Part shown: positions 1 to 64,000 of the stretch, one piece after another
Layout of the letters: each line of letters begins with the position of its first letter
How positions within the stretch are numbered: position 1 is the stretch's first letter
Origin: a virus
Lineage: Duplodnaviria > Caudoviricetes
Length of the DNA: 64,000 nt
Direction: 5' to 3' (one strand)
IMG/VR virus record: IMGVR_UViG_3300020577_007013
Program-made: the position numbers and the translations under genes
The notes under the pieces: generated by a model
Database searches by the model: none
Seen by the model: only the letters and a program-made list of their open reading frames with translations
Told to the model about the DNA's origin: nothing

Positions 1-585
1 GCCAGTTTTCTCTTTAGGAACTTTGGTTTGAAAAGTCGTGACATGGAAATAATAGCCAGAAGCTTTTCGTTCTAGAGTACCATTTGCGAACTCGACACCT
101 TCCGGAATTTGATTAATCCCTAGAATTTTAAAAGGAACATTTACTTTTTCGATTTTGATTCTATCTCCATTAAAATGGATTTTTGTAAATTCGACACTGT
201 CTATTTGAGGCTTAAATTTGAGTCTTCCTACTTTAAAATTCTTTTTCTTGAGAGTGGAGAGAGCTTTAATGGCTTCTTGAATTCTTTTTCTCAGTTCTCT
301 TTTCATTGAGAATGAAAGAAATTTGAAGACCCTTTTCTCAAATTTGTCTAAGACTTTGACTCGAACTTCTTTCATGTCCTTGAGTTTCGGTCCGTTGAAA
401 GGATCATTTAAGGAAATGATGTAATTGTAGAACCATTTTGCTTCTACGAAGATCATTTTAAGGTACTCTTTTTGCTCTCGATTCAAATGGCTCTCGTCAA
501 TCTTGAGTTTGTAGACTTTGCAGTCTTGCCCTTTTCTTCGTTCTTTAGTCTTCTTAAGTGATTCACTGATCTTAGAATTTTTAAT
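1..585 (-). mobile_element. tnpB: TnpB-family RNA-guided endonuclease, N-terminal part (runs off the window start); not in ORF track
   Basis: Manual translation of the open minus frame 594->1: IKNSKISESLKKTKERRKGQDCKVYKLKIDESHLNREQKEYLKMIFVEAKWFYNYII...KVGRLKFK...GYYFHVTTF...KEKTG. This resembles IS607-type TnpB N-termini and ends just before the expected RuvC-I motif. Probable start ATT at 585; first ATG at 456. Confidence 0.75.
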
Positions 586-647
586 ATTGATTAGTTATAA
601 AACTAAAATATTGTCTTGTATAGCTTCTCTATTGACTTATGATAATT

Positions 648-673
648 AAAAGGCCTTCGAGTGAAGGCCTTTT
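648..673. terminator. Intrinsic terminator, potentially bidirectional
   Basis: AAAAGGCCTTC-gagt-GAAGGCCTTTT perfect hairpin with A/T tracts on both sides, downstream of the 729-1163 ORF. Confidence 0.8.
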
Positions 674-728
674 ATCGGAAGTCTATTTTCCTTTTTTAGT
701 GCCCTTTTTTGAGCCTTTCTTATCCTCT

Positions 729-1136
729 TTAGCTTTTGCCATTTTCGGTTTCCTCCTGATTTAAGATTTGATTTGTGACATCTACTCTGTCTTTTAATTT
801 CGATGTAGATATATTTAGTTCGTCTGAAATCGTTTTTACTTTTTGTCTTAATTGTTCATTGTCTAAATTTGACTTCATTCCTTCTCTTAGTCCTCTATAG
901 TAAGAGACTTCTTGACAGACAGCTGTCACTTGAGTAAGAATATTGTTGTAAGGATTATTGTCATCCTTCAGCATAAGATCAATTATTTTAGAGTACATTT
1001 CCCAAAAGTTCTTTTCATTAGGATCTTTGATGTCTTCTATGACAAGAAGAATGTTCAGTTGAACCTTAGAAAGATAGTCTGACTGGAATTTTCTGACCTC
1101 TTCTTTTATTTCTTCGAAGACTTTTGTTGTGTCCAT
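729..1136 (-). CDS. Hypothetical protein
   Basis: ORF 729-1163; second Met (MDTTKV, 1136) follows GAGAAGAA and reduces the overlap with the upstream gene. Confidence 0.6.
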   Translation of the reverse strand: MDTTKVFEEIKEEVRKFQSDYLSKVQLNILLVIEDIKDPNEKNFWEMYSKIIDLMLKDDNNPYNNILTQVTAVCQEVSYYRGLREGMKSNLDNEQLRQKVKTISDELNISTSKLKDRVDVTNQILNQEETENGKS

Positions 1137-1495
1137 TTCTTCCCTCTTCTCACTGCCATCCAATGCCTTATTTTAGGATGTTGCTTGAATGCTCTGATTG
1201 GATGTATGATGGGAAAAATGGTCCAATAAATTTTCCCTATGATAGGATTGAATTTTACGAGATTTGTTGAGAATCTGTCAAGAAAAGAAAATAGAATTCC
1301 TCCTTCATAGAATTCTTTCGACTTTATAGGAGTCTCAATCCAAGCCCATTTCTTTTTGAGCATGAAATTTAGATCCTTAAAAGGAATTTGCCTTACTGAA
1401 ATTGTGACGAAGTTTCCTTCAGGTCTTTGAGTATAGTATTTGTCTACTGTAATTACGAGATCAGATTTCTTTTTGAGGATTTCATACTTATCCAC
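1106..1495 (-). CDS. Hypothetical protein
   Basis: 129-aa ORF with a GTG start 7 nt downstream of a TATTATA motif. Confidence 0.6.
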   Translation of the reverse strand: MDKYEILKKKSDLVITVDKYYTQRPEGNFVTISVRQIPFKDLNFMLKKKWAWIETPIKSKEFYEGGILFSFLDRFSTNLVKFNPIIGKIYWTIFPIIHPIRAFKQHPKIRHWMAVRRGKKWTQQKSSKK

Positions 1496-1511
1496 GACTA
1501 TTTATAATAGC

Positions 1512-3383
1512 TTATGAGATCTCAAGCTTTTTTATTGAGTGAGAACTTACAGCATAAATTCCCGTCTTCTCTGAAAAGAGATAAGTGTTAGAGTCTACGA
1601 ATGGCTCTGTATCTGGAAACTCTTTAGAAGGAACAAGTGTTCCAGCACTATCTTCTATTCTAGAGATACCATTTTCTGAAGAACTGAAGAGAGTCTTTCC
1701 AATAGCAAGTTTTCCTTTTATAGAAGAGAGCCAAGTATTCTCAGACTGCTTCGCTTCAGCAGAAGATAAGATATTTCCGAATTGGTCTATGAGATAAGCC
1801 TTATTGATGATGTCTGCACCAATTTGAGTTGAGAGAAATACCCATGCTTTGTCTTTATTGAAGTAGACATTGGAATCGATTAACTTTCCTTCTATTCTAA
1901 TTTTACAAGAGTCATTGAGAGATTTTTTATTGAGTCCAAATGTGAAACACTGGCTGTATGCTGAGGCTAAGTAAAATCCAAAACCGAACTCTTCACCAAC
2001 CCAAAATGCGGTATTGGAAGCTATGACTTCTCCTAGAAGAATAGGAATGTCGTCTTGTTTGTATATGTTTCCATTCTGAATGTAAAAGACTCCTGAAGAG
2101 TTGCAATCAAACATAGGAGTTCTTTGGAATACATCACAATGATATTTTACATGAGTTCCTTTGTCGAAGATGATAAATGAATCTCCGAATCCAATGAGAG
2201 TCCTTTCCTTTTGAATTCTGAATTTGAGTCCAGACATTAGAGGAATCTGATTTATCTCATAGCCAGTTTCTCTATAAAATTTGTCATCTCTCCATAAAAG
2301 ATATTGAAGAGCTCCACCGTATTCATTTGCATAGACGATTTTATGGGATCGATTCTTTGACTTGAAGATTTCAGTACTTTTCACTGTTCCTCTTATTTGA
2401 ACCGTTGTGACTACATTTTTATTTTGAGCTTGACATTCAGGACAGATACTTCTACAATGAGAAACTCCGCAATTGGTACAAGTACTCCATCTGAGATTAT
2501 TGAGAAGCTTAAGAGGGAATTCTTCTCGTTTCTTTTTCTCAAATACATTCTCGAAATATCCTAAAGTCTCGTCAGAAAGATACTTTAGAGGAAGAGCTGC
2601 TTTCGGATATTTGACTTCTGAATTGAAAACACTCACTGAATGTAAAGCCCTAGCTTCATGTGGAATTCTTTTCTTAGGATCTTGAGGTTGATAGATTCCT
2701 CCATAGGGATGGACATAGAGAAGAGATTGAAATAGCATTACATTGAATGCATACCAATCAGAAAGACTTGTATGGGGATTTGATAGAGAGAGAACTGTTA
2801 ACCCTTGATTGCAGAGTAATGGATCGACAAAACGAGTGGTGAAGACTTTCGTAAAGAACTGTCCAAATTGAAAACTATCAGAGTCGATTACGAAGACATT
2901 ATTCTTTCTTCTCTTATCGTCGATGATCAGAATATTAAGATCATTGAAGTCTCCTATGACTACTCCGGTCTTGTGAACTAAAGAGACTGTTTCCCTCAAC
3001 TCCTTGAAAATGTCTGTAATGACGTTTCCGTCTTCATTAAGCTTCTCTCTAAAAGTTTTCTCTCCATATTTTTTCAGTACCTCACCTTTGTCAATGAACT
3101 TCATTGTGTAACCGATCACATAGTTTTTCTTGACAATGAGATCAATAGGAGCTATGACATTTTGAGGAAGTCCAGAAGGAAACATTTTGAGTTTATTCTG
3201 GTACTCTACTAGCTTTTGATTGGCTTGATCTTTCTCTTGTTTGTTTAGCCAGTCAGGATGAGTCCCGTCTTTAAAGATCTTAGCGACTTTTCCGTTGTCT
3301 ATCTTGTAGACTTCAGCTTCCCCACCTTTGCCTAGAAATGTCTTATTATTGAGAGTAAGGGATGTTACATCGATCTGATTCAT
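1512..3383 (-). CDS. Ser/Thr protein kinase with Zn ribbon and beta-rich C-terminal domain (TerY-P-type kinase)
   Basis: LGKGGEAEVY glycine loop, VAKIF lysine, VIGDFNDLNIL catalytic loop, IDSDS, CTNC..HC..CPEC. Confidence 0.9.
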   Translation of the reverse strand: MNQIDVTSLTLNNKTFLGKGGEAEVYKIDNGKVAKIFKDGTHPDWLNKQEKDQANQKLVEYQNKLKMFPSGLPQNVIAPIDLIVKKNYVIGYTMKFIDKGEVLKKYGEKTFREKLNEDGNVITDIFKELRETVSLVHKTGVVIGDFNDLNILIIDDKRRKNNVFVIDSDSFQFGQFFTKVFTTRFVDPLLCNQGLTVLSLSNPHTSLSDWYAFNVMLFQSLLYVHPYGGIYQPQDPKKRIPHEARALHSVSVFNSEVKYPKAALPLKYLSDETLGYFENVFEKKKREEFPLKLLNNLRWSTCTNCGVSHCRSICPECQAQNKNVVTTVQIRGTVKSTEIFKSKNRSHKIVYANEYGGALQYLLWRDDKFYRETGYEINQIPLMSGLKFRIQKERTLIGFGDSFIIFDKGTHVKYHCDVFQRTPMFDCNSSGVFYIQNGNIYKQDDIPILLGEVIASNTAFWVGEEFGFGFYLASAYSQCFTFGLNKKSLNDSCKIRIEGKLIDSNVYFNKDKAWVFLSTQIGADIINKAYLIDQFGNILSSAEAKQSENTWLSSIKGKLAIGKTLFSSSENGISRIEDSAGTLVPSKEFPDTEPFVDSNTYLFSEKTGIYAVSSHSIKKLEIS

Positions 3384-3943
3384 TTTCCAATGAGCTCTAC
3401 AATTTTAAAGTATTGCTCACAGAATTTTGTTTCGAGAAATTTTTCGAATGGGAATTTTTTCAAGAAAAGACTTAAGTCTTCGTCTGAGACATACTGATAG
3501 TTTTTCATAAAATTATTAGAGTCGAATGTCTGACCTGTTATCTGTTCCCCTCTTTCATTCGAAGTAATTGCAGACTCCAACGCTAATCTGATCATTCCTC
3601 TCCCATGAATAAAATCGACGAATAGAATATGTATTGTCCTTGATGGAATGTAGAGTACCACTGAAAAGTTTTCTCCTGAATTGAAAGGACCATGAGCTTC
3701 TTTAAATGATGAGATCGACGATGACAAATTCACTTTGTCTCCAGTTGTAGCTAGAATTATTTCGGAGACAAGCTCCGAGACTTGTCCTTGTTGACATCCA
3801 TAGGAATTGTTCTTGAACAGTTCTTTTAGTTTCTCATATTTTTTGTCAGTCGACTTATCAATAACATGATACTTTTCTCTCGCTTCCTTCGTGGTCTCTG
3901 AAATAAGCTTTTTCAAGTAATCGACTTTTGCTTTCTTTGTCAT
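3380..3943 (-). CDS. Hypothetical protein
   Basis: 187-aa ORF, ATGA-coupled to both neighbours. Confidence 0.7.
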   Translation of the reverse strand: MTKKAKVDYLKKLISETTKEAREKYHVIDKSTDKKYEKLKELFKNNSYGCQQGQVSELVSEIILATTGDKVNLSSSISSFKEAHGPFNSGENFSVVLYIPSRTIHILFVDFIHGRGMIRLALESAITSNERGEQITGQTFDSNNFMKNYQYVSDEDLSLFLKKFPFEKFLETKFCEQYFKIVELIGK

Positions 3944-4731
3944 ATTTTCCTCACCAAAATTAATGTTGTGTCATCTTTAAGAAATGGAGGTGTAATCTTG
4001 AATTCTCTCTTATCAAAGTCCACTATCCTTTCTTCTTTATTTCTTTTCTGCAAGAACCTTTGGACTGCTTTAGGATTCTTAATGTAGAGATCGTCGTTGA
4101 GAAGTTCATGGATATGGGGATTTGGAAGATCTTCGATACCATCTGTAGAGATAATCAGACTCTTGAAATTGTTAAGTGAGTATGACTGGAATCTGATGCT
4201 CCTAGATTGTTGGTCGGGAAGTTCTCTTGGATAAAGTTTATAAGCGAGATAGTCAGGAGCATTCTTATGAAATTGGATTATATTGGTGGTGATTACCTCT
4301 CCGTCAAATCGATAGTATCCGTCTCCATAATGGAAGACAGTTAGAAATTCTTTCGTAAGAATAAATCCCATCATTGTGCAGAGTAGATAATCTTTCCCTA
4401 CATTATAGTCTGTCATCTTAAGCTTCTCAGCAAAGACAGACAACTGATCGAGAGTATTTTTCTCAAGAGACTGAAAGATAGAGCCAAGATTTTCTCTTGT
4501 TATAGCTTCAACTCCAAAATCAAAGATAAACTGATTGAAAGAGTTTTCCACCATTTTAGAGAGAAGTATTGATCCGAATTGAGAGTTAGCTGAAGAGCCA
4601 CAACCGTCAGAAACGAATCCTATTGCTAGGTCGTCTCTGTTAATAAGAAAACCGAAGTCTTGATTCGGCTTTCCTACTAGGTTGTGATTGCTTCCAGTTA
4701 CGGAACCTGATTGAATGAAGTATCCTTTCAA
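3940..4731 (-). CDS. PP2C-family protein phosphatase
   Basis: GSVTGSNH..NQD, VSDGCGS, YGDG, STDG and DDTT motifs. Confidence 0.9.
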   Translation of the reverse strand: MKGYFIQSGSVTGSNHNLVGKPNQDFGFLINRDDLAIGFVSDGCGSSANSQFGSILLSKMVENSFNQFIFDFGVEAITRENLGSIFQSLEKNTLDQLSVFAEKLKMTDYNVGKDYLLCTMMGFILTKEFLTVFHYGDGYYRFDGEVITTNIIQFHKNAPDYLAYKLYPRELPDQQSRSIRFQSYSLNNFKSLIISTDGIEDLPNPHIHELLNDDLYIKNPKAVQRFLQKRNKEERIVDFDKREFKITPPFLKDDTTLILVRKI

Positions 4732-5513
4732 CTTCCGAATCCACCCAATGCAGCTTGACTGAAAGCAGCAGAGTTCTGACTGACTTTTGTCACTGACTGT
4801 GAAAAGACTTGGAATGCCTTTCGTATTTCAGATTCTGAATTTCCAGGAGTAAGAATCCACTGATCTGGAATTCCCATTGCCTTGAAGACTTTCTTGAAAT
4901 TTGTATGACCGTCTTGAATTCCCATTGCAGCAACGATGTGATTCTCTCTTCGAACCATATCGTCGACGATGACTTTGACTTTGTCTGCTGTCATCTTAGT
5001 TGAATGCTGATCATCACCATCTGTAATGATGAGAGTAACTGAACGAACAGGAGTTCCAGCATTGGCAAATTCTTGAGTCTTAGCAAGAACTGAACCGAGA
5101 ATGACTGCTGTCATATCATAGAGAGGAGTCCCACCATTCGCTTGATAGTTCTTCATATCCATTTTAGGTGCTTGTGTTATGAGCACGTATGGAGTGAGAA
5201 GAGTACCATTGAGATATCTGTCCTGAACAAGAATATTGTCTTCTTGTTTCGATTTGAGAAGGGATTCCAACACAAGATTGTGTCCGTCTCTTACAATCTG
5301 CTCATTGCCTGCCATGTTGATGGATCCTGAATCGTCTGTCAAGATAGACAGAAGAATTACTTCAGATGCAGGAACATCATCAGCATTGACTCCCAACCCT
5401 TGTTGGATTTGGATTCCCATATCAGGAATGTTGAGCACTTGTCCTGATTGTGCTCCCATATTGCCAGCTCCGATAGCTTGGCTAAATAAATTTTGTACGT
5501 TTTGTGAACTCAT
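4728..5513 (-). CDS. vWA domain protein (TerY-like)
   Basis: MIDAS DDSGSI, GGTPLYD, IITDGDD. Confidence 0.85.
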   Translation of the reverse strand: MSSQNVQNLFSQAIGAGNMGAQSGQVLNIPDMGIQIQQGLGVNADDVPASEVILLSILTDDSGSINMAGNEQIVRDGHNLVLESLLKSKQEDNILVQDRYLNGTLLTPYVLITQAPKMDMKNYQANGGTPLYDMTAVILGSVLAKTQEFANAGTPVRSVTLIITDGDDQHSTKMTADKVKVIVDDMVRRENHIVAAMGIQDGHTNFKKVFKAMGIPDQWILTPGNSESEIRKAFQVFSQSVTKVSQNSAAFSQAALGGFGS

Positions 5514-5704
5514 TTTATTTTCTCCTTTTCTTTCGGCATCATTACCGATTCTAATATTGACTTTGCAAAATCGACTAAACTTTTTTCCGGAGAGTCTACT
5601 TTTAAAAACTCAAAAACAGACTGCAAATGTTTAGGCTCCGGAATAATAGTAATAGTCTTTTTTTCATAGTCAATTTCTAAATTGACTGTAGATCTCTCGA
5701 TCAT
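5510..5704 (-). CDS. Small hypothetical protein
   Basis: 64-aa ORF, ATGA-coupled on both sides. Confidence 0.6.
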   Translation of the reverse strand: MIERSTVNLEIDYEKKTITIIPEPKHLQSVFEFLKVDSPEKSLVDFAKSILESVMMPKEKEKIK

Positions 5705-6714
5705 TGGAGAATTTGGTCCATTGTCATATTTGACGTCACCAATTTCATGCCTGCTGCTTCAAACTTCTTTAAAGCTTTTTGTGCTTCATCTGTGAAGTCC
5801 ACTACTCCTGGAACTACAACAGATGACATACAGTCTTCAAGAATGTGAACTTTCTTGGCAAGACTCGGATCCTTGACAAGAATTTCTGAGAGAAGATCAT
5901 CGATGGAACTTTTCACACAATGACTTGCAGCTTGACCGGCAATGATCATCGCATCAGCTTCGCAAAGTTTCTCAATGAACTTGACATTCTTTTGAGTGAG
6001 AGGCTGACCATCATGTCGTGATAGAACTTCAGGACTGAAGACAGAGTAGTTCTCTGTAAGTGGATGACCACCCTTGACTTCAGAGTGAGACTCACTTCCT
6101 CTGACAAATGAGTGGAACATTCTTGCTTCTTGAATGATCCCGACAAGTGGATGTCCGTCTCCACCTAGTAGACAATGAGGTGGCCAGAGATAGAGTTGAT
6201 ACTTTCCATTTTTCTCAAGCTGTTCGCAGTAGTGTATGCACTGACTGACAAGCCAACTGTAATTCGAGTTGCATAACCATGGGACAACTGAAGCATTAGG
6301 TTTGTATTTTCCTGACTTGACATCTGCACTTGATATTACCGTATGAGCTTTGAGCGGTTGATCATTTACATCAAGCCAGAACCATGGAAAGAAAATCTGA
6401 TAGGAAAGATGGGTATCGAGAGTTGTGGTGATATTTGTGAGTCGATCTACATTGTTATAGATGAACTGAGCAATTTTCTTGGAGTCTTCAACTGCTCCTG
6501 TTCCTGTTCGTCCACCTACATAGAGAGTTCCTTCAGGAAAGCAGAAGTCTTTTTGTACATCGATTAGAAGGAGATGTACCTTTTCCTTGTCCGATCCCAT
6601 TGAAGGAATTTTATTGGCTTTCTTAAAATCGAAAGCTTCATCAGCTACCTTTTGAATGTCAGGGTTGTAACCCCATTTACAGTTCTTTTCATCGTAAAAT
6701 TTTGGTTTATTCAT
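5701..6714 (-). CDS. pncA: Nicotinamidase / isochorismatase-family cysteine hydrolase
   Basis: LLIDVQKDFC, TLDTH, WPPHC, KG...ENYS, GQAASHCV catalytic Cys. Confidence 0.85.
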   Translation of the reverse strand: MNKPKFYDEKNCKWGYNPDIQKVADEAFDFKKANKIPSMGSDKEKVHLLLIDVQKDFCFPEGTLYVGGRTGTGAVEDSKKIAQFIYNNVDRLTNITTTLDTHLSYQIFFPWFWLDVNDQPLKAHTVISSADVKSGKYKPNASVVPWLCNSNYSWLVSQCIHYCEQLEKNGKYQLYLWPPHCLLGGDGHPLVGIIQEARMFHSFVRGSESHSEVKGGHPLTENYSVFSPEVLSRHDGQPLTQKNVKFIEKLCEADAMIIAGQAASHCVKSSIDDLLSEILVKDPSLAKKVHILEDCMSSVVVPGVVDFTDEAQKALKKFEAAGMKLVTSNMTMDQILQ

Positions 6715-6766
6715 GAATTAGGTATATTACCTATTTCGAGATTCTGTCCTACGAAAACTAATTTTT

Positions 6767-7060
6767 ATGGAACGTTACAAGAGTTTTTTCGAATCTCAAG
6801 AGCCTAAAATTGTGAAGGTAGATACTGCACAATTCAATGAGATTAAAGATGCTTTTGATGAGTCCATGAATGTTTATTCGATCAATGGAAGAGACTCATT
6901 TTATTTAGCTTTCTCTAAAGACCTTTCCCAATCCAATGTAGTTCATGTTTTCGAATATATCGAAAATCTCGGTTTTGACTATTTCAAGGAATTGACTGAA
7001 GATGAAAAAAGTGGCTTAGGAATTAAAGGTCATACAATTATTGAAGTAATTCCTAATTGA
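6767..7060 (+). CDS. Hypothetical protein, possibly late/virion-associated
   Basis: One of three real plus-strand genes; ACTAA-N5-ATG upstream; N-terminus MERYKSFFES. Confidence 0.65.
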   Translation: MERYKSFFESQEPKIVKVDTAQFNEIKDAFDESMNVYSINGRDSFYLAFSKDLSQSNVVHVFEYIENLGFDYFKELTEDEKSGLGIKGHTIIEVIPN

Positions 7061-8186
7061 AGATTTTCATAGACTTTAGAACAAACTCAGTTCCTTTAAT
7101 CGGATCCATTTCCAATCTTTTTGAAAAGTCTCTATGAGTATCGTCTTCCTTTATTGGAAGTACCCAAATATTGTCAACGAATTTTGAAAGTTTCCAGATC
7201 ATAGAATAACTCGCAACGTCATGATTAGGAATTATAATTTTCTTCTTCTTGAATTTAGCTAACTCTTTTTGTTGAGAGTCATTCTTACTTCCTGCAGTTC
7301 CGAAAAGACAAGTACTGTTTTTACTGAATCGATATAGTTTAGGAAGAGAGCCTGTTCCTTCACTTATATAAAGATCACTGTCAAGATCAAGTTCCTCTCT
7401 ATTAAAGAGAGTCTCTTTCTGATCTGAATTTCCTGGATAGAGAACCTTTGGTTTGAGTAAATAGAGTAGTTTGTCATTTTCAATTTTCTCTCCATTCTGA
7501 TAGAGAATTCCTTTCTTATAGACTATCATTTTATTGGAGCAATGCTTTTTGAGCTCGTCTTTGAGACTATCGAGAACTTCAGGAAATTCCACTCTATCAG
7601 ATGAATGAAAGAAATCAAAAAGATAGTTGATCTCTTTAAGTCTTCTTGCTTCAAATGTCTGAATCTTTTTCTCTTTATCAATAATAGGAATTATGAGAAA
7701 GTCTTTAAACCAACCACTTTTACATTCTTTGATTTTGAATTTATCTAGAAAGTCTTTATCGAACTCTCTTTGTCTTGTATACAAATATTTCGAAGGATCA
7801 AAGTCCACAAGATCAAGATCTTCCAATTTGAAGGATTCGTTTTTGATCTTGGAGAGTTTCTCAATGAGATCTTCTCTAAGTCTCTTTCTTCTATTTCCGA
7901 GAGACTCTACAAACTTGTCTTCCTTCTCCACTCCTAAAAATTCTAGAGCTTCTGAGTATGAGAGACCCCTTAAGTCCATCACCATTCTCGTGAGATTCTT
8001 TCCTGGAACTTTGCAAGAAAAACAAGAGAAAGCTCCTGTCTTTACATTGACTCCTGAATTTATCAGATCTGTGGAGTGATAGGGACAAAGACAAGGAAGC
8101 CATCCATTCCTAGAACGACCTTCATTTTTGACCCCTAATCTATTTAGAGTTGAAAGTACAAGTGACTCATTGATTTGAATCCCCAT
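7053..8186 (-). CDS. dnaG: DNA primase (CHC2 zinc finger + TOPRIM)
   Basis: CPYH...CFSC zinc finger, LIIPI..FEARR, KVLYP, YISEG TOPRIM glutamate. Confidence 0.8.
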   Translation of the reverse strand: MGIQINESLVLSTLNRLGVKNEGRSRNGWLPCLCPYHSTDLINSGVNVKTGAFSCFSCKVPGKNLTRMVMDLRGLSYSEALEFLGVEKEDKFVESLGNRRKRLREDLIEKLSKIKNESFKLEDLDLVDFDPSKYLYTRQREFDKDFLDKFKIKECKSGWFKDFLIIPIIDKEKKIQTFEARRLKEINYLFDFFHSSDRVEFPEVLDSLKDELKKHCSNKMIVYKKGILYQNGEKIENDKLLYLLKPKVLYPGNSDQKETLFNREELDLDSDLYISEGTGSLPKLYRFSKNSTCLFGTAGSKNDSQQKELAKFKKKKIIIPNHDVASYSMIWKLSKFVDNIWVLPIKEDDTHRDFSKRLEMDPIKGTEFVLKSMKIFN

Positions 8187-8514
8187 TTTCTTTTCCTTTT
8201 CTAAATTTTAATTCAGTAACAAACTCGTAGAAGTCTGAAGTATTGAATCCTTTGTCTTTGAAAAATTCATCCAACATATCTTCGATACTTTTCATTTTCG
8301 ATTCAGAAGCTTCAGTCTTCTCAGAAAGATCTTTCATTTCTGTGTAAGCAGTAATAAGCTCCTCTTCCATTTCTTGAAGCTTTTCCATAATTATTTTAGA
8401 CTGATCTGAAAGTGTGGAAATAATTTGATCTTTCTCAAAGAGCTGGACCATTAGTGAGTCCATAAACTCTTGTATTTCTTCTTTGGATGCATTATTCATA
8501 AAGTCCGGTGTCAT
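8167..8514 (-). CDS. Hypothetical coiled-coil protein
   Basis: 115-aa acidic heptad-rich ORF within the replication operon. Confidence 0.7.
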   Translation of the reverse strand: MTPDFMNNASKEEIQEFMDSLMVQLFEKDQIISTLSDQSKIIMEKLQEMEEELITAYTEMKDLSEKTEASESKMKSIEDMLDEFFKDKGFNTSDFYEFVTELKFRKGKENGDSNQ

Positions 8515-9455
8515 TTTACTCTCTCCATATATTCGAAAGCACAGTCGACTATGTCTTTCGGAGTTTCTTTTTCTTGAGATTTTAGGAATAGTTTAAAAGT
8601 TGCTTCTAATGAAGCGTCTTTGAAGTCTGATAGACTTTTCGATTGAGACTGAACTGTGCTTTTGGTGACAAAAGAGATTCCTTTATCTCTAATGTGATAT
8701 CCATTATAAAGTTCGTATACAGATTTTTTCGATGGTGCTTCGTAGACATTATAGAGGTTTGCTTTATTTTCAGGGAGCTCACCGTACTTAATATCCACAA
8801 TTTCCATATAAATTGGAAGTGTCTCAGAAGTCCACTCTCCATTCTCAATGACTATTACACGTTTAGTCTCTGACTGTTCCAAATTTCTAGTAGTTTGAGG
8901 CACACCGACCATGACGTTTAAGTGACCTAGCTCATCAGTGAACTCTGAAGAAACATGAATATGGCCGTGTAAGTAAGCCTTAGCTTTACAATTGAGCTGA
9001 ATCCCTTCAGAATTGAATTGATATTTAGGTGGAGTTATGTGAGTGACCACGTAGTCGTATTCATTCACATTCGATTGATATTCCAACATCTCTTTATGAG
9101 AGTATCTGTAAGGCAACATGAGAAATGACTGACCTTCAATTTTAACTTCTGACTGTTGAAAGTAAATCTTCACATTTTCCACTTTTTCTAGTGCCAATAA
9201 AGCCGATCCTTTGATCTGTGAGTACTCATGATTACCATGAACAATATGTATCTCTCCTTCGAACATCTTGCAAAAGAGTAGAAACTCTGTAAAGACTTCC
9301 CATCTAGGAGATGAGGTATCGAAAAGATCTCCAGTAAAGATCAATGTACAGTCATGATATTTTTCTCGAAAATAATTTAGAAGTTTTTTCTGTCCAGTCC
9401 AGTGAGGCTCTGAAGACTTAAGATGGAAGTCGCCGATTACAACGATTCTTTTCAT
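8511..9455 (-). CDS. Metallophosphoesterase nuclease, Mre11/SbcD/T4 gp47-like
   Basis: GDFH, GDLFD, GNHE, VTH, GHIH motifs. Confidence 0.85.
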   Translation of the reverse strand: MKRIVVIGDFHLKSSEPHWTGQKKLLNYFREKYHDCTLIFTGDLFDTSSPRWEVFTEFLLFCKMFEGEIHIVHGNHEYSQIKGSALLALEKVENVKIYFQQSEVKIEGQSFLMLPYRYSHKEMLEYQSNVNEYDYVVTHITPPKYQFNSEGIQLNCKAKAYLHGHIHVSSEFTDELGHLNVMVGVPQTTRNLEQSETKRVIVIENGEWTSETLPIYMEIVDIKYGELPENKANLYNVYEAPSKKSVYELYNGYHIRDKGISFVTKSTVQSQSKSLSDFKDASLEATFKLFLKSQEKETPKDIVDCAFEYMERVK

Positions 9456-9470
9456 TATGCTAGCTTAGTT

Positions 9471-10568
9471 CTATCCAGCTGAAGCTCGTCTTCTCGGAGT
9501 TACGTTCTCTTGTAAAGGCCTGTCATTGAGTTTTTTCACTCCATTAATGACCTTCAGAAGAGTGTAATCGATAAGCTCTTTTGAAATGTAAGAGTAATTA
9601 AAGAGAGAGTAGAGAGTCTCTAAAGTAAAATCTACGACCTCATTACTTATATTATGAAGACCTTTGATGAGAGATGATCTATACTTTCCTAGGTCCACAC
9701 CCATTTGTTTTTTGTAAATGGAAATTATCATTCGACGTATCTGTTCTAATGACTCATCAGTGACTTCTGAATAGAAGATTTGCTCATTCCCAGTAAGAAG
9801 TCTTTCAGTGAGTTCGAAAATAGTCTTCTCACTTGCTATACTTAATTCCTTGAATAATTCATCTTCAGTCCAAATGTCTCCATTGAGAACTCTATCGAGC
9901 ATCATAAGAGATGTCCTCATTGATCCTTTAGAGTTCTCAGCAATAGCGATAAGCACATTCATCTTTACTTCATCAAGAGTGACTTCTTTCTTTTTGCAAA
10001 TGTCAACCAAAGCTTTTGCTACATCTTCATCATCTATAGGCTTGAGTTTGAACGGGACAGTTCTATTTTTAAGAGCGTCTGATGTTTTCTTATCATCCAT
10101 TGAAGTAAGAATGAAACAAACATTCTTCTTATTCTCCAATATCGAAAGAAAATCATCGTGAGCCTTACTACTTGCAAGTACTTTTTGAAATTCATTTATA
10201 AAAATGACTTTTTTCTTTGTGACTAAAGACTTTGTACTTGAAATTTGTTCAACAACAGAGACTTCGTCTTTATTAAAAGACGCTCCATTAAATTCGAAGC
10301 AATCCATAATAAAAGTCTCATCCATGATATCTTTGCAATTTTTACACTTACCACAAGGATTTCCTGTCTTCATATCAAGATCTGTACATTTCATTGACAT
10401 AGCTGCAATACGAGCAAGTGAAGTTTTTCCTGTACCACTTGACCCACTAAAATAAATGGCTGACGGCCAATTATTTTCTATCGCACGTTTTCTCAGTTCC
10501 TTAACGATCTTAGTATGTCCGACAACAGTGTCCCAATTATAGGGACGGACTTCTTGATATAAATTCAT
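9471..10568 (-). CDS. dnaX: DNA polymerase III gamma/tau-like clamp loader ATPase
   Basis: LYQEVRP..W..VVGH, Walker A GSSGTGKTS, C..PCGKCKNC zinc motif, GSMR sensor. Confidence 0.9.
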   Translation of the reverse strand: MNLYQEVRPYNWDTVVGHTKIVKELRKRAIENNWPSAIYFSGSSGTGKTSLARIAAMSMKCTDLDMKTGNPCGKCKNCKDIMDETFIMDCFEFNGASFNKDEVSVVEQISSTKSLVTKKKVIFINEFQKVLASSKAHDDFLSILENKKNVCFILTSMDDKKTSDALKNRTVPFKLKPIDDEDVAKALVDICKKKEVTLDEVKMNVLIAIAENSKGSMRTSLMMLDRVLNGDIWTEDELFKELSIASEKTIFELTERLLTGNEQIFYSEVTDESLEQIRRMIISIYKKQMGVDLGKYRSSLIKGLHNISNEVVDFTLETLYSLFNYSYISKELIDYTLLKVINGVKKLNDRPLQENVTPRRRASAG

Positions 10569-10852
10569 GGGAAAGGTATCTCCATTTGTGTATTTTCTTC
10601 TTGTTCTTCGGGTCTTCTGAGAAATGAGGAGTCATAAAGAGGGAGTAGTAGATTTCTCTCCAACATCACTTGATGAAGTTCCTCACAAAAATTGTTTGCT
10701 TCTTCGTTATCATGAAATGTCAACGATTTTATGACCCCATTTATGTAATGCAATGAGACAATTTCCTTTGATCCTGGAAAAACATTTCCTGATCTTTCTA
10801 TCTCAAGTATATTACTAAGACTGTGAAGAGAATTATTATGTGAGAAAAACAT
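10565..10852 (-). CDS. Hypothetical protein
   Basis: 95-aa ORF with GGAG SD, coupled to dnaX. Confidence 0.6.
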   Translation of the reverse strand: MFFSHNNSLHSLSNILEIERSGNVFPGSKEIVSLHYINGVIKSLTFHDNEEANNFCEELHQVMLERNLLLPLYDSSFLRRPEEQEENTQMEIPFP

Positions 10853-10861
10853 GAAGTCTCC

Positions 10862-11569
10862 TTAAAATATCGAAATCGCTTCTTCAAGATTCTCGATATC
10901 GTCTTTCTTGATTTTCTCTAAAGCTTTTTCTTTCTTGGTATCGTCTACCATCTCTTTGTATTTGAGCTTGACCGCTTCCAAAAAGTTTTTCTTCTTAATT
11001 CCAGTTCTTTCTTCTACAGCAGCAGAATTGATAATCTTGATTGAGTCTGATGCATTGCAGATCTCAGCTTGAAGTGGAAGAGATAATTCGAGAAGTCTCT
11101 TCATGAGCTCAGAAGTATAGATATCAAGTTGATTGATATTTTCTCCTGGAAAAATTTTAAACCAAACATCAAGAAGTTCGTCTTGATCAGCTTCTTCCAT
11201 TTCTTGGAATCGTTGAGAGAACACAATTTGTTTGTCTTCCATCGGATCTGTAATCTCAATCTTTACCCCTCTTTCAAGAAGTTTTTTGTTTATCTCATCT
11301 GACTTTCCTAAAAGTTGAAAGTATCTCACCAATGTGACAAACTTATCTAAAATTGCATCCATTTTTGGAGGAGAATCTTCTTTCGGGTATCCACCTTTAT
11401 AGTAGATCATATCATGAATAAACTTCAGATCAGATTTTTCTCTTCCCGTAAGATGTTGAAAAATCTTCTTTATTGGAGTAAACTTCTCACCGTAATACTG
11501 TTCATTAATGAGGAACCGGATTTGTCCAGAGTCCTCAACTGTTTTTGTGTAGAATTCTTGATCTTGCAT
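10862..11569 (-). CDS. Hypothetical protein
   Basis: 235-aa ORF, TATTATA-N8-ATG. Confidence 0.75.
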   Translation of the reverse strand: MQDQEFYTKTVEDSGQIRFLINEQYYGEKFTPIKKIFQHLTGREKSDLKFIHDMIYYKGGYPKEDSPPKMDAILDKFVTLVRYFQLLGKSDEINKKLLERGVKIEITDPMEDKQIVFSQRFQEMEEADQDELLDVWFKIFPGENINQLDIYTSELMKRLLELSLPLQAEICNASDSIKIINSAAVEERTGIKKKNFLEAVKLKYKEMVDDTKKEKALEKIKKDDIENLEEAISIF

Positions 11570-11609
11570 GGTACATTTATAATAGACCTTATGGAAGTAA
11601 CTAGCTTAT

Positions 11610-12095
11610 GTGGCCAAGACAATAGTTGGGGTAGATAATGGAACATCAGGGGCACTGACTATTATCGGAGAAGACAAAGTCATTTTCATTAAGACTCCTA
11701 TCAAACATGAGAAGTCTTATACAAAAAAGCCACAGACTATCTCTAGGATTGACTTCAATAAACTGACAGAGTTTTTGAGAGAGAATATTAAGGATCCATC
11801 AAACTGTCTAGCAGTTCTAGAGCGACCACTCATAAACCCCAGGAAATTCAAGACGACCCAATCGGCAATGAGATCTCTGGAAGCAACTCTTATTTGTTTA
11901 GAATCTTTCGGAATTGAAGTAAAGTATATTGACAGTAAAGAATGGCAAAGACATTTTTTTCCTGAAGTAGAAGGGAGAGAAAACTTAAAAGCTGCTTCCC
12001 TTAAATATGGTACTGAGAAATATCCAGAATTAGAATTCGAAGACGATGCTGATTCTCTTCTTATCGCCGAGTACGCTGAGAAGTTCCTTTCATAA
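11610..12095 (+). CDS. RuvC-like Holliday junction resolvase
   Basis: IVGVDNGTSGA, AVLERP, KEWQ, DDADSLLIAEY acidic RNase H-fold motifs. Confidence 0.85.
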   Translation: MAKTIVGVDNGTSGALTIIGEDKVIFIKTPIKHEKSYTKKPQTISRIDFNKLTEFLRENIKDPSNCLAVLERPLINPRKFKTTQSAMRSLEATLICLESFGIEVKYIDSKEWQRHFFPEVEGRENLKAASLKYGTEKYPELEFEDDADSLLIAEYAEKFLS

Positions 12096-12456
12096 CTTTA
12101 TTTCTTACAACTCTAGCTTGAGAAATAGTTCCGAATGTTCCGTAATGAACGTTCTCTATTGCTACACAAAATTTTCCATTCTTAGTTCTAATAATGTACT
12201 TGTCTTTGTCGGTTCTCTTTCTTCTGATCGGTTTAATCTTCATTGAAAGAAGCTTTTTCTTGTACTCTTTGACGTCAGAAGGATAGAGATAATTGACAAG
12301 ATCTTCTGTAGTCCATTTTCCATTCTTTTTGACATTTCTAAGAATAGCTCTCCTCTTCTTATTTTTTTCTACAATCCTCCATCCTTCAGTCGGAGGATAA
12401 GTGTGGATTTGCTCGACTATAACGATAGTCTGATATGAATTTACGAGTTTGATTCT
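12061..12456 (-). CDS. Putative DNA-binding protein with AP2-like C-terminus (paralog of 12456-12863)
   Basis: KYIIRTKNGKFCVAIENVHYGTFGTISQARVVRN resembles an AP2 domain. Confidence 0.55.
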   Translation of the reverse strand, partial: RIKLVNSYQTIVIVEQIHTYPPTEGWRIVEKNKKRRAILRNVKKNGKWTTEDLVNYLYPSDVKEYKKKLLSMKIKPIRRKRTDKDKYIIRTKNGKFCVAIENVHYGTFGTISQARVVRNKVMKGTSQRTRR

Positions 12457-12863
12457 CAAGCTGCTTTTCTCTCTTGTTCTTTAATGTAATTGTCTCTAAG
12501 CTTAATTGCTTTTTCCTTTTCTGACTCTGTTCCTACATAAGTGCCATTAACTTTGACTGAATAGACTATGCTTCGTCTATGATGGAGTTTATAAATATAC
12601 ATGTCTCCTAAATCACCGTTGATGATCTTCTTTTTACCAGCAAGTTTGACTCCAATGGTCTCTAATAATCTTTTGTACTCTGGAATAAAATCTTTCTTTA
12701 CGTAGCGTATGAAGTCTTCTACAATAAAATTTCTTTGGACCCTTAGATCTCTGACAATTTTTCTTTCACCGTTTTCCTTAATCATCCTCCAATCTCCTGT
12801 AGGAGGATTACCTATACAGTCGATATTGAGTCTATCTTTGTAGTTTGTAAGTTTTAATTCCAT
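12456..12863 (-). CDS. Putative DNA-binding protein with AP2-like C-terminus
   Basis: YSVKVNGTYVGTESEKEKAIKLRD; N-terminus aligns with the neighbour (PPTGDWR vs PPTEGWR). Confidence 0.55.
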   Translation of the reverse strand: MELKLTNYKDRLNIDCIGNPPTGDWRMIKENGERKIVRDLRVQRNFIVEDFIRYVKKDFIPEYKRLLETIGVKLAGKKKIINGDLGDMYIYKLHHRRSIVYSVKVNGTYVGTESEKEKAIKLRDNYIKEQERKAA

Positions 12864-12866
12864 TTT

Positions 12867-13130
12867 TTACTCCCAAGAAGTGTCTACATTACTTTTCTTT
12901 GAATATGGTGAAGGATGGGCAACCACATTTGTTTTGTATCCATTCTTTGCATTTCCTACTTTTCCTTCTGCTACGTAAGTCGCAGGTGCACCGTTTGAAA
13001 AGTCTCTAGTAGTATTTGTTGACTTACAATTTGGACATTCTGGATGTTCAGGAAAGTTTTCTTTGATGGAGTCTTTTTTGTACTCCCAATTATTTTGGCA
13101 GTCTTTACAATCATAATTCGATGTCTGCAT
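12867..13130 (-). CDS. FmdB-like zinc-ribbon protein
   Basis: YDCKDC...PECPNCKS. Confidence 0.75.
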   Translation of the reverse strand: MQTSNYDCKDCQNNWEYKKDSIKENFPEHPECPNCKSTNTTRDFSNGAPATYVAEGKVGNAKNGYKTNVVAHPSPYSKKSNVDTSWE

Positions 13131-13396
13131 TGCGTTGTTAATCCCCTAATCCTGAAAAAATTTCTAAAAAAGATGAAATGAGGTCGACAAGTGCTTCAAC
13201 AATAAGTGACATGACTTGAAACCTAAGTAGTACCGTAAGGAATCCTACAAGTCCTATTGCTGAAAATAGAATAATCCATCCAGTACTCATTTTCTCTTCA
13301 TTTCCTTCTTGTAGAGTCTATCAGTGACTTTGTAAAGTTTGATGACTGCAATAATCATTGCTATAAAAAAGAATGCAACGATTCCGTATCCGAACA

Positions 13397-13624
13397 TTAT
13401 TTCTTAAGATATTTATATGCGAGATATCCTACTCCACCAAGAAGTGCGATAAAGAAGATTACTTTAAAGAATGAGAATAAAAGCAACTCTCCAACAGCGA
13501 GTCCAAATGAGAAGAGAATGTAAATGAATACATTTGATTTGACTGTAGAACTCCCATTTAACTTTTCTAGGAGTTTGTAGTTCACGAACGTGAGTACGGC
13601 GAGAATGAGTATATTGACTAGCAT
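13397..13624 (-). CDS. Small membrane protein
   Basis: Three hydrophobic segments and a basic C-terminus. Confidence 0.6.
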   Translation of the reverse strand: MLVNILILAVLTFVNYKLLEKLNGSSTVKSNVFIYILFSFGLAVGELLLFSFFKVIFFIALLGGVGYLAYKYLKK

Positions 13625-13966
13625 TTATTTTCCCCTTTCGTCTATATTAAATTCTTTTTCAGTAATCTTAAGCTTCTTAGCTAAATTAAGAGCCACTGAT
13701 CTGTATTTTATATTAGAACTTTCGCATTCGTCCAGTTTTTTCTCTAAGTCACTCGTTGACTTTTTGTCATTTTTAGTTCTATAAATCAAGTCGACAAGTC
13801 TAGAAGATTGAAGAGCGACTAAGAATATGAGAAAAATTCCTAGAATCTTTGCTATTAACACTTTCTCTTGAATAAATTTTCTCCAGAGAATAGAGTAGTA
13901 GAGCTTGATTTTGGAAAATGCTTTCTCTTTAAAGTTTGCCCATTGGACCTTGGTCTCTAATTTCAT
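13625..13966 (-). CDS. Single-TM protein with coiled coil
   Basis: ILGIFLIFLVAL followed by a heptad region. Confidence 0.6.
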   Translation of the reverse strand: MKLETKVQWANFKEKAFSKIKLYYSILWRKFIQEKVLIAKILGIFLIFLVALQSSRLVDLIYRTKNDKKSTSDLEKKLDECESSNIKYRSVALNLAKKLKITEKEFNIDERGK

Positions 13967-14604
13967 TCTTCTCCTGGAGTAATATCATATTCCTTATCAG
14001 GAATCTGAAGTTTTTCGATTTGGAGATATTTATTATCATTGGTGACTTTTTCTTCATGAGCAGTTAAAGCTTTCAAACAATTCTCCAATAGTCTTTGTTC
14101 ATCGTCTAAACGTTTTGTCTTGACAATAATGTCACGATTTATGAAAGCTCTAGATTCGAGTCTCGCAGAGACTTCGAAGATAATAGTCTTGAGAGTATTT
14201 GCATTCTCATCCCAATTCCTTTGATGAGCTTTAATTTGTTGTTCTTGAAGTTCAAGCCGATCTTTCAAGATGGCCAATTCCAAGACTCTTTCTTTGTCTT
14301 CTTTTTCGAACTTTTCTCTAAGAGCTCTTTGCTTACTCTTATGCATTTGTGACTGTTGAACAATTGTTCCTTCCAAAGAAGAGATCTTATCCTCTAACTC
14401 CTTTCTTTGTTTGTTCCATTCTACGTGATCTCTTTGACGAGTATCACTGCATTCTTTTCTTAAGTCATTGGCTTGTTTTTCTAGAGACTCTTTATAGTTT
14501 TTCTCTCGAATTTCTTGAGTTACCTGAAAGTCTTTCTTGAGTTTAAGCCCAAGATTTGTAAGTTTTCTGTGCTGACGTGTAGCCAGCCATCTTGTAAAAA
14601 ACAT
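13963..14604 (-). CDS. Coiled-coil hypothetical protein
   Basis: 213-aa charged ORF, TAATATA-N11-ATG. Confidence 0.7.
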   Translation of the reverse strand: MFFTRWLATRQHRKLTNLGLKLKKDFQVTQEIREKNYKESLEKQANDLRKECSDTRQRDHVEWNKQRKELEDKISSLEGTIVQQSQMHKSKQRALREKFEKEDKERVLELAILKDRLELQEQQIKAHQRNWDENANTLKTIIFEVSARLESRAFINRDIIVKTKRLDDEQRLLENCLKALTAHEEKVTNDNKYLQIEKLQIPDKEYDITPGEE

Positions 14605-14807
14605 CTTACCTAGAGTATATTATGAATTCTGGAGTCGACTAAATTTTCTCGATTTCTGTCGGTAAAGCTTGAAGTAATAGTTGGTGATTGTCTAAGTCGA
14701 GTACGTAGGACTCAGGATCTTCGTAGATATCGAAGATTTTTCCTTCCATTCCTTCTGCCTTAAAGAAAAAAGAGTTTTGTTTTTTGATTCTGATTCGATC
14801 GCCGATT

Positions 14808-15350
14808 TTAAGTGCCACTATAGATCAGTTCCCCATCTTTGAAACCTTTTTGGAGTAATTCATTCGCCATTTTTTCTGACTCGTGTTCAAGACCGGGAGC
14901 ATATCTTTCAGATTTATAATTACAGAAGACTATTTTGAGATCGATCGGTTCTTCTAAGATTCTTCCTAGAGATTTAAAGAATTCAAACTCGTTAGGATAC
15001 CTTAAATCAGAGATGCAAAATTTTGTAATTCCGTTCTCTATATGATTCCAAAAATGTATTTTCCATTGTTGAATCCAGAGATCTTCTCCAAGTTTTTCTC
15101 TCAAACCGTTTCCGATTCTCCTTAGAATGTCTCTTCCTAAACATTTTTTTCCTAAGAAGGAAATCTCAGTCACTTTGAACTTTTCGTATTCTTCATGATT
15201 TTCAGGTCTCCAATCTAAGATCATCCATGTAATTTCTCTAACCTCGTCTGCAAAATTAAGATGAAAGTATCCTTCCTCTTTTACAAGCTTCTGACAGTTA
15301 AAATCTTTTCCCGATCCCTGAACTCCTATAAATGGTCTGAGATATATCAT
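14808..15350 (-). CDS. Deoxynucleoside monophosphate kinase
   Basis: GVQGSGKD, NFADEVR, GRDILRRIG, ISDLRYPNE, HESE. Confidence 0.85.
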   Translation of the reverse strand: MIYLRPFIGVQGSGKDFNCQKLVKEEGYFHLNFADEVREITWMILDWRPENHEEYEKFKVTEISFLGKKCLGRDILRRIGNGLREKLGEDLWIQQWKIHFWNHIENGITKFCISDLRYPNEFEFFKSLGRILEEPIDLKIVFCNYKSERYAPGLEHESEKMANELLQKGFKDGELIYSGT

Positions 15351-15361
15351 AAGTACTCCTT

Positions 15362-15389
15362 AAAAAAGCCGGCCCTTAATTTGGCCGGC
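15362..15389 (-). terminator. Intrinsic terminator after terC
   Basis: GCCGGCC stem with 8-nt loop, then T6 on the minus strand. Confidence 0.8.
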
Positions 15390-15405
15390 ATCGAATGTTG
15401 AGGTA

Positions 15406-16335
15406 TTAATTCTCTTCCGCTTTCTCTGGAAAGAAAATAGAGGCGACGATTCCTCCTGTTAAGCAGACGAGAACGACGACTAGACTTGCATTTGGTGATA
15501 TGTGGAATATGTCTAAAGCAGCCAAGATCATCTTAACTCCGATAAAGATTAGAAGTACAATGACTCCTTTCTCTAGATGGGTCAAATATCGTTTTGCAGC
15601 AGACAGAAGGAAGTACATACTTCTGAGCCCCAATATCGCGAAGATATTTGATGTGTAGACCAAGTACGGATCTTGAGTAATGGAGATGACTGCAGGTACT
15701 GAGTCAAAAGCAAACATTACGTCTGCAATTTCCAATGCAACCAAGCAAAGAAGTAATGGAGTGATAAGAAGTTTCCCATCCACTTTCTTAAAGAAGTCAT
15801 GGTCTTGAATTTTCGGATAAACGTTAAAGAACCTTTTAGTCATCCTAACGCTCCAATGATTCGTGTAGTCCTCTTGCTCTTCTCCATCATCAGACTCATT
15901 GTTCTGCAACATTTTCCAAGCAGACCAAAGAACAAAGATACCGAAAGCGACTAAAACCCATTTACTTACCAGTAACAGACTTGTTCCTAATCCAACAAAG
16001 ATCAACCTCAATACGAGTGCTCCTATAATACCATAATAGAGTACTCTGTGTTGATACTTATCTGAAATAGCGAAGCTACTAAAGATAGCCATGAACACAA
16101 ATAGATTGTCTACTGATAAGCTCTTTTCTAGAAAGTAGCCTGACAGAAACAAACTCGAGTGTTCCGGACTTTGAGTTACGTAAAGGTATCCAGCAAAAGC
16201 TAAAGAGACTGCAATCCAGAATCCACTCCAGATTGCAGCATTCTTCAACGAAATTGCTTCGTCTTTTTTGTGGCTATAGAGATCTACAATCAGAGCAGCA
16301 ACCACGACTGCTCCGAATATTGCGATATTTACCAT
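15406..16335 (-). CDS. terC: TerC/Alx-family membrane protein
   Basis: LEKSLSVDNLFVF, QHRVLYYGIIGALVLR, DVMFAFDSVPAV, SNIFAILGLRSMYF. Confidence 0.95.
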   Translation of the reverse strand: MVNIAIFGAVVVAALIVDLYSHKKDEAISLKNAAIWSGFWIAVSLAFAGYLYVTQSPEHSSLFLSGYFLEKSLSVDNLFVFMAIFSSFAISDKYQHRVLYYGIIGALVLRLIFVGLGTSLLLVSKWVLVAFGIFVLWSAWKMLQNNESDDGEEQEDYTNHWSVRMTKRFFNVYPKIQDHDFFKKVDGKLLITPLLLCLVALEIADVMFAFDSVPAVISITQDPYLVYTSNIFAILGLRSMYFLLSAAKRYLTHLEKGVIVLLIFIGVKMILAALDIFHISPNASLVVVLVCLTGGIVASIFFPEKAEEN

Positions 16336-16348
16336 TTAAGGCTCCTTT

Positions 16349-16909
16349 TTATAATTTGGATTCGATGAGAGGCATCATATCATGGAATGTTCTTCCATGG
16401 CAGTTTTCTCCTATCGCTTCCATCTTCCAACCTTTAGAAGACCGTTCGAGTTTAGCCATGACCATGGCTGTGTGATCTCCTTGACAAGAGAGATCATACT
16501 TAGCAATTTCAGCATTGTTGGTTGCGTCAACCAATCTGCAGAAAGCTTTCTTCACAGAACTGAAAGTCTGACCTGTAAAGTTGTTGACGACAAAGATTAA
16601 TTTGTCAGCTTCTTCTTTAAGAGAAATCAGATCCACTGTGATGACTTCGTTGTCTCCTGATCCAGCTCCGACACGATCATCACCACTGTGCTTGATGTTT
16701 TTGTCTTTACTGACCAATTGTCTGAACCAGACTTGATCGATCAGCTTTCCTTTTTTGTTGAAGACGAGACATGAAGCATCAAGATCGACGTCTCCTCCAC
16801 TTAACCAGCCACCAGCTTTCCAGCCGAGACCCATTTTAACAGATGTGTACCCACTTCCGTCAGTTTTTTCAAGGTTGATCTTGTCACCTTTTGCGAGTGA
16901 TATGCTCAT
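16349..16909 (-). CDS. TerD-family stress protein (TerZ-like)
   Basis: MGLGW, DLDASC, VWFRQL, HSGDDRVG, DNEVI, WKMEAIGE. Confidence 0.9.
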   Translation of the reverse strand: MSISLAKGDKINLEKTDGSGYTSVKMGLGWKAGGWLSGGDVDLDASCLVFNKKGKLIDQVWFRQLVSKDKNIKHSGDDRVGAGSGDNEVITVDLISLKEEADKLIFVVNNFTGQTFSSVKKAFCRLVDATNNAEIAKYDLSCQGDHTAMVMAKLERSSKGWKMEAIGENCHGRTFHDMMPLIESKL

Positions 16910-16940
16910 TTTCTTTTCTCCTTTTCTTATTTCTTATAAG

Positions 16941-17513
16941 TCAATCTACATCGATTCCATAATTTGCGCAAAGTTTTCTTAAGCCACCTTTGACACCTTG
17001 TCCGATAGCTTTGAAGACCCATTCAGAACCGTCTCTATGAATCTCTCCGAAGATCATAGCTGACTCATTCTTAGAGTCTTCATCAAGAGTGAACTTACAA
17101 ATTTCATCTCCAGATTCTTTGTTGACGAGTCTTATGTAAGCATTCTTTACTTTGCCGAAAGTTTGCTTACGTTTGTCAGCTTCGTGAATCGTAACGACAG
17201 CTACAAGTTTTTCGACTTCTTGAGGGACTTTCTTGAGAATGACTTCAATGACTTCATCATCTTCGTCATCCCCACCACCAGTTCTGTTATCACCTGTATG
17301 GTGAACACTTTTGCAGGAACTGTCTGGATTGTTGTAGAATACAAAGTCCTTTTCACTGTTGACGATTCCTTTGGAATTCACCATGAAAAGACTTGCGTCT
17401 AGGTCGAAGTTTTCTCTTTCACCGACGTCCCAACCTAAGCAGATTTGAATCTCCTTAAGTTTGGAGTCCTTACTGAGAGAGAGTGATTTGTTTTTTGTTA
17501 GTGATACACTCAT
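16941..17513 (-). CDS. terD: TerD-family stress protein
   Basis: LGWD, FDLDAS, FVFYNN, HTGDNRTG, WVFKAIGQG; true start MSVSL at 17513 (ATGA overlap), not 17585. Confidence 0.9.
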   Translation of the reverse strand: MSVSLTKNKSLSLSKDSKLKEIQICLGWDVGERENFDLDASLFMVNSKGIVNSEKDFVFYNNPDSSCKSVHHTGDNRTGGGDDEDDEVIEVILKKVPQEVEKLVAVVTIHEADKRKQTFGKVKNAYIRLVNKESGDEICKFTLDEDSKNESAMIFGEIHRDGSEWVFKAIGQGVKGGLRKLCANYGIDVD

Positions 17514-18082
17514 GCGAGTCCTACCTGTTCGAGCATTTTTGACAATCCGCCTTTGAAGCCTTGACCAATGGCTTTGAATTTCCATTCGTCATCCTTCTTG
17601 TAAAGTTCTCCGAAGATCATTGCTGCCTCAGTAGAGGCGTCTTCAGAGAGATCGAATCGACAAATCTCTTTGTTTGATTTTTGATCTTCCACTCTTATGA
17701 AGCAAGAAGATACCATTCCGAAGTTCTGTTTTCGTTCAACAGCTTCATGAATTGTGACAAGAAATTGGATCTTGTCGATGTGAGAAGGAACTTTTGAAAG
17801 ATCCACAAGAAGAGACTCATCATCTCCGTCTCCTGCACCTGTTCGATTGTCACCTGTGTGTTTTACACTCTCACATTTGCTTTTCAGATTGTTGTAAAAT
17901 ACAAAGTCTTTGTCATCTTTGCATTTTCCATCTGAACCGAGAAGAAAAGCTGAAGCGTCAAGGTCGAAACCGTCACCGTCAGTCTTTCTTACATCCCATC
18001 CTAAGCCAACTCGAATTTTAGAAAGTCCTTTGACCTCTTTGGAAAGATTGGCATTTCCACCTTTTTGTAAATTGATACTCAT
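17510..18082 (-). CDS. terD: TerD/TerE-family stress protein
   Basis: MSINLQKGGNANLSK, GLGWD, FDLDASAF, HTGDNRTGAGDGDDE, QNFGMV, WKFKAIGQG. Confidence 0.95.
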   Translation of the reverse strand: MSINLQKGGNANLSKEVKGLSKIRVGLGWDVRKTDGDGFDLDASAFLLGSDGKCKDDKDFVFYNNLKSKCESVKHTGDNRTGAGDGDDESLLVDLSKVPSHIDKIQFLVTIHEAVERKQNFGMVSSCFIRVEDQKSNKEICRFDLSEDASTEAAMIFGELYKKDDEWKFKAIGQGFKGGLSKMLEQVGLA

Positions 18083-18095
18083 TCTTTTCTCCTTT

Positions 18096-18605
18096 TCATA
18101 ATTGTAGTTGCTTGAAAAAATTTATTTCCAATTTCATTGAGTCGACTTCCTCTTCTTTCATTTTCTGAAAGAACTCTGTGAGAAAGTCAATCGACATCTC
18201 GAAGCTAGGTTTCACCTCTTCGAAGAATTGTATGAGCTCATTGACGTCTTCAGAATTCTGGCTGAGCTTGATATATTTGTCAAGAATACTTTTCAGACTG
18301 TCGATGTGATAGATGAAGACTTGTTTACTCACAGTAAGCTTCTGCTCGTCATGCTCAATATAGGTCAAGATCTCGTCCAACAGCTTTGTAATATTTCTCA
18401 ACTGCCTACGAACAATTGCGTTACTGACTTGTTCGATTCTGGTTGAGAGAACTGTGATCTTACTTCTATATCTCTTAATCTCTTCTTCCTTCTCATCTCT
18501 CAAACTTCTAGTGACTTCTGTCTGAGGAGCTTGAAGTTGTGGTCGATCAGGTCTTGAAAAGACTTTGATCAACCAATGAGCTAATGATAAAAAGAACTTT
18601 CTCAT
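18096..18605 (-). CDS. XpaC-like (5-bromo-4-chloroindolyl phosphate hydrolysis family) protein
   Basis: Helical protein with F.YH...L..ILDKYI.L pattern, adjacent to telA as in xpaC-telA pairs. Confidence 0.6.
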   Translation of the reverse strand: MRKFFLSLAHWLIKVFSRPDRPQLQAPQTEVTRSLRDEKEEEIKRYRSKITVLSTRIEQVSNAIVRRQLRNITKLLDEILTYIEHDEQKLTVSKQVFIYHIDSLKSILDKYIKLSQNSEDVNELIQFFEEVKPSFEMSIDFLTEFFQKMKEEEVDSMKLEINFFKQLQL

Positions 18606-19669
18606 TTTGAGAGTAATTTATGTTTCAGTTCTTGTTCGATCTGAAGAATCTCAGCTTCTGCTTGACGACGTTTCTCTCTTCCTTCTTGTTGGATTCGTAA
18701 TACACCGTCGATGGTCTCGATAAGATCTGAGTTGACTTTCTTCAAGGATTCAATTTCCACTATGCCTCTTTCATTCTCTTTGGCAATTCCAAGAGAGTTC
18801 ACCTTCAGCATCTCACTGTTCTTTGTAATGAGATCATTTGTTGCATCAGTGACTTGACGTTGAAGCTGCATTGCTTTCTGACTTCTCAGCATTCCAATTG
18901 CGATCACGATCTGATTTTTCCAAAGAGGAATGGTATTCAGAACTGTGCTCTGGATTTTCTCAACCAAGACTTGATTGCCTGTCTGGATAAGACGAATTTG
19001 AGGAGCTGTTTGAAGACTCAATGTCTGACTCAATTTGAGATCATAGATCTTCTTCTCAAGTCGATTTGCAAACTCGACTGCATCTCTGTACCGTTGAGCA
19101 CTTGTGAGATCATCAGATGATTCTGACTCTTCCTTCATCTTAGGAAGGATCTCTTCATTGAGCTCTCTGAGTTGTTCATCAGCAGCTACGACATAGAGTC
19201 GTAGATCTTTCAGGTACTCGAGATTTTTCTCATAGAGCTGATTGAACATGAGATTGTCTTTTGTGAGATTCATCCTTGCGACTTCAAGCTCATCAACGAT
19301 TTTAGCAATCTGATGAGAGACCTCTTCATGTTTCGCAAGGAATTTTTGTGTTGACCTTACGAAGTTTTTGAGTATCGGAATCTTGGAGAGAAATCCGTCT
19401 CCTGATGAAAGTGAATTTACATCAAGATCTTTCACTTTGAAAAGCAAGTCAGTGAGTTTTTCTCCGACATAGCCAGTATCTTTCGATTTGATTTGCTCCA
19501 AACAAGATGTGCTGAATTCGCTTATCTTGGCTTGAGCTTTAGCTCCGAAAGAAATGATACTGTTTGTATCTCTCAAATCGAAGTGTTGTTTGATTGTTGC
19601 GACTTTGTTAGAGTCGACTTTGTCCATTATTTTCTGGACATCCTTTGTAACAGTTAATTGTGTATCCAT
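18602..19669 (-). CDS. telA: Toxic anion resistance protein TelA
   Basis: FGAKAQ, LYEKN, RLEKKIYDL, QTAPQIRLIQ, NTIPLWKNQ. Confidence 0.95.
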   Translation of the reverse strand: MDTQLTVTKDVQKIMDKVDSNKVATIKQHFDLRDTNSIISFGAKAQAKISEFSTSCLEQIKSKDTGYVGEKLTDLLFKVKDLDVNSLSSGDGFLSKIPILKNFVRSTQKFLAKHEEVSHQIAKIVDELEVARMNLTKDNLMFNQLYEKNLEYLKDLRLYVVAADEQLRELNEEILPKMKEESESSDDLTSAQRYRDAVEFANRLEKKIYDLKLSQTLSLQTAPQIRLIQTGNQVLVEKIQSTVLNTIPLWKNQIVIAIGMLRSQKAMQLQRQVTDATNDLITKNSEMLKVNSLGIAKENERGIVEIESLKKVNSDLIETIDGVLRIQQEGREKRRQAEAEILQIEQELKHKLLSK

Positions 19670-19715
19670 TTGACATAGGATATAATAGAAGAGATTCGAC
19701 TCTCTGGACTATTTT

Positions 19716-20990
19716 TTATTCAAATGCTTTTATCTTAGATGGATTATGGAAATGAGATTTCAATGTTCTTACTGAATCTGCAAACACAATCGAAGGATCT
19801 TTATCTGGAGTTTTCTTCAAAAAGAGATCGAAAGTCCTTTTTACTTCTTTGATATGAGATCCTGTGAATCTTTGTTTATAGCAAAGTTTATTGTCAATTC
19901 CGTTAATCCCTTTAAAGTAAAGAGAGATAAGAGCATCAATTTCTTTATCTGACGGAAAGTCAAAAAAGTACTTTCTGTTGAATCTCATTGGTCTGTTCTT
20001 GACCGCTTCATCAAGATGCTCTATGTAGTTCGTTGTCGCAATGAAACAGATCCTTTTATCAATGTTAGAGATTCCTGAAACAAGTTGAAGAAATGAAGCG
20101 ATCTGACTATTAGGCATGTCTCTTCTATCTTGAGCAAAAGAGTCTACGTCTTCAAAAGTCACTGAGCAATCTCCAACGATCTCTTGAATGAAAGTCTTGA
20201 GCATAGAGAAATCGATGATCTCTGTGAGAAAGATGGATGTCTTGCCCATTTTCAGAACTTCATTTACTACAGAAGTACAGGTAAGGGTCTTTCCAGTTCC
20301 TTGAGGACCGTACATGATAATGCCATTCGGTCCTGAAAACTCTTTGAGATAGAGTACAGTGTTATCATAAATATCATTCTTCAGTTCTTCGTTGAGTATG
20401 AGATTATCGAATCCTACATTGTCGGGTTTTTCCATTTTTACATTAAATCTATGGTCGATGAACATATTCTTGTTGAGATAGAAATTACTTTGCTTAGAAT
20501 AATCTTCAATCTCCTTGATCATTTCTTCCAAAGGTCTTTGAGAATTGAGAACTATATTTTTTGTTTCGAAGTCGAAGCTAATTCTCACAATTGATTCTTT
20601 GAAGTTGATGAAGATTATCCCTTTAAAAGGGATTTGGGTGTAGACTCCATAGTCTGTATTAATCGAGTAAGGAACCACTTCCTCAATAAAGAAATTGAAC
20701 TTCTTCTTTGCTATCATGTTCACAATAGCATAAGAGTAGATTTCATAAGTAAAATGATTGAGAGAGAAACTGTAAGTGTTAAGAGTCTTTTGCTCTGAAA
20801 GAATTGAATCAGATTCTGGAAGAATCTCCTCTGAAGACTCTTTATAAGCTTCGATGGCTTCTGACTTGACATTAAACGAAGTCAAGTTTTCCTTGACCAG
20901 TAATTCATCGAATCTTTTCATTTTATGATCTTCATCGGTGGCTTTCATATTGACACCCTTAGCTTTGGAGAGTTTAGGTCTTTTTAACAT
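19716..20990 (-). CDS. AAA+ ATPase
   Basis: GPQGTGKT, FEDVD, TTN, RPMRF. Confidence 0.85.
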   Translation of the reverse strand: MLKRPKLSKAKGVNMKATDEDHKMKRFDELLVKENLTSFNVKSEAIEAYKESSEEILPESDSILSEQKTLNTYSFSLNHFTYEIYSYAIVNMIAKKKFNFFIEEVVPYSINTDYGVYTQIPFKGIIFINFKESIVRISFDFETKNIVLNSQRPLEEMIKEIEDYSKQSNFYLNKNMFIDHRFNVKMEKPDNVGFDNLILNEELKNDIYDNTVLYLKEFSGPNGIIMYGPQGTGKTLTCTSVVNEVLKMGKTSIFLTEIIDFSMLKTFIQEIVGDCSVTFEDVDSFAQDRRDMPNSQIASFLQLVSGISNIDKRICFIATTNYIEHLDEAVKNRPMRFNRKYFFDFPSDKEIDALISLYFKGINGIDNKLCYKQRFTGSHIKEVKRTFDLFLKKTPDKDPSIVFADSVRTLKSHFHNPSKIKAFE

Positions 20991-21264
20991 TGAGTTTTTC
21001 CTTGATGAGAGACTTTATGAGATAATAATTCGCTGAGAAAATAAAAAGAGAATCGATCAAATCTAGATGTGTCATACTGTCACTACAAATACCAAGTATG
21101 TGAAGTAAAGATTCCATTAATCGAAGAGCAGAGCTGCCATAACTCCATTTACAATTAGAAATATAAGAGTAAGAGCCCAATGTGGAATTGCAATTTTGTG
21201 TTTGTCAGTTATGATAATCAAACCTTCGTATGTCCAAAATTTTTCTTCCATAAATATTTATAAT

Positions 21265-22248
21265 TTATCGCTTCGAAACCTCATCCATTAAAGTCACAAG
21301 TTCATAGATTTCCCTATCTGCAGATTCTGAAATTCGTTGTCTCTTAATTTCCTCAAATTCCTGTTTGGAACATGTGAAGAGAAGATTCGTTTCCAGCCCT
21401 AAAGGCATGTAAGATGCAGCAGCACCTCTCGATTGTTTTTTGGCATAAGATTTGTCTTGACCTTCATTTATAAGGTCTTCATAGACTTGTTTTTGACAAG
21501 ATGAATATTGACCAACACAATACTTCTGAATTTTCTCCATTGCGACTTGACTCACACTATCAAAAGGATGCTTAATGAAAGCGTTCTCAGTAATGTCCAC
21601 ATAACGAGTCGATTCCATACTAATAGCAGTCTGAAAACCATGTCTTGTCAACTCTTGAGCAACTCTACGAGAAGTCTTAATTTCAAATGAGTACCATTCT
21701 AATCCAAATTCTTTGATCTGCTCATCGGTCAGAACTTCTAGATCAACATGAGAGTTTGCTTTATCTACGAATATGAGAGGAGCTTTCTTTCTTGCAAGTT
21801 CATAGATGCTATAGAAAGTAGTAAGACAATCCGTCTCTGAATCTGTTCTAAGAGTGTTTCGATAAGTATTCTCTATGAGTCTAAAATTGACACCAATAAA
21901 GTTCTTCCCTTTTTCTCTTTTAGGATACCAACCAGGAAGTCCAGCAAAGCCAATGCACCAGTCTCTATAGAGCCTATCGGTTAACTCAACGTGAATAATG
22001 TTGTGACCGTAGATTGAATGATGACCTACTTCTCTGATATGAGCATGATAATCTTTAGAGCTTCTATTCTTAGAACCAGCAATTCCAGATCGGTAGCATA
22101 GTCTTCCCCCATATTCGCTCAAGGAAGAATAGTTAGAACCTACATAGCAATCGCTATCTATGACCCCATTGTCTTTAAGCTCTGAGATTTTGTCAGACCA
22201 TTCTTTTGTAAATTTCCCATTGAGTCCGATTAAAGTTGCCCCACTCAT
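21265..22248 (-). CDS. thyX: FAD-dependent thymidylate synthase (ThyX), extended form
   Basis: GRLCY, GHHSIYGH, SRRVAQELTRH, SMESTRYV, ADREI; start placed at MSG (22248), coupled to the upstream membrane ORF. Confidence 0.8.
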   Translation of the reverse strand: MSGATLIGLNGKFTKEWSDKISELKDNGVIDSDCYVGSNYSSLSEYGGRLCYRSGIAGSKNRSSKDYHAHIREVGHHSIYGHNIIHVELTDRLYRDWCIGFAGLPGWYPKREKGKNFIGVNFRLIENTYRNTLRTDSETDCLTTFYSIYELARKKAPLIFVDKANSHVDLEVLTDEQIKEFGLEWYSFEIKTSRRVAQELTRHGFQTAISMESTRYVDITENAFIKHPFDSVSQVAMEKIQKYCVGQYSSCQKQVYEDLINEGQDKSYAKKQSRGAAASYMPLGLETNLLFTCSKQEFEEIKRQRISESADREIYELVTLMDEVSKR

Positions 22249-22403
22249 TTTGCTTTTATTATGATCAGAGCTATCAGAACAATGACTACCACTGCAGGAA
22301 TGCATAGGATGAAGATGAGAGAGAACCATCCTATGGAGATAAATCCTAGAAGTTTAAGTACCAATAAGATCAGAAATAGAGCTGAGAAGAATCCTAATTG
22401 CAT
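22245..22403 (-). CDS. Small two-TM membrane protein (not in ORF track)
   Basis: MQLGFFSALFLILLVLKLLGFISIGWFSLIFILCIPAVVVIVLIALIIIKAK; ATGA overlap with thyX. Confidence 0.7.
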   Translation of the reverse strand: MQLGFFSALFLILLVLKLLGFISIGWFSLIFILCIPAVVVIVLIALIIIKAK

Positions 22404-22404
22404 A

Positions 22405-22887
22405 TTAATCCTTTGTCACTGTGACATTTTCAGATTCTGAAGTGGTGTCTGTTTTGAATTTAGAATATCCATGTAGATCTTGAATTTCTTTTGTCTCACT
22501 AAGACTTCTGTTTCTATATGAGTTGACCACTGGATTCTTAAAAGCAACATGAAGAAGTTCCTTCAGTTCATCCTTAAATTTCGAAGTAAGATTGGATTCT
22601 AAAATAATAAGCTCAAGTTTCTTTTCTCTTTCGATAAGTGCTTTCTCAAAAGTAGAGAGTCTGACCTCTTCACTCTTAATAAAGTTCTCATTATTCTTCA
22701 ATTCAGAGATTTCTAAGTAGAGTCTCTTATTCTCTTTTGTAAGAGACTCGTTATTTGCTTTAAGCGTTTCCTTCTCTTGCTTAAGAGTCTCTAAAAGTTT
22801 CAATTGCTCATGAAGCTCTTTGCTGAGATGCTCAGGAAGGTTCTTCCTAATGACTTCTGAAAGATCTTTTTCTAGTGTTGCGCTCAT
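22405..22887 (-). CDS. Coiled-coil hypothetical protein
   Basis: 160-aa ORF in operon. Confidence 0.7.
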   Translation of the reverse strand: MSATLEKDLSEVIRKNLPEHLSKELHEQLKLLETLKQEKETLKANNESLTKENKRLYLEISELKNNENFIKSEEVRLSTFEKALIEREKKLELIILESNLTSKFKDELKELLHVAFKNPVVNSYRNRSLSETKEIQDLHGYSKFKTDTTSESENVTVTKD

Positions 22888-23157
22888 TTATTCTTCCTCT
22901 GACTCGTGATCAGAAGTATTTCCGTCTACTTCTTCTTCCTTCTCGAGTTGAATGTTTCCTTTTGGCTCTGATCCGTAATTTTCTATGATATGTTCAAGAG
23001 TACTCCCATCGACATGATGGGAGTTTTCAACATCTGCATTCTTTATTGCGAGGAGTCTTCCGTTGATTTCCTCTTGATGAGTCTGACAAAAGAAGTGGCT
23101 TCCTACAGAGAAAGCTGCTTCTTTATCACAACCTTTGATTTCGCAAGTAGCATGCAT
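22888..23157 (-). CDS. Small Zn-finger-like acidic protein
   Basis: CEIKGC...FCQTH and an acidic tail. Confidence 0.6.
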   Translation of the reverse strand: MHATCEIKGCDKEAAFSVGSHFFCQTHQEEINGRLLAIKNADVENSHHVDGSTLEHIIENYGSEPKGNIQLEKEEEVDGNTSDHESEEE

Positions 23158-23158
23158 A

Positions 23159-24085
23159 TTATTTTCCTTTCTTTGCTTTTTCTGCCTTTTCTTTTTTCAG
23201 CTCGTTCTCTTCTTCTTTAAGAACTGCAGCATCATCGATTGATGCAGAAAGATCCACTGAATGAAGATCATCGACGGAATTTGTTGCCATCATTCCATAT
23301 ACAGCTGATCTAGCATTCGTCATTGCTTTGAACATACCTTTTGTTCCAGCAGAAGTCGTTTTGTAATTCACGTTCGAAGTGAATCCCAAAGAAGATCCTG
23401 TAGAGAATGCGTCGATGTTAGCACCTAAGAAAATGAATTCCCATTTGTCTTGGTTCTTTCTTTCTTCGACGAGTTCTTTAAGCTTATCACGATTGTATTC
23501 ATGGCTTGTATTTTCATGTCCATCAGTAATAATCATGAATGAGACTTTGATAGGTTTTTGATCTGCAGGAAGAGCATCAATACGAGCTTTGGTCTCTGCA
23601 ATCATTCTACCGACAGTATCAAGAAGTGCTGTTGAGCCTCTAGGTGTGAGAACCAATTCTTCAGTTTTCACATCGGCAATATTCTTAGCCGTGAAGTGAA
23701 CTTCGTGAGTATCATCGAAAGTGCAGTATGAGACTTTAATGTCTACACCTTTTTCTTTTTTCTGATCTTCAATATGTTCTCTGAGACCACCTTCCATGTC
23801 GTCTTTAATGTCGACCATAGAGCCTGATCGGTCGAGAATAATTGTCAAGTCGAAAATCTTGCTTTGGGCAGACTTAGAAGCTTTAGGAGTTTTCACTGCC
23901 TTAACAGCTTTGACAGCTTTGACAGCTTTTACTTTCTTAGTAGCTTTTGCTTTCAGCTTTGCTTTCTTAGCTTTGAGCTTCTCTTTTGCTCTAGCTTTCT
24001 TAGCTTTAATTTTTGCCAGTTTTTTAGCAGAAAGCTTCTTGGCGATTTTAGATGCTTTCTTTTTGGTTTTTTTCTTTGTAGCCAT
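23159..24085 (-). CDS. vWA domain protein with Lys/Ala-rich N-terminal tail
   Basis: ILDRSGSM, PRGSTALLD, IITDGHEN, FIFLGAN; about 75 aa K/A-rich N-terminus. Confidence 0.9.
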   Translation of the reverse strand: MATKKKTKKKASKIAKKLSAKKLAKIKAKKARAKEKLKAKKAKLKAKATKKVKAVKAVKAVKAVKTPKASKSAQSKIFDLTIILDRSGSMVDIKDDMEGGLREHIEDQKKEKGVDIKVSYCTFDDTHEVHFTAKNIADVKTEELVLTPRGSTALLDTVGRMIAETKARIDALPADQKPIKVSFMIITDGHENTSHEYNRDKLKELVEERKNQDKWEFIFLGANIDAFSTGSSLGFTSNVNYKTTSAGTKGMFKAMTNARSAVYGMMATNSVDDLHSVDLSASIDDAAVLKEEENELKKEKAEKAKKGK

Positions 24086-24131
24086 GTTCTTTTATATTAT
24101 CCTTTTCCCTTGATCTCAAATTTTGTGGTGA

Positions 24132-24878
24132 CTATCTTCTTCTAGACGAAGAGCCAAAAGAGCTGCTTCTAGAACTTGAAGAACTTCTTGAAGATGAACT
24201 TCCATAAGAGCTTCTTGACGGACTGCTATAAGATGAACTTCTAGAAGAGCCACTATTTTTCGATAGATTTATTCTAGAAGAGCTGCTTTCTCTTCTTCTC
24301 TCTTCCCTACGTTCACGTCTTTCTTGTCTCATCTCTCTAGCCTTTACAGATCTTTCTCTCTGCTCAACTCTTCTAGCTCTCCTAGACTCCCAATCACTCA
24401 TCTTTTTGCTATCATAGGTTCTGTTATTGTTATTGATCACCGTTGTCTTATTTATCGTTGTGTGACCTCTACTATAAGAAGGTGGTGCATAGTAAGATCC
24501 TCCACCCATTCCATGAGCCATTGTCATACCCAACATAGTTCCAAGAAGAAAGTCTGAATTAGAATGACTTTGTTGAGGAACATAGTTGTTGATCACCTGT
24601 GGTGGTGGGTATTGCTGAAATGTTTGGAACTGAGGCTGACCATTCTGACCTTGAGTAGGAAGAACGAAGTTTCCTGTCTCTGTATCCTTGAACATGTGTT
24701 GACCAGTATCTTTGTCTTTGAAGACTCGAATGCCGACCTTGTCTTCGCATTGGTCTTGATCGGCGTATTTGAGACACTGTTTCATCTCATCAAGCTTTGA
24801 CATAAGCTTCTCTTTTTCTCTTTCTTTTTCTGAGCTACACCCTACAATGAATAGGGCAAGCAAAAGTAATTTTCTCAT
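24132..24878 (-). CDS. Putative lipoprotein with Arg/Ser-rich disordered tail
   Basis: MRKLLLLALFIVGC lipobox; C-terminal S/R low complexity. Confidence 0.75.
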   Translation of the reverse strand: MRKLLLLALFIVGCSSEKEREKEKLMSKLDEMKQCLKYADQDQCEDKVGIRVFKDKDTGQHMFKDTETGNFVLPTQGQNGQPQFQTFQQYPPPQVINNYVPQQSHSNSDFLLGTMLGMTMAHGMGGGSYYAPPSYSRGHTTINKTTVINNNNRTYDSKKMSDWESRRARRVEQRERSVKAREMRQERRERREERRRESSSSRINLSKNSGSSRSSSYSSPSRSSYGSSSSRSSSSSRSSSFGSSSRRR

Positions 24879-25210
24879 ACTGAACTCCTTTTATCGACCA
24901 TAGTATTTCCCATAGTACAACCACAAATTCCAGATCCACCATTAAGGGGATTACAGGAACAGATGGAAGCATAAGGTACTTTTTCACTTTTAGTAAAGTC
25001 TTGAATTTGTGGAAAATCGAATTTTATTGTTGGGAGATCTGCCAGCAGAATAAAGTCTTTCTCATCGATTGTTCCTTCTTTATAAAGAGGAAGAATAATC
25101 TTGACTACATCTGACCTACTCCATTGATTTCCGAAGTAGACTGTGTTAAAGTTCTCTTCATTAATTTTGCCACTTTTAAAAAGTTTGAGTAATATTTCTT
25201 GTCTATTCAT
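24875..25210 (-). CDS. Hypothetical protein with Cys motif
   Basis: CSCNPLNGGSGICGC. Confidence 0.7.
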   Translation of the reverse strand: MNRQEILLKLFKSGKINEENFNTVYFGNQWSRSDVVKIILPLYKEGTIDEKDFILLADLPTIKFDFPQIQDFTKSEKVPYASICSCNPLNGGSGICGCTMGNTMVDKRSSV

Positions 25211-25404
25211 TCCGGTTCACACCTTACGACTTGATATCTGTAATGTCTTGTTTCTCTAACCTTTCCTATCTCACAAGTCGGTCTCTTGGTGACAATGTAC
25301 TCTCTTTGTTCTTCATCATCTATGCTCACTTCTTCCTCGACCACTACATACTGGCTACAAGTTCCATAAAATAAGAATGGAAGTAGTAAGAATAAGTATT
25401 TCAT
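25207..25404 (-). CDS. Small exported hypothetical protein
   Basis: Hydrophobic N-terminus, ATGA-coupled. Confidence 0.55.
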   Translation of the reverse strand: MKYLFLLLPFLFYGTCSQYVVVEEEVSIDDEEQREYIVTKRPTCEIGKVRETRHYRYQVVRCEPE

Positions 25405-25829
25405 TTCGGTGGCTCCTTAAGCCGTTCATTGAGAATCGTTATGATTCGATTCTCCAAAGCTCTAGTAAGATCAAGTTCCTTTTTAGCTAGGTCCAATTGA
25501 TTCTTGTAGTAATTGTCATTTTGCATGGTAAAAAGTACTCTGTCTTCCAAAGCCTTAAGCTGATTGTCATAGAGATCTTTACATTCTGTTCGAACAAAGT
25601 AAGTTCCCTCATTCATAGCAGTTCTAGATGAGAGATAATTAAAAGCTTGAGATGTGAAGACGTCAGCTTTATTTTTACAAGCTTCTGTAATAGAAATTTT
25701 CTTCTCCCTTATCTCAGTCTTACGGACCATGGAGAAAGTCGTGAATGAAGAGACAAAGATAAGTGAAGCAACCGCTATCCCTATCTTCCAATAAGCTAAA
25801 GTTAAAGTCTTTTTCAGAATTTCTTCCAT
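25401..25829 (-). CDS. Membrane-anchored hypothetical protein
   Basis: N-terminal TM, GGAG SD. Confidence 0.65.
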   Translation of the reverse strand: MEEILKKTLTLAYWKIGIAVASLIFVSSFTTFSMVRKTEIREKKISITEACKNKADVFTSQAFNYLSSRTAMNEGTYFVRTECKDLYDNQLKALEDRVLFTMQNDNYYKNQLDLAKKELDLTRALENRIITILNERLKEPPK

Positions 25830-25838
25830 GGTAGTCTC

Positions 25839-26078
25839 CTATGAGTAAGTCTTGGGATTATTTTGGATGATGACTAGACAATTCTCAGGAAGTTTAATTC
25901 TCCCTGTAAAGTTCCCACCTTCATCGTAAATGTCGATAATTCCTTCGTCGATTTCATAATTGATTTCATAAGGAGCCACTCCACCAATTTTATCATTTCC
26001 ATCTATAGAGATGAGTATATCTCCTGAAGATGTCTTGACTTCCAAAGAAGGATATTTTGTCTTCGTTAATTTCGCCAT
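25839..26078 (-). CDS. Hypothetical protein
   Basis: 79-aa ORF, GGAG SD. Confidence 0.6.
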   Translation of the reverse strand: MAKLTKTKYPSLEVKTSSGDILISIDGNDKIGGVAPYEINYEIDEGIIDIYDEGGNFTGRIKLPENCLVIIQNNPKTYS

Positions 26079-26080
26079 AC

Positions 26081-26365
26081 TTACTCCATTATTGCAATGA
26101 GCTGAGACTCTTTTGCTACGAAGTATTCCTTGGAATCGATTTTCATTCTAGGAATTCTAGGACTAAAAAGAACAATGTCCCCTTCTTTTACATTCGATTT
26201 TACTGTGACTCCGTTTGCTGTGGTCCATTCAGGATTTACAAAACAGATTTTTCCTCTGATTACATTATCATCCTTAGCTACAGTAGCTGGAATAACGATT
26301 TGTCCTACAGTTTTTTCTTCTTCCTTAACTTCTTCGATAATGATTTGGTCGTTAATTGGTCTCAC
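26081..26365 (-). CDS. groES: Co-chaperonin GroES (Cpn10)
   Basis: RPINDQIII, TVGQIVIP mobile loop, VKEGDIVLF, ESQLIAIM. Confidence 0.9.
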   Translation of the reverse strand: MRPINDQIIIEEVKEEEKTVGQIVIPATVAKDDNVIRGKICFVNPEWTTANGVTVKSNVKEGDIVLFSPRIPRMKIDSKEYFVAKESQLIAIME

Positions 26366-26671
26366 GATTTCTCCTAAATGTCAAAAAGTAATAGCTTCCC
26401 TAAATAAAATATTGCTAAAAATAATTGAATTGTGATAAGCCACCGAGGACTCGTCCTTCTGAAAATGAGAATCAGAAGAGAGTTTACAGTTACTATAAAT
26501 ATGTCTACAATTATGTTGTTCATAAGAGTTCGATGATGTAAAGAATTATGAGGCAAATTCCAGCAGTGTGTCTTTGATCTTCAGTCCATTTCAATAAGTC
26601 GAAATGACCTGTAAAGAAATATCCCACAGTGTAGACCACAACAATTGGCCAAATGATTGAATAGAGAGTAC

Positions 26672-27247
26672 TCATCTCCAGCCTATAACTTGGTTCTCGT
26701 CAGCGAACCTTCTCCAAAAAACATGATCACCTTTCTTTTTTACTTTCCAACAAGTACGGTGTTCATTCTGATCAATAAAGCCTTTCGCAATTTCAGCTGA
26801 TTGTAGTAGTACTTCCACCTCAATATCAGGCTTTGGATAAGAGACTATATTCCATTCTCCTGGAGCTAGACTGTTGTCTGAATTATTTGGAATTATCACA
26901 TAAGGAACAAATGATTTCTGATCTGGGTACTCTAAATAGTTGACAGGAACTCCGATCTTGTGAGCATATTCAATTTCAGAACGTGTTGACTCACCTATGT
27001 ATCCACCTACATTGATAACGAAGATCTCATCTGAAATGTCGATTTTACGTTTATGAAGTTCGTCCAACTTAATCTTGTCTTCGACTGTGATGCCGACTTC
27101 TTCGCCGTGAGCTTTCTTGGAAGAATGTGGAAAAAACCCTACAGACAATACAATATTTCCATTCATTGTCTCTCTGAAATTCGCTTCTTGAAATTGTTCG
27201 TAGAATCTAGTAGATCCACAGAGTGTGATAATCTTAGGAAATGCCAT
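26672..27247 (-). CDS. Nucleoside 2-deoxyribosyltransferase-like (Rossmannoid) domain protein
   Basis: ITLCGSTRF...LHKRKIDISDEIFVINVGGYIGESTRSEIEYA. Confidence 0.7.
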   Translation of the reverse strand: MAFPKIITLCGSTRFYEQFQEANFRETMNGNIVLSVGFFPHSSKKAHGEEVGITVEDKIKLDELHKRKIDISDEIFVINVGGYIGESTRSEIEYAHKIGVPVNYLEYPDQKSFVPYVIIPNNSDNSLAPGEWNIVSYPKPDIEVEVLLQSAEIAKGFIDQNEHRTCWKVKKKGDHVFWRRFADENQVIGWR

Positions 27248-27259
27248 GGTTATTTATAT

Positions 27260-27745
27260 TTAGAAGTGATGCCACCACCAGCTAAAGCGCTCATTGAAAA
27301 GCTTCTTCCAATAGGCATAAATTTCTTGCTGACCTTTGGTTCTGAGAAGTCCACCTAATCGAAGTACTTTTTCGTTCGGTCGTATTCTTTTGAATTTAGA
27401 GAAAAGTTTCGGATAAACCCATTTGAGATCTTCACCGTCTAGAGCTTCTAAGATTATGGCGCAAGCTGATGATCTTGAAATTCCAGCTCTGCAATGTATG
27501 ATGAACGTTTTGTAAAGATGCTTGTATCCAAAATCGATGAGAGCTCTAATGTCTTCTTTTACAGGAGATCCTTCTCTATCATCTTCCACATCTAAGAATT
27601 CAAGTCTTAGTTTGGGAAGATTGGATTTTGTAAAAGCTCTAGGTGGCTTTGTTCCAGGACTCCCAATCGAAATTATACATTCAGGATTGTGCTTCTTAAG
27701 AGACTTTTTGAACCATCGAGCTTTCGTAATATCCAAACATTTCAT
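27260..27745 (-). CDS. Protein tyrosine / dual-specificity phosphatase family
   Basis: CX5R motif IHCRAGISRS, F.DV general acid, RPN. Confidence 0.85.
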   Translation of the reverse strand: MKCLDITKARWFKKSLKKHNPECIISIGSPGTKPPRAFTKSNLPKLRLEFLDVEDDREGSPVKEDIRALIDFGYKHLYKTFIIHCRAGISRSSACAIILEALDGEDLKWVYPKLFSKFKRIRPNEKVLRLGGLLRTKGQQEIYAYWKKLFNERFSWWWHHF

Positions 27746-27779
27746 CTACTTAAATATATTTGAAGTTAGAAGAGAGCAT

Positions 27780-27801
27780 AAAAAAGCTCCTTGATAGGAG
27801 C
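27780..27801 (-). terminator. Intrinsic terminator of the early-type operon
   Basis: GCTCCT-atca-AGGAGC followed by a T-tract on the minus strand. Confidence 0.65.
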
Positions 27802-27822
27802 CGTAAGTGAAAGAAGAATCGA

Positions 27823-28011
27823 CTAGACCATTACGTAAAACTCAATTGTCTCTCCGTCATCTACCTTCCTATATTTGATGTCTTTGAGCTTGTATCCTTG
27901 AGACTTGAACTGTTTGATCTTATCTTCAAGAACTGTTTCTGACTCAAGTCCTTTGACATAATCGTCTCCGGACTGATTGAGTAAGACTCTTCCGATGACT
28001 TTTTCTTTCAT
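27823..28011 (-). CDS. Small hypothetical protein
   Basis: 62-aa ORF, GGAGG SD. Confidence 0.6.
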   Translation of the reverse strand: MKEKVIGRVLLNQSGDDYVKGLESETVLEDKIKQFKSQGYKLKDIKYRKVDDGETIEFYVMV

Positions 28012-28205
28012 TGAACCTCCACATATTCCATTGCGAGTACCAGGACTTCGTCGTAGCTTCCTGATTGGAAAGCTTTGGAAGTGAATTCTGCTGCTTGTTC
28101 TTTAAGTCCTTCTTTCTTTAAGGCTCTTGCTACAAGTCCTATGACTGTAAAGACATTTCCGTCTTCTCCTACGAGCTTGCATTTTGGTTTTTTCGTTGCT
28201 TCCAT
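28008..28205 (-). CDS. Conserved small phage protein
   Basis: LVGEDGNVFTVIG..ARAL...SYDE motif common in phage small proteins; AAGGAG SD. Confidence 0.75.
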   Translation of the reverse strand: MEATKKPKCKLVGEDGNVFTVIGLVARALKKEGLKEQAAEFTSKAFQSGSYDEVLVLAMEYVEVQ

Positions 28206-28218
28206 TTTACTTCTCCTT

Positions 28219-28470
28219 TTATCCTATGTATTTTCCTTCGCAGACTATAACATCTCCGACAATCGTTTGACCGGCAATGGTCGAGGCTTTTCTGTTGTAG
28301 AGCTTCTGTTTGAGTTGACCTTCTTCATCGACCACAATCAGAAGCTGTCTGTCAGCTGATGGTACAATCTCAATGTATCCTCCAACTGTTTTCTGCATAA
28401 ACTCTAAGGAGAGTTGGTCTTCTCCTTCGATGTCCTTTTCCGTCCCGTCAATCTTGATTATCTTTTTCAT
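28219..28470 (-). CDS. DUF3846-like protein
   Basis: LEFMQKTVGGYIEIV..IVVDEEG..L.YN..AS...IVGDV. Confidence 0.8.
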   Translation of the reverse strand: MKKIIKIDGTEKDIEGEDQLSLEFMQKTVGGYIEIVPSADRQLLIVVDEEGQLKQKLYNRKASTIAGQTIVGDVIVCEGKYIG

Positions 28471-28799
28471 TTATGTTCTCCTTTTGTCAGATTTCCGTTC
28501 GTGTCCATTTTTCCTTGATCCGTGAGTCTATGAGCTTCTTCTATGTCATCAGCTCTTTCCTCATAAGCTTTGTTTCGCTTCTCATTTTCCTTTTCTCTCT
28601 CAAGTTGCCTTTCAGCACATTTGACTGCAAGATCTCTTAATTGGTCCATGATCTTCATCAGTCCCATTCTCTCTTCAGAAGTTGTGTGAAATCCGAGTCT
28701 GATGAGTTGGTCGATATGTTCGTTCCAACTTTTTAGATAGACTGTATCGAGAAGGACTTTTTGAGTCCTTCTCTCTAGTGAAGTTTCTTGTTCGCTCAT
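28467..28799 (-). CDS. Hypothetical protein
   Basis: ORF 28467-28874; likely start MSEQ after AAGGA. Confidence 0.6.
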   Translation of the reverse strand: MSEQETSLERRTQKVLLDTVYLKSWNEHIDQLIRLGFHTTSEERMGLMKIMDQLRDLAVKCAERQLEREKENEKRNKAYEERADDIEEAHRLTDQGKMDTNGNLTKGEHK

Positions 28800-28800
28800 T

Positions 28801-29115
28801 TTAGTTTTTCCTTGCATTGAGTATGAGCTCAATGGCTTGTTCATTTTCAGTAATCGTTTTCTTGGCTTTCTCAATATTGCTTTTCAGCTTCGCAATTGCC
28901 GAGCATTTTGGACAGATGATCCCGTTCGGTTTGTATCGAGCATAGTTGTTTGAGAGTCCCGGCTTTCCGCAAAGAGATTGATCAGTGTAGAGATGAATTT
29001 CGTCTCCTCGTCCAGAGAATCTGAAGTAGCTTTTGCCATTGACTTCCATGTAAGTTTCTTCAGTCTCTCCATGTGGCCAACGTTGTTCTTCTTTCGAAAG
29101 TGTCTTAGTTTTCAT
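28801..29115 (-). CDS. Hypothetical protein with Zn-binding motif
   Basis: H..SLCG...ICPKC; AAGGAG SD. Confidence 0.65.
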   Translation of the reverse strand: MKTKTLSKEEQRWPHGETEETYMEVNGKSYFRFSGRGDEIHLYTDQSLCGKPGLSNNYARYKPNGIICPKCSAIAKLKSNIEKAKKTITENEQAIELILNARKN

Positions 29116-29288
29116 AGTGAGTCTCCTTTTACAAGTCCCATTCTCTTGGCTTGTTCTACTGTAATTTCGAGTTCTTCGTCTCTGTCAAGTTGTCCTTCTT
29201 TGATTGCCCATTCGTTGTAGCCGGTTGCATCACAGAAGTCTGACCAACTGACTCCACATTGTTCGAGTTCATTGACTGATATTGTCAT
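29112..29288 (-). CDS. Small hypothetical protein
   Basis: Likely start MTISV after AAGGAG. Confidence 0.6.
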   Translation of the reverse strand: MTISVNELEQCGVSWSDFCDATGYNEWAIKEGQLDRDEELEITVEQAKRMGLVKGDSL

Positions 29289-29443
29289 TTGTTTTCTCCT
29301 TTGCAATTTTTATTTGTGACTGTACTGTAGTGAGCCCATTGTTCTTTGTTAGGCTCATATCCTTTTATGCATAGAGTAGAAAGGTCGAGTTCCTTTCCGC
29401 AGTGGATGCATTGGAAGATTCTGCTGTCCGTTTTCATAAAGTT

Positions 29444-29752
29444 TCAAAAATGTGGATTTTGGGAATAGAATCGTTCTCCTATGTGCCATCCCCATCCTTT
29501 TCTCATTCCGACTCCTTCTTCTACCCATCGACCATTTTTTCTTAAAGTGAGGGTTTGTGTTCGTCCATTAGGATTTGGAGTGAACTCACATTTGAGAGGT
29601 CCTTCTTTATGTTGTGAGTATTTCTCAAGTACTTTGTACTCATCTGCTTGGACGATGATCTTTTTCGGTGAAACAACTTCGATGATTGTGTATGGATAAC
29701 GGTCTCCATTGAATCCCGTTGTTGCTCCCATTCCGACTTTTACTTCTTTCAT
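29444..29752 (-). CDS. Conserved phage hypothetical protein
   Basis: VGMGAT...DRYPYTI...LRKNGRW...NPHF; AAGGAG SD. Confidence 0.75.
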   Translation of the reverse strand: MKEVKVGMGATTGFNGDRYPYTIIEVVSPKKIIVQADEYKVLEKYSQHKEGPLKCEFTPNPNGRTQTLTLRKNGRWVEEGVGMRKGWGWHIGERFYSQNPHF

Positions 29753-29765
29753 TGTGTGCTCCTTT

Positions 29766-30260
29766 TTAGTCTGCCGTTATTGGAACGATTGCTCCTGGAT
29801 TTACGTAAGGAGCTTGAAATTTCTCTTCGACTTTGACTGCTGTCATTCTTCGAAAAGCTCCGAGTCCTCTTTCTCCTGAGTCGTAAATCTCGAATCTGTG
29901 AGTTCCGTCTAGAGGAACTTGGTTGATAGAGCTGAACTCTCTTGAACTGAAGTGACATCCAAGCAAAGAGTACTGATTATACTCCAAGAATTCTCCGTCT
30001 TTCTTGATTCGTTCCAGCCTCTTCTTGATTTCGCTCTTCATAGATTCTGATTGACTGTGGTGATGGAAGAGAACGTCGGTCTTTAGCATGAACTTTAGGA
30101 TCTGTATCTCTGACCTCAGTCTTCCTTTCCTAATTTTCTCTTCTTGTTTTTGTCTCGCTTTATGTTCTCGATCAGCTTTTCTCCGAGCTCTCTGTTCTTG
30201 AAGTTGCTCTTTTGTAAGTTTCGGTGGCATTGGCATTTGTGTACTCATTTTATCCTCCAT
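29766..30260 (-). CDS. Hypothetical protein
   Basis: 164-aa ORF; probable start MSTQ after GGAGG. Confidence 0.65.
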   Translation of the reverse strand: MEDKMSTQMPMPPKLTKEQLQEQRARRKADREHKARQKQEEKIRKGRLRSEIQILKFMLKTDVLFHHHSQSESMKSEIKKRLERIKKDGEFLEYNQYSLLGCHFSSREFSSINQVPLDGTHRFEIYDSGERGLGAFRRMTAVKVEEKFQAPYVNPGAIVPITAD

Positions 30261-30478
30261 TCTGGTTCGAATGAAATTTGGTAATCGTCTATTGTGACTG
30301 TGTCTGAGTCTCTATCGACCATCCATTCAAAGAGAGTCTGCAGCCGGCTTTTGTTTTCTGAAAGTCGTTTTGACTTTTCTACGATCTGAGTTTCTCCTGA
30401 CTTTTGATGAGTGATCTTGACTTTTGTGACGAATTCCAACAGTCGAGATACTTCATTTTTTACAAGATGTGCTTTCAT
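30245..30478 (-). CDS. Hypothetical protein
   Basis: 77-aa ORF, AAGGAG SD. Confidence 0.65.
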   Translation of the reverse strand: MKAHLVKNEVSRLLEFVTKVKITHQKSGETQIVEKSKRLSENKSRLQTLFEWMVDRDSDTVTIDDYQISFEPEWRIK

Positions 30479-30693
30479 TTGAGTCTCCTTTCGATTTCAC
30501 GAAGCTCGGTTAAGAGTTTCTCATCGATCTTCTCGAATTTCATTAGAGCGAAGATGGCTTTCTTGAGAGAGCCTTTAGCTTTTCCAATGTGCTTTTGGAA
30601 GATTAGGGCTTTGGCTTTTGACTCTTCCACTTTATGCTTTCTTTTGGTACGGTTTATCTCTTTTTTCAGAGGTTCTATGGAAGTCTTTTTCAA
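30475..30693 (-). CDS. Basic helical hypothetical protein, first gene after repeat promoter
   Basis: AAAGGAG-N6-TTG start at 30693; the longer ORF-track start lies inside the promoter. Confidence 0.6.
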   Translation of the reverse strand: MKKTSIEPLKKEINRTKRKHKVEESKAKALIFQKHIGKAKGSLKKAIFALMKFEKIDEKLLTELREIERRLK

Positions 30694-30735
30694 GGTGTTC
30701 TCCTTTGTTTTATTGTTATTTGTTTTAACAAGTAT

Positions 30736-30775
30736 AATATATATAATTTTGACTAAACTGAACAAAAAACGTCAT
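30736..30775 (-). promoter_or_regulatory. Conserved phage promoter copy 1: ATGACGTTTTTTGTTCA-N17-TATATT
   Basis: Identical 17-mer and identical spacing at 30759, 51807 and 57343. Confidence 0.85.
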
Positions 30776-30780
30776 ACCAC

Positions 30781-30850
30781 CAGGGATCACCCGAGTCACT
30801 CAGCCGAATATTGACCCTGGAAGACCCCAGAAGATCAAGGTGACTGGAGG
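30781..30850. repeat. GC-rich dispersed repeat upstream of promoter copy 1
   Basis: TCACCCGAGTCACTCAGCCGAA and ATCAAGGTGACTGG are shared with 51835-51895 at identical offsets. Confidence 0.85.
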
Positions 30851-30921
30851 GATTTCAAATTAATTAAAAAGTCAGATGCACAAGTATAATGTAATGTTTT
30901 CTTTTTCAAAGTCCATCCCAA

Positions 30922-32154
30922 CTAAAAGTCGGTCAAAACTTTAGGCCTAAACACAAGGCCACTAGAGATTATCTGCCTTACGACAGAGTCATCTTTACAT
31001 TTTCTCAAGATATTCAATGCTCCGTTTATGTCAGCATTGATCGTCTTGTTCGAAGACTCATCTAAATAGAGTCCTCTTTTAATTCGTCTTCCACAAAATT
31101 GGTCTTTTTTCTCCATCGATTCCATCGACAGGCTTGAGCTTTTTGATGTATAAGACTCTTCTTGCAGTGTGACTTTAATTCCTCTTTCTTCTCCTTTATA
31201 AGTTAGGTAGGTATTCAATTTCGCATAAGGAATTTGAACGAAATTTTGATTCGTCTTTGCTCCTAAATTTACAAACTTTTTCCAACCTTGATTGTAACCG
31301 ATTATAATTTCGTCTATGCCATTTTTGACGCAGTAGTCTATGAGTGACTTTGAAAGCTTGTGGAAATAGTCTCTAAAAATGTTCTCTCTTTTATTCCAGA
31401 GTCTTCGTATTCGTTTTGATGACTTTTGATTTTTAGGAAGCTCTGATTTTGCTTTTCCAATTTTTTTATTGAAGTAACGGTTCAGGCTCTTGACCTTTCC
31501 ACCTTTGACAATATGAGCTTCATTGGTAGAAGAATTCACAGTACTGAGAAGATTTGAGATGCCGTAGTCAATAGAAAGTTTTTCAGTTCCGTCTACTTGT
31601 ATTTTTTCTTCAAGGTCTTTATAGACGACTTCTAGTGAGAAGAATTCTCCTTTGGGAACAATTCTAATTTCCACTACGTCTTTTCTTTTCATATCCATCG
31701 TAAATGGAATTTCTAGAAATTTCGAGTTGACTGAGCTTTTCAAAATTTTTGGTATTGTTAATAATACTTTTTCTCCCATAATTCTGAAATGAGCTCTAGG
31801 AAAAATTGTATTAAACAGACTCTCTTTTTCTTTGTATTTAGGAAGACTTACTTTTCCAGAGTAAGATCCTTTATTTTTAATTTTAAGAAGAGAGAAAAAA
31901 CTTTTCATATCTCTTTCGACATATTTTAAGACTTGTTGAGCTGAGTGAGATGGGAGACTTTTATAGTGTTCATTAGTTTTCAATAAATGATAGTTTTCCA
32001 CATAAGTCAAGTATTTTCCGGTATTTATGAAGTGCTGCCGGACGTTATAGAGTCCACAATTATAGAGAGCTCTTGAATTGTAGCAGAGAAATTCCAGTAC
32101 TTCAAATTCTTTTTTCGAGACTTTCTTAATTCGACAACTTAGTGTTTTGTACAC
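30922..32154 (-). mobile_element. tnpB: Solo TnpB (IS200/IS605-family RNA-guided endonuclease), no adjacent tnpA
   Basis: SRALYNCGLY, LPKYK, SIDYGISNL (RuvC-I), DYFHKLS, IGYNQGWK, QNFVQIPY, QEESYTSK, INADINGALNILRK (RuvC-III). Confidence 0.92.
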
Positions 32155-32191
32155 ATAAGTTAGTTATTTGAAGCCAAATAAAATTTATTTG

Positions 32192-32614
32192 TTAATCTAT
32201 TGACTTGAGGAACTCGATTACTTTAGAGAGGTGGCTTTCTACAGATTCTCTGTTATAACCTAGAAGATGAATTCCTAATCTGAAAGTGTAGTTTAGGTGT
32301 CCTTCTTCTGAATAGTGAATCTCCATATTGTAGGGATGCACTTTAGTAAGTTTAGCATTTTTTGCAAAGACTTCCATTGCGAATGCTTTGTATGCAAAAA
32401 TTATTTTAGCAGGATCAAGTGGAGAAGCAAAAGAGAGATAGGCGTGTGGATCTCCGTCATGTCCAATGCAACTCCAGACAGTTACGAAATTCTGAAGATG
32501 ATTTATTTCAGAGAGATATGGAATTATTTCAAGATCGACTTCATTTTTAAAGATGGCAGTAACGAGCTTCTCTATTTGCTCTGATTTGTACCTGATGAAG
32601 TCTTCAATTTTCAT
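32192..32614 (-). CDS. Hypothetical protein with T-x-x-SC-x-GH motif
   Basis: VDLEI..YL..IN...FVTVWSCIGH..AYLSF. Confidence 0.7.
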   Translation of the reverse strand: MKIEDFIRYKSEQIEKLVTAIFKNEVDLEIIPYLSEINHLQNFVTVWSCIGHDGDPHAYLSFASPLDPAKIIFAYKAFAMEVFAKNAKLTKVHPYNMEIHYSEEGHLNYTFRLGIHLLGYNRESVESHLSKVIEFLKSID

Positions 32615-32746
32615 TTAAGTCTTCAATGAGTTGATCGAGAGCTTTCTTATAATTTCTTATCGTGAGAATAGCAATCGTGAGAAAGATACTACAGAAAGCT
32701 ATTCCTATACAAAGACCAGAGACAAGTCCAAGTTTAAAGTCAAGAC

Positions 32747-32917
32747 TCACTTGGATTTCCTCTCACATTTGAATGTCAATGAGCCTCTAAATGGCTTGAT
32801 ATCTTTCGATCCTTTAGTGGTGCATTGTTCAAAGGATCTGAAAGTAGAGTCATCATGGTAGACTTGATTCTTGCCATGAAAAACTTTCAGTGTGAATATG
32901 AGAATCCATTCTGCCAT
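32747..32917 (-). CDS. Small hypothetical protein
   Basis: Start MAEWIL after AAGGAG, just downstream of the tRNA; the ORF-track extension overlaps the tRNA. Confidence 0.55.
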   Translation of the reverse strand: MAEWILIFTLKVFHGKNQVYHDDSTFRSFEQCTTKGSKDIKPFRGSLTFKCERKSK

Positions 32918-32939
32918 TTGAGTCTCCTTTTTATTATTT

Positions 32940-33016
32940 TGGTGTCTCCGGCAGGATTCCAACCTGCGACCTGTCGATTAGAAATCGAATGTTCTATGCA
33001 GCTGAACTACGGAGAC
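32940..33016 (-). tRNA. tRNA-Arg(UCU) with encoded CCA
   Basis: GTCTCCG-TA-GTTC AGCTGCATA GAAC-A-TTCGA TT TCT AA TCGAC-AGGTC-GCAGG TTGGAAT CCTGC-CGGAGAC-A-CCA cloverleaf. Confidence 0.93.
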
Positions 33017-33024
33017 TTTTTCTT

Positions 33025-34308
33025 TTACTCTTTCGGCGGATAACCAAGTGCTTCCACTAAGTCATTTACTTCTTTGAGTTGCTTGTCGATGTCTCTCTTA
33101 CTTGCTTCGAGAGATTCTTTTCTGTCGAGCAATTGAGTCAATTTTTCTGAAGCTTGCTTTACCTCAGCATTGTCTCTGTTCTGCTTGACCTTCTTTGCAG
33201 CTTCTTCGATGTTCTTAGCATCTAGTTGCTTGATTTCTTCTACTGTGTTCAACATGATTTTCTCCTCTTCTTTTATTTGTAAAACATTTGGTTGTGGACT
33301 TCCTGTAGCAATTTCTCCATGAAGTGGAAGTGTCTCAGAAATAGCTTCAACGTCTCCCCAAAAAGCTCCACTGTCTGAAGGATACTGATACCAGACTCCT
33401 TTCACTCTGTAGAACCAACTGTCGGGAAAACTGAAGAAGTTCTGAATCCTATATTTAATATCATTGTATACGTGAGATTCTCCTCCACCTGAAAATTTGA
33501 CTCGATGTCTCGATGGATCGATCACCTTCATCCAAGACGGATGTTCGGAGTTAAGTTTGACAAAGTCTCCGACTTCACAACGAAGTATACTGAAGTCCTT
33601 ACATTCGACGAGAGGGTATGGTTTCTTTTCTTGCATTTTAATGACTCCTACTATAAAGTCTCTGTGAATTGTGTATCCTTCTTTGATCGAGACAATTCCA
33701 TTACAGAGAAGATTTTTTACTTCTGCAGAATCGTTACCGTAATGTCTTTTTAAACCATTGTCGACTCGATTACTTCCTTGAAGAGTCTCTTTATAGTATC
33801 CTGTATAGTCGCATTTACTGTCAATGTATTCTGCTGTTGCAATCTTCAGTCGATTTCCAGGTTGTAGAGCATTGAATTCATCGTCAGAGATTGGAGTTAC
33901 TTCTACAGGTGGTATTGGTCTGTAGTCTCCAATGTGACATAGTGAGACTTGATTACTAAAGACAATACTTCCTTTTCGATCTTTGACAGTTATTGACGGA
34001 CGTTCACTCACAACTGTTTCTATTATAAACCATTCTCCTATGTAAGGAGTTAAGATACCTATAAGTGAGCTCCTCTTTTCATCGACAAGCTTTATCCAAT
34101 GACCTACATGCTTCTGTTCGAACAGAAGCGGTTTTGGCCAAGAGACAATGTCTTTTATTGATCTCCAATTGTGACGAGTAGCATGTCCATTCTCATGATT
34201 CCAAACGTATTCAGCATCTAAATGAGTGATCTCAATTGGAAAGTCTCTTGTATCAAGTTGAACTTTGCAACCGACTTTGAGGAGTTTTTCTATGTCTTCT
34301 ATCTTCAT
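33025..34308 (-). CDS. Hypothetical protein with C-terminal coiled coil
   Basis: 427-aa ORF; internal GAGGAG-N6-ATG at 33255. Confidence 0.75.
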   Translation of the reverse strand: MKIEDIEKLLKVGCKVQLDTRDFPIEITHLDAEYVWNHENGHATRHNWRSIKDIVSWPKPLLFEQKHVGHWIKLVDEKRSSLIGILTPYIGEWFIIETVVSERPSITVKDRKGSIVFSNQVSLCHIGDYRPIPPVEVTPISDDEFNALQPGNRLKIATAEYIDSKCDYTGYYKETLQGSNRVDNGLKRHYGNDSAEVKNLLCNGIVSIKEGYTIHRDFIVGVIKMQEKKPYPLVECKDFSILRCEVGDFVKLNSEHPSWMKVIDPSRHRVKFSGGGESHVYNDIKYRIQNFFSFPDSWFYRVKGVWYQYPSDSGAFWGDVEAISETLPLHGEIATGSPQPNVLQIKEEEKIMLNTVEEIKQLDAKNIEEAAKKVKQNRDNAEVKQASEKLTQLLDRKESLEASKRDIDKQLKEVNDLVEALGYPPKE

Positions 34309-34688
34309 CCTAAAAGCCTCGCTAAGGAATTCTTGATTGTGTATTTCTTTTTAGGACTTTGCATATTGTCAAATGTATTGAAGTAGTCTCGACGCATTTC
34401 TTCTTCGGTTTTCTTTTTCTTCGTTTCTTTGGTTTTTTCTTTTCGTTTGGACTCTATTTCATGAAGCTCAAATTTTTCTTCAATGACCGACTCTTCGTCG
34501 AGAGTAATTTCTCTGAATTTTTGAAGAGTACACTGTTTGAGAGTCGAAATGATAGAGCCGAATTTTGCATCGATGCATCGACCTTGGAAAATGAAGACAG
34601 TATCTGCTATCATCTTCTTTTTGGAAGATATCACATAGTAGACACCTTTTCGAAGTGTCTTAAAATCTTCTGTCGATAGGTCTTTCAT
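34305..34688 (-). CDS. Hypothetical protein
   Basis: 127-aa ORF immediately after the structured element. Confidence 0.65.
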   Translation of the reverse strand: MKDLSTEDFKTLRKGVYYVISSKKKMIADTVFIFQGRCIDAKFGSIISTLKQCTLQKFREITLDEESVIEEKFELHEIESKRKEKTKETKKKKTEEEMRRDYFNTFDNMQSPKKKYTIKNSLARLLG

Positions 34689-34689
34689 T

Positions 34690-34858
34690 TTCTGCTTCTT
34701 AAGGAGCCTGTGAGATATAAGACTGATAGGGAGTTGGGGCCCATAGTCTTGCAGATGATATGTCAGTCAATGTTGGAATAGGGGCGAGGTGAGCCCAAAT
34801 GATTGACTGCTTTCCTAGTTTCACCTTAATTCTCTCACAGACTCCTGAAGGAACAGAA
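34690..34858 (-). ncRNA. Putative structured RNA (long closing stem, two internal hairpins, possible pseudoknot)
   Basis: AGGAGTCTGTGAGA/TCTCACAGGCTCCT stem with a G-U pair on the minus strand; CAGTCAAT/ATTGACTG and AAGACT/AGTCTT stems; AGGTGA/TCACCT loop complementarity. Confidence 0.6.
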
Positions 34859-34863
34859 GTCCT

Positions 34864-35307
34864 TCAATTTTTTGACAACAGACTGAAGTGTCCTCTTTTC
34901 TTCGGTTGTACTTTCAGAACAGGAGATGGTGTGTATGAAGACTGTTGAACAGCTTCAACTGGTTCTGGACGACGACGTCTCTTAGAAGACCGATGATGAA
35001 TTTCAATTCCGAACTTCTTAGCGGTGTTGTAGAATAGAGAGAGTTCTGAAGTAGACTTAAAAAAGTCGATCACCTTATGTTTTGGATTCTCCATGAACTT
35101 TTCAAACTTACGTGCAGTTTGACGAATTGTCTCTGCAGTATGTTTGCGGTTCGTTCTCGGATATTTGAATCCGTTGCTCTGGATAAGGTAGAAAAGATTG
35201 TTTCGAGTGACTTTGTTTTTCTTACAAAACTCATCAATCGTTTGCTTTCCTACTTTCCTGCTCTTAACGAATTTTTTGTAAAGCGATTTTGCATTTTGTT
35301 TTTTCAT
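34864..35307 (-). CDS. Basic putative DNA-binding protein
   Basis: Two similar HTH-like repeats (IDEFCKKNKVTRNNLFY / IDFFKSTSELSLFY); TATTATA-N7-ATG. Confidence 0.6.
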   Translation of the reverse strand: MKKQNAKSLYKKFVKSRKVGKQTIDEFCKKNKVTRNNLFYLIQSNGFKYPRTNRKHTAETIRQTARKFEKFMENPKHKVIDFFKSTSELSLFYNTAKKFGIEIHHRSSKRRRRPEPVEAVQQSSYTPSPVLKVQPKKRGHFSLLSKN

Positions 35308-35372
35308 GAATATTTATAATAAGCTTCGAGAGACTCGACTTACGAAATTTTTCCTGAAGGGACTAACTCCCT

Positions 35373-36137
35373 ATGAAAAGGATTCTCCTGTTCTTCTCTA
35401 TTGTGCTTTCTATTAAAGCTTCTCCGAAAATTGTAGCAATTGCATTAGACGGTGTAAATGAAGAAGAAGGAATAAGAGAAAAGCTAATGAAATTCGGTAA
35501 GTATTACAAATACTGGTTCGGTAAATTGAAACAATGTAGAGTAGAAAGAACCGGAAATATGAGTCTTCCGGCTTATGCAAATTTTTTATCAGGTACCTCC
35601 AATCACAATGTTAAGTCCAATGATGTAGATGAGAAGATTAATAGGAAGACTTTACTCGATCTCTTTCCTAACAGTCAATTGTTCTCTGCATGGAGTCCTA
35701 TTCTCTATGTGGTGGGAGAATCAGAAGATAATGCTCATATGACTTCAGCAGAGTTTTACCCAAGAAAAGGAGATGATAGAGACATCTTAGAGAATTTCAA
35801 GAAAAAATACAATAGACAACAATTTGCTTTTATACATTTTTCTGACGGAGATAATTTCGCTCACTCTATGATGTATGAGAAATACAGAAAAGCTGTCAAT
35901 AAAGAAGTGAGATATGTGAAAGAGATCATCGACTTTGTTGAAGATGATACAACCGTAATAGCTTTCACAGACCATGGAAGAGGTCTTGGACATGATTGGA
36001 CTTCACATGGAGATTGGTTAGACGAGTCCGGAGATATCTGGATGGTGGTCTATTCTAAGAATAAACTCGATCTATCAAAATTCAAATGTGGACATGTAGA
36101 ATTGCATCATCTGATCAAGTCGATTTTAAACCGTTAA
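35373..36137 (+). CDS. Secreted alkaline-phosphatase-superfamily enzyme
   Basis: Signal peptide; IALDG, SLPAYANFLSG nucleophile, DNFAH, TDHGRG, SHG metal ligands. Confidence 0.8.
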   Translation: MKRILLFFSIVLSIKASPKIVAIALDGVNEEEGIREKLMKFGKYYKYWFGKLKQCRVERTGNMSLPAYANFLSGTSNHNVKSNDVDEKINRKTLLDLFPNSQLFSAWSPILYVVGESEDNAHMTSAEFYPRKGDDRDILENFKKKYNRQQFAFIHFSDGDNFAHSMMYEKYRKAVNKEVRYVKEIIDFVEDDTTVIAFTDHGRGLGHDWTSHGDWLDESGDIWMVVYSKNKLDLSKFKCGHVELHHLIKSILNR

Positions 36138-36547
36138 TCAAAAAAGTCATCTTCGTAGCAGTGCTTTTTTACAAGTCTCTTAAGTTTGAAGAAACTGAAA
36201 AAGTTTAGATGCCCTTTGAGTGGACCAGCATTGAGGAATTTGAGAAGTAGATTGCAATATTTGAGATGTCGATTTCCTTTTTTAATGAAGTAGCTTACTT
36301 GCTTATTCTTTTCTTCAAGGTCCTTAACTATCGCTTCTAATTCTTTGTCGGTGAGTTTTCCATGATTCTCAGTCATGGTTAAGAGAGTCTCTATTGCGTC
36401 TTTCACCTTGAGTGTGATTGTGTGACCGACCCATTCTGCCTTGACTTTATGCCTTTCGATGTGTTTAATGAGAGCGCACTTATAATATGTCTCTATGTAC
36501 AGGAACACTCCTAAAACTATGAGAATTGTGCCAATAATCAAGCTCAT
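36134..36547 (-). CDS. Membrane-anchored hypothetical protein
   Basis: N-terminal TM helix. Confidence 0.65.
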   Translation of the reverse strand: MSLIIGTILIVLGVFLYIETYYKCALIKHIERHKVKAEWVGHTITLKVKDAIETLLTMTENHGKLTDKELEAIVKDLEEKNKQVSYFIKKGNRHLKYCNLLLKFLNAGPLKGHLNFFSFFKLKRLVKKHCYEDDFFD

Positions 36548-36921
36548 TTTCTTTTCGAAAGCTCAGTAGAGATTTGATCTCGAGAAAAAACTAAGAATTT
36601 TCCTGACTCTAAGAACTTGTCGTAATTGTCAAGCCAGGATTGAAGAGTCTTTTTTCTAGTACAACGTAGTGTCGCACTTATTCCCATCAAAGATCTTCTT
36701 TCTTTTTGAATAATTTTACGCATTGGATGGTACCATCATTTCATGAAGTCTTGCAGCAGCACATGAAAAGTCTCTTATCTTCATTGTCTCTTCTGATGTA
36801 GGACAAATTTTAGATTTAAAAGAGCATCTTTCAGTGAAAGGACAGATTGTATTTTTTGGAATTTTACCTTCAGACAAGAGATTCATGTTTAGATATATAA
36901 GAAACGTGAGTATTCCAATTG

Positions 36922-37227
36922 CTATTTCTTCTTATTATTGAGAAGCTTCCACAGACCTTCAAGAATATCGATATTTTGAATTCCTTCGAAGTATTCGCTA
37001 TCTTCTTTCAGCCAAGTATTTACAGACTCGAGTTTCTTCTGATCTGATTTTTCATTCTTAGTGTTGGAGTAAATTATCTTAAGCTCTTCTCCTAATACCA
37101 AAAGACGGGGAAGCTTTACCCTAACAACAGTTCCGTCAATAGTTGAGAGAACGAAATGAGGTTGTAGATCAGACTTCTGAACTGAAATTAAAAGTTTTCC
37201 GATTCTGCCAATTTCGATAATTTCCAT
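36922..37227 (-). CDS. Hypothetical protein
   Basis: 101-aa ORF in operon. Confidence 0.6.
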   Translation of the reverse strand: MEIIEIGRIGKLLISVQKSDLQPHFVLSTIDGTVVRVKLPRLLVLGEELKIIYSNTKNEKSDQKKLESVNTWLKEDSEYFEGIQNIDILEGLWKLLNNKKK

Positions 37228-37228
37228 A

Positions 37229-37627
37229 TTAGTTCAGTATGTCCAAAAGTTTCTCTCTATATCTGTTGTCTCTTTTCATGTAGAATGGACTTATCTCTAT
37301 GGCTCTGAATCCTTCAGGAAGTTCAAAGTCATACTCTACTAAGTCAAGATCTTTCTTTTTCTTGAGAATCAGTTGTATGAATTCCTCTTCCTCAATGCCT
37401 TCGTAGTTATTTGTGGAAGTGACAAGAAAAGTTGACTTATCTTCTGTAGTGAAAATGGTATTGTTTTGGTAGAAATCTCCAAATCCTATGTTCTGTCTAA
37501 ATCTCGTTGCATAGAAAAAGAGTTTAGGATTATCTCTGAATTTGAACTTAAGACATGAGCAGTCAGCAATTGATCCTTGATATCTTCTTACATCTATACA
37601 TTGAACAAATCCAGAAAGGTCACGCAT
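37229..37627 (-). CDS. Hypothetical protein with shared C-terminal helix (YREKLLDIL)
   Basis: 132-aa ORF. Confidence 0.65.
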   Translation of the reverse strand: MRDLSGFVQCIDVRRYQGSIADCSCLKFKFRDNPKLFFYATRFRQNIGFGDFYQNNTIFTTEDKSTFLVTSTNNYEGIEEEEFIQLILKKKKDLDLVEYDFELPEGFRAIEISPFYMKRDNRYREKLLDILN

Positions 37628-38081
37628 CTTTTACCAACTCCATGACTTTATGATGGTAAGAAATTGGAAGAAGCAATTTGTTGATAGGAAAAATCTGAAA
37701 TCCTTGAGACTCAATCTCCTTGTCAAGATTCTTTGCTCCTCTCATATAAGGATCTTTGATAATGGAAGCAACTTTTGTAAAGTCTGTAAAGCTGACATGA
37801 CTGGAAATAAAGATTCCTTCTTTGGTTACTCCCACTGAAGTGACTGAGATTTTGAGAGAAGATCCTAATGTGTCAAATGGTTCGCAGATCACAAGATAGT
37901 TTTTCAATTGTCTGAAGTCTGGATGATTGACAGGTTGATCTGTAAAAGAGTATCTCCCAAAATCAACTGCAAACTCCTTGAATTTATTGTCTGTTTGAAA
38001 TTCTTTGGATTGAAAATGATTCGGGAAAAAATACTTCTCCAGTACTTTTTCAAGAATGTCAAGTACTAGAGTTGGGTTCAT
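37620..38081 (-). CDS. Hypothetical protein with shared C-terminal helix (YHHKVMELV)
   Basis: 153-aa ORF. Confidence 0.65.
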   Translation of the reverse strand: MNPTLVLDILEKVLEKYFFPNHFQSKEFQTDNKFKEFAVDFGRYSFTDQPVNHPDFRQLKNYLVICEPFDTLGSSLKISVTSVGVTKEGIFISSHVSFTDFTKVASIIKDPYMRGAKNLDKEIESQGFQIFPINKLLLPISYHHKVMELVKDA

Positions 38082-38084
38082 TTG

Positions 38085-39098
38085 TTATAGTCTCTTTGTT
38101 CTTTTCTTCTTAAAACAATTTGCATTGTAAAAGTCTGTCATATTCTTTCTCATCCAAGCAGCAGGACTCTGTATTTCGTTATCTAAGACTTTCCTTAATT
38201 TAGGAATCCATCCTAGCTTAGAAAAGTCTATTCCAGAATTTAGAATCTTAGATTCCAGTCTCTTGATTTTTTCATACTTAAGTTTTTTATTCTCTTGTCT
38301 TTTATGTAGTTTTCTTCCTCTACAAGTTCCTAGTCTTTGTTTTTCTATGATCTCCTGAATATCATATTTAATTGACTTTTTTTCTTTCTCTTTTAGAAAA
38401 TTCAAGAACTTTTGAAATTCTTCATTGGGATTTTTATAAAAATTTACTCCAGCAATTCTGTAAATTATCCATCCGTCTGACTCTAACTCTAAGTCTCTTT
38501 TTTCATCATGAAGAATTTGTTTTTCCTTTAAATGCTGTTTTCCGTCCATCTCTAAGTCGATCTTAAATTCTAGAATAGCAAAGTCTAGAAAGTATCTCCC
38601 ACATCTGAATTGAAAGACATGATCTATTTTATTTTGAATAAGAAGAGACTCTAAGATTGATTCCAATCTAGACTTATTATTTATCATTTTCTTAGAATGA
38701 TACCAATTATTTCCTCTCCCTTCTCTATGAGCTTTTTTATGAGACTCTGAGAGTCTTCTTTTTGTCTCGTCACTTTTTGATAATTTTCTAGTAGGATTCT
38801 CTATCCAATTTTTTTTAAGTGACTCACTAAGCTTCTTTTTGATAAGGTCAGATTTCTCTTTTCCGTAAAATTCTTCCATAGAAAGTCCTTTTCTGGACTT
38901 AATCTGAATTCCGAGTCTTTCAAAATATTCTTTTTTTCTCCTTTTAGGAAATTTTCCTTTACAAGACTTTGAATGTATTGCCCTATTATGCTTTATCAGA
39001 AAATTACATTTCAGACATTTCCAATCTTCTGTGTAGAGATGTCTGTATTCGTCTTGTCTTTTTTCTCTTAGTTGTGTCCTTTTATTTCCAGATTGCAT
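38085..39098 (-). CDS. Free-standing homing-type endonuclease (DUF559/Vsr-like nuclease with NUMOD3-like repeats)
   Basis: CLKC..H...C finger, ETKRRLSESHK, YFLDFA..IDLEMDGKQH, DEKRD..L..DGWIIYRI. Confidence 0.8.
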   Translation of the reverse strand: MQSGNKRTQLREKRQDEYRHLYTEDWKCLKCNFLIKHNRAIHSKSCKGKFPKRRKKEYFERLGIQIKSRKGLSMEEFYGKEKSDLIKKKLSESLKKNWIENPTRKLSKSDETKRRLSESHKKAHREGRGNNWYHSKKMINNKSRLESILESLLIQNKIDHVFQFRCGRYFLDFAILEFKIDLEMDGKQHLKEKQILHDEKRDLELESDGWIIYRIAGVNFYKNPNEEFQKFLNFLKEKEKKSIKYDIQEIIEKQRLGTCRGRKLHKRQENKKLKYEKIKRLESKILNSGIDFSKLGWIPKLRKVLDNEIQSPAAWMRKNMTDFYNANCFKKKRTKRL

Positions 39099-39121
39099 TG
39101 TTTATTAAGTTATAGTAGTAT

Positions 39122-39160
39122 AAAACGAGGCCCTAAGATATAGCTTTGTACCAGGGCCTC
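39122..39160 (-). terminator. Intrinsic terminator closing the structured RNA
   Basis: GAGGCCCTGG...CTTAGGGCCTC-GTTTTA. Confidence 0.7.
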
Positions 39161-39602
39161 AACCATTTCCATGGTCATAGGCAATTAATGAGATAACTTT
39201 TCCATTTAACTGTAAGCTAATTTTTATTAGAGACGTCATAGCATTCGACTATTTCGGCCCTCATACAACAATGGGACTTATTGTATCAGGCGCCGAAATT
39301 GGGAGTTCAACCCAAACCTTCTCTTGATTTGTCTTACAGACTCGATTTATCTCTACCTACTATACTAAGATTAGGGTGAATAATCTGAGTTTCATAAAGT
39401 CCATCAACCATTTCTGATTGACGCGTTTACCTTTCGCCATCTCCACGTTCAGAATACCTTTTTCAGATACTCTCAGCGTGGAGACCTCTTTTGACAGAGG
39501 AAGGACTTTTTAATTCAGTCTTATTTTCAATCTTAGTCTGGGCGACGGTTCCTATGAACCGTCTCACCCTTTGCTCAACCTAGATAGCGAATCTAGTTGA
39601 GC
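39122..39602 (-). ncRNA. Large structured ncRNA with two circularly permuted tRNA-like domains
   Basis: Non-coding ~480 nt with many exact stems; T-arm/acceptor/D-arm modules at 39396-39509 and 39229-39324 (see findings). Confidence 0.8.
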
Positions 39603-39610
39603 TAATTTTC

Positions 39611-40339
39611 TCATCCGAAGATGAACTTCATTATGTCATTTCCAATTGTAGATCTTTCAACCTCAACTGAATTTGCTTCCTCTCTCGCAACCTTGACAGC
39701 TTTAGAAAGCTTGTCAATTTTATTTAAGAGGTCATTCTTTCTGTCCTGAGTTGTCGTACCAGAAAAACGAATTGTTGTGAACTGACCGACCACTTCGTCT
39801 CTGTAGAGAATTTCTGATTGTTCAGGATGTTTGTCAGTAGCTTTAGCTTTTGTAAAACTGAAAGGTTGCTTTAACGTTCTGTTTGTGCTTCTACCTTCAG
39901 TTTTGAAAAGACCACCGTCTCCTAAAGTCCATTTTTCAGCAGGATCTTGAACTGGGAATTTGTCGACAAAGGTCTTCAGATCTACCAACTGCTTCTCTAA
40001 GAAGATCAGATGAGTTGCAGGAACATCAGAAGCAATTACAGTACCGTCTACTGTAATGTTAGCTTTCGCTTTACAGTTTCCGTTATCGAGAGTTGCGACA
40101 ATGTTGATCAGATCGACAGTAGAGTCGTATGCATCTTTAATAGATTGCTCTACTGTGTACTGAACGATCTTAGACTCCGGTGGAAGAGTATCTTTCGAGT
40201 CGTCTGCTAAGGGCTTGTAAGTCTTATTGAATCCTTCGAAAAGATCTGATTTTTGGAGTTTGTGATACACCTCAGAGATCTTCGAAGTTCTTCTTGATTT
40301 TTCACCATTTGCAATGGCGATTACTTGTGTTAATTTCAT
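39611..40339 (-). CDS. Conserved hypothetical protein (recalled as DUF7873-like), upstream of the ncRNA
   Basis: KLTQVIA, KTYKP, LPPESKIVQ, VPATHLIFLEKQL, ATDKHPEQ, FSG, AVKVAREEANS; family name from memory. Confidence 0.8.
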   Translation of the reverse strand: MKLTQVIAIANGEKSRRTSKISEVYHKLQKSDLFEGFNKTYKPLADDSKDTLPPESKIVQYTVEQSIKDAYDSTVDLINIVATLDNGNCKAKANITVDGTVIASDVPATHLIFLEKQLVDLKTFVDKFPVQDPAEKWTLGDGGLFKTEGRSTNRTLKQPFSFTKAKATDKHPEQSEILYRDEVVGQFTTIRFSGTTTQDRKNDLLNKIDKLSKAVKVAREEANSVEVERSTIGNDIMKFIFG

Positions 40340-40361
40340 AGTAAATAAATATATTTGACTT

Positions 40362-40574
40362 TCAGATCTCTGAAACTATTTGTCGAATTTTCTCTTTATA
40401 GAGAACTTCGGTGCTCGTCTCTTCCTTAGTTCTGACTATGGTGACTTTAGGCCATTCATAAGAGAGGCTTCCTCTATTGATACTAGAGGCTCCGATTCTG
40501 ACTATTTTCAATACGTTTTCAGGCATTATCTGAAAGTTAGATTTAATGAATTCTTCTGAGAACATATTCCTCAT
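40362..40574 (-). CDS. Small protein, C-terminal helix family
   Basis: Ends YKEKIRQIVSEI. Confidence 0.65.
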   Translation of the reverse strand: MRNMFSEEFIKSNFQIMPENVLKIVRIGASSINRGSLSYEWPKVTIVRTKEETSTEVLYKEKIRQIVSEI

Positions 40575-40711
40575 TTCTCGTCGACTATCTTTTTGATTTT
40601 CTCTTTAAAATCATTTTCTACTTTGCTAGGTTTTTTCTCTTTAGGATCCAGACTATCATTGTCATTAGCCTTAATCCATTTCATAAAGTCTACGAATGTG
40701 TTAAGCCTCAT
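40571..40711 (-). CDS. Small protein, C-terminal helix family (not in ORF track)
   Basis: MRLNTFVDFMKWIKANDNDSLDPKEKKPSKVENDFKEKIKKIVDEK; overlaps both neighbours. Confidence 0.6.
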   Translation of the reverse strand: MRLNTFVDFMKWIKANDNDSLDPKEKKPSKVENDFKEKIKKIVDEK

Positions 40712-40949
40712 TCAAAATTTCTTTGACCTTTTCTTTATAAGTGGATTCTACTGCAGAGACCGAAACCGGAGAAGAATAGACTCTGTCAATGAAGTATATC
40801 GCATCGTCAGGAGCTACCATCGGCCATTCAGTAATCAATGACTTAGCTACTAAATGAGTAGAATAGATTCTACCATTTTTATTTGATTTCTTCAAGAATC
40901 TCCTTGAGTTTGTCACAGTAAACTTTCTTATGAGCTTCTCTTGTGTCAT
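40701..40949 (-). CDS. Small protein, C-terminal helix family
   Basis: Ends YKEKVKEILNEA; start may lie further downstream. Confidence 0.6.
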   Translation of the reverse strand: MTQEKLIRKFTVTNSRRFLKKSNKNGRIYSTHLVAKSLITEWPMVAPDDAIYFIDRVYSSPVSVSAVESTYKEKVKEILNEA

Positions 40950-41082
40950 TTGTAAGAGTGACTTCAGCCATAGTAGTATAAGAGTATCCTATACTATTGA
41001 CTTTTCCCATCTTGACACCTCCGTAGAACATTTCAAATTGTCCTGAACTCAGGTCTAGAAATCCGTGAGAACTACTTGACAA
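40879..41082 (-). CDS. Small protein, C-terminal helix family
   Basis: Ends YCDKLKEILEEIK. Confidence 0.6.
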   Translation of the reverse strand: MSSSSHGFLDLSSGQFEMFYGGVKMGKVNSIGYSYTTMAEVTLTNDTREAHKKVYCDKLKEILEEIK

Positions 41083-41284
41083 TGTCTTCTACCTTCTTTA
41101 CATATTCTTTTTCAAGTTCGGTTTTTTCTTTGATCTCACCTTGAACCCATTCCATAGTATATAGCTCCATGGCTTTCTGAACATGTGGATTATTGAAATA
41201 TAAATATTGGCTCTCTAAAAGTTCAGCGGCTTTTCTAGCTTTACTGTCATCTAGGAAATATTTCTTGATCTTGTCAATCCACAT
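41072..41284 (-). CDS. Small protein, C-terminal helix family
   Basis: Ends YVKKVEDIVK. Confidence 0.65.
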   Translation of the reverse strand: MWIDKIKKYFLDDSKARKAAELLESQYLYFNNPHVQKAMELYTMEWVQGEIKEKTELEKEYVKKVEDIVK

Positions 41285-41522
41285 CTTCGATAATTTTCTC
41301 TATTTCATCCTTGTAGTTAGTTTTCATTTTTGGATCTAACTTAACTCTTGGTTGTGGATATTGTCTCATGAATCCTGTGCAATCTATCCAGTCATCGAAG
41401 ATAAGTTGCATCTCAGATCTAGTGACTCCACCAAAGTCCATGCTATTATTGATCGAGACTATTCCACCGATCTTTCGACCATTCTGATCGAACACTCCTC
41501 CATCTCTGAGTTCAATTATCAT
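41274..41522 (-). CDS. Small protein, C-terminal helix family
   Basis: Ends YKDEIEKIIEDVD. Confidence 0.65.
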   Translation of the reverse strand: MIIELRDGGVFDQNGRKIGGIVSINNSMDFGGVTRSEMQLIFDDWIDCTGFMRQYPQPRVKLDPKMKTNYKDEIEKIIEDVD

Positions 41523-41685
41523 CTAACATGTCCAAAAGCTTTTGCTTCTGTTCTTCTTCTTGAAGTTTTCTATTGAGTCGCTTTAGATTTTTGACTTCAT
41601 CCATTTGATGAATCAGCTCATTGACCTTTTCTAAATAGTCGGAGTCGCCTTCATTGTCAGACTTTGAGAATTTACTTGTCCTCAT
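41512..41685 (-). CDS. Small protein with internal helix motif (not in ORF track)
   Basis: MRTSKFSKSDNEGDSDYLEKVNELIHQMDEVKNLKRLNRKLQEEEQKQKLLDMLDDN. Confidence 0.55.
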   Translation of the reverse strand: MRTSKFSKSDNEGDSDYLEKVNELIHQMDEVKNLKRLNRKLQEEEQKQKLLDMLDDN

Positions 41686-42163
41686 AGGTCTCTTCTGTGT
41701 CGATTTTTAGTTCAGTCATTCCACTAGGCTTTCCATCTAACATCATTGTTGGAGGACTTATAAAAGGTAGCTGAGTTATTGGAAGATAAGGTGCATGAAT
41801 GTAGCCTTCAGTTAATTCAGAAAGTTCCATGACTTCAGGCTCTTTCTTTTTATTCTTGAAATTTGACATAAGAGCTTTGACATCCAGCTCTCCGTCTTTA
41901 TTGAAAATTTCTTTCTTTTTGTATTCTCTCTTAAAGAGATCTTTGAATTTTTCCCAAAGAGACTTTTTACGTGGAGAGTAATGCTTAAGTTTTCCGTACA
42001 TTCTGAAGAAGTCATCAGTCATTAATTCTTCATGAGTCTTCTCTTTTCTTTTCCAGAGTTTTTTCTGGAGTTTTTTCCAAAAAGACTTAGGCTTAGGTTC
42101 TACATACTGAAGACCAGGTTCTCCTAAATCTATGTAAGCTTTTATTTTCGAAATTTCAGACAC
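41672..42163 (-). CDS. Hypothetical protein with GYIHAPYLP motif
   Basis: 163-aa ORF; repeated KSFWKKL/KSLWEKF. Confidence 0.65.
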   Translation of the reverse strand: MSEISKIKAYIDLGEPGLQYVEPKPKSFWKKLQKKLWKRKEKTHEELMTDDFFRMYGKLKHYSPRKKSLWEKFKDLFKREYKKKEIFNKDGELDVKALMSNFKNKKKEPEVMELSELTEGYIHAPYLPITQLPFISPPTMMLDGKPSGMTELKIDTEETYEDK

Positions 42164-42396
42164 TAAAAAAGATCCTTGATTTTTTGCTTGTACGAAGTCA
42201 ACAATTCAGTTGGATTATAATAGAGAGGCATTGATAGATTTTTAAGCCACTCAATTACTCTCTTGTCTCTTTCTCTTTGTCTAAGCTTATGTTCTTCAGC
42301 TATAGCATTTACGAGCATAAGCTCTATGTCTCCTATCTTAGAGAATGGACTTGAGTCTACCAACATAGTCATCCTTAACTTTACTTTTTCTTTCAT
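42163..42396 (-). CDS. Small protein, C-terminal helix family
   Basis: Ends YKQKIKDLF. Confidence 0.6.
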   Translation of the reverse strand: MKEKVKLRMTMLVDSSPFSKIGDIELMLVNAIAEEHKLRQRERDKRVIEWLKNLSMPLYYNPTELLTSYKQKIKDLF

Positions 42397-42545
42397 CTTC
42401 TACTACAGTTACAAAGCCATAGCCGATAGGGTCTTCATCAAAGAAATTCTTAGGAACTCCGGTAACTTTTGCTACCAGGTCGTAGAGTTCTCTGATCTTC
42501 TCATCTGTAAGTGATTCGTCTTTATTCAAATGATTGACCTGAAAG
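42338..42545 (-). CDS. Small protein, C-terminal helix family (start uncertain)
   Basis: Ends YVGRLKSIL; the ORF-track 5' extension overlaps the vWA gene. Confidence 0.5.
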
Positions 42546-43935
42546 CTAACTTCGCTTGTGAAAGATCTTCGATATTTCCTGTATCCATGAAAGACAAAGA
42601 CTCTGAAAGTTTGTTGCAATTTTCAATGTTACCCATATCTTCCAAGAATACGAAGTGGAATTTCTTTCCTTGTACTCTATGCTTAATAAGTTCATTCATG
42701 GTAGGGATTCTGATATCCTCTGTACCGTCTGTTACCATAATGATGTCCGACTTATCAAGACCGTCTACTTCATTCTTGTCAATGTCCTTCACAGCATAAG
42801 TGAGAGCCATGTCCATGTCAGTACCACCATCTGGATGTGTATTGAGAATGAAGTCAAGAAATGTATTCCAATGAGCTCTTCCTTTTAGAACGAACAAGCT
42901 TCCTAAACGTCCTTCAAACCATCTGCAATAGAATGTCGTTCCGTCTTTCATGGCTTTCTTCGCTAAAGCGATTGCCACTGCTTTAATGAACATTTGACGA
43001 TTGTTTTCATGAGTGGATCCTGAACGATCTAACAAAGCATAGAGACATTGTTTAAGATCTTTTCTCTCTTTGTATTTCATGACTCTCAATGATTTGGTCA
43101 TGATCTTACGGTCAAGAACATCATCAATTGTAACTTCGAACTTGACTGCCTTGCTTACATCGTTCATTTTCTTCATCTTAGAATAGTGAAGATTGGAAGA
43201 AATGTTTTCAGTCTCGTAGAGTTTTCCTCTCTTCGATTGACTGAAGAATGATGTCTCCAGATTTTTAGCGATCTCAAAAATGGAAGCATTTTCATTAGAG
43301 AGAAGTTGCTGAACCATTTGCTTGATCTTGAGCTTCTTGTCCAAGATCTCTTTATAGGTCCTATCAAAGTGACCCATATCTTTTGTTGAACCTGTATTTT
43401 CGGTTTTACCGTCATCTTCAGGAACATCGTATGAGTAGTTCATTATGTGCTCGAATAAGAATCCGAATGAAGAGAAGATCTTGGATACATTTTGTCCAGT
43501 TGATCCTCCACCCATACCACCGTTAGGCTGACGACCAGCTTTTTGATTTTCAATGATAGCTGAGAAGATCTGACAAACGAAGTCAAATTTCTCCTCTAAA
43601 GATAGAGACTTGGATTCAATGTACTGCTCAACAATATCAGACTCAGCAAAATGAATAATGTCCATTTTGAGTTTGAACATCTGAGCTTCAGTGTGCTCAA
43701 TATTATTGACTTCACCTTTTTTGTATCTGTCGATCGCATTTCTTGAAATCTCCAGATCTGATGACATATACTTGAAACAATTTGTCTTCCCTTGAGCTAT
43801 GAGACAAAGTGTATCTTCAAGAACCTCTTTTGGAAGTGCTGAAAGAGAAGGGTACTTAGCGTACCCCTTGTTCACCATGTCGGTATAGAATGTAGGGAGA
43901 TCTATCTTTATGAATCTCATTTTACTTCTTATCAT
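42526..43935 (-). CDS. vWA domain protein, ViaA-like
   Basis: LLDRSGST, GGTDMDMAL, DIIMVTDG; directly downstream of a MoxR ATPase. Confidence 0.85.
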   Translation of the reverse strand: MIRSKMRFIKIDLPTFYTDMVNKGYAKYPSLSALPKEVLEDTLCLIAQGKTNCFKYMSSDLEISRNAIDRYKKGEVNNIEHTEAQMFKLKMDIIHFAESDIVEQYIESKSLSLEEKFDFVCQIFSAIIENQKAGRQPNGGMGGGSTGQNVSKIFSSFGFLFEHIMNYSYDVPEDDGKTENTGSTKDMGHFDRTYKEILDKKLKIKQMVQQLLSNENASIFEIAKNLETSFFSQSKRGKLYETENISSNLHYSKMKKMNDVSKAVKFEVTIDDVLDRKIMTKSLRVMKYKERKDLKQCLYALLDRSGSTHENNRQMFIKAVAIALAKKAMKDGTTFYCRWFEGRLGSLFVLKGRAHWNTFLDFILNTHPDGGTDMDMALTYAVKDIDKNEVDGLDKSDIIMVTDGTEDIRIPTMNELIKHRVQGKKFHFVFLEDMGNIENCNKLSESLSFMDTGNIEDLSQAKLAFRSII

Positions 43936-45094
43936 CCATTGGGAAGATCTCGTCTTCTGAAAGTCCAGATTGTGAGACCTTATCTTCGATCAATTTCTTA
44001 AGATCTTTTGCTTTCTCAAGAACTGATTTTTGGCAATTAGCTTGAGTCCATTCAGAGATTTTATCTTTGATATGTGAAGCGAGAGCTGCAAGCATTCTTG
44101 TTCTCTCAAGCTTATCATCATATTTGAGAATCTTAGTGTGAAGAGCTTTCTCAAATTTCATGAGCTCCATTCCCATTGCCATTGATTTTTCTGATTTGTC
44201 AAAGACAGCATCGAATTTGTCTGAGTTCTTGATGTCTCCACCATTCACAAGTGCATATTTAATGCTCTTGAGATTCTCAACTTCAATTGTCTCTTGACCT
44301 TTGAGGAATGCATCAGCTTTAGCGACAAGCAACATTTTATTTTTCTTTCTCGGACTGATACCGATACTTGTCTGCTGTGTGTACTCATCAAGAATTGCAT
44401 CGAACATGATGAGAAGCATATCAGAGAATTGAGGCTTGTATTTCTCAAATTCTTCGTGAAGAATCTTCAGATCATGGAAAGCAAATTTCGGATATTCTTC
44501 GTCAGAGATTCCTCTTAAGAAGTTGGAGAACATTTTGATTCTGCTTTCTTGTTTTACCAAGTCAGCAACTTCAGATGTGAAGAGAATACGATCATAAACA
44601 GCTCGAAGTTCTTTCTCCTCCTCTCTCTCTTGATTCGTTGTCATGATAGCTGTGAGTAGCTTTGCTGGAATTGTTCTGCTCTGTCTCGTAGATGATCTCT
44701 CGTTCAAGATCTCATTTGCAGAAACGAGAAGCTCTTCAGAAGCATTAAAGAATTCGTCCAATCTCGCAAAGTCTGTTGTGAGAAGTGAACCTTCAATGTT
44801 ATGAACGATGTTACCTTTCTTGAATTCCTCAATTGACTGAGGACCCATGATGTATTGGTCGTCCATGAATCTTGTGAACTGTTGTTCAAAGACTGTAGCT
44901 CCTGTAAAGCCTTTAAGAATCTTCTGACTTAGAAGTGTCTTCGCTGTACCTGGAAGTCCTTTTAGAAGCACATGCTCCTTAATGAGAATTGCCAATTTTA
45001 TTTGGTTTGTCTCATACTCTCTTTCAGAGAAAAAGTCCTCCATCTTTTTGAAATAATCTTGATAGTCTTGTTTAAGTTTTTTTACTTCCTTCAC
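43922..45094 (-). CDS. MoxR/RavA-family AAA+ ATPase
   Basis: EHVLLKGLPGTAKT, LDEFFNA, NEILNER, AVYDRI, ISPRK. Confidence 0.9.
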   Translation of the reverse strand: MKEVKKLKQDYQDYFKKMEDFFSEREYETNQIKLAILIKEHVLLKGLPGTAKTLLSQKILKGFTGATVFEQQFTRFMDDQYIMGPQSIEEFKKGNIVHNIEGSLLTTDFARLDEFFNASEELLVSANEILNERSSTRQSRTIPAKLLTAIMTTNQEREEEKELRAVYDRILFTSEVADLVKQESRIKMFSNFLRGISDEEYPKFAFHDLKILHEEFEKYKPQFSDMLLIMFDAILDEYTQQTSIGISPRKKNKMLLVAKADAFLKGQETIEVENLKSIKYALVNGGDIKNSDKFDAVFDKSEKSMAMGMELMKFEKALHTKILKYDDKLERTRMLAALASHIKDKISEWTQANCQKSVLEKAKDLKKLIEDKVSQSGLSEDEIFPMDDKK

Positions 45095-45114
45095 TGTGAT
45101 CTCCTTGTGTTTAT

Positions 45115-45615
45115 TTATATAACGTCTTCTAGAATCGACAACAAAAGCTTGCTGTCTTCTCTCTTTTGTTGTTTATAGTGTTCGATGAACTTCGAACCTT
45201 CTTCAAATTCGTTAATGTATCTTCTCATATAGTCTGATTTTCCATGAGAAACTATGTATTCATCATAGAATTCTCTCGTATTTATAATGTCAAGAGAATC
45301 TGTAGGAATTGGAAGCAAGCCATACACAATGTATTCACTTTTTGCTTTTCTATTGTCTTCAACTGGGCAGTTTGTCTGAAACAAATAATTGAGTCCTTCT
45401 GCTCTAGAAGGAACTAAAGTCTGAAAATATTCTATATTGCTTCTAGAGTAAGTCTGACAGAAAGCTGTAGAGCTTAAATCATTGTGATGAAAGTTCCTAA
45501 CATAGAATTCATCTGTAGGAAGCTCTAGATCTCTGACCATTGTCCTCACATATTCGTAATGTGAATGTGTGAGAAAGTTTTTGCCCACACCTAGAAATAA
45601 TTTCTCTAGTGTCAT
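45115..45615 (-). CDS. Hypothetical protein
   Basis: 166-aa ORF. Confidence 0.65.
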   Translation of the reverse strand: MTLEKLFLGVGKNFLTHSHYEYVRTMVRDLELPTDEFYVRNFHHNDLSSTAFCQTYSRSNIEYFQTLVPSRAEGLNYLFQTNCPVEDNRKAKSEYIVYGLLPIPTDSLDIINTREFYDEYIVSHGKSDYMRRYINEFEEGSKFIEHYKQQKREDSKLLLSILEDVI

Positions 45616-46248
45616 TCAATCAGCTAAGAGATCGTCAAGAGAGATTTGCTTCTTGATATGTTTCTTGAGCTCTTCGTCTTCTTTTCCTTCGAGTCCTGTT
45701 GTAGTGCCAGCTTCACCTTCAGTATGTTGGAAAAGATACCGACCGTTCGAAACGCATTCTGAGTACTTGTTGATGAAGCAACCTACAAACTGTGAATCAT
45801 TTTTGCAACCATCGCAAGAGTCAGAAACGATTTGAATTTGATCAGGCTTTCTTACTCCATTGTATCCTACAAACGTCTTTTCATCTTCAGCTATCTTTGC
45901 AGTCTTTAAAAGATTCTCAGCTTGCTCTTCTGAAAGACCCATTGCCATAAGAGATTCTTTAGTCTCTTCAGGAATTTGAGCTGCTGCAGCTTCTTCATCA
46001 ATGTCTCCTGCTGCTACTTCTTCTTGATTTTCTTCGAAGTTTTCTTCTTCATGAAAGTCTTCCAAGACTTCAGCTTCTTGAGCTTTTTCTAAATTGATTT
46101 GTTTTTGTTGTTTAATCTCATCAGAAAGTGGTTCCCAAAGTTCATAGTCTGCATTTCCTAAACAGAATTTTTTAGCATCTATGCCTTTCGAACAATCTTT
46201 ATTTGCGTACCAACCGCAAGTGAGACAGGATTTGTTTTGCTGAGCCAT
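45616..46248 (-). CDS. Acidic hypothetical protein with two Cys clusters
   Basis: CLTC..C..C and CDGC..C..C around a Glu-rich linker. Confidence 0.7.
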   Translation of the reverse strand: MAQQNKSCLTCGWYANKDCSKGIDAKKFCLGNADYELWEPLSDEIKQQKQINLEKAQEAEVLEDFHEEENFEENQEEVAAGDIDEEAAAAQIPEETKESLMAMGLSEEQAENLLKTAKIAEDEKTFVGYNGVRKPDQIQIVSDSCDGCKNDSQFVGCFINKYSECVSNGRYLFQHTEGEAGTTTGLEGKEDEELKKHIKKQISLDDLLAD

Positions 46249-46269
46249 GATTAATTATCATAGCTTTTG

Positions 46270-46578
46270 TCAATCGTCGATAATTATATGGCCGCTTTCA
46301 TTTACTTCAATTAATTCGTGATCCCTAGACACCGAAAAATAAGTGCAAGCGTCTTTGATATATTCCTTGGCTTTTTCGAAGTCTTTAAATTTAACTTCGA
46401 AAGTCCATCCTCCACTGACATAGCTAAAGCTTTTCCATTTACCCCCTTCTTTTTTATAAGGAACATAGTCGTACCCTTCTTTCTCTATTTTGTAATGGAC
46501 AGGAAGAGACTCTCTAGGAGTTTTCAAGACTTCTGGAAATCTTTCCTTAAGTGGTCTCTTAGATAAAGACACTGCCAT
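46270..46578 (-). CDS. Hypothetical protein
   Basis: 102-aa ORF. Confidence 0.6.
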   Translation of the reverse strand: MAVSLSKRPLKERFPEVLKTPRESLPVHYKIEKEGYDYVPYKKEGGKWKSFSYVSGGWTFEVKFKDFEKAKEYIKDACTYFSVSRDHELIEVNESGHIIIDD

Positions 46579-46945
46579 AACGTTCCTTCATAAAGTTCGA
46601 CCATAGACTTATCATATTGTCTCTTCCGTTAATGTTTGATGAATGGACTGTGAATCGTTCTACTTTACTGAGATCAATTTTTCCGTCAAGATCCATTTCG
46701 ACGAGTTTATTTAGGAAGTCTTTTCCTGTCTTCGACTCAAGTCCTAGGTCATGGTCAAGAGTCATCATTCTAGGAACTCCTAATTTAAGAATGAGCTCTA
46801 TAGCTTCATCATAAGTTCTAGCAATTTTCCAATTCCACTCTTCTCTCTTATACTTCTTCTGTCCTTTACAAGACAGTTCAGAAATAGCATTGGGAAATAT
46901 GTAATCGAGTTCCCTAATGTCGTCTAGGAAAAGATCATAGAGCAT
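46559..46945 (-). CDS. Cyclic-phosphate-processing receiver-like domain protein
   Basis: LFLDDIR, TLDHDLG, TGKDF, VHSSNING. Confidence 0.8.
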   Translation of the reverse strand: MLYDLFLDDIRELDYIFPNAISELSCKGQKKYKREEWNWKIARTYDEAIELILKLGVPRMMTLDHDLGLESKTGKDFLNKLVEMDLDGKIDLSKVERFTVHSSNINGRDNMISLWSNFMKERYGSVFI

Positions 46946-48110
46946 GATTTGATATATTAAAGATTTCCTTAAGCTCTTTCAAAAACTTAGGATCTTTACA
47001 GAACTCTTTAGAAGGTTCATCAGATATCTTAGCGACAGGTTGTCCATTAATTTCTGACAACTTGATTACCATTTGAGGATTCTTTTTTCCGATATTGCAA
47101 GTCAGATGAGTACCTATTCCGAAGACGATTTTGATTTGACCATGAAATTTTTCATAGATCTCTGATGCTTTCTCAAATGTAATTGAGTCACTGAAGATTG
47201 CAGTTTTTGTCATTGGATCAATTTTCGATTTTTTGAGTTCCTGAATTAGAAAATCACACCATTCAATAGGATCACCGCTATCATGTCTGAATCCTGAAAA
47301 ATCAAGCAGTTGGGTTGAGAATTCTATCAATTGTCTAGAATTTATCGTGTCGGTCAAGGCTATATGATATTGTTCAGGATAGACTGAACTCCACATAGAG
47401 AAAGCTTCGTCTTGGAAGTATTGAATTGGATTCTGTCTTAAAACCTGAAATGCTTGGATGTACTCATGGGCCATAGTTCCAACTGCTCTAAGAGAAAATT
47501 TCTTAGCAAAGAAAACATTGCTCGTTCCAGTAAAATTCTCTGGACAATTTGTGAGAATCGCTCTTAAGATTGCTTCATGATGCCTAAATGATGCTCGTCT
47601 TCTAGTTCCGTAGTCTGAAAATTTAATTTCCTTAGCTTCCTTCTTTATGAAGGAAAGACCGTCCACTGTCTTATGGCAGAGTTCCAGTTCTTCTACCATG
47701 CTGAGACCGAACTCTCTTTCGAAATAGACTTCATTAAGGATGGATAGAATCGGTATCTCGAAGTAGGTGATCTCTTTCCAATTTCCTGAAATTTTGATTT
47801 GAAGCTTCCCATCCTGTTCATAGACATTTACATTTGATCTCTTCAACTTCAGAGTGGAGAGAAACTTAAGATAGTCTCTACTGAAGAGTCTAAAGGAATC
47901 CAAGTATTCGATGTCTTCTTTTGTGAAAGTGAGAGTACAAAGATGGTTAATTTCTTTTTCAATATCGTCTTTCCATTCTAGAAGATCGACTTCTGAACGA
48001 CAGATTAATTCGAAAGAAGCTGAGATATTCTCCCCTTTGAATCTCTCGAAGACGCAATTCCCCATTGTAAATTTGTAGAGATCCGTATCAAGTAGACTAT
48101 TGATGACCAT
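46935..48110 (-). CDS. pncB: Nicotinate phosphoribosyltransferase
   Basis: SLLDTDLYKFTM, DYGTRRR, GTSNV, GTMAHE, RHDSGDP, FSDS, FGIGT, AKISD. Confidence 0.95.
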   Translation of the reverse strand: MVINSLLDTDLYKFTMGNCVFERFKGENISASFELICRSEVDLLEWKDDIEKEINHLCTLTFTKEDIEYLDSFRLFSRDYLKFLSTLKLKRSNVNVYEQDGKLQIKISGNWKEITYFEIPILSILNEVYFEREFGLSMVEELELCHKTVDGLSFIKKEAKEIKFSDYGTRRRASFRHHEAILRAILTNCPENFTGTSNVFFAKKFSLRAVGTMAHEYIQAFQVLRQNPIQYFQDEAFSMWSSVYPEQYHIALTDTINSRQLIEFSTQLLDFSGFRHDSGDPIEWCDFLIQELKKSKIDPMTKTAIFSDSITFEKASEIYEKFHGQIKIVFGIGTHLTCNIGKKNPQMVIKLSEINGQPVAKISDEPSKEFCKDPKFLKELKEIFNISNHAL

Positions 48111-48297
48111 AAATTTGCTCCGACATTTCAAGTAAAGTCTTGAGTTGTTCTTTACCGATATAGACTGAGTCTACGTGAGAAACTTCTCCTTCATGGTTCA
48201 ATTGCTCTCGACTTAAAGAGATTGTTCCACTCTCTAAGAATTCCACTTCTACTTCGTTTTCTAACTCTAAAGTGGCTAGAACCTTCTGACCATGATA
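48097..48297 (-). CDS. Small hypothetical protein
   Basis: Probable start MYHG after GAGGGA. Confidence 0.45.
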   Translation of the reverse strand, partial: YHGQKVLATLELENEVEVEFLESGTISLSREQLNHEGEVSHVDSVYIGKEQLKTLLEMSEQIYGHQ

Positions 48298-48679
48298 CAT
48301 TATTTCCCTCACTTTTAATATAAGATATCTCCCGATAGAAGAATATCCAAATAGGATAACCAGTTGCTCTATTCTCAGTCTTATCTATTTTAGTTAGCTT
48401 AATTGGCTTACCCATGTAATCGCATAAGAATGACTCAATTAACTTAGGATCACGATTAGACCATAGTTGACCTTTATTGCCAAAATACTTCTCACATAAT
48501 TCATTATGCTTATTGTAATCCCATTGAAGTAATCTATCTGAATAAACTGCTTGGTCATCAGAATGGTCACTACCATCGTCAAATTGAGCCCCAAATATCT
48601 CCTTTATAAAACTATCCATACCTTCTTTAGATGCCCCAAAGTGGAGATACTTGGCAGCTATTTGGTGAATATCGCTCAT
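48191..48679 (-). CDS. Hypothetical protein
   Basis: 162-aa ORF. Confidence 0.6.
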   Translation of the reverse strand: MSDIHQIAAKYLHFGASKEGMDSFIKEIFGAQFDDGSDHSDDQAVYSDRLLQWDYNKHNELCEKYFGNKGQLWSNRDPKLIESFLCDYMGKPIKLTKIDKTENRATGYPIWIFFYREISYIKSEGNNVSWSEGSSHFRVRKRSRSGILREWNNLFKSRAIEP

Positions 48680-48930
48680 GCTTTATTTTCAAAATACTGC
48701 AACTCAAACCGTTGCAACTCCCCATTATGGTTAACTTCTCCCCCAAATATTAAGTATGGCTTTATTTTATCAGACTTTACCATATCCAGTATAACTTCTA
48801 ACCTTTCAATGGCTATTGCTTTTAAATCTATTTTCAAATGTGGTAAACTCATTTAAGCCCATCCATGAATTTAATTCTATATCCGTTACTGTGACATAGT
48901 TCTCTCTGAACGCTACTCCATTAGAGGTAG

Positions 48931-49140
48931 TCATTTACCCTCCCATCCAGTTGGCACCTCGGTAATGGCTATCACAACCAATTCAGCCTCAGGATGAATT
49001 TCAGATAAAGCAGTTAAACATATGCTTTTAGAAGGAAAATCATTAAACTTGAATATCTTAGAATTTATTGAGTAATCATCCTTAACTTCAGCGTATTGAT
49101 GATAATAATGGCATGAGTAAGCCACTAAGTAATTTTTCAT
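48931..49140 (-). CDS. Small hypothetical protein
   Basis: GGAGG SD, ATGA coupling. Confidence 0.6.
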   Translation of the reverse strand: MKNYLVAYSCHYYHQYAEVKDDYSINSKIFKFNDFPSKSICLTALSEIHPEAELVVIAITEVPTGWEGK

Positions 49141-49538
49141 TTACCCTCCTTCTTATGCCATTCAGCTCGGTAAATTGCACTCTTAGAAGTAAAATAAAGA
49201 ATCAGAGGACTCATGTATCCTTCTTCTACGTGTTGTTCAGGAGCTTCATCTGTTTGTATCCACCCTTTATTGATAAGAGATCCAACTACTCCAGCTACTA
49301 CGAAGAATGGTAAACCTATTTCATTAGCTAGACACTTTACATCTAGATCAGAATAGGTCTCCTCACCTTTGTACCATGGAGCTAAGTGTTCACACATTGC
49401 ATCCATTACTGTAACTTGCTTTGGGGTTAGGTTGAATTCAGTATGAGGTAAGATCGGTTTACCTTGGGCAACTAAATGTTGGTTAACTTGGTTATCATAA
49501 GCCTCTTGGAATACTTTTGGGTTGAATTCTTGTTTCAT
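49137..49538 (-). CDS. Winged-helix-like hypothetical protein
   Basis: LTPKQ..VM, LANEIG...VAGVVGSLINKGWI. Confidence 0.6.
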   Translation of the reverse strand: MKQEFNPKVFQEAYDNQVNQHLVAQGKPILPHTEFNLTPKQVTVMDAMCEHLAPWYKGEETYSDLDVKCLANEIGLPFFVVAGVVGSLINKGWIQTDEAPEQHVEEGYMSPLILYFTSKSAIYRAEWHKKEGK

Positions 49539-49789
49539 ATCAACTCCATTAAAAAGTTTTCTACTTGGTCAAATAAACCTTTAGGCCAAGTGCGCAAACT
49601 ACCTCTACGATCTATATCTATAAATTCATTTTCAAATTTGATTTGATAACCGTATACTTGGGCTTTTTTGATCTGTACTCTTAGATCTAAAAATTCAAGA
49701 TAATTAGCATCACCAAGATGTTTACCTTTAAAGTAAACTGGATGAGTTTCTTCTTTAATACTCTTGAGTTGTGGTTCCATATTTCTCAC
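49535..49789 (-). CDS. Hypothetical protein
   Basis: IDRRGSLRTWPKGLFDQ; AGGAG SD. Confidence 0.65.
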   Translation of the reverse strand: MRNMEPQLKSIKEETHPVYFKGKHLGDANYLEFLDLRVQIKKAQVYGYQIKFENEFIDIDRRGSLRTWPKGLFDQVENFLMELI

Positions 49790-50151
49790 TCCTATTTGTC
49801 ATAACTTTTTCCAACATTTTAAATATCGGAATAATTTTGTAAAACGGCGAAAAAAAGTTCTTATTTTGCTGAAAAATAAAAGAATATTATTCCCCATTTC
49901 TGAGGAATAATATAAGGAAATAACTCCCAATTGGTCAATCAAGAGCTCCTTTAGCAATAGCTTCCCCAAGCATGAGGCAACGCTCAATTGAGTTAGCATA
50001 AGTAAAGTAAACTACCTTACCATCGATAATACACTGAAGGACTATCATATCTTCTTTTGTTTTTGCGTGTCAGGGAATTCATGAGTTTCATGAAGCACCT
50101 CCATTAAAATTGTTACTTATCTATAATAGGATCGGCAATTCCTCTCCCACT

Positions 50152-50628
50152 TTATTCTCGAAAAATCGTAATAAATGGCTTTTCCTTGAATTGCTCTAGT
50201 GATGCTTTGATCTTTTCTTGATCGTCATCGAAAGGGAGTAGAAAAAGTTCTAGAAATTTAGAGATGAATGGAGAAAATCTCCCTTTCATTTCATAATGGT
50301 AAAGCTCTAAATCTATTGTTTGGAGAATGTCAGTATGTTTTTCGACTTCCGAATTGAAGTCTTTGTAGTAATACTTTGTCATGTCGACTTCTTCATAAGT
50401 TGCATCATCATAGACTTTAGTGATTTTGAAGAGATGGATCATAGACCCTTCCTCTCTCAATCTGTCAATGACTTTGGAATATTTCCTAGTGAAAAGAAGC
50501 TTTTCAGATTCAAAACATTTCATGAATTCCATCGGAGAAGGCGGCTCTCCTTTTTGCATTTTTTCAAAGAGATCATACATTCTCTTTTTGATGATTCCGT
50601 TCAGTCTATAGCCGATGCAAATTCTCAT
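50152..50628 (-). CDS. Hypothetical protein
   Basis: 158-aa ORF, AGGAG SD. Confidence 0.65.
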   Translation of the reverse strand: MRICIGYRLNGIIKKRMYDLFEKMQKGEPPSPMEFMKCFESEKLLFTRKYSKVIDRLREEGSMIHLFKITKVYDDATYEEVDMTKYYYKDFNSEVEKHTDILQTIDLELYHYEMKGRFSPFISKFLELFLLPFDDDQEKIKASLEQFKEKPFITIFRE

Positions 50629-51146
50629 TTTGTTCTCCTATAATTCGTTAGGATTTCTCTTATGTAAGATATATTATAGTAGTGGCTTGCCGGACCTGAA
50701 TTATAATCTTTCAGAGCTTTGACCAAATTTCCTCTTCTCTTTCTGACAAATTCAGAAAAGATTTTTACTCCGACTGTGATATTAAATTTAGAGTCGAAAA
50801 GTCTGTGCCTATCTTTTTTCTTTACATGAAAAGGCATCACTTGCATAAGTCCTCTCGCTCTTCCTGATTTCGTCTTAGGACCATGAGCTTTTCTTTTTCC
50901 TTCGCTCTCTGCTTGAATAAGGCAAGCGACTAAGTGGGCATGGTCTTTAGCCATAATGCTCTTTGACTCTTCGAAAATGTGAGAGTAGATATCGTGATCC
51001 ACCCATTTGAAAAGTCGTTTTGATTTTTCGTACTGACAATCGTATTGAGAGACGTATCCAAAATTCGGAAGTACTATGAGAAAAGTGAGAATGAAGACGT
51101 AAAAAAACCAGGAATTTCTTCCCGGTTTATCGATTTGAGTTTCCAA
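50625..51146 (-). CDS. Lytic transglycosylase (SLT domain) with N-terminal TM
   Basis: LIQAES, ARGLMQVMP, NITVG, ALKDYNSG, YIREI. Confidence 0.9.
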   Translation of the reverse strand: METQIDKPGRNSWFFYVFILTFLIVLPNFGYVSQYDCQYEKSKRLFKWVDHDIYSHIFEESKSIMAKDHAHLVACLIQAESEGKRKAHGPKTKSGRARGLMQVMPFHVKKKDRHRLFDSKFNITVGVKIFSEFVRKRRGNLVKALKDYNSGPASHYYNISYIREILTNYRRTK

Positions 51147-51746
51147 TTATTGGTACTGGATGTTGAGTGGGATTGTGTAAGTAGCACTCATTCCAGCTGC
51201 AGCTAAAGTCGTGGTCGAGACTTCGTAAACACTTACGCTTAATTCTCCAACATAAGTCGGTGATGTTACGCAACTGTTCGTTGAAGCGCTCCAGTATGAG
51301 TAGAGGTTTCTAACAGAAGTTACTGACGATCCACTTGGATTTGAAAATCGTGGTGAGTAGTAAGTTCCTGCAGAGGACTTCAACACATACTTTGCGACCG
51401 GAGCAGAGACAGCATACTTGACGAAAGTCGATCCTGTACAAGTCGTAGTTCCGTAGTAAATGTCCGAGACGTCGGCCTTGAGATTTCCGTCAAAGTCAAT
51501 GTTCGACATATATCCACTACTGAACACCATTCTTATGAGCCAAGGGGTCACGTCTGTCGCATTACCGATGACGTTTCCTGAAGCATCCTTCACAACTGCC
51601 ATGTTGGCAGTGACGGTAGTTCCGGTAGTTGTGGTGGGACCTGCTGTGCCGGAAGTTGCAGCAGTTCCTGTTGTGGCCCCTGATCCAACGTTCGAGCAGT
51701 TAAGTGCGAACAATGAAACGAGGAGTAATATGGTGAGTTTTTTCAT
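51147..51746 (-). CDS. Lipoprotein with Thr/Gly-rich tether
   Basis: MKKLTILLLVSLFALNC lipobox; AAAAGGAG SD; first gene after promoter copy 2. Confidence 0.8.
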   Translation of the reverse strand: MKKLTILLLVSLFALNCSNVGSGATTGTAATSGTAGPTTTTGTTVTANMAVVKDASGNVIGNATDVTPWLIRMVFSSGYMSNIDFDGNLKADVSDIYYGTTTCTGSTFVKYAVSAPVAKYVLKSSAGTYYSPRFSNPSGSSVTSVRNLYSYWSASTNSCVTSPTYVGELSVSVYEVSTTTLAAAGMSATYTIPLNIQYQ

Positions 51747-51783
51747 TTGGTTCTCCTTTTGTAATTGTTATTCTGACAGTTAC

Positions 51784-51823
51784 AATATATAAAGAATCAT
51801 CGAAATTGAACAAAAAACGTCAT
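51784..51823 (-). promoter_or_regulatory. Conserved phage promoter copy 2
   Basis: ATGACGTTTTTTGTTCA-N17-TATATT. Confidence 0.85.
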
Positions 51824-51826
51824 AGT

Positions 51827-51908
51827 CCTAGAGGTCACCCGAGTCACTCAGCCGAAAAGTTAACCTAGGTGATCCTAGGGTATCAAGGTGACTGGGAGGA
51901 CTCGGGAG
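51827..51908. repeat. GC-rich dispersed repeat upstream of promoter copy 2
   Basis: Matches 30787-30847; internal inverted pair CCCGAGTC/GACTCGGG. Confidence 0.85.
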
Positions 51909-52055
51909 CTTTATGATTTTGATCTATCTCAAGTCCTATGATTTTCTCATTTTCTATTTTTTTAAGATTTCCGTCTTTGTCGAGGATTAAAGTCTCATCG
52001 CATTCTTTAATAATTTCCCAATTCAAAGTTCTATTCGAATTTTTCAGTTTTCTTC

Positions 52056-53468
52056 TCATACTGGTGCCGGCTCTATGTAAGGAAGGACTCTGAAATTTTC
52101 TTTTTCGAAGAGTAATTTTGTGTATCCTAATCCACCGTCATTATTTTTCAACACATGAAGATGCATAAGGTCCGGTTCTAATTCCCAAATATGATTCATT
52201 TCAGGAAAAAACCTCTGTTTGAGAAAGATGGGTCTGGTAATGGAGATCACAACTCTCGCTCTTTCAGCATAAGCAGCTGAGCCTTTCAAATCTTCAAGAC
52301 CGATTTTATGAAAGTCGAGATCTTCAGGCTTCTTAAGAATTCTACTTCTGAATTTATTCTCATTAGATTGAACAACTCCGATAGTGCTTACTCCAGTTCG
52401 TCTTGTCATTCTATGGAGTTTGTCCATTCCTTTTTCTATTTCAAGAGGAGTCTTATCTCCAAAGTCCTTGGCCATTGAAAGAAGATCGATATCAATCACA
52501 GTGTATCCATCAGAAGGAAGTACTCCAGCTTTTCTAAAGATTTCTCTACCTCTATCGATCTCCCTTTCCACATAATCGAAGTCAAATGAAGCTTGATCTG
52601 AATAGAGGAAGTTTGGAATGGACTCAAATTCTTCCCAGACTTTCATGACCCTAGCTAAAGTTCTTCTATCATACGTTTTACTATGAAGATCTCTCATAGT
52701 AAAGTTACCTCTCATACAAATGATCCTATCCATGATAGAGACCAACGGCATTTCAGGATTAAAAGAGATGCAACAAATTCCCCTATTAATAATTGCATTT
52801 TCAATGTTCTTCGCTAAAGCAGACTTTCCTGAGCCCTTCTCACCAAATAAAATGTAGATCTCTCCTTCATTAAGCGGCTTTATACAAATGCGATCTATCT
52901 CAGAAATTCCGGTCGTTCTTATTTTTTCACCAGACTTTCTTTTTTCAAAGTCTTCTCTATGAATATTCGAAAGTTCTTTTGTGGTCAGGACTCCTTTTGT
53001 ATCATCGATCTCATTCGTCATCTTGATAAGATTTTCAGCATTCTTTCTTATCTCTTTCGGATCGATGTATCCTCTATCTGTAAGCTTAGAAGCAAGCTCA
53101 TAGATCATTTTTTTCGACTGAACGAATTTTATCCAATCAGACTTCAGTTCCTTCTTAGCGAATTCGATGTTTTCAAATGATGTAAAGGAATCGTATAATT
53201 CAGATAATTGATTAAACTCGACTTTGACTGGAGAATTTTCTTTTATGAGTGTGAGAAGAGTATCATGATCAAATTTAAGTTCCTTCTCTTTTAGAACTTT
53301 CAATCCTCTATAAATTGCTTTAGTCGTCTTATGGAGAAAGTAGTCTTCAGTGAGAGAGATCACATCATGAGGATTTCTCATGAGATAAGAGATGATTCTC
53401 TGCTCGTTCTCTACGTTATGCCCTATAGAAAGTTTATCGTCTAAAAAATTTTCACTATCAGCCATCAA
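52056..53468 (-). CDS. dnaB: DnaB-like replicative helicase
   Basis: ENEQRIISYL N-domain, TTGISEID, GEKGSGKS, FNPEM, VVQSNE, DLKGS, LKNNDG. Confidence 0.85.
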   Translation of the reverse strand: MMADSENFLDDKLSIGHNVENEQRIISYLMRNPHDVISLTEDYFLHKTTKAIYRGLKVLKEKELKFDHDTLLTLIKENSPVKVEFNQLSELYDSFTSFENIEFAKKELKSDWIKFVQSKKMIYELASKLTDRGYIDPKEIRKNAENLIKMTNEIDDTKGVLTTKELSNIHREDFEKRKSGEKIRTTGISEIDRICIKPLNEGEIYILFGEKGSGKSALAKNIENAIINRGICCISFNPEMPLVSIMDRIICMRGNFTMRDLHSKTYDRRTLARVMKVWEEFESIPNFLYSDQASFDFDYVEREIDRGREIFRKAGVLPSDGYTVIDIDLLSMAKDFGDKTPLEIEKGMDKLHRMTRRTGVSTIGVVQSNENKFRSRILKKPEDLDFHKIGLEDLKGSAAYAERARVVISITRPIFLKQRFFPEMNHIWELEPDLMHLHVLKNNDGGLGYTKLLFEKENFRVLPYIEPAPV

Positions 53469-53498
53469 GACTCCGTACAGTTAACTATATTAAGGAAA

Positions 53499-54437
53499 TC
53501 AGAGAGAAGAATTTTTTCTAAAGAAAGATCTTTTTACTGACTCTCCAGTTTCCATCCAAGACTCCACGGGAAGTTTAAGGAGAGAAAACCAAAGTTTGCA
53601 TTGTTTAGGGTCTCTTTCTGATTTAGAGAAAAATTGTTCAATAGGCTTTTCTACAGGAATAAAATCGACCAGTTGGTAGTTGACTCTTAGTTTGTCTTTG
53701 TTTGCTGTTATCTTATCTTTCCATTGTTTAGGAATAACTTCGTCAGAATGGAGTTTCTTAAAAAGCTCCTCTACATTTTGATAATTATTAACGATATGAA
53801 GAACAAGTTCGTTCGGAAGATATGGAATTGAAGAGTCTATATTGTCAGACTTATCACCTCTGATAGCTTTCCACATCTTCACAGCATTTCCCACAGGAGA
53901 AAAACTATGTTCTTCTTTGAATGTCTCAGAAGTATAGAGCTTCGAGAAATTGAACCAATGGTTATTGTCGTCTATATTCCTTGACCAATCGAGATCAGCT
54001 GATATGAAAAGAGTCTTTCCTTGATTTTGACCGTCAAGATAAGTCTTCAAAGGAAATGTCAAGTCGTCAGCTTCTAAAGCATCCCCTTTGAGAATTATGA
54101 AGTCATTAGAGTATAGTCCTAAGATTTCATAGAGCAAGAGAAGTGATTTATAGACTTGTTCAGGAACTCTTCTGGATTTTCTCGGATGTTTATATTTTCC
54201 TTCTGAGATAATTTTTCTAAGATTGATCTGGGAGAATGGATTATCGAAAAGAAAATAAATTTTCGAGTCTCCTCTAGAGTATCTGTCTCTCAATTCTTTG
54301 ACTCTTTTAAGAAATTCTTGAATTGCACCTACGTAGAGTCTTTCATCTTCGAAGACTATGAATTTTTCCATGCAATTGGAGGTCGATCTCCAGAACAGAT
54401 TGTTGGCGTCGAAAACCAAATTTTGATAATCGGTCAT
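53499..54437 (-). CDS. 5'-3' exonuclease / flap endonuclease (T4 RNase H-like)
   Basis: VFDANNL, FLFD, YKHPR, LEADDL, SADLD, GDKSDNI. Confidence 0.9.
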   Translation of the reverse strand: MTDYQNLVFDANNLFWRSTSNCMEKFIVFEDERLYVGAIQEFLKRVKELRDRYSRGDSKIYFLFDNPFSQINLRKIISEGKYKHPRKSRRVPEQVYKSLLLLYEILGLYSNDFIILKGDALEADDLTFPLKTYLDGQNQGKTLFISADLDWSRNIDDNNHWFNFSKLYTSETFKEEHSFSPVGNAVKMWKAIRGDKSDNIDSSIPYLPNELVLHIVNNYQNVEELFKKLHSDEVIPKQWKDKITANKDKLRVNYQLVDFIPVEKPIEQFFSKSERDPKQCKLWFSLLKLPVESWMETGESVKRSFFRKNSSL

Positions 54438-54955
54438 TTAACCTCTTTTTCTTCTCTATTTTCTTGATCGTTCATCTCAGCTTGCTTAAGCTTATTGACG
54501 AAGTCATAGACTTTTCTTACTTTTCTAAAGTCATCTTTACTGAGTTGATCATCGTCATTGACAACTTTTTCAGGAAGAGTCTGTCCATTGGGAAAGTTCT
54601 GCTGAACGTTTTGTTGAATGATAATTTGTTGTTTAAGAACTCCTAGAATATTTGAAGCTTTATCATTCTCAATTCTTCCAATTGTCTCAATAATTTTGAC
54701 AAGAGTCATAGGAGAGACTTCACCGTCATCGTCCTCGACCATTTCTATGAGCTTTCTAGCAGCAATGATCTTTAAATTTGAGAGAGACTCTTCTGCTGCT
54801 ATTTGGGTTTTTAAGAAAAGAAGAGTCTCGATCTTAAGCTCATCATTAATAAGCTGTTCTCTTCCAACAGCAAGTGATTTCTCATTCGCTTCATCAGATA
54901 AAGCTTGAACCTTCTTCAAAAACTCTTGTTTCTTGGTGAGTTTTTCTTCAGACAT
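54434..54955 (-). CDS. Hypothetical protein
   Basis: 173-aa ORF in operon. Confidence 0.7.
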   Translation of the reverse strand: MSEEKLTKKQEFLKKVQALSDEANEKSLAVGREQLINDELKIETLLFLKTQIAAEESLSNLKIIAARKLIEMVEDDDGEVSPMTLVKIIETIGRIENDKASNILGVLKQQIIIQQNVQQNFPNGQTLPEKVVNDDDQLSKDDFRKVRKVYDFVNKLKQAEMNDQENREEKEVK

Positions 54956-55446
54956 TACTCTTTTACAGCCCTCATTATAAGTGACTCGTCATTGAGTCTT
55001 TCTTTTTCAATGATAGATATAATATCTTTTTCCTCTAAGTTAAAAAGATCATCGATGACTCTTTTATTTATTTTTTGCTTGATGGCATTGAGACGCCTCT
55101 TTAAGAAATGATAGCTCATTTCATCATCAGGAAGATTAACAAGTTTTTTGATCTCATTCCAATGCATGTCCTTGATCTCGTGAAGATAAAATACGATTGT
55201 AATGAGAAGGCAAGTCTTATATTCTTCTTTCGAAGGAAATTTAACAGAGTCTCCGTCGAAATAATTGATAAGAGAAGATAGCTCTTTGTCAGGTAGAAGT
55301 CTTGCTAAATGATAAAGGTCTGAATTTGGGCTCTCTATGTCATAGACAAAAAGAGTTATTTGGTTGATTGCTTCCTTAGAGTTCTTTCTCTCTATCTCGA
55401 TGTATTCCCGTAAGGTACTATCAATAAGTTGCTGTAGATTATCCAC
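54955..55446 (-). CDS. Hypothetical protein (possible DNA-binding)
   Basis: 163-aa ORF; ACTAA-N5-GTG. Confidence 0.7.
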   Translation of the reverse strand: MDNLQQLIDSTLREYIEIERKNSKEAINQITLFVYDIESPNSDLYHLARLLPDKELSSLINYFDGDSVKFPSKEEYKTCLLITIVFYLHEIKDMHWNEIKKLVNLPDDEMSYHFLKRRLNAIKQKINKRVIDDLFNLEEKDIISIIEKERLNDESLIMRAVKE

Positions 55447-55460
55447 AATACTTAGTCAAC

Positions 55461-56351
55461 TTAGGAATTTTTCATCAACTCGCCTTTCATAATTTCCATA
55501 GATTTTAAGAACATGTGCTTTCCTTTTCTTCCCATGATGTTGAAAAGTCTATCAGAAGATTTCTCCCCTTTTGAAAGAAAATTTCGAATTGCGAGAAGTC
55601 TCATGACATTCTCGTGTTTGTCATCACAGTATTTGTCAATAGAAAAGAGAAGCTTTTCCATGTACCTTAGAAGATTTAATGAGTCACTGTCATTGATTAC
55701 TTTGTCGATGGAGTTGTTTTTCTCATCTTCGATCTGATAGATCTTTTTCTTTTCATCATTCTCCTCATCAAGAGAGACATCTCCGACTTGATATTCGTGC
55801 TTTCCGAAGATCGACAATTGAATCTTACGAACTAAAAAACCTGCGAAAGATCCGAACACATAGAATTGTCTATAGTCATCGATATGTTTTTTATTCCTAT
55901 TTTTGTAGAACTCTTCCATGAGATAAGAAGCAGCTTGATGAGAATGGTATTCTACATCTTGTTCGCTCTCTACTGCATTGATAAAACTCTTATAGATAAG
56001 AGACTTTGCATAAGGTCTAAGATGGTTGTACATTTTAGTGGCGATTGCTTCTGACTTGTTATTCTCATAGAAGTCATCTTGAAGTTGAAGAAGTTCTCTC
56101 TCAGTATTCGGTTTTGAACACCACTTAGTGCCACAACTCGGACATTTTTCTTTCTCTACAAAGTAAGACTTCCGATCTTCTAGCTTCAGCTTGAATTTGA
56201 AATTGCAGACTCTGCAAGTAAAAGGCTTTCCTTTAAGCTTGATCTCTTTCTGCTCGTCGTCGAGACTCTCGAAGTCTTTGTCTAAGGAGTTGAGATAGTA
56301 CTCTTCGAGAAAATCTTCACCAGGCCTTGGAATATAAGGGGTTTTGCTCAT
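55461..56351 (-). CDS. Putative phage sigma-factor-like protein with Zn ribbon
   Basis: CRVC..CPSC; region-2-like LRPYAKSLI...SFAGFL; VSLDE. Confidence 0.5.
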   Translation of the reverse strand: MSKTPYIPRPGEDFLEEYYLNSLDKDFESLDDEQKEIKLKGKPFTCRVCNFKFKLKLEDRKSYFVEKEKCPSCGTKWCSKPNTERELLQLQDDFYENNKSEAIATKMYNHLRPYAKSLIYKSFINAVESEQDVEYHSHQAASYLMEEFYKNRNKKHIDDYRQFYVFGSFAGFLVRKIQLSIFGKHEYQVGDVSLDEENDEKKKIYQIEDEKNNSIDKVINDSDSLNLLRYMEKLLFSIDKYCDDKHENVMRLLAIRNFLSKGEKSSDRLFNIMGRKGKHMFLKSMEIMKGELMKNS

Positions 56352-56575
56352 TTCTTAATTGCTCCTATGACTCTCAATATTGAGACTTTAAAGAAGAGAA
56401 AAGAGAAGTATAAAGCGAATGGAAACCAGAAGAATCCTGTAAGAATCCATAGGCTCACATCCTTGATTCCTAGTAATCTCAAATAGAGAAGTATGCCGAA
56501 AAGAATTGTGTAAGCAAAAATGAAGACCGTGAGTCTCTCACTCTTGAAGTAGTCTCTAATTGTTTGTTCGTCCAT
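56348..56575 (-). CDS. Small two-TM membrane protein
   Basis: Hydrophobic; LRLLG...W pattern similar to 22245-22403. Confidence 0.65.
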   Translation of the reverse strand: MDEQTIRDYFKSERLTVFIFAYTILFGILLYLRLLGIKDVSLWILTGFFWFPFALYFSFLFFKVSILRVIGAIKK

Positions 56576-56639
56576 GAAGACTCCTAATGATGGTCATTAG
56601 TAGTGATATATTAAAGTTTAGAAATTCAAAGGAAATAAG

Positions 56640-57092
56640 CTATGAGATCTTCGGCCAAACGTAGCCTTTCATAGGCTGAACTTCTGGCCAAAGTGGTGAG
56701 TAAAAGTCAGGCTTTTTTCGAACGAGATTCGCTTTCTGAGAATAATGAAGAGCTTCATCTCCTAACCAAGGTGGAACTTCGATTTTTCCTTCTGGTAATT
56801 TCCAGAAATCCATATTGTTGACATATCCTCTGTCAGCCCATTCGATCATGATAATGTTGAGGTACAGTTTCAGACAGTCTTCATATCCTTTCCACATTAG
56901 AACTGCTGGATGAGAAAGCCATCCTCTTCGAACTCTCTTGCCTTTTTTGTTAATCTTGTAAAAGTCGTTTGTCTCAATGTAATGGAGAGCTTCGAGAATT
57001 TGCTTTCCCTCAACTCTCTGTTTTCCAAGTCGCTTCATGTCTAAGCATTTTGCACATTGAACAAAGTCGGAATATGGGAGGAAGGTCTGCAT
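56640..57092 (-). CDS. Pyrimidine-dimer DNA glycosylase / endonuclease V family protein
   Basis: MQTFLPY, LDMKRLGKQRVE, HPAVLMWKGY, PPWLG, YVWP. Confidence 0.85.
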   Translation of the reverse strand: MQTFLPYSDFVQCAKCLDMKRLGKQRVEGKQILEALHYIETNDFYKINKKGKRVRRGWLSHPAVLMWKGYEDCLKLYLNIIMIEWADRGYVNNMDFWKLPEGKIEVPPWLGDEALHYSQKANLVRKKPDFYSPLWPEVQPMKGYVWPKIS

Positions 57093-57100
57093 TATGACAC

Positions 57101-57131
57101 AAAAAAGGCCGAGAGTTTAATTCTCTCGGCC
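57101..57131 (-). terminator. Intrinsic terminator after the microprotein gene
   Basis: GGCCGAGAG/CTCTCGGCC 9-bp stem followed by T6. Confidence 0.85.
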
Positions 57132-57149
57132 CAACTGAAGAGCTGCAAG

Positions 57150-57278
57150 TTAAGCAGCTTTTTGCTTCAGTTTAGCGATGCGGGTTGTGAGGTTCTTCTT
57201 GGAAGTGTTGAAACGGTCAGTCATCTTGGTGAGCTTCACCTGAAGTTTTTTTACCCGTGTTGCTGCTGTTGCTTTCAT
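57150..57278 (-). CDS. 42-aa basic microprotein (not in ORF track)
   Basis: AAAGGAG-N6-ATG; MKATAATRVKKLQVKLTKMTDRFNTSKKNLTTRIAKLKQKAA; lies between promoter copy 3 and a terminator. Confidence 0.8.
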   Translation of the reverse strand: MKATAATRVKKLQVKLTKMTDRFNTSKKNLTTRIAKLKQKAA

Positions 57279-57319
57279 TTGTATCTCCTTTCTTAATTGG
57301 TAGTTATTGTAACAATATC

Positions 57320-57359
57320 AATATAATAAGATTACAGTATAGTGAACAAAAAACGTCAT
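57320..57359 (-). promoter_or_regulatory. Conserved phage promoter copy 3
   Basis: ATGACGTTTTTTGTTCA-N17-TATATT. Confidence 0.85.
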
Positions 57360-57441
57360 TGCTTACAAGATCCCCAGAACGCTCGCGAGACACTTGGTCA
57401 AGAGATCAATATGTATTATAACCTGGCCAATATACAATCAA

Positions 57442-57462
57442 GGGAGGACTCGGGTGACCTCT
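57442..57462. repeat. Partial copy of the GC-rich repeat
   Basis: GGGAGGACTCGGG equals 51894-51906; GACTCGGGTGACCTCT is the reverse complement of 51830-51845. Confidence 0.75.
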
Positions 57463-57651
57463 GATAGACGAGTATAATATGATTAAGATCTGAGGTCTCT
57501 CAGACCCTTATTTCAAGTGAATTGTCTTTGGTTGAATAGCCGATCTGAAGAAGCTCAATAGGATGCTCTAGCCCATACTCACCGACATTTATGATTTTGA
57601 TTTCTGCATCTTTCGGCACACTTTTTGTCAATTCCAGAAAGTCACCTAAGT

Positions 57652-59058
57652 TCATTGGTACTCCTCTGAGAATTCCAATTCCTCAAGCTCTTTGATGTAC
57701 ATTTTTTCAGGAGTTGATTTTTTAAGCTCTTCAATTTTTTCTTCAATCTCTGAAATCTTCTCTTTGAGTTTATCGATTTCTTCTCCAGTGAGATTGTAGA
57801 TCTTGAGAGAGAGAAGCTCATCAATGTAAGTGAATTCTTCTTTGGTAAGAATCTCCACGCATTCTTTCTTTGATTTCTTGGAGAAGAGTTGAGAGTTCGC
57901 TATGTAGTACTTGATGAACCTCATCTTCTCGTTGTGAAATTTGAGATCTTCAGTCAGTTTTTCGATGAGCATTCTTCTTCTCTGCTCGTATTTCTGAAGT
58001 CGAAAGACTATGAAGTAGTAGATGATGTCTTCAGGAGAATCAAAGACTTTGATCTTACCTTCCTCATCCCATAGAGTAAAATTCTCAGTCTCTCTTTTTA
58101 TGAGCTTGAGTTTCTTTAAGAGTTCTTCATGAAAGAGTTGGGTGGTCTCTCTATAAGTCTTTATCGTAAACTTGAGACCATTCTTTTTATTTGAGTCATC
58201 TGTATGGTCTTTAATGAATCCTTTCTCTTCCAACTTATTGAGATGGTCGACGTAGTCGTCTCTGTACATTCCAATCGGAAGTTCAGTAATCTCAATTGTG
58301 GTAGAGTTTATGATCTCATAATTTCCTTCAATTTCGATTTGTCCTTCATCAGTCTTCCGTATCTTACCTTTGAATCCTTTGTACCAAGGAACGAGTTGAT
58401 CTTTCTTTTGTTTTCCACCTTTAAGGAAGTTGAGAATAAAATCACGAATCTCTTCGGGATTGTAAGCCATTGAGTAGGTCGCGTATCCGACTCCCATTCC
58501 TTCACAACCGTTAATGAGAAGTCCTGGAAGAATTGGAACAAAGTAGTCTGGTTCTATCTTAGATTCATTGTCATAGAGATAATTGAGAATTATATCATCG
58601 TCTTTCTTGAAAATCTTTCTGAAATTTTCAGAGAGATAGGTGAAGATGTAACGTCCTGAAGCTGCTTTACCATCATTGAGTCTTGAGCCATAAGATCCAG
58701 AAGGAATGAGTAAATTTAGATTGTTTGAGCCGACATAATCTTGTGCTAATCCGACAACGACTCCTACTAAATTTGCAGCTCCGTGATTGTAAGCTGTCTC
58801 ATAAGCTACTAAGTTAGCGAGTTGTTCTACCTTGATCTCACCAGCATTCTCTCCTCTCTTAATAAGAGTGTGAATAACTTTTCTTTGAGATGGCTTAAAT
58901 CCATCCACCAACAAAGGTATAGATCTGACATTATCATAAATGCTATACTGTTTATAGTCGTTATGAAAAAACTCCGAAACATCTACTTTGTTAGAGAACG
59001 AGTCTGAGATGATTCTCTCATCTTGTCTTTCTGCAGATTCTTTTTTCTTCTTTGCCAT
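57652..59058 (-). CDS. Type IIA DNA topoisomerase, breakage-reunion subunit (T4 gp52 / GyrA-like)
   Basis: RSIPLLVDGFKPSQRK, YNHG, ASGRYI catalytic Tyr, GMGVGYAT, ITELP. Confidence 0.95.
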   Translation of the reverse strand: MAKKKKESAERQDERIISDSFSNKVDVSEFFHNDYKQYSIYDNVRSIPLLVDGFKPSQRKVIHTLIKRGENAGEIKVEQLANLVAYETAYNHGAANLVGVVVGLAQDYVGSNNLNLLIPSGSYGSRLNDGKAASGRYIFTYLSENFRKIFKKDDDIILNYLYDNESKIEPDYFVPILPGLLINGCEGMGVGYATYSMAYNPEEIRDFILNFLKGGKQKKDQLVPWYKGFKGKIRKTDEGQIEIEGNYEIINSTTIEITELPIGMYRDDYVDHLNKLEEKGFIKDHTDDSNKKNGLKFTIKTYRETTQLFHEELLKKLKLIKRETENFTLWDEEGKIKVFDSPEDIIYYFIVFRLQKYEQRRRMLIEKLTEDLKFHNEKMRFIKYYIANSQLFSKKSKKECVEILTKEEFTYIDELLSLKIYNLTGEEIDKLKEKISEIEEKIEELKKSTPEKMYIKELEELEFSEEYQ

Positions 59059-59067
59059 CTTATTTCC

Positions 59068-60921
59068 TTACTTTATTGATAGCCATTCTTTTCTATCATC
59101 AGCTCTTTTCTTATTGAAAGCGAGATCCACCATTTCTGAGCAATTTTTGTCAGGAACAAATTGTACGAGATGATTCGTTTCCATATTCTTAAAATAGATA
59201 TCGAAGTCTTCTGGAGTCGATGTTCCCAAACCTTTATAGTGCTTGATCGTGAATTTCAGATCTTGATTTTCTTTATTCCATTTTTGATAATCCTTCTCTG
59301 TAAAGAAACAGAGTGTCTCATCTTTGAGAAAGACTTTCACATAAGGAGTTACAAATCTGTACATGATTCCTAAGTCAAAGAGTTCAGGCCAGAAAGTATA
59401 GAACATATTTATGAGCTGTCCAGTTATCGAGAATCCGTCAAGGTCATTGTCGGTAAGAATTATAATCTTCCCATATCGAATTTGACTGACAGACTCAATT
59501 TTATCTCCGACTTGAAGTCCGATAATTGACATGAGATTTTTGAATTCTTCATTCTCTTTTAGGTCTGCAACTGAAGCTCCTCTAACATTGATCGGTTTTC
59601 CTCTCAACGGAAAGACGGCCATTGTTTTAGGATCTCTCACATCTTTCGGATTTCCTGCTGCTGAGTCTCCTTCAACCAAGAAGAGCATACATTCAGCTCT
59701 ATTTTCTGAAGTAGCGTCGCTAAGTTTTACAATCTTCTTGAGATTTTTCTTATCGACTTCCTTACCCATCTTACGAAGTTCTTTTTGAGCGGCTGCAGCT
59801 TCCTTAGCTGCTATCCAATCTAAGATTTCCTGGATGATTTCACTTTTTATGACCTTTTTAATAAATTTTTCAGAAACAGAATATTCAGATCCGAATGAAC
59901 TCTTCTCGGTTATTAAGTATTCCTTAGTCTGAGAAGCATATTTTGGATTTATGATAGTGCAATCTAAGAAAAGTAGAAAGTGATTTTTTATGTCAGAAGG
60001 TTTGACTTCAGTCTTATGTTTTTTCTCTATATAGTCTCTGACTCCGCTAATAATTTGATTCATCACATAGTCAATGTGTGTACCATCTTTAGTTATTGCT
60101 GAATTTACGAAGCTGACATTCTCAAAGCCGTTTTCAGAAACAGTAACCCCTATTTTCCAATTACCCTCTTCCTCATAGATGCATTCTGATTTATATAAAG
60201 AGACATAGTCTTCAAAATCTTTGAGTTTTATTGTGTCTCCATTTAGCTTTACTTTTAAATGGGTGTTCGTTCCAGCTATGTCCACCACTCTTTTGTACAA
60301 TACAAGCCTTGTATCCTCATCAAGCTTTGTTTTGAGTCTGTCATAATCAGGAAGGTAGCTTATTTTAGTATAATTTTTGTCTGAATCTGTAATCTTCGGA
60401 GTCGACTTCTCTGAAAGATTATTAGAGAATGTCTGTCTAAATTTTTTCTCTCCATCACATGTTTCTACTATGAATTCTTTTGAAAAAACATTTGTAAGAG
60501 TTGCTCCTAAACCATGAGTTCCTACAGTTGTTCGTTGTTCGTCATCATTAAAGTTTGATCCGGCTTTTGTCTCACTAAAAATCATTTCAGGAACGTATTG
60601 ATTATGTTCTTTATGAATGACGACAGGAATTCCACCGTTATCCCAAACAGAAATCCAACCGTCGTCACCAATTTCCACCTTAATTTCATCCAGATTTTTA
60701 TTTCTCTTAGACTCATCAACTGAGTTGGAGATAATCTCATCGAATAATTTTAAAAAAGCTGGAGAGTATGTCACATTCTTTTTTTCCATCTTATTCAAGG
60801 ACGGATTATAAATCCAAGTCAAGTCAGTGTGAGCTTCAGTATTTCCAATATACATTCCAGATCTTTTTAAAATATGATCTATATCGGAAAGCTTTTGATA
60901 TTTTTGCTCAATTGTTTTCAT
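59068..60921 (-). CDS. Type IIA DNA topoisomerase, ATPase/TOPRIM subunit (T4 gp39+60 / GyrB-like)
   Basis: HILKRSGMYIG, EIISNSVD, DNGGIP, GTHGLG, EGDSA, PLRGK, DNDLDG, YKGLGT. Confidence 0.95.
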   Translation of the reverse strand: MKTIEQKYQKLSDIDHILKRSGMYIGNTEAHTDLTWIYNPSLNKMEKKNVTYSPAFLKLFDEIISNSVDESKRNKNLDEIKVEIGDDGWISVWDNGGIPVVIHKEHNQYVPEMIFSETKAGSNFNDDEQRTTVGTHGLGATLTNVFSKEFIVETCDGEKKFRQTFSNNLSEKSTPKITDSDKNYTKISYLPDYDRLKTKLDEDTRLVLYKRVVDIAGTNTHLKVKLNGDTIKLKDFEDYVSLYKSECIYEEEGNWKIGVTVSENGFENVSFVNSAITKDGTHIDYVMNQIISGVRDYIEKKHKTEVKPSDIKNHFLLFLDCTIINPKYASQTKEYLITEKSSFGSEYSVSEKFIKKVIKSEIIQEILDWIAAKEAAAAQKELRKMGKEVDKKNLKKIVKLSDATSENRAECMLFLVEGDSAAGNPKDVRDPKTMAVFPLRGKPINVRGASVADLKENEEFKNLMSIIGLQVGDKIESVSQIRYGKIIILTDNDLDGFSITGQLINMFYTFWPELFDLGIMYRFVTPYVKVFLKDETLCFFTEKDYQKWNKENQDLKFTIKHYKGLGTSTPEDFDIYFKNMETNHLVQFVPDKNCSEMVDLAFNKKRADDRKEWLSIK

Positions 60922-62149
60922 TGTTCTTGATACCGTCTTCTATTTGAAAATATTTTCTCAGATATTGAGTATAATATTCAAAGTAGAACCCCTCGTAGTT
61001 TTCTTTTGTAATCTCCATAATTCCATTTTTCGAAAAGAATTTGATTATCTTCAAGCAATTCTTATCGAAAGCGTCTGTTGAGCTTATCCTAAGAACTTTA
61101 TATCCGTTCTTTTTAGCTATTTTAAATTTCTCTTTTTCTGAAGGATTTGGATTTTTTGGATCATGCCAGTAGATCCCGTCATATTCGATAATTAATTTTT
61201 TCTCTTCTATTGAGAAATCGTATCTATAAAAATCTTTTTCCTTTCCACCGAAGAGTCTTAGTTCTTTTAATCCCATTGCTCCGAAGTTAATTGTATAGTT
61301 TTCCTTAAGACATTCATAGAGAAATATAAAATATTTAAGAGACTCTTTGGAGGCTTGTCCTTTCCAAAGTCTCATAAGAGACTTATAGTTTCTGATTAGC
61401 TCATCATAATTTTTCGAGACTTCAAAAGCTTTTGTAAGACAATAAAGCCTAAAGACTGTGTAATGTTTTCTTCTTTTGGATCTTTTTCCTATATAAAGAG
61501 AGACTCCCTTTTCGTACCCATACTTGTTAATTTGAAACTTTAGACCTATGGTCGATTGCCTTTCTCTTAATTTTTCTTTCGCTTCTTCTTGAGAGAATCC
61601 TTTTTTAAGCCAATATCCTATTTGAGTTGCAGTCCTATCTTTCCTAGTATTATCGACTCTCTTAGAGAGCTCTGACTGAAATTGAGATCTTAATTTAATT
61701 GAGTCTTCTTCTGAGTGTCCTCTAACTATCCAGTATTCTACATTCAATTTTTTACAAGACCTAGCTTTGAATAAGGCTTCCTCTTGTGTGTAATTGATCC
61801 CTGTCAAAGGATTTATTTTAGCTAGCCAATTGTCTTCTCCGAAAGGAGAATTACGTAAGTAAGAGTCACAATGTTCTTTGGATTTTTTAGAAGCTTGTTC
61901 CTCACCCCAACCTCTAAGTGTCCAATACTTTATTGAATTTTGACTTCTAGATTTTCCAGCTGTACCGATTTTTTCCCTAATCAATTTTGTTAATTGACCG
62001 AATCGAAGTCTAGGATTTGCTTTACAGCAAGTTAAAGAGAAGTCCAAGAGTGACTCTCTCAATTTAGGTTCTAAGTTTTTTATTTTGTAGTCTAAGTATT
62101 CTAGAAGTTCTCTTTCTGAACGGTCTATGACTTTTCCTTTTAAATTCAT
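60908..62149 (-). CDS. Free-standing homing-type endonuclease (repeated YW..[RK]G motifs + Vsr-like nuclease)
   Basis: YWTLRGW, YWIVRGH, YWLKKGF repeats; YDF..IIEYDGIYWH, GYKVLRI. Confidence 0.75.
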   Translation of the reverse strand: MNLKGKVIDRSERELLEYLDYKIKNLEPKLRESLLDFSLTCCKANPRLRFGQLTKLIREKIGTAGKSRSQNSIKYWTLRGWGEEQASKKSKEHCDSYLRNSPFGEDNWLAKINPLTGINYTQEEALFKARSCKKLNVEYWIVRGHSEEDSIKLRSQFQSELSKRVDNTRKDRTATQIGYWLKKGFSQEEAKEKLRERQSTIGLKFQINKYGYEKGVSLYIGKRSKRRKHYTVFRLYCLTKAFEVSKNYDELIRNYKSLMRLWKGQASKESLKYFIFLYECLKENYTINFGAMGLKELRLFGGKEKDFYRYDFSIEEKKLIIEYDGIYWHDPKNPNPSEKEKFKIAKKNGYKVLRISSTDAFDKNCLKIIKFFSKNGIMEITKENYEGFYFEYYTQYLRKYFQIEDGIKNNENN

Positions 62150-62204
62150 ATTGACTAGTTTGAATTTGCATTCAGAGTCCTATCCCATTGCTACCTGACA
62201 AGTT

Positions 62205-62687
62205 TCAGTTCCCCATTTGCTTTTTTAATTTTGAAATTGCTTCGTTCACTTTCTCCATGCTCAGTCCTCTGAACCATCCACCTTCAACATGAACGAAGTT
62301 AGAATCTGGAATAATTCCTTCGACATTTCTTTTATCATCATCGAGAACAAGGTACGGTGGATCTATGTCATATTTTTCGAGGAATTTTTTGATCTCCTTT
62401 CCTCTTGTAGAGAAAGGAATAGTGGGAGTGGAGTAGTAGCTCATTCCTTCTTTATGAAAAGTATATCGACCGAAGATCTTTCTAATTTCTTTAAGAGTAT
62501 AATCTGATTTCCAACAGCGACATGTCATCACAATATCACAAGGAACTTGAGTTAGTAGTTCGTTAAAACTGTCCGCTGACTCTTTATGGAATTTTACGAA
62601 TTCCCATGTGGTATCTTTCCAAGAGTCTTGAGATTTTTGTGTATTTAAGACACCGTCTATGTCTAGAAAAAGTATAGGATATTGCAT
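62205..62687 (-). CDS. HAD-superfamily phosphatase (RNA-repair 'Swiss army knife' type)
   Basis: LFLDIDGVLN, RGKEI, YLVLDDD. Confidence 0.85.
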   Translation of the reverse strand: MQYPILFLDIDGVLNTQKSQDSWKDTTWEFVKFHKESADSFNELLTQVPCDIVMTCRCWKSDYTLKEIRKIFGRYTFHKEGMSYYSTPTIPFSTRGKEIKKFLEKYDIDPPYLVLDDDKRNVEGIIPDSNFVHVEGGWFRGLSMEKVNEAISKLKKQMGN

Positions 62688-62739
62688 GTGATTACGTATA
62701 TTATGACTTTCGAAAAACTGTTGAGCTATTTTTAAAGAG

Positions 62740-62771
62740 AGACAGCCGACCGTTTTACTGATCGGCTGTCT
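62740..62771 (-). terminator. Hairpin, probable terminator
   Basis: AGACAGCCGA/TCGGCTGTCT stem immediately after a stop codon. Confidence 0.6.
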
Positions 62772-62779
62772 ATTGACTT

Positions 62780-64000
62780 TTAGATATCGACTTTCACTTG
62801 ACGAAGATTGAATTCGACAAAGATGTCCTTATTTCCAACTTTTGATTTAAGAACACAATCTTCTCTCGAAGTGAATTCCTTAAACCATTTCTTAGCCATA
62901 ATGACTGAGAATTTTTGACGTTGGAGATCTGAACGAAGTTTGTAAAGTTCAGTCTTGGTTTCTTTGAGTTGCTCTTCCAACCAAGCTTCTTTTACTTTCT
63001 TCGATTTCTCTTTATCGAACTTTTTCTTGTAACCAGCATAGAGTTCTGCCATGATAAGCTCTCTTTCTGTTGGAGCTTTCTTGGCTTCCTCAAGCTTCTT
63101 GACAAGATCTTTGACTGTTGGTTTAGAGAATCCTTTTACAGCAACTTTAAACTCAGTAGCCATGTAGTAATCTGTCGGAGCTGCTGCTTTAGACTCAGGA
63201 GAGTAGAGTCCTTTCTTGATTCCATGTTCTTCAAGAAACTTGACTTGATCTGCTGTCAATGATTCAGACTTTTCTTCTTTGTCTTTCAGACCGTTCAGAA
63301 GATATTTGAATAGTGACTGCTTTTGTTCAAGAGCTGTCTCCTTGTAGACCATATCTGCAATAGGCTTGGCAGAGTCTATCCCTTCTGACATTTTACGATT
63401 TGAAACCGGAATCGATTTAAGTCGCAGAATGAAGATATCTTTCTTCAGTTGAGGACTCTTGAATTTCTCCAGCAACTCTTTAGGAGCCAATTGCTTGAGT
63501 TTCTTCTCAGTCTCTTTACTGACTGACACATAGAGTTCATCTATGTTGGGATATCCGTCCTTGATAAGAGAATAGTTCCGATACACTTTTGTCGGATATT
63601 CTTTTTGGAATCCGAGTTTCTTGAAACCTTCTTTTAATGTGACTGTTCCCGTCAGTTCTGCTCTTACAGACAGATTGAGTTTGGAATCATTCCAAGCCAA
63701 TGAGTTGAAGTAGCATAATTGATTCTGATCTGCCTTGAACTCTGGATATTTCTTATCAATCTCAGTTCCTTTTGAGATCTTGTTGTAAGTCCAACCGTCA
63801 TGACGAGGATAGAAACCAGCGTCATCGTCATTGATAAGGATATCGACCAAGTCAAGGAGACAGAATACATCGTCTTTCGGAACGTAATTCTGAACTTGAC
63901 CTTCTTTGAGACGTTCTGCCGGTGAGAAGAGAGCTTCTCTGATCTCATTCTCTACTCGACCATACTCATCATTTGTTCTTGCATTGTTGAGCTGGTCAAT
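62780..64000 (-). CDS. Large phage protein, C-terminal part (5' end beyond window); resembles phage vWA-containing proteins
   Basis: Frame open from 64000 (IDQLNNARTNDEYGRVE...FCLLDLVD); LNLSV, YRNYSLIKDG. Confidence 0.7.
   Translation of the reverse strand: MDQLNNARTNDEYGRVENEIREALFSPAERLKEGQVQNYVPKDDVFCLLDLVDILINDDDAGFYPRHDGWTYNKISKGTEIDKKYPEFKADQNQLCYFNSLAWNDSKLNLSVRAELTGTVTLKEGFKKLGFQKEYPTKVYRNYSLIKDGYPNIDELYVSVSKETEKKLKQLAPKELLEKFKSPQLKKDIFILRLKSIPVSNRKMSEGIDSAKPIADMVYKETALEQKQSLFKYLLNGLKDKEEKSESLTADQVKFLEEHGIKKGLYSPESKAAAPTDYYMATEFKVAVKGFSKPTVKDLVKKLEEAKKAPTERELIMAELYAGYKKKFDKEKSKKVKEAWLEEQLKETKTELYKLRSDLQRQKFSVIMAKKWFKEFTSREDCVLKSKVGNKDIFVEFNLRQVKVDI

Follow-up and report, generated by a model that had tools for sequence, protein, structure and literature searches.

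Why would a phage end a whole row of tiny proteins with the same short helix? The question is raised by an uncultured 254-kb phage in which a tight row of tiny minus-strand genes encodes products with one common terminal helix. In the window, by which we mean the whole 64,000-nt stretch of DNA that was analysed, ten overlapping mini-genes (m1 to m10) form a lineage-specific operon, and two further tagged genes lie 2.3 kb downstream. Each product consists of a short head and the common helix, which is found in 11 of the 12. The genes concerned are listed below, with dN/dS values and orthologs referring to the diverged strain L016/L017.

43922..45094, minus strand: MoxR-type AAA+ ATPase, 390 aa, context upstream of the array (Pfam bpMoxR 2.8e-26, AAA_5 2.4e-15)
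42526..43935, minus strand: vWA protein, 469 aa, context (relatives named 'vWA' or 'ChlD' in the sources)
42338..42529, minus strand: m1, 63 aa, TTG start, ORF open up to 42619; tag D-YVGRLKSIL at 42341-42367, flush with the stop; ortholog tag YANRLKSIL, dN/dS 0.20
42163..42366, minus strand: m2, 67 aa; tag S-YKQKIKDLF at 42166-42192; dN/dS 0.22
41672..42163, minus strand: m3, 163 aa, lysine-rich; truncated tag start ...TYEDK* at its end; ending identical in L016, dN/dS 0.13
41512..41685, minus strand: m4, 57 aa, leucine-rich C-terminus QKQKLLDMLDDN; internal tag D-YLEKVNELI at 41611-41637; 84% identical to the L016 copy, dN/dS 0.06
41274..41522, minus strand: m5, 82 aa; tag N-YKDEIEKII at 41289-41315; tag region rebuilt in the ortholog (...HKERMKRD-YQEKIKNVL), dN/dS 0.21
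41072..41284, minus strand: m6, 70 aa; tag E-YVKKVEDIV at 41078-41104
40879..41082, minus strand: m7, 67 aa, TTG start, missed by the assembly's gene caller; tag V-YCDKLKEIL at 40894-40920; ortholog present, dN/dS 0.46
40701..40895, minus strand: m8, 64 aa (ORF open to 40949, 82 aa); tag T-YKEKVKEIL at 40713-40739; dN/dS 0.11
40571..40711, minus strand: m9, 46 aa; tag D-FKEKIKKIV at 40583-40609; ortholog 77% identical
40362..40574, minus strand: m10, 70 aa; tag L-YKEKIRQIV at 40374-40400; dN/dS 0.18
39611..40339, minus strand: DUF7873 protein, 242 aa, context (Pfam PF25283 1e-82; 99 relatives)
38085..39098, minus strand: homing-endonuclease-like gene between the array and the two distal tagged genes (Pfam MTES_1575 6e-11, DUF559 2e-9)
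37620..38081, minus strand: distal tagged protein, 153 aa; tag S-YHHKVMELV at 37632-37658
37229..37627, minus strand: distal tagged protein, 132 aa; tag R-YREKLLDIL at 37235-37261

Is the tag real? The initial annotation had listed ten motifs at or near C-termini, an internal YLEKVNELI and the truncated ...TYEDK*, and all are present as it described them. Eleven minus-strand ORFs spanning 37229-42619 carry [YF]-x-x-[KR(E)]-[ILV]-x-x-[IL]-[ILVF]. Used as a regular expression, the motif gives 18 hits among the 249 minus-strand ORFs that reach 30 aa or more. Ten of these hits sit 0-4 aa from a stop inside 37229-42619; in m4 the tag is internal, with 32 aa between it and the stop. The residue preceding the aromatic one (position 0) is N-cap-like, being D, S, T or N in 14/20 tags, and the fuller pattern is [DSTN]-[YF]-x-x-[KR]-[ILV]-x-x-[IL]-[ILVF]. 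The helix has 10-13 residues. A hydrophobic stripe runs through positions 1, 5, 8, 9 and sometimes 12, position 4 is K or R in 19/20, position 7 is D or E in 10/20, and positions 8-9 are aliphatic, with F there in 2/20. The hydrophobic moment is 1.4-2.2, compared to a background of 1.38 ± 0.49. By these sequence features, the tag looks like an N-capped, amphipathic helix.

The genome is AT-rich and its proteins are rich in K, E and I, and tag codons sometimes place a GAG or AAGGAG just ahead of the following start codon. Composition alone could account for the motif, as could a DNA or RNA signal (a ribosome-binding site or promoter in the gene overlaps), nascent-peptide control of coupled translation, or descent from a decayed second capsid gene. 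We find this hardly credible. The motif occurs within the last 14 aa in 8 of 115 ORFs (non-overlapping set), whereas 2000 residue shuffles gave 0.18 on average and never more than 3 (0.18 versus 8-11 observed). With an HMM of the tag the 11 ORFs reach 8.3-15.1 bits, and the next best hit in ~85 kb of this phage reaches 4.7; elsewhere, among 13,157 ORFs from 80 other phage loci, its best score is 8.6 bits, on junk ORFs. At tag positions that share a residue, the codon is identical in 40% of cases versus 46% expected from codon usage, and because shared codons are no commoner than expected, the tag signal lies at the protein level and not in the DNA. A nascent-peptide effect is also at odds with m10, which retains its tag although the next gene, DUF7873, starts 22 nt after it, and with the distance of the tags from the stop, which varies between 0 and 4 aa.

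The strain comparison points the same way. All ten array genes and their tags are retained in L016/L017 with pattern-preserving changes, at dN/dS values of 0.06-0.46 (dS ~1) that give no sign of positive selection. Selection maintains the mini-genes and the tag pattern as protein, and the modular build proposed earlier, a variable head on a constant C-terminal helix, holds up as one selected at this level. The array is accessory; it evolves faster than its vWA neighbour (dN 0.09-0.37 vs 0.012; vWA dN/dS 0.01 vs L016) and is missing from relatives, including five phages with related capsid proteins.

A tag near the C-terminus of many small proteins could also time their removal, either as a common degron or by being grasped by a protease adaptor, and SspB and ssrA are precedents for such short C-terminal handles. 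We give this little credence, since the final 0-4 residues are freely variable (SIL, DLF, EDVD, K, EEIK, NEA, DEK, SEI) and one tag is internal. Degrons of the ssrA type have conserved last residues and a free carboxylate; here the end differs in each member, and we rejected this type.

What, then, do the helices carry? The N-terminal parts had been taken to be unrelated to one another. This view is not supported: five of them copy segments of the capsid protein or the likely portal, with m8 and m10 overlapping on one capsid region. The capsid and portal sequences that we used come from near-identical or 97%-identical strains (L008, L009 and L098). The capsid protein, of 496 aa, is a T4 gp23-type major capsid protein (MCP): its homologs carry PF07068, and its AF2 model (pLDDT 84.9) matches the capsid proteins of P1, S6 and T4. 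The likely portal has 646 aa (L098:7877-9817) and matches Portal_T4 (PF07230) at 19 bits, below the cut-off of 22.9; a sequence comparison with the PDB gave no match.

Four heads correspond to capsid segments, namely the N-arm, a hairpin, a strand-plus-helix and the spine helix, and a family profile built from 79 members matches m10, m8, m2 and m7 to the PF07068-type MCP in hmmsearch at 1.4e-13, 4.3e-9, 2.1e-4 and 1.1e-3. The m10 head copies MCP 73-114, the N-arm (tblastn 5e-12; 2-sequence profile 6e-17; MCP HMM 1e-13 and 1e-15 in the two strains), and its single relative among 1.8 billion representatives is a 70-aa ortholog. The m8 head copies the hairpin at MCP 103-133 (MCP HMM 4e-9 and 3e-8; 2-sequence profile 4e-13), the m7 head resembles a strand plus short helix at 279-299 (1e-3 and 9e-3; 2-sequence profile 5.5e-4), and the m2 head resembles the spine helix at 298-317 (2e-4 and 6e-4; 2-sequence profile 1e-4). 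All four matches recur in strain L016 at colinear positions. The m6 head is a copy of an N-terminal stretch of the likely portal, residues ~55-109 of 646 (phmmer 2.6e-4 in the window and 2.1e-5 for the same stretch in L016; 2-sequence profile 5.6e-6), and m1 shows a weak, non-significant likeness to portal residues 361-382. Judged by these similarities, at least five heads are old copies of conserved segments from head proteins that the phage itself encodes.

No part of the MCP family is better conserved than the copied stretches: the segment of m10 ranks at the 97th percentile of conservation, that of m2 at the 89th and that of m7 at the 84th. Similarity between the heads and many of the family's capsid proteins is at much the same level (50-60%), and this evenness indicates that they retain family-conserved residues. 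Each match covers only 18-45 residues of the 496-aa MCP within a product of 64-70 aa, so these are fragments and not capsid proteins, and a complete HK97-type fold forming capsomers is ruled out for m10, m8, m2 and m7. Nor do they represent a decayed second capsid gene, since the capsid gene holds these segments in a different order and all pieces are under purifying selection. We detected no parents for the heads of m1, m3, m4, m5, m9 and the two distal proteins; family and sequence searches found no relatives of m3, and the distal pair has no family match. Mimicry may thus apply to only part of the family.

If the heads are mimics, who reads the helix? The MoxR ATPase and vWA genes upstream are, by sequence, of the MoxR-vWA chaperone-pair kind (RavA-ViaA, CbbQ-CbbO), and the ATPase matches NCBIfam RavA at 2.9e-19, below the RavA cut-off. 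Such pairs act on substrates held by the vWA partner. The helix might dock the mini-proteins onto this machine, or onto the DUF7873 protein, which would then remodel or recruit their targets. The initial annotation had proposed recruitment to a common partner, with the AAA-vWA machine as one candidate, and had described most of the genes as translationally coupled behind the MoxR and vWA genes. Tight start/stop overlaps behind the vWA gene are indeed present (4 nt between the vWA stop and the m1 start, 1-29 nt inside the array), and the vWA-array arrangement is likewise retained in L016/L017; together with the known substrate action through the vWA partner, they speak for docking. However, the comparison goes against both partners. 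Relatives of the vWA protein in L013 (41% identity), L015 (41%) and L103 (38%) occur in MoxR-vWA pairs followed by an unrelated ~200-aa protein, with no tag array. Co-occurrence across relatives thus fails for MoxR-vWA substrate adaptors, and the array is no conserved companion of the pair. DUF7873 is present in at least 367 IMG/VR contigs, yet none of the 80 other phage loci examined holds tagged ORFs, and two tagged genes lie past both DUF7873 and the endonuclease gene. The AF2 model of the DUF7873 protein (pLDDT 88.8) has no fold match in the PDB. Overall, we regard docking on either partner as improbable.

A second possibility is head loading: the helix would act as a C-terminal signal, the equivalent of T4's N-terminal targeting sequence, and would bring the mini-proteins into the prohead core, perhaps to be injected. 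T4 internal proteins, diverse defence proteins with only the targeting sequence in common, offer a precedent (PMC3012670). The phage itself has N-terminal Y-K-x-x-F-x-E starts like that sequence, four of them in or beside the window, and the C-terminal tag agrees with them in Y1, in hydrophobic position 5 and, in many cases, in K2 and an acid at 7. The derivation of heads from head proteins would also fit. On the other hand, position 4, K or R in nearly all C-terminal tags (19/20), is hydrophobic in the N-terminal ones, the tag sits at the opposite end of the protein, and there is no conserved protease site before or after it. In addition, the genes around the array serve replication and nucleotide metabolism, with the head module 33 kb away, and the relatives G001 and G003 have N-tag-like starts with no enrichment of the C-terminal tag. 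Head loading therefore seems unlikely to us.

The explanation that we favour, if tentatively, is that the mini-proteins mimic segments of head proteins, share one helix for docking or as an address, and most probably serve as bait or decoys. That helix would be a portable module read by one common partner, and the heads would be competitive mimics, unable to build a capsid, that bind the usual binders of conserved capsid and portal segments. Their targets may be host factors that recognise conserved virion proteins, with Lit/Gol-type or other capsid- or portal-sensing defences, or EF-Tu, as candidates. We think that bait or decoy is the most likely purpose, with interference with or control of head assembly a close second. 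Two points count against this explanation: a fragment that keeps the trigger epitope could activate a sensor instead of blocking it, and dN/dS shows no sign of positive selection.

Capsid and portal proteins are among the main targets of bacterial immune sensors. Separate copies of their best-conserved stretches, under selection and on a common handle, could represent an unexplored response to this recognition, or a means of steering head assembly. The helix would then be a compact address label, and identifying its reader would explain a class of small huge-phage proteins. It is tempting to go further and imagine a C-terminal address code across the proteome of huge phages, in which the array delivers a library of mimic peptides, taken from the most conserved and hence most 'recognisable' capsid and portal stretches and including the Gol-equivalent one, to one hub as an undescribed bait or decoy system; we consider this possible but doubtful. 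We found no literature precedent for a tagged array of capsid- and portal-fragment mini-genes, and a phage bait or decoy system against virion-protein sensors would, if true, be of a kind without earlier description.

How does the array compare to known systems? The PIP-box reads Q-x-x-[ILM]-x-x-[FY]-[FY], and the clamp-binding tail of phages is of the L-D-F-L-F type at the extreme C-terminus; with no conserved Q, aliphatic residues at 8-9 and a variable distance to the C-terminus, our tag is neither. MicroProteins such as the eukaryotic Id and LITTLE ZIPPER are tiny, derive from an interaction segment and engage partners without function. Like these and other dominant-negative fragments, the mini-proteins are very small and come from an interaction segment of a larger protein. 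MicroProteins differ in belonging to another kingdom and in having no common address tag and no array; the action of the mini-proteins is putative.

Another parallel is Gol, described as the most conserved stretch of T4 gp23, in its first quarter, which binds EF-Tu and triggers the Lit protease (PMC3014915). By the family profile MCP 86-125 aligns, weakly (E 0.0055), with T4 gp23 94-133, which falls in that first quarter, and the capsid stretch so aligned is the one that m10 and m8 copy. By this precedent, even a short peptide from this part of the capsid protein is enough to bind a host protein (PMC3014915). Gol differs in being part of the full T4 capsid protein and in triggering abortive infection, whereas the copies described here are separately encoded by the phage and fused to a tag.

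The T4 capsid targeting sequence resembles the array tag in that one short, amphipathic peptide with an aromatic first residue is common to many diverse small phage proteins, several of them anti-defence proteins (PMC3012670), and the array phage has T4-like N-terminal tags as well. However, the T4 sequence directly follows the start and is cleaved after glutamate by the prohead protease, at [LI]-x-E, while the array tag, with K/R at 4, paired hydrophobics at 8-9 and an acidic residue at 7 in only 10/20, has no conserved cleavage site and lies 0-4 aa from the C-terminus in ten proteins and internally in m4; by its position it falls outside this class. Encapsulin cargo-loading peptides and the encapsulation peptides of microcompartments (PMC4594438, PMC12339742) are likewise short, portable, terminal amphipathic helices. 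No microcompartment or encapsulin shell genes were seen among the Pfam matches of the proteins scanned, and the tag does not fit the encapsulin consensus. As a sequence pattern, a terminal amphipathic helix of the microcompartment type on unrelated cargo is nevertheless what the array presents, and in those systems a linker of low conservation connects the peptide to its cargo, and a single shell or hub reads it (PMC4594438, PMC12339742).

The array of ten overlapping minus-strand mini-genes (m1-m10) belongs to a 253,865-bp contig from an uncultured phage, of which the window is a part. The minus strand carries nearly all genes, and G+C content in the window is about 36%. Contig L001, from another read set, is identical over the array region. 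The features in and around the array are as follows.

Near the tag array: NAPRTase and a cREC_REC protein
43922-45094, minus strand: MoxR-type AAA+ ATPase
42526-43935, minus strand: vWA protein
40362-42529, minus strand: mini-genes m1-m10
39611-40339, minus strand: DUF7873 protein
38085-39098, minus strand: homing-endonuclease-like gene (DUF559 / MTES_1575)
37620-38081 and 37229-37627: two distal tagged genes

The homing-endonuclease-like gene lies between the array plus the DUF7873 gene and the two distal tagged genes, and it may have split a once-continuous tagged block. Directly after the DUF7873 gene is a 512-nt gene-free gap (39099-39610). Elsewhere in the window, a 410-aa ORF (30922-32154), which the assembly gene caller renders as 359 aa with OrfB_IS605 / Cas12f-like TnpB domains, looks like a transposon-type nuclease residing inside the phage. 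A DNA search of the 9.4-kb region against GenBank phages gave no match, Rfam returned one tRNA and nothing else in the window, and scans for ACTAA and sigma-70 elements yielded no usable promoter.

All of the motifs quoted in the initial annotation are present in the sequence, and its suggestion that they form a modular tag holds. Among the 249 minus-strand ORFs with 30 aa or more, the regular expression [YF]xx[KRE][ILV]xx[IL][ILVF] has 18 matches, 11 of them within 37229-42619. Ten of the 11 lie 0-4 residues before the stop codon, while the eleventh is internal to m4, 32 residues before its stop. The match FLKELKEIF in NAPRTase was not counted as a tag since it falls within a Pfam domain match. 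The motif is enriched over shuffled sequences: it occupies the last 14 residues of 8 of 115 non-overlapping proteins, compared to a mean of 0.18 and a maximum of 3 in 2000 shuffles. With a tag HMM, the eleven ORFs score 8.3-15.1 bits and the next best hit within ~85 kb of sequence from the same phage scores 4.7; among 13,157 ORFs in 80 other large-phage loci, the top score was 8.6, from 33-aa junk ORFs. In 14 of 20 tags the aromatic residue follows D, S, T or N, a choice typical of a helix N-cap. Positions 1, 5, 8, 9 and often 12 are hydrophobic, with hydrophobic moments that equal or exceed background. Three proteins carry another, looser tail that is rich in leucine (45115-45615, SKLLLSILEDVI; 45616-46248, KKQISLDDLLAD; 41512-41685, QKQKLLDMLDDN), though the cases are few.

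The tag signal is in the protein, not the DNA. Where two tags share a residue, they use the same codon in 40% of 183 comparisons, compared to 46% expected from codon usage, which excludes a DNA-level repeat, recent gene conversion and an origin of the tag as a promoter or ribosome site. A diverged strain (L016/L017) retains all ten mini-genes in unchanged order, and each tag has changed only in ways that preserve its pattern (e.g., YKEKVKEIL to YELKISQII, YVKKVEDIV to FIEKVKDIV). Between the window and this strain, dN/dS of the mini-genes is 0.06-0.46; together with the kept tags, this indicates that they are translated and under purifying selection. The vWA protein of the strain is 98% identical, yet dS is ~1.2, giving a dN/dS of 0.01 (42526-43935 vs L016:757-2109) and thus extreme constraint. 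Mini-gene dN (0.09-0.37) compared to that of vWA (0.012) shows that the mini-genes evolve 8-30 times faster at non-synonymous sites. At the m3/m4 junction (41672-41685), the last residues of m3 form an incomplete tag start (TYEDK*), and m4 begins 14 nt upstream of the m3 stop in another frame, with its full tag internal. L016 keeps both the truncated end and the overlap with its internal tag; the arrangement may reflect a frameshift fusion or an earlier insertion into a tag.

The N-terminal parts, or heads, of the mini-proteins had been described as unrelated. This proved wrong for five of them: the heads of m10, m8, m2 and m7 match segments of the major capsid protein (MCP), and that of m6 matches the likely portal. 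We located the phage head module by walking related contigs. It comprises a 673-aa protein (L009:6189-8210) and a 496-aa protein, with a 646-aa protein (L098:7877-9817) upstream. The first matches prohead protease (S77) weakly at its N-terminus and continues as a long coiled-coil with DRKLME(S/A)D(I/L)(N/K)QF-type repeats; it is probably a fusion of protease and scaffold. Homologs of the 496-aa protein carry PF07068 and its AF2 model (pLDDT 84.9) matches capsid proteins of phages P1, S6 and T4, which identify it by homology and predicted fold as a gp23-type MCP. The 646-aa protein is probably the portal, with a score against Portal_T4 below threshold.

Head matches to the MCP and the 646-aa protein (E-values)
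m10: MCP 73-114; family profile 1e-13 (window), 1e-15 (L016); two-sequence profile 6e-17
m8: MCP 103-133; family profile 4e-9 (window), 3e-8 (L016); two-sequence profile 4e-13
m2: MCP 298-317; family profile 2e-4 (window), 6e-4 (L016); two-sequence profile 1e-4
m7: MCP 279-299; family profile 1e-3 (window), 9e-3 (L016); two-sequence profile 5.5e-4
m6: 646-aa protein ~55-109; family profile n/a; two-sequence profile 5.6e-6

Separate phmmer searches with m6 from the window and with its L016 counterpart converge on this segment of the 646-aa protein (2.6e-4 and 2.1e-5). Resemblance of m1 to portal 361-382 falls short of significance, and no parent protein emerged from searches with m3, m4, m5, m9 or either distal tagged protein. 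No mini-protein, and neither of the distal pair, had a hit in PHROGs, Pfam or NCBIfam, and the ESM Atlas gave no usable match for m3.

The modular mini-proteins therefore carry, in these five cases, heads that were copied from conserved segments of the capsid or portal protein and are kept by selection. In the AF2 model, the copied MCP regions are the N-arm, a hairpin (108-126), a strand plus short helix (277-295) and the long spine helix (301-330). The N-arm has low confidence in the monomer model, as expected of a segment that contacts its neighbors. These stretches coincide with the best-conserved parts of the family: conservation at MCP residues 81-120 is 0.70-0.72 compared to a mean of 0.55, and the m10 segment lies at the 97th percentile. 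The heads show 50-60% similarity to many family MCPs, about equal to that with the phage's own, so they are old copies that keep family-conserved residues rather than recent captures. An exhaustive search with m10 returned only its own 70-aa ortholog; among sampled capsid proteins, therefore, none is much closer than the phage's own. A tblastn search of GenBank phages with the capsid protein gave no match. A decayed duplicate of the capsid gene is ruled out, as the fragment order in the array differs from that in the gene.

Neither docking of the tag on the MoxR-vWA machine, as initially proposed, nor a tie of the array to DUF7873 is supported by comparison with relatives. Where vWA is 41%, 41% and 38% identical, the MoxR-vWA pair is kept and followed by a ~200-aa protein unrelated to DUF7873, with no mini-genes. 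A predicted complex of m10, vWA, DUF7873 and residues 185-390 of MoxR (its C-terminal part) scored 0.37, and 0.43 when an unrelated protein replaced vWA, values that speak neither for nor against docking. DUF7873 itself, whose AF2 model is confident (pLDDT 88.8) with no PDB match by Foldseek, is a widespread, well-conserved large-phage family (99 relatives and 367 or more IMG/VR contigs; full-length identity 40-50%), and no tagged array occurs in any of the 80 loci inspected. The sole locus returned by a shared-C-terminus search of these 80, in the 336-kb huge phage L040, was rejected as whole-length paralogy rather than a tag: its two clusters (2319-3243 and 14081-15313) encode mini-proteins of ~80 aa that start MKVLILKKEDWQIPE... 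and have glycine-rich ends unrelated to the array tag. Five IMG/VR phages with family MCPs, two of them complete genomes, have the N-arm segment once each, in the capsid gene only, and ~360 kb from three of these records showed no tag enrichment. The array is therefore a lineage-specific accessory.

We suggest that the tag could be a helix for docking or addressing that a single partner reads, and that the heads would serve as competitive mimics. We favor a role as bait or decoy towards host factors that recognize conserved virion proteins, because the segments chosen for copying are the most conserved, they come from both capsid and portal, and the array is restricted to this lineage and evolves fast. 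A role in controlling head assembly, or in interfering with it, is nearly as likely. A serious rival is that the tag loads the mini-proteins into the head, doing at the C-terminus what the T4 targeting sequence (PMC3012670) does at the N-terminus; in its favor, the phage also has T4-like N-terminal tags. Such starts are MERYKSFFE (window 6767, plus strand), MGKYKSYFEE (L009:892), MPYRKFIEF (L009:1785) and MTPYKKLFEA (L009:8264); relatives G001 and G003 have six similar starts each, and G004 has none.

Literature searches found no published description of tagged mini-proteins built from capsid or portal fragments, a catalogue that covers 268 anti-defence proteins of phages makes no mention of capsid, and we found no published counterpart of the fragment-mimic heads. 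The tag resembles known address peptides. The C-terminus of DUF7873 (DIMKFIFG*, with L-x-Y-I-F as the family consensus) is reminiscent of clamp-binding tails of the T4 type. By family profile, MCP 86-125 aligns weakly (E 0.0055) with T4 gp23 94-133, in the first quarter of gp23. The Gol region is located in this quarter; according to a review (PMC3014915), it is the best-conserved part of gp23, binds EF-Tu and triggers the Lit protease.

Follow-up and report, generated by a model that had tools for sequence, protein, structure and literature searches.

An array of small genes in an uncultured T4-related phage encodes tagged excerpts of the phage's own capsid and portal proteins

Results

Ten small overlapping genes downstream of a MoxR-vWA pair

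We analyzed a 64,000-nucleotide stretch of viral DNA (hereafter "the window") from a 254-kb uncultured T4-related phage. Between positions 40362 and 42529, on the minus strand, ten small overlapping genes form one array directly downstream of a MoxR-vWA gene pair and within the same coupled gene run, which ends with a DUF7873 protein. The stop codon of the vWA gene overlaps the start of mini-gene 1 (TTGA), and the encoded mini-proteins range from 46 to 163 amino acids (aa). The genes of the run, with the matches to the lineage capsid protein (MCP) and portal described below, are as follows:

43922–45094, minus strand: MoxR-type AAA+ ATPase, upstream in the run (Pfam bpMoxR, E = 2.8e-26; AAA_5, E = 2.4e-15)
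42526–43935, minus strand: vWA-domain protein, MIDAS motif intact as read from the sequence (DRSGS...GGT...TDG)
42338–42529, minus strand: mini-gene 1 (ORF 42338), 63 aa; TGVPKNFFDEDPIGYG (nt 42416–42496) weakly resembles portal 355–388; tail YVGRLKSIL
42163–42366, minus strand: mini-gene 2 (ORF 42163), 67 aa; nt 42241–42339 match MCP spine helix 297–326; tail YKQKIKDLF
41672–42163, minus strand: mini-gene 3 (ORF 41672), 163 aa, lysine-rich; no canonical tail, no parent found
41512–41685, minus strand: mini-gene 4 (ORF 41512), 57 aa; no parent found
41274–41522, minus strand: mini-gene 5 (ORF 41274), 82 aa; no parent established; tail YKDEIEKIIEDVD
41072–41284, minus strand: mini-gene 6 (ORF 41072), 70 aa; nt 41123–41278 match portal N-terminal helices 54–111; tail YVKKVEDIVK
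40879–41082, minus strand: mini-gene 7 (ORF 40879), at most 67 aa; nt 40954–41001 match MCP P-domain strand and helix 278–293; tail YCDKLKEILEEIK
40701–40895, minus strand: mini-gene 8 (ORF 40701), 64 aa counted from a TTG start (the longest ORF begins at 40949); nt 40743–40871 match MCP 95–137 (105–137 when delimited more narrowly); tail YKEKVKEILNEA
40571–40711, minus strand: mini-gene 9 (ORF 40571), 46 aa; no parent found; tail FKEKIKKIVDEK
40362–40574, minus strand: mini-gene 10 (ORF 40362), 70 aa; nt 40440–40574 match MCP 70–114; tail YKEKIRQIVSEI
39611–40339, minus strand: DUF7873 protein, final gene of the run (Pfam PF25283, E = 1e-82)

The ten array genes are translationally coupled and are maintained by selection, and the operon is an accessory and probably early one. 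A NAPRTase gene lies near the array, as do the bpMoxR and vWA genes. Pfam searches with all ten ORFs returned no match at E < 1, ankyrin included, and PHROGs returned none. Promoter-like and terminator-like sites within the array occurred at chance level.

A shared C-terminal helix and a recombination joint

Most mini-genes consist of an excerpt, a short linker and then a common C-terminal amphipathic helix, which is found in eight of the ten genes with the pattern Y-K-x-K-[IV]-K-x-I-[LV]-x-E. Across 112 genes, this motif matched at 11 C-terminal versus 4 internal positions. Most tails carry an acidic residue 2–4 positions before the end, while the tail of the first mini-gene has none. At the DNA level, the tail contains the ribosome-binding site and start codon of the following gene. 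We rejected the possibility that the tail is a mere footprint of the ribosome-binding site: its tyrosine and hydrophobic positions stay conserved although their codons vary, and ORF 40362, which has no coupled downstream gene, retains the tail as well. The tail DNA is, in addition, a joint at which recombination adds and removes cassettes, the 41072 cassette being absent from strain B through a tail-to-tail indel.

Mini-genes match the phage's own capsid and portal proteins

An initial annotation of this DNA had likened several of the small ORFs to fragments of T4-type capsid and portal proteins, and all the strings it quoted are indeed present in the minus-strand ORFs to which they were assigned. 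The likeness does not extend to T4 itself: Smith-Waterman comparisons of T4 gp23, gp20, gp19 and gp24 (NC_000866) with the small ORFs gave scores equal to those of shuffles, the best being ORF 40701 against gp23 (z = 2.4), compared to z = 3.1 for the control uvsW. It does hold for the phage's own MCP and portal. Profile searches based on these lineage proteins returned significant local matches to the capsid and portal families.

The lineage MCP (P0001) and portal come from syntenic contigs of strain B rather than from the contig that contains the window, with both genes located 11–22 kb past the window edge. Neither could be aligned to T4 by BLASTP. Structure models nonetheless confirmed both predicted folds: the MCP model (pLDDT 89) was matched by Foldseek to the phage P1 head (E = 1e-21) and T4 gp23 (E = 1e-12), and the portal model matched T4 gp20 (E = 2e-12), with a Pfam hit to Portal_T4 (E = 7e-4) and 30/30 ESM Atlas clusters assigned to Portal_T4. 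The MCP sequence was invariant across five samples. When the profiles were calibrated on shuffled sequences, E < 0.02 was reached by 5/2030 controls (0.25%) for the MCP profile, which represents a 63-member MCP family, and by 0.4% of shuffles for the portal profile.

Overall, at least five mini-genes, with a sixth as a probable addition, encode 15–55-residue excerpts of the phage's own MCP or portal, as judged from these sequence comparisons. Their sources are the MCP N-arm and first quarter (two overlapping tiles), a P-domain strand, the spine helix and the portal N-terminal helices, probably along with a second portal helix. Parents were found only among head proteins, in the ~100 kb examined.

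Local homology to the MCP family profile was present in four ORFs (E = 1e-14 to 1e-2), while the complete HK97 fold (N-arm, E-loop, P and A domains; PF07068 Gp23) was absent, with 15–45 residues aligning to MCP. ORF 40362, which sits just outside the range given in the initial annotation, matched the lineage MCP at z = 20 and the MCP family HMM at E = 1e-12 to 1e-14; the region it copies lies at the 96th percentile of family conservation, with the top peak at residues 83–107. For ORF 40701 (excerpt pattern TEWP.V.PDDAIYF.DR.Y), the capsid resemblance noted earlier was borne out against the lineage MCP (z = 15–17; BLASTP E = 6e-13; family HMM E = 5e-8). Since this excerpt comes from a region that is poorly conserved in the family (7th percentile), it mimics the phage's own MCP and not a generic pattern. 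ORF 42163 had likewise been described as capsid-like, which holds for the spine-helix match (z = 7.9–8.9; family HMM E = 1e-3 to 8e-3); the KLRMT portion of that claim lies further upstream, where the sequence overlaps the preceding gene and probably goes untranslated. ORF 40879 (GYSYT.MAE) gave z = 5.1–5.2 and a family HMM E of 4e-3 to 1e-2.

Portal resemblance was upheld for ORF 41072 in the region of NPHVQKAMELYTME (lineage portal z = 7.0; BLASTP E = 1e-4; portal-family HMM E = 7e-5). For ORF 42338 (TGVPKNFFD) it persisted in weak form only (HMM E = 0.006–0.015; BLASTP E = 0.024), the comparison with T4 gp20 being at chance. The complete portal fold (PF07230 Portal_T4) is absent, and the parts represented are residues 54–111 (ORF 41072) and ~355–388 (ORF 42338).

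Other proposed likenesses were not supported. ARKAAELLESQ in ORF 41072, read as a capsid N-terminus, reached only z of about 3 (HMM E = 0.08), and GYIHAPYLPI in ORF 41672, read as a gp23-type motif, was at chance level (z = -1.3 against the lineage MCP; p = 0.055 against T4). A GxKxGxVxSI motif said to be shared by ORFs 40879 and 41274 scored z = 1.5, with 25/300 shuffles equally good, and their suggested kinship to tail-tube proteins gave z = 1.8 and 0.7 against T4 gp19, the sole tube reference.

For ORFs 41672, 41512, 41274 and 40571, no parent was found in the window or in a further ~45 kb of syntenic sequence, and hhalign returned only E = 0.07–0.4. Individually, ORF 41672 had no match to the lineage MCP or portal, ORF 41512 reached only E = 0.07–0.5 with the MCP and portal HMMs, and ORF 41274 gave a hint of portal 351–381 (hhalign E = 0.09).

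Rapid divergence under selection on the protein

The mini-genes are conserved in two further strain groups, with dN/dS of 0.06–0.46 and dS ranging from 0.5 to saturated. Low ratios were seen both for ORFs with matches to MCP or portal (0.22 for ORFs 42163 and 42338, 0.46 for ORF 40879) and for those without an established parent (0.06 for ORF 41512, 0.13 for ORF 41672 at 74% identity between strains, and 0.22 for ORF 41274); ORF 40571 showed 76% identity between strains A and C. All ten mini-genes occur in strain C in the same order, at 74% nucleotide identity. Amino-acid identity is 44–84% for the mini-genes versus 99% for the adjacent vWA protein (strains A and C; dN/dS 0.01), i.e., the mini-genes evolve far faster than vWA, a pattern typical of conflict genes.

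Among residues identical to the parent protein, only ~44% use the codon of the parent gene; identical residues are thus mostly encoded by different codons, which indicates selection on the protein and not on the DNA. Near-invariant positions of the MCP family are retained in the excerpts, and E76, P87, R95, G97, R103, E109, D117, G282, L305, E312 and D318 are kept in 3/3 strains. We considered and rejected two further origins. A degraded second MCP gene does not fit tiles that are non-collinear and overlapping, each with its own start and tail, and silent cassettes for MCP gene conversion do not fit a nucleotide identity of only 44–67% and scrambled codons.

Relation to known systems

We came across no publication describing genes of this class. 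The closest parallel comes from Bodo saltans virus, in which ankyrin-repeat proteins carry fragments of essential viral genes and have been proposed to act as decoys against host antiviral factors (Deeg et al. 2018, PMC5871332). In both cases, many small accessory genes of a large virus fuse a fragment of one of its own essential proteins to a constant module. That virus, however, is a eukaryotic giant virus, its module is an ankyrin repeat instead of a 12-residue helix, and its fragments derive from catalytic domains, whereas those described here derive from virion proteins. Protein fragments tiled with overlap are also known to show maxima at interfaces and at folding contacts (Savinov et al. 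2022, PMC9245647; FragFold, PMC10769210). As in dominant-negative fragments and microProteins, the excerpts are short, represent a part of a larger protein that is competent for interaction while the rest is missing, and keep its invariant residues; unlike these laboratory libraries or eukaryotic regulators, they occur naturally as phage genes under selection and share a tail.

Gol and Lit offer another likeness: a short linear segment, taken from the conserved first quarter of a T4-type MCP, is active alone and read by a defense. Gol, however, is part of gp23 and activates that defense, while the mini-proteins are separate genes; ORF 40362 covers the MCP 70–114 conservation peak, and its alignment to T4 gp23 is not significant. 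The T4 CTS is an N-terminal tag cleaved by the prohead protease, and it resembles the tail described here as one short peptide carried by many otherwise unrelated small phage proteins (internal proteins IPI-III, Alt). It differs in being N-terminal, ~10 residues long, cleaved at L/I-x-E and head-packaged, whereas the tag here sits at the exact C-terminus. The PeSL cassettes of T4-type hyperplastic regions, said to have been described by Arbiol and colleagues in 2010, reportedly combine an intergenic early promoter and a stem-loop. Both systems have repeated joints between small early genes that mediate modular shuffling, but the joint here is coding (tail plus start of the next gene), and since the array genes overlap, they leave no intergenic spacers for a PeSL-type promoter or stem-loop.

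Searches for relatives returned little. The region had no blastn match in INPHARED, the vWA protein was not found in IMG/VR or JGI metagenome contigs, and tblastn with MoxR matched only distant phages. A homologue search with ORF 40362 yielded only three close variants, and no short protein sharing words with MCP 60–140 scored. Five IMG/VR relatives (MCPs at 32–43% identity) had no mini-genes, with secondary MCP-profile matches limited to an insertion domain in large proteins.

Discussion

The initial proposal of structural-protein mimicry holds in that several microproteins are selected excerpts of the phage's own MCP or portal joined to a shared tail. For their putative function, the initial annotation had offered titration of immune sensors, delivery of these sensors by way of the tail to be inactivated, or interference with competing phages. 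Our leading guess for their role, a tentative one, is that they are putative decoys of capsid- and portal-sensing host immunity. What is copied from MCP and portal corresponds to sites already described as targets of sensors: Gol, 29 residues long, lies within the first quarter of gp23 and forms its most conserved part (PMC3014915); the P-domain beta-sheet and the spine helix are where CapRel makes contact (PMC9712102); and the MCP-sensing Avs7, Avs8 and Avs10 recognize conserved core folds (PMC13581612). As decoys, the mini-proteins would be free-standing molecular mimics, or baits, occupying whatever recognizes MCP and portal epitopes, the likeliest targets being host pattern-recognition defenses of the kinds that sense these elements, namely Lit, CapRel and the Avs families, the last by way of the core folds of MCP and portal. 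Made before or alongside the late proteins, such mimics would draw sensors away from the genuine MCP and portal while lacking their full activating surface, and the shared tail may act as a common handle for stability, oligomerization or docking to one putative phage-encoded partner. Several points count against decoys: short linear excerpts may not recreate the folded surfaces read by CapRel and Avs, a Gol-like peptide, unless suitably diverged, should activate a Lit-type system and not block it, for four of the ten genes no parent was identified, the ORF 40701 excerpt comes from a poorly conserved stretch, and the MCP and portal compared are those of strain B. A more ambitious version, which we consider doubtful, is an epitope decoy library, in which tagged MCP and portal copies would blind several host defenses at once, and the tail would plug these baits into a single phage machine, possibly MoxR-vWA, and make the cassettes exchangeable.

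The mini-proteins might instead be dominant-negative or regulatory fragments acting on capsid assembly, binding unassembled MCP or portal at native interfaces; they could keep the phage's own heads from assembling too early or poison those of related co-infecting phages. Protein fragments commonly inhibit their parent by titrating native contacts (PMC9245647; PMC10769210), the copied parts (N-arm, first E-loop strand, spine helix, portal helices) are assembly or folding elements of the models, and the closest match of the excerpts is to the phage's own MCP, also in the lineage-specific stretch of ORF 40701. We nevertheless find a role in assembly possible rather than likely, as self-poisoning would somehow have to be avoided, and MCP is invariant and vWA 99% identical while the mini-genes change fast and one of them can be lost, which fits a variable outside partner better. 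In a further option, the mini-proteins would be client-specific adaptors or regulators of the upstream MoxR-vWA remodeller, with the tail docking to the vWA MIDAS or the ATPase and the excerpt selecting an MCP, portal or sensor client. The shared coupled run with overlapping vWA stop and mini-gene 1 start, the intact MIDAS motif and the acidic residue near the end of most tails all fit this scheme, and viral MoxR-vWA pairs in Acidianus two-tailed virus have a role in virion morphogenesis, which we count in its favor. The tail of the first mini-gene, without an acidic residue, does not fit, and a predicted complex of vWA, ORF 40362 and Mg (score 0.00) is evidence neither way; we judge an adaptor role unlikely.

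Recombination at the tails raises the question of whether the array is simply a neutral or weakly useful by-product of shuffling, i.e., pieces of highly expressed late genes captured between tail repeats without any mimic function. Tails acting as recombination joints, the tail-to-tail loss of the 41072 cassette in strain B and the four cassettes with no recognizable parent are consistent with such an origin. The dN/dS values of 0.06–0.46 with saturated synonymous sites, the preservation of 10/10 genes in order in strain C, the retention of MCP-invariant residues despite codon turnover and the restriction of parents to head proteins all speak against it and make it quite improbable. Narrower still is the idea of Gol-like peptides encoded by ORFs 40362 and 40701, which would bind the EF-Tu of the host and tune translation or pre-empt EF-Tu-dependent defenses such as Lit or Avs7. 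The T4 Gol peptide, from the most conserved first quarter of gp23, binds EF-Tu domains II-III (PMC3014915), Avs7 incorporates EF-Tu (PMC13581612), and ORF 40362 spans the family conservation peak. Yet the correspondence to Gol is one of position and conservation and not of significant sequence similarity to T4, and the spine-helix and portal tiles would be left unexplained, so that we consider EF-Tu binding very unlikely.

Bacterial immunity reads the conserved core of phage virion proteins, i.e., targets that a phage cannot easily mutate. If true, the decoy reading would represent a new counter-strategy, in which the phage mimics the trigger instead of changing it or attacking the effector. 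Should the mini-proteins target assembly, this would be the first case of natural phage microProteins that tile a capsid protein. Either way, each mini-gene would mark a functional epitope of MCP or portal, and the shared tail would mark a hub protein.

Gene run and genomic context

The window covers a region of replication and early genes in a large phage, on a contig of 253,865 nt, with nearly all genes on the minus strand, including those for topoisomerase II subunits, a DnaB-type helicase, a primase, a clamp loader, an NAPRTase and TnpB. Ten small ORFs, each named here by its lower coordinate, form an array within a single run of genes, in the following order:

43922-45094, minus, MoxR AAA+ gene, ahead of the array
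42526-43935, minus, vWA gene with an intact MIDAS motif, directly ahead of the array
40362-42529, minus, array of ten small ORFs
39611-40339, minus, DUF7873 gene, closing the run

Neighbouring array ORFs either meet start-on-stop or share a few codons, and the vWA stop forms a TTGA overlap with the start of the first array ORF. Based on gene calls of an identical public contig and on orthologues, the products measure 63, 67, 163, 57, 82, 70, up to 67, 64, 46 and 70 aa in transcription order. Other genes of the window include:

46935-48131, minus, NAPRTase-family gene (E 2.5e-60), same strand run, 3 kb upstream
30922-32154, minus, TnpB/IS605 OrfB-type gene within the phage genome (OrfB_IS605 and Cas12f1-like TNB domain)
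16349-18082, minus, three paralogous genes side by side (186, 214 and 190 aa; mutual identity 34-52%)
38085-39098 and 60908-62149, minus, two DUF559/MTES_1575 endonuclease-fold genes

Counter-defence is a known role of phage NAD-salvage genes, and the NAPRTase gene would fit an anti-defence neighbourhood. A shorter DUF559/MTES_1575 variant adjoins the array in strain B (contig L017, 571-1455), and contig L032 (909-3507) encodes RecA as two genes, with an intein-like part within the second.

Array ORFs with pieces of the lineage's own capsid and portal

The initial annotation had proposed, from motif similarity, that these ORFs resemble T4-type capsid and portal fragments and may form a decoy array. 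The strings it quoted do occur in the ORFs; however, T4 likeness as worded was not measurable, since local alignments to T4 gp23, gp20, gp19 and gp24 scored the same as shuffled ORFs. Chance level also applied to ORF 41672 as capsid-like, to ARKAAELLESQ as a capsid motif and to a "tube" motif common to ORFs 40879 and 41274, and no array ORF matched a capsid or portal family in Pfam or PHROGs.

The lineage's own head genes were reached via public contigs with proteins identical to the window's; both parent proteins were taken from strain-B contigs rather than the window's own (strain A). The major capsid protein (MCP), P0001 (496 aa; identical across five samples), yielded a model (pLDDT 89) matching HK97-fold capsid proteins of phage P1 (head, E 1e-21), T4 (gp23, E about 1e-12) and Staphylococcus jumbo phage S6, and its gene is preceded by a protease-like gene and scaffold-sized genes. 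The portal, of 646 aa, has a sub-threshold Pfam Portal_T4 match, Portal_T4 look-alikes in the ESM Atlas, homologues with PF07230 and a model matching T4 gp20 (E 2e-12).

Array ORFs matching P0001 (z against shuffles)
ORF 40362, residues 70-114, z 20
ORF 40701, residues 105-137, z 15-17, BLASTP E 6e-13
ORF 42163, residues 297-326, z 8-9
ORF 40879, residues 278-293, z 5

Against the lineage's own proteins, the proposed capsid and portal resemblance held for part of the array. A profile of the MCP family, built from 63 diverse members with 21-55% identity to P0001, was matched in all three strains by ORFs 40362 (E 1e-12 to 1e-14), 40701 (5e-8), 42163 (1e-3 to 8e-3) and 40879 (4e-3 to 1e-2), with 5 of 2030 shuffled controls at E<0.02. 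ORF 41072 matched portal residues 54-111 (z 7; BLASTP E 1e-4) and a 116-member portal-family profile (E 7e-5); the match of ORF 42338 to portal residues 355-388 was weak (E 0.006-0.015). For four of the ten cassettes (41672, 41512, 41274 and 40571), no parent was found in the window and about 45 kb of syntenic DNA. The sole control match to the MCP profile, a 158-aa protein (50152-50628, minus; E 0.005, profile positions 238-273), could be chance or another capsid-like excerpt.

A common tail

The sequence Y-K-x-K-[IV]-K-x-I-[LV]-x-E, exact or slightly varied, terminates eight of the ten proteins; the motif has 11 C-terminal versus 4 internal occurrences among 112 minus-strand genes (~50-fold enrichment per position). 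The tail DNA contains the ribosome-binding site and the start codon of the gene that follows. It is also a recombination joint, because strain B lacks the 41072 cassette and the breakpoints sit in register within two tails, that of ORF 41274 and that of ORF 41072. The tail is not limited to the array, since two larger products, of 132 and 153 aa, end likewise, in YREKLLDILN and YHHKVMELVKDA:

37229-37627 and 37620-38081, minus, larger tailed proteins downstream of a DUF559/MTES_1575 endonuclease-like gene

An N-terminal M-x-(x)-Y-K-S/K-x-F-x-E, reminiscent of the T4 capsid-targeting sequence, is present on several proteins, some of them encoded in the head module; Y-K-x-K-hydrophobic-x-E is common to this motif and the tail:

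6767-7060, plus, window
8264-8575, contig L012
248-931, 933-1355 and 10433-11248, contig L026

Evolution and possible function

The array recurs in strain groups B (first 1.4 kb 99% identical, remainder 90%) and C (74% identical overall, with the order of all ten genes preserved). In the comparison of strain A with strain C, array dN/dS was 0.06-0.46 where estimable, with synonymous divergence from 0.5 to saturation; amino-acid identity was 44-84% for the mini-genes versus 99% for the adjacent vWA (dS 0.73). Excerpts and parents share codons at ~44% of identical residues and are 44-67% identical in nucleotides, so that the likeness is maintained at the protein level. The excerpts of all strains keep the MCP near-invariant E76, P87, R95, G97, R103, E109, D117, G282, L305, E312 and D318. 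A cassette-type strain replacement was also seen elsewhere, with a 79-aa gene (strain B, contig L006, 18002-18241) in place of a 160-aa HAD-family gene (window, 62205-62687).

On the MCP model, excerpts 70-114 and 95-137 span the helices of the N-arm plus the first strands beyond, 278-293 a P-domain strand and short helix, and 297-326 the long spine helix. The family's top conservation peak (residues 83-107) falls within the ORF 40362 excerpt and the third within that of ORF 40879; the ORF 40701 excerpt is a poorly conserved, lineage-specific stretch. Published sensors target comparable elements: Gol, a 29-residue peptide of gp23 that lies in its conserved first quarter, triggers the Lit response (PMC3014915), CapRel makes contact with the sheet of the P-domain and with the spine helix (PMC9712102), and the core folds of MCPs are recognised by several Avs families (PMC13581612). 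The overlap is suggestive.

A literature search found no published phage genes of such design. The closest published idea is the proposal that Bodo saltans virus uses its ankyrin-fragment fusions as decoys (PMC5871332), and the closest mechanism is the use of protein fragments as inhibitors (PMC9245647, PMC10769210).

Excerpts of head proteins might act on head assembly, the phage's own or competitors', as dominant negatives or by controlling its timing, which we regard as possible but doubtful. With MoxR and vWA encoded just ahead, the mini-proteins could instead be adaptors for a MoxR-vWA machine, an unlikely role; slightly less probable is that the array represents by-products of tail-mediated shuffling, and least so that its products bind EF-Tu. 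That the mini-genes change quickly and are dispensable, set against an invariant MCP and vWA, is more in keeping with an outside partner that varies. The mini-genes are selected, fast-evolving and modular, and they display pieces of the phage's own capsid and portal on a tail that they share; our leading, still tentative reading is that their products may competitively mimic the triggers of host defences.
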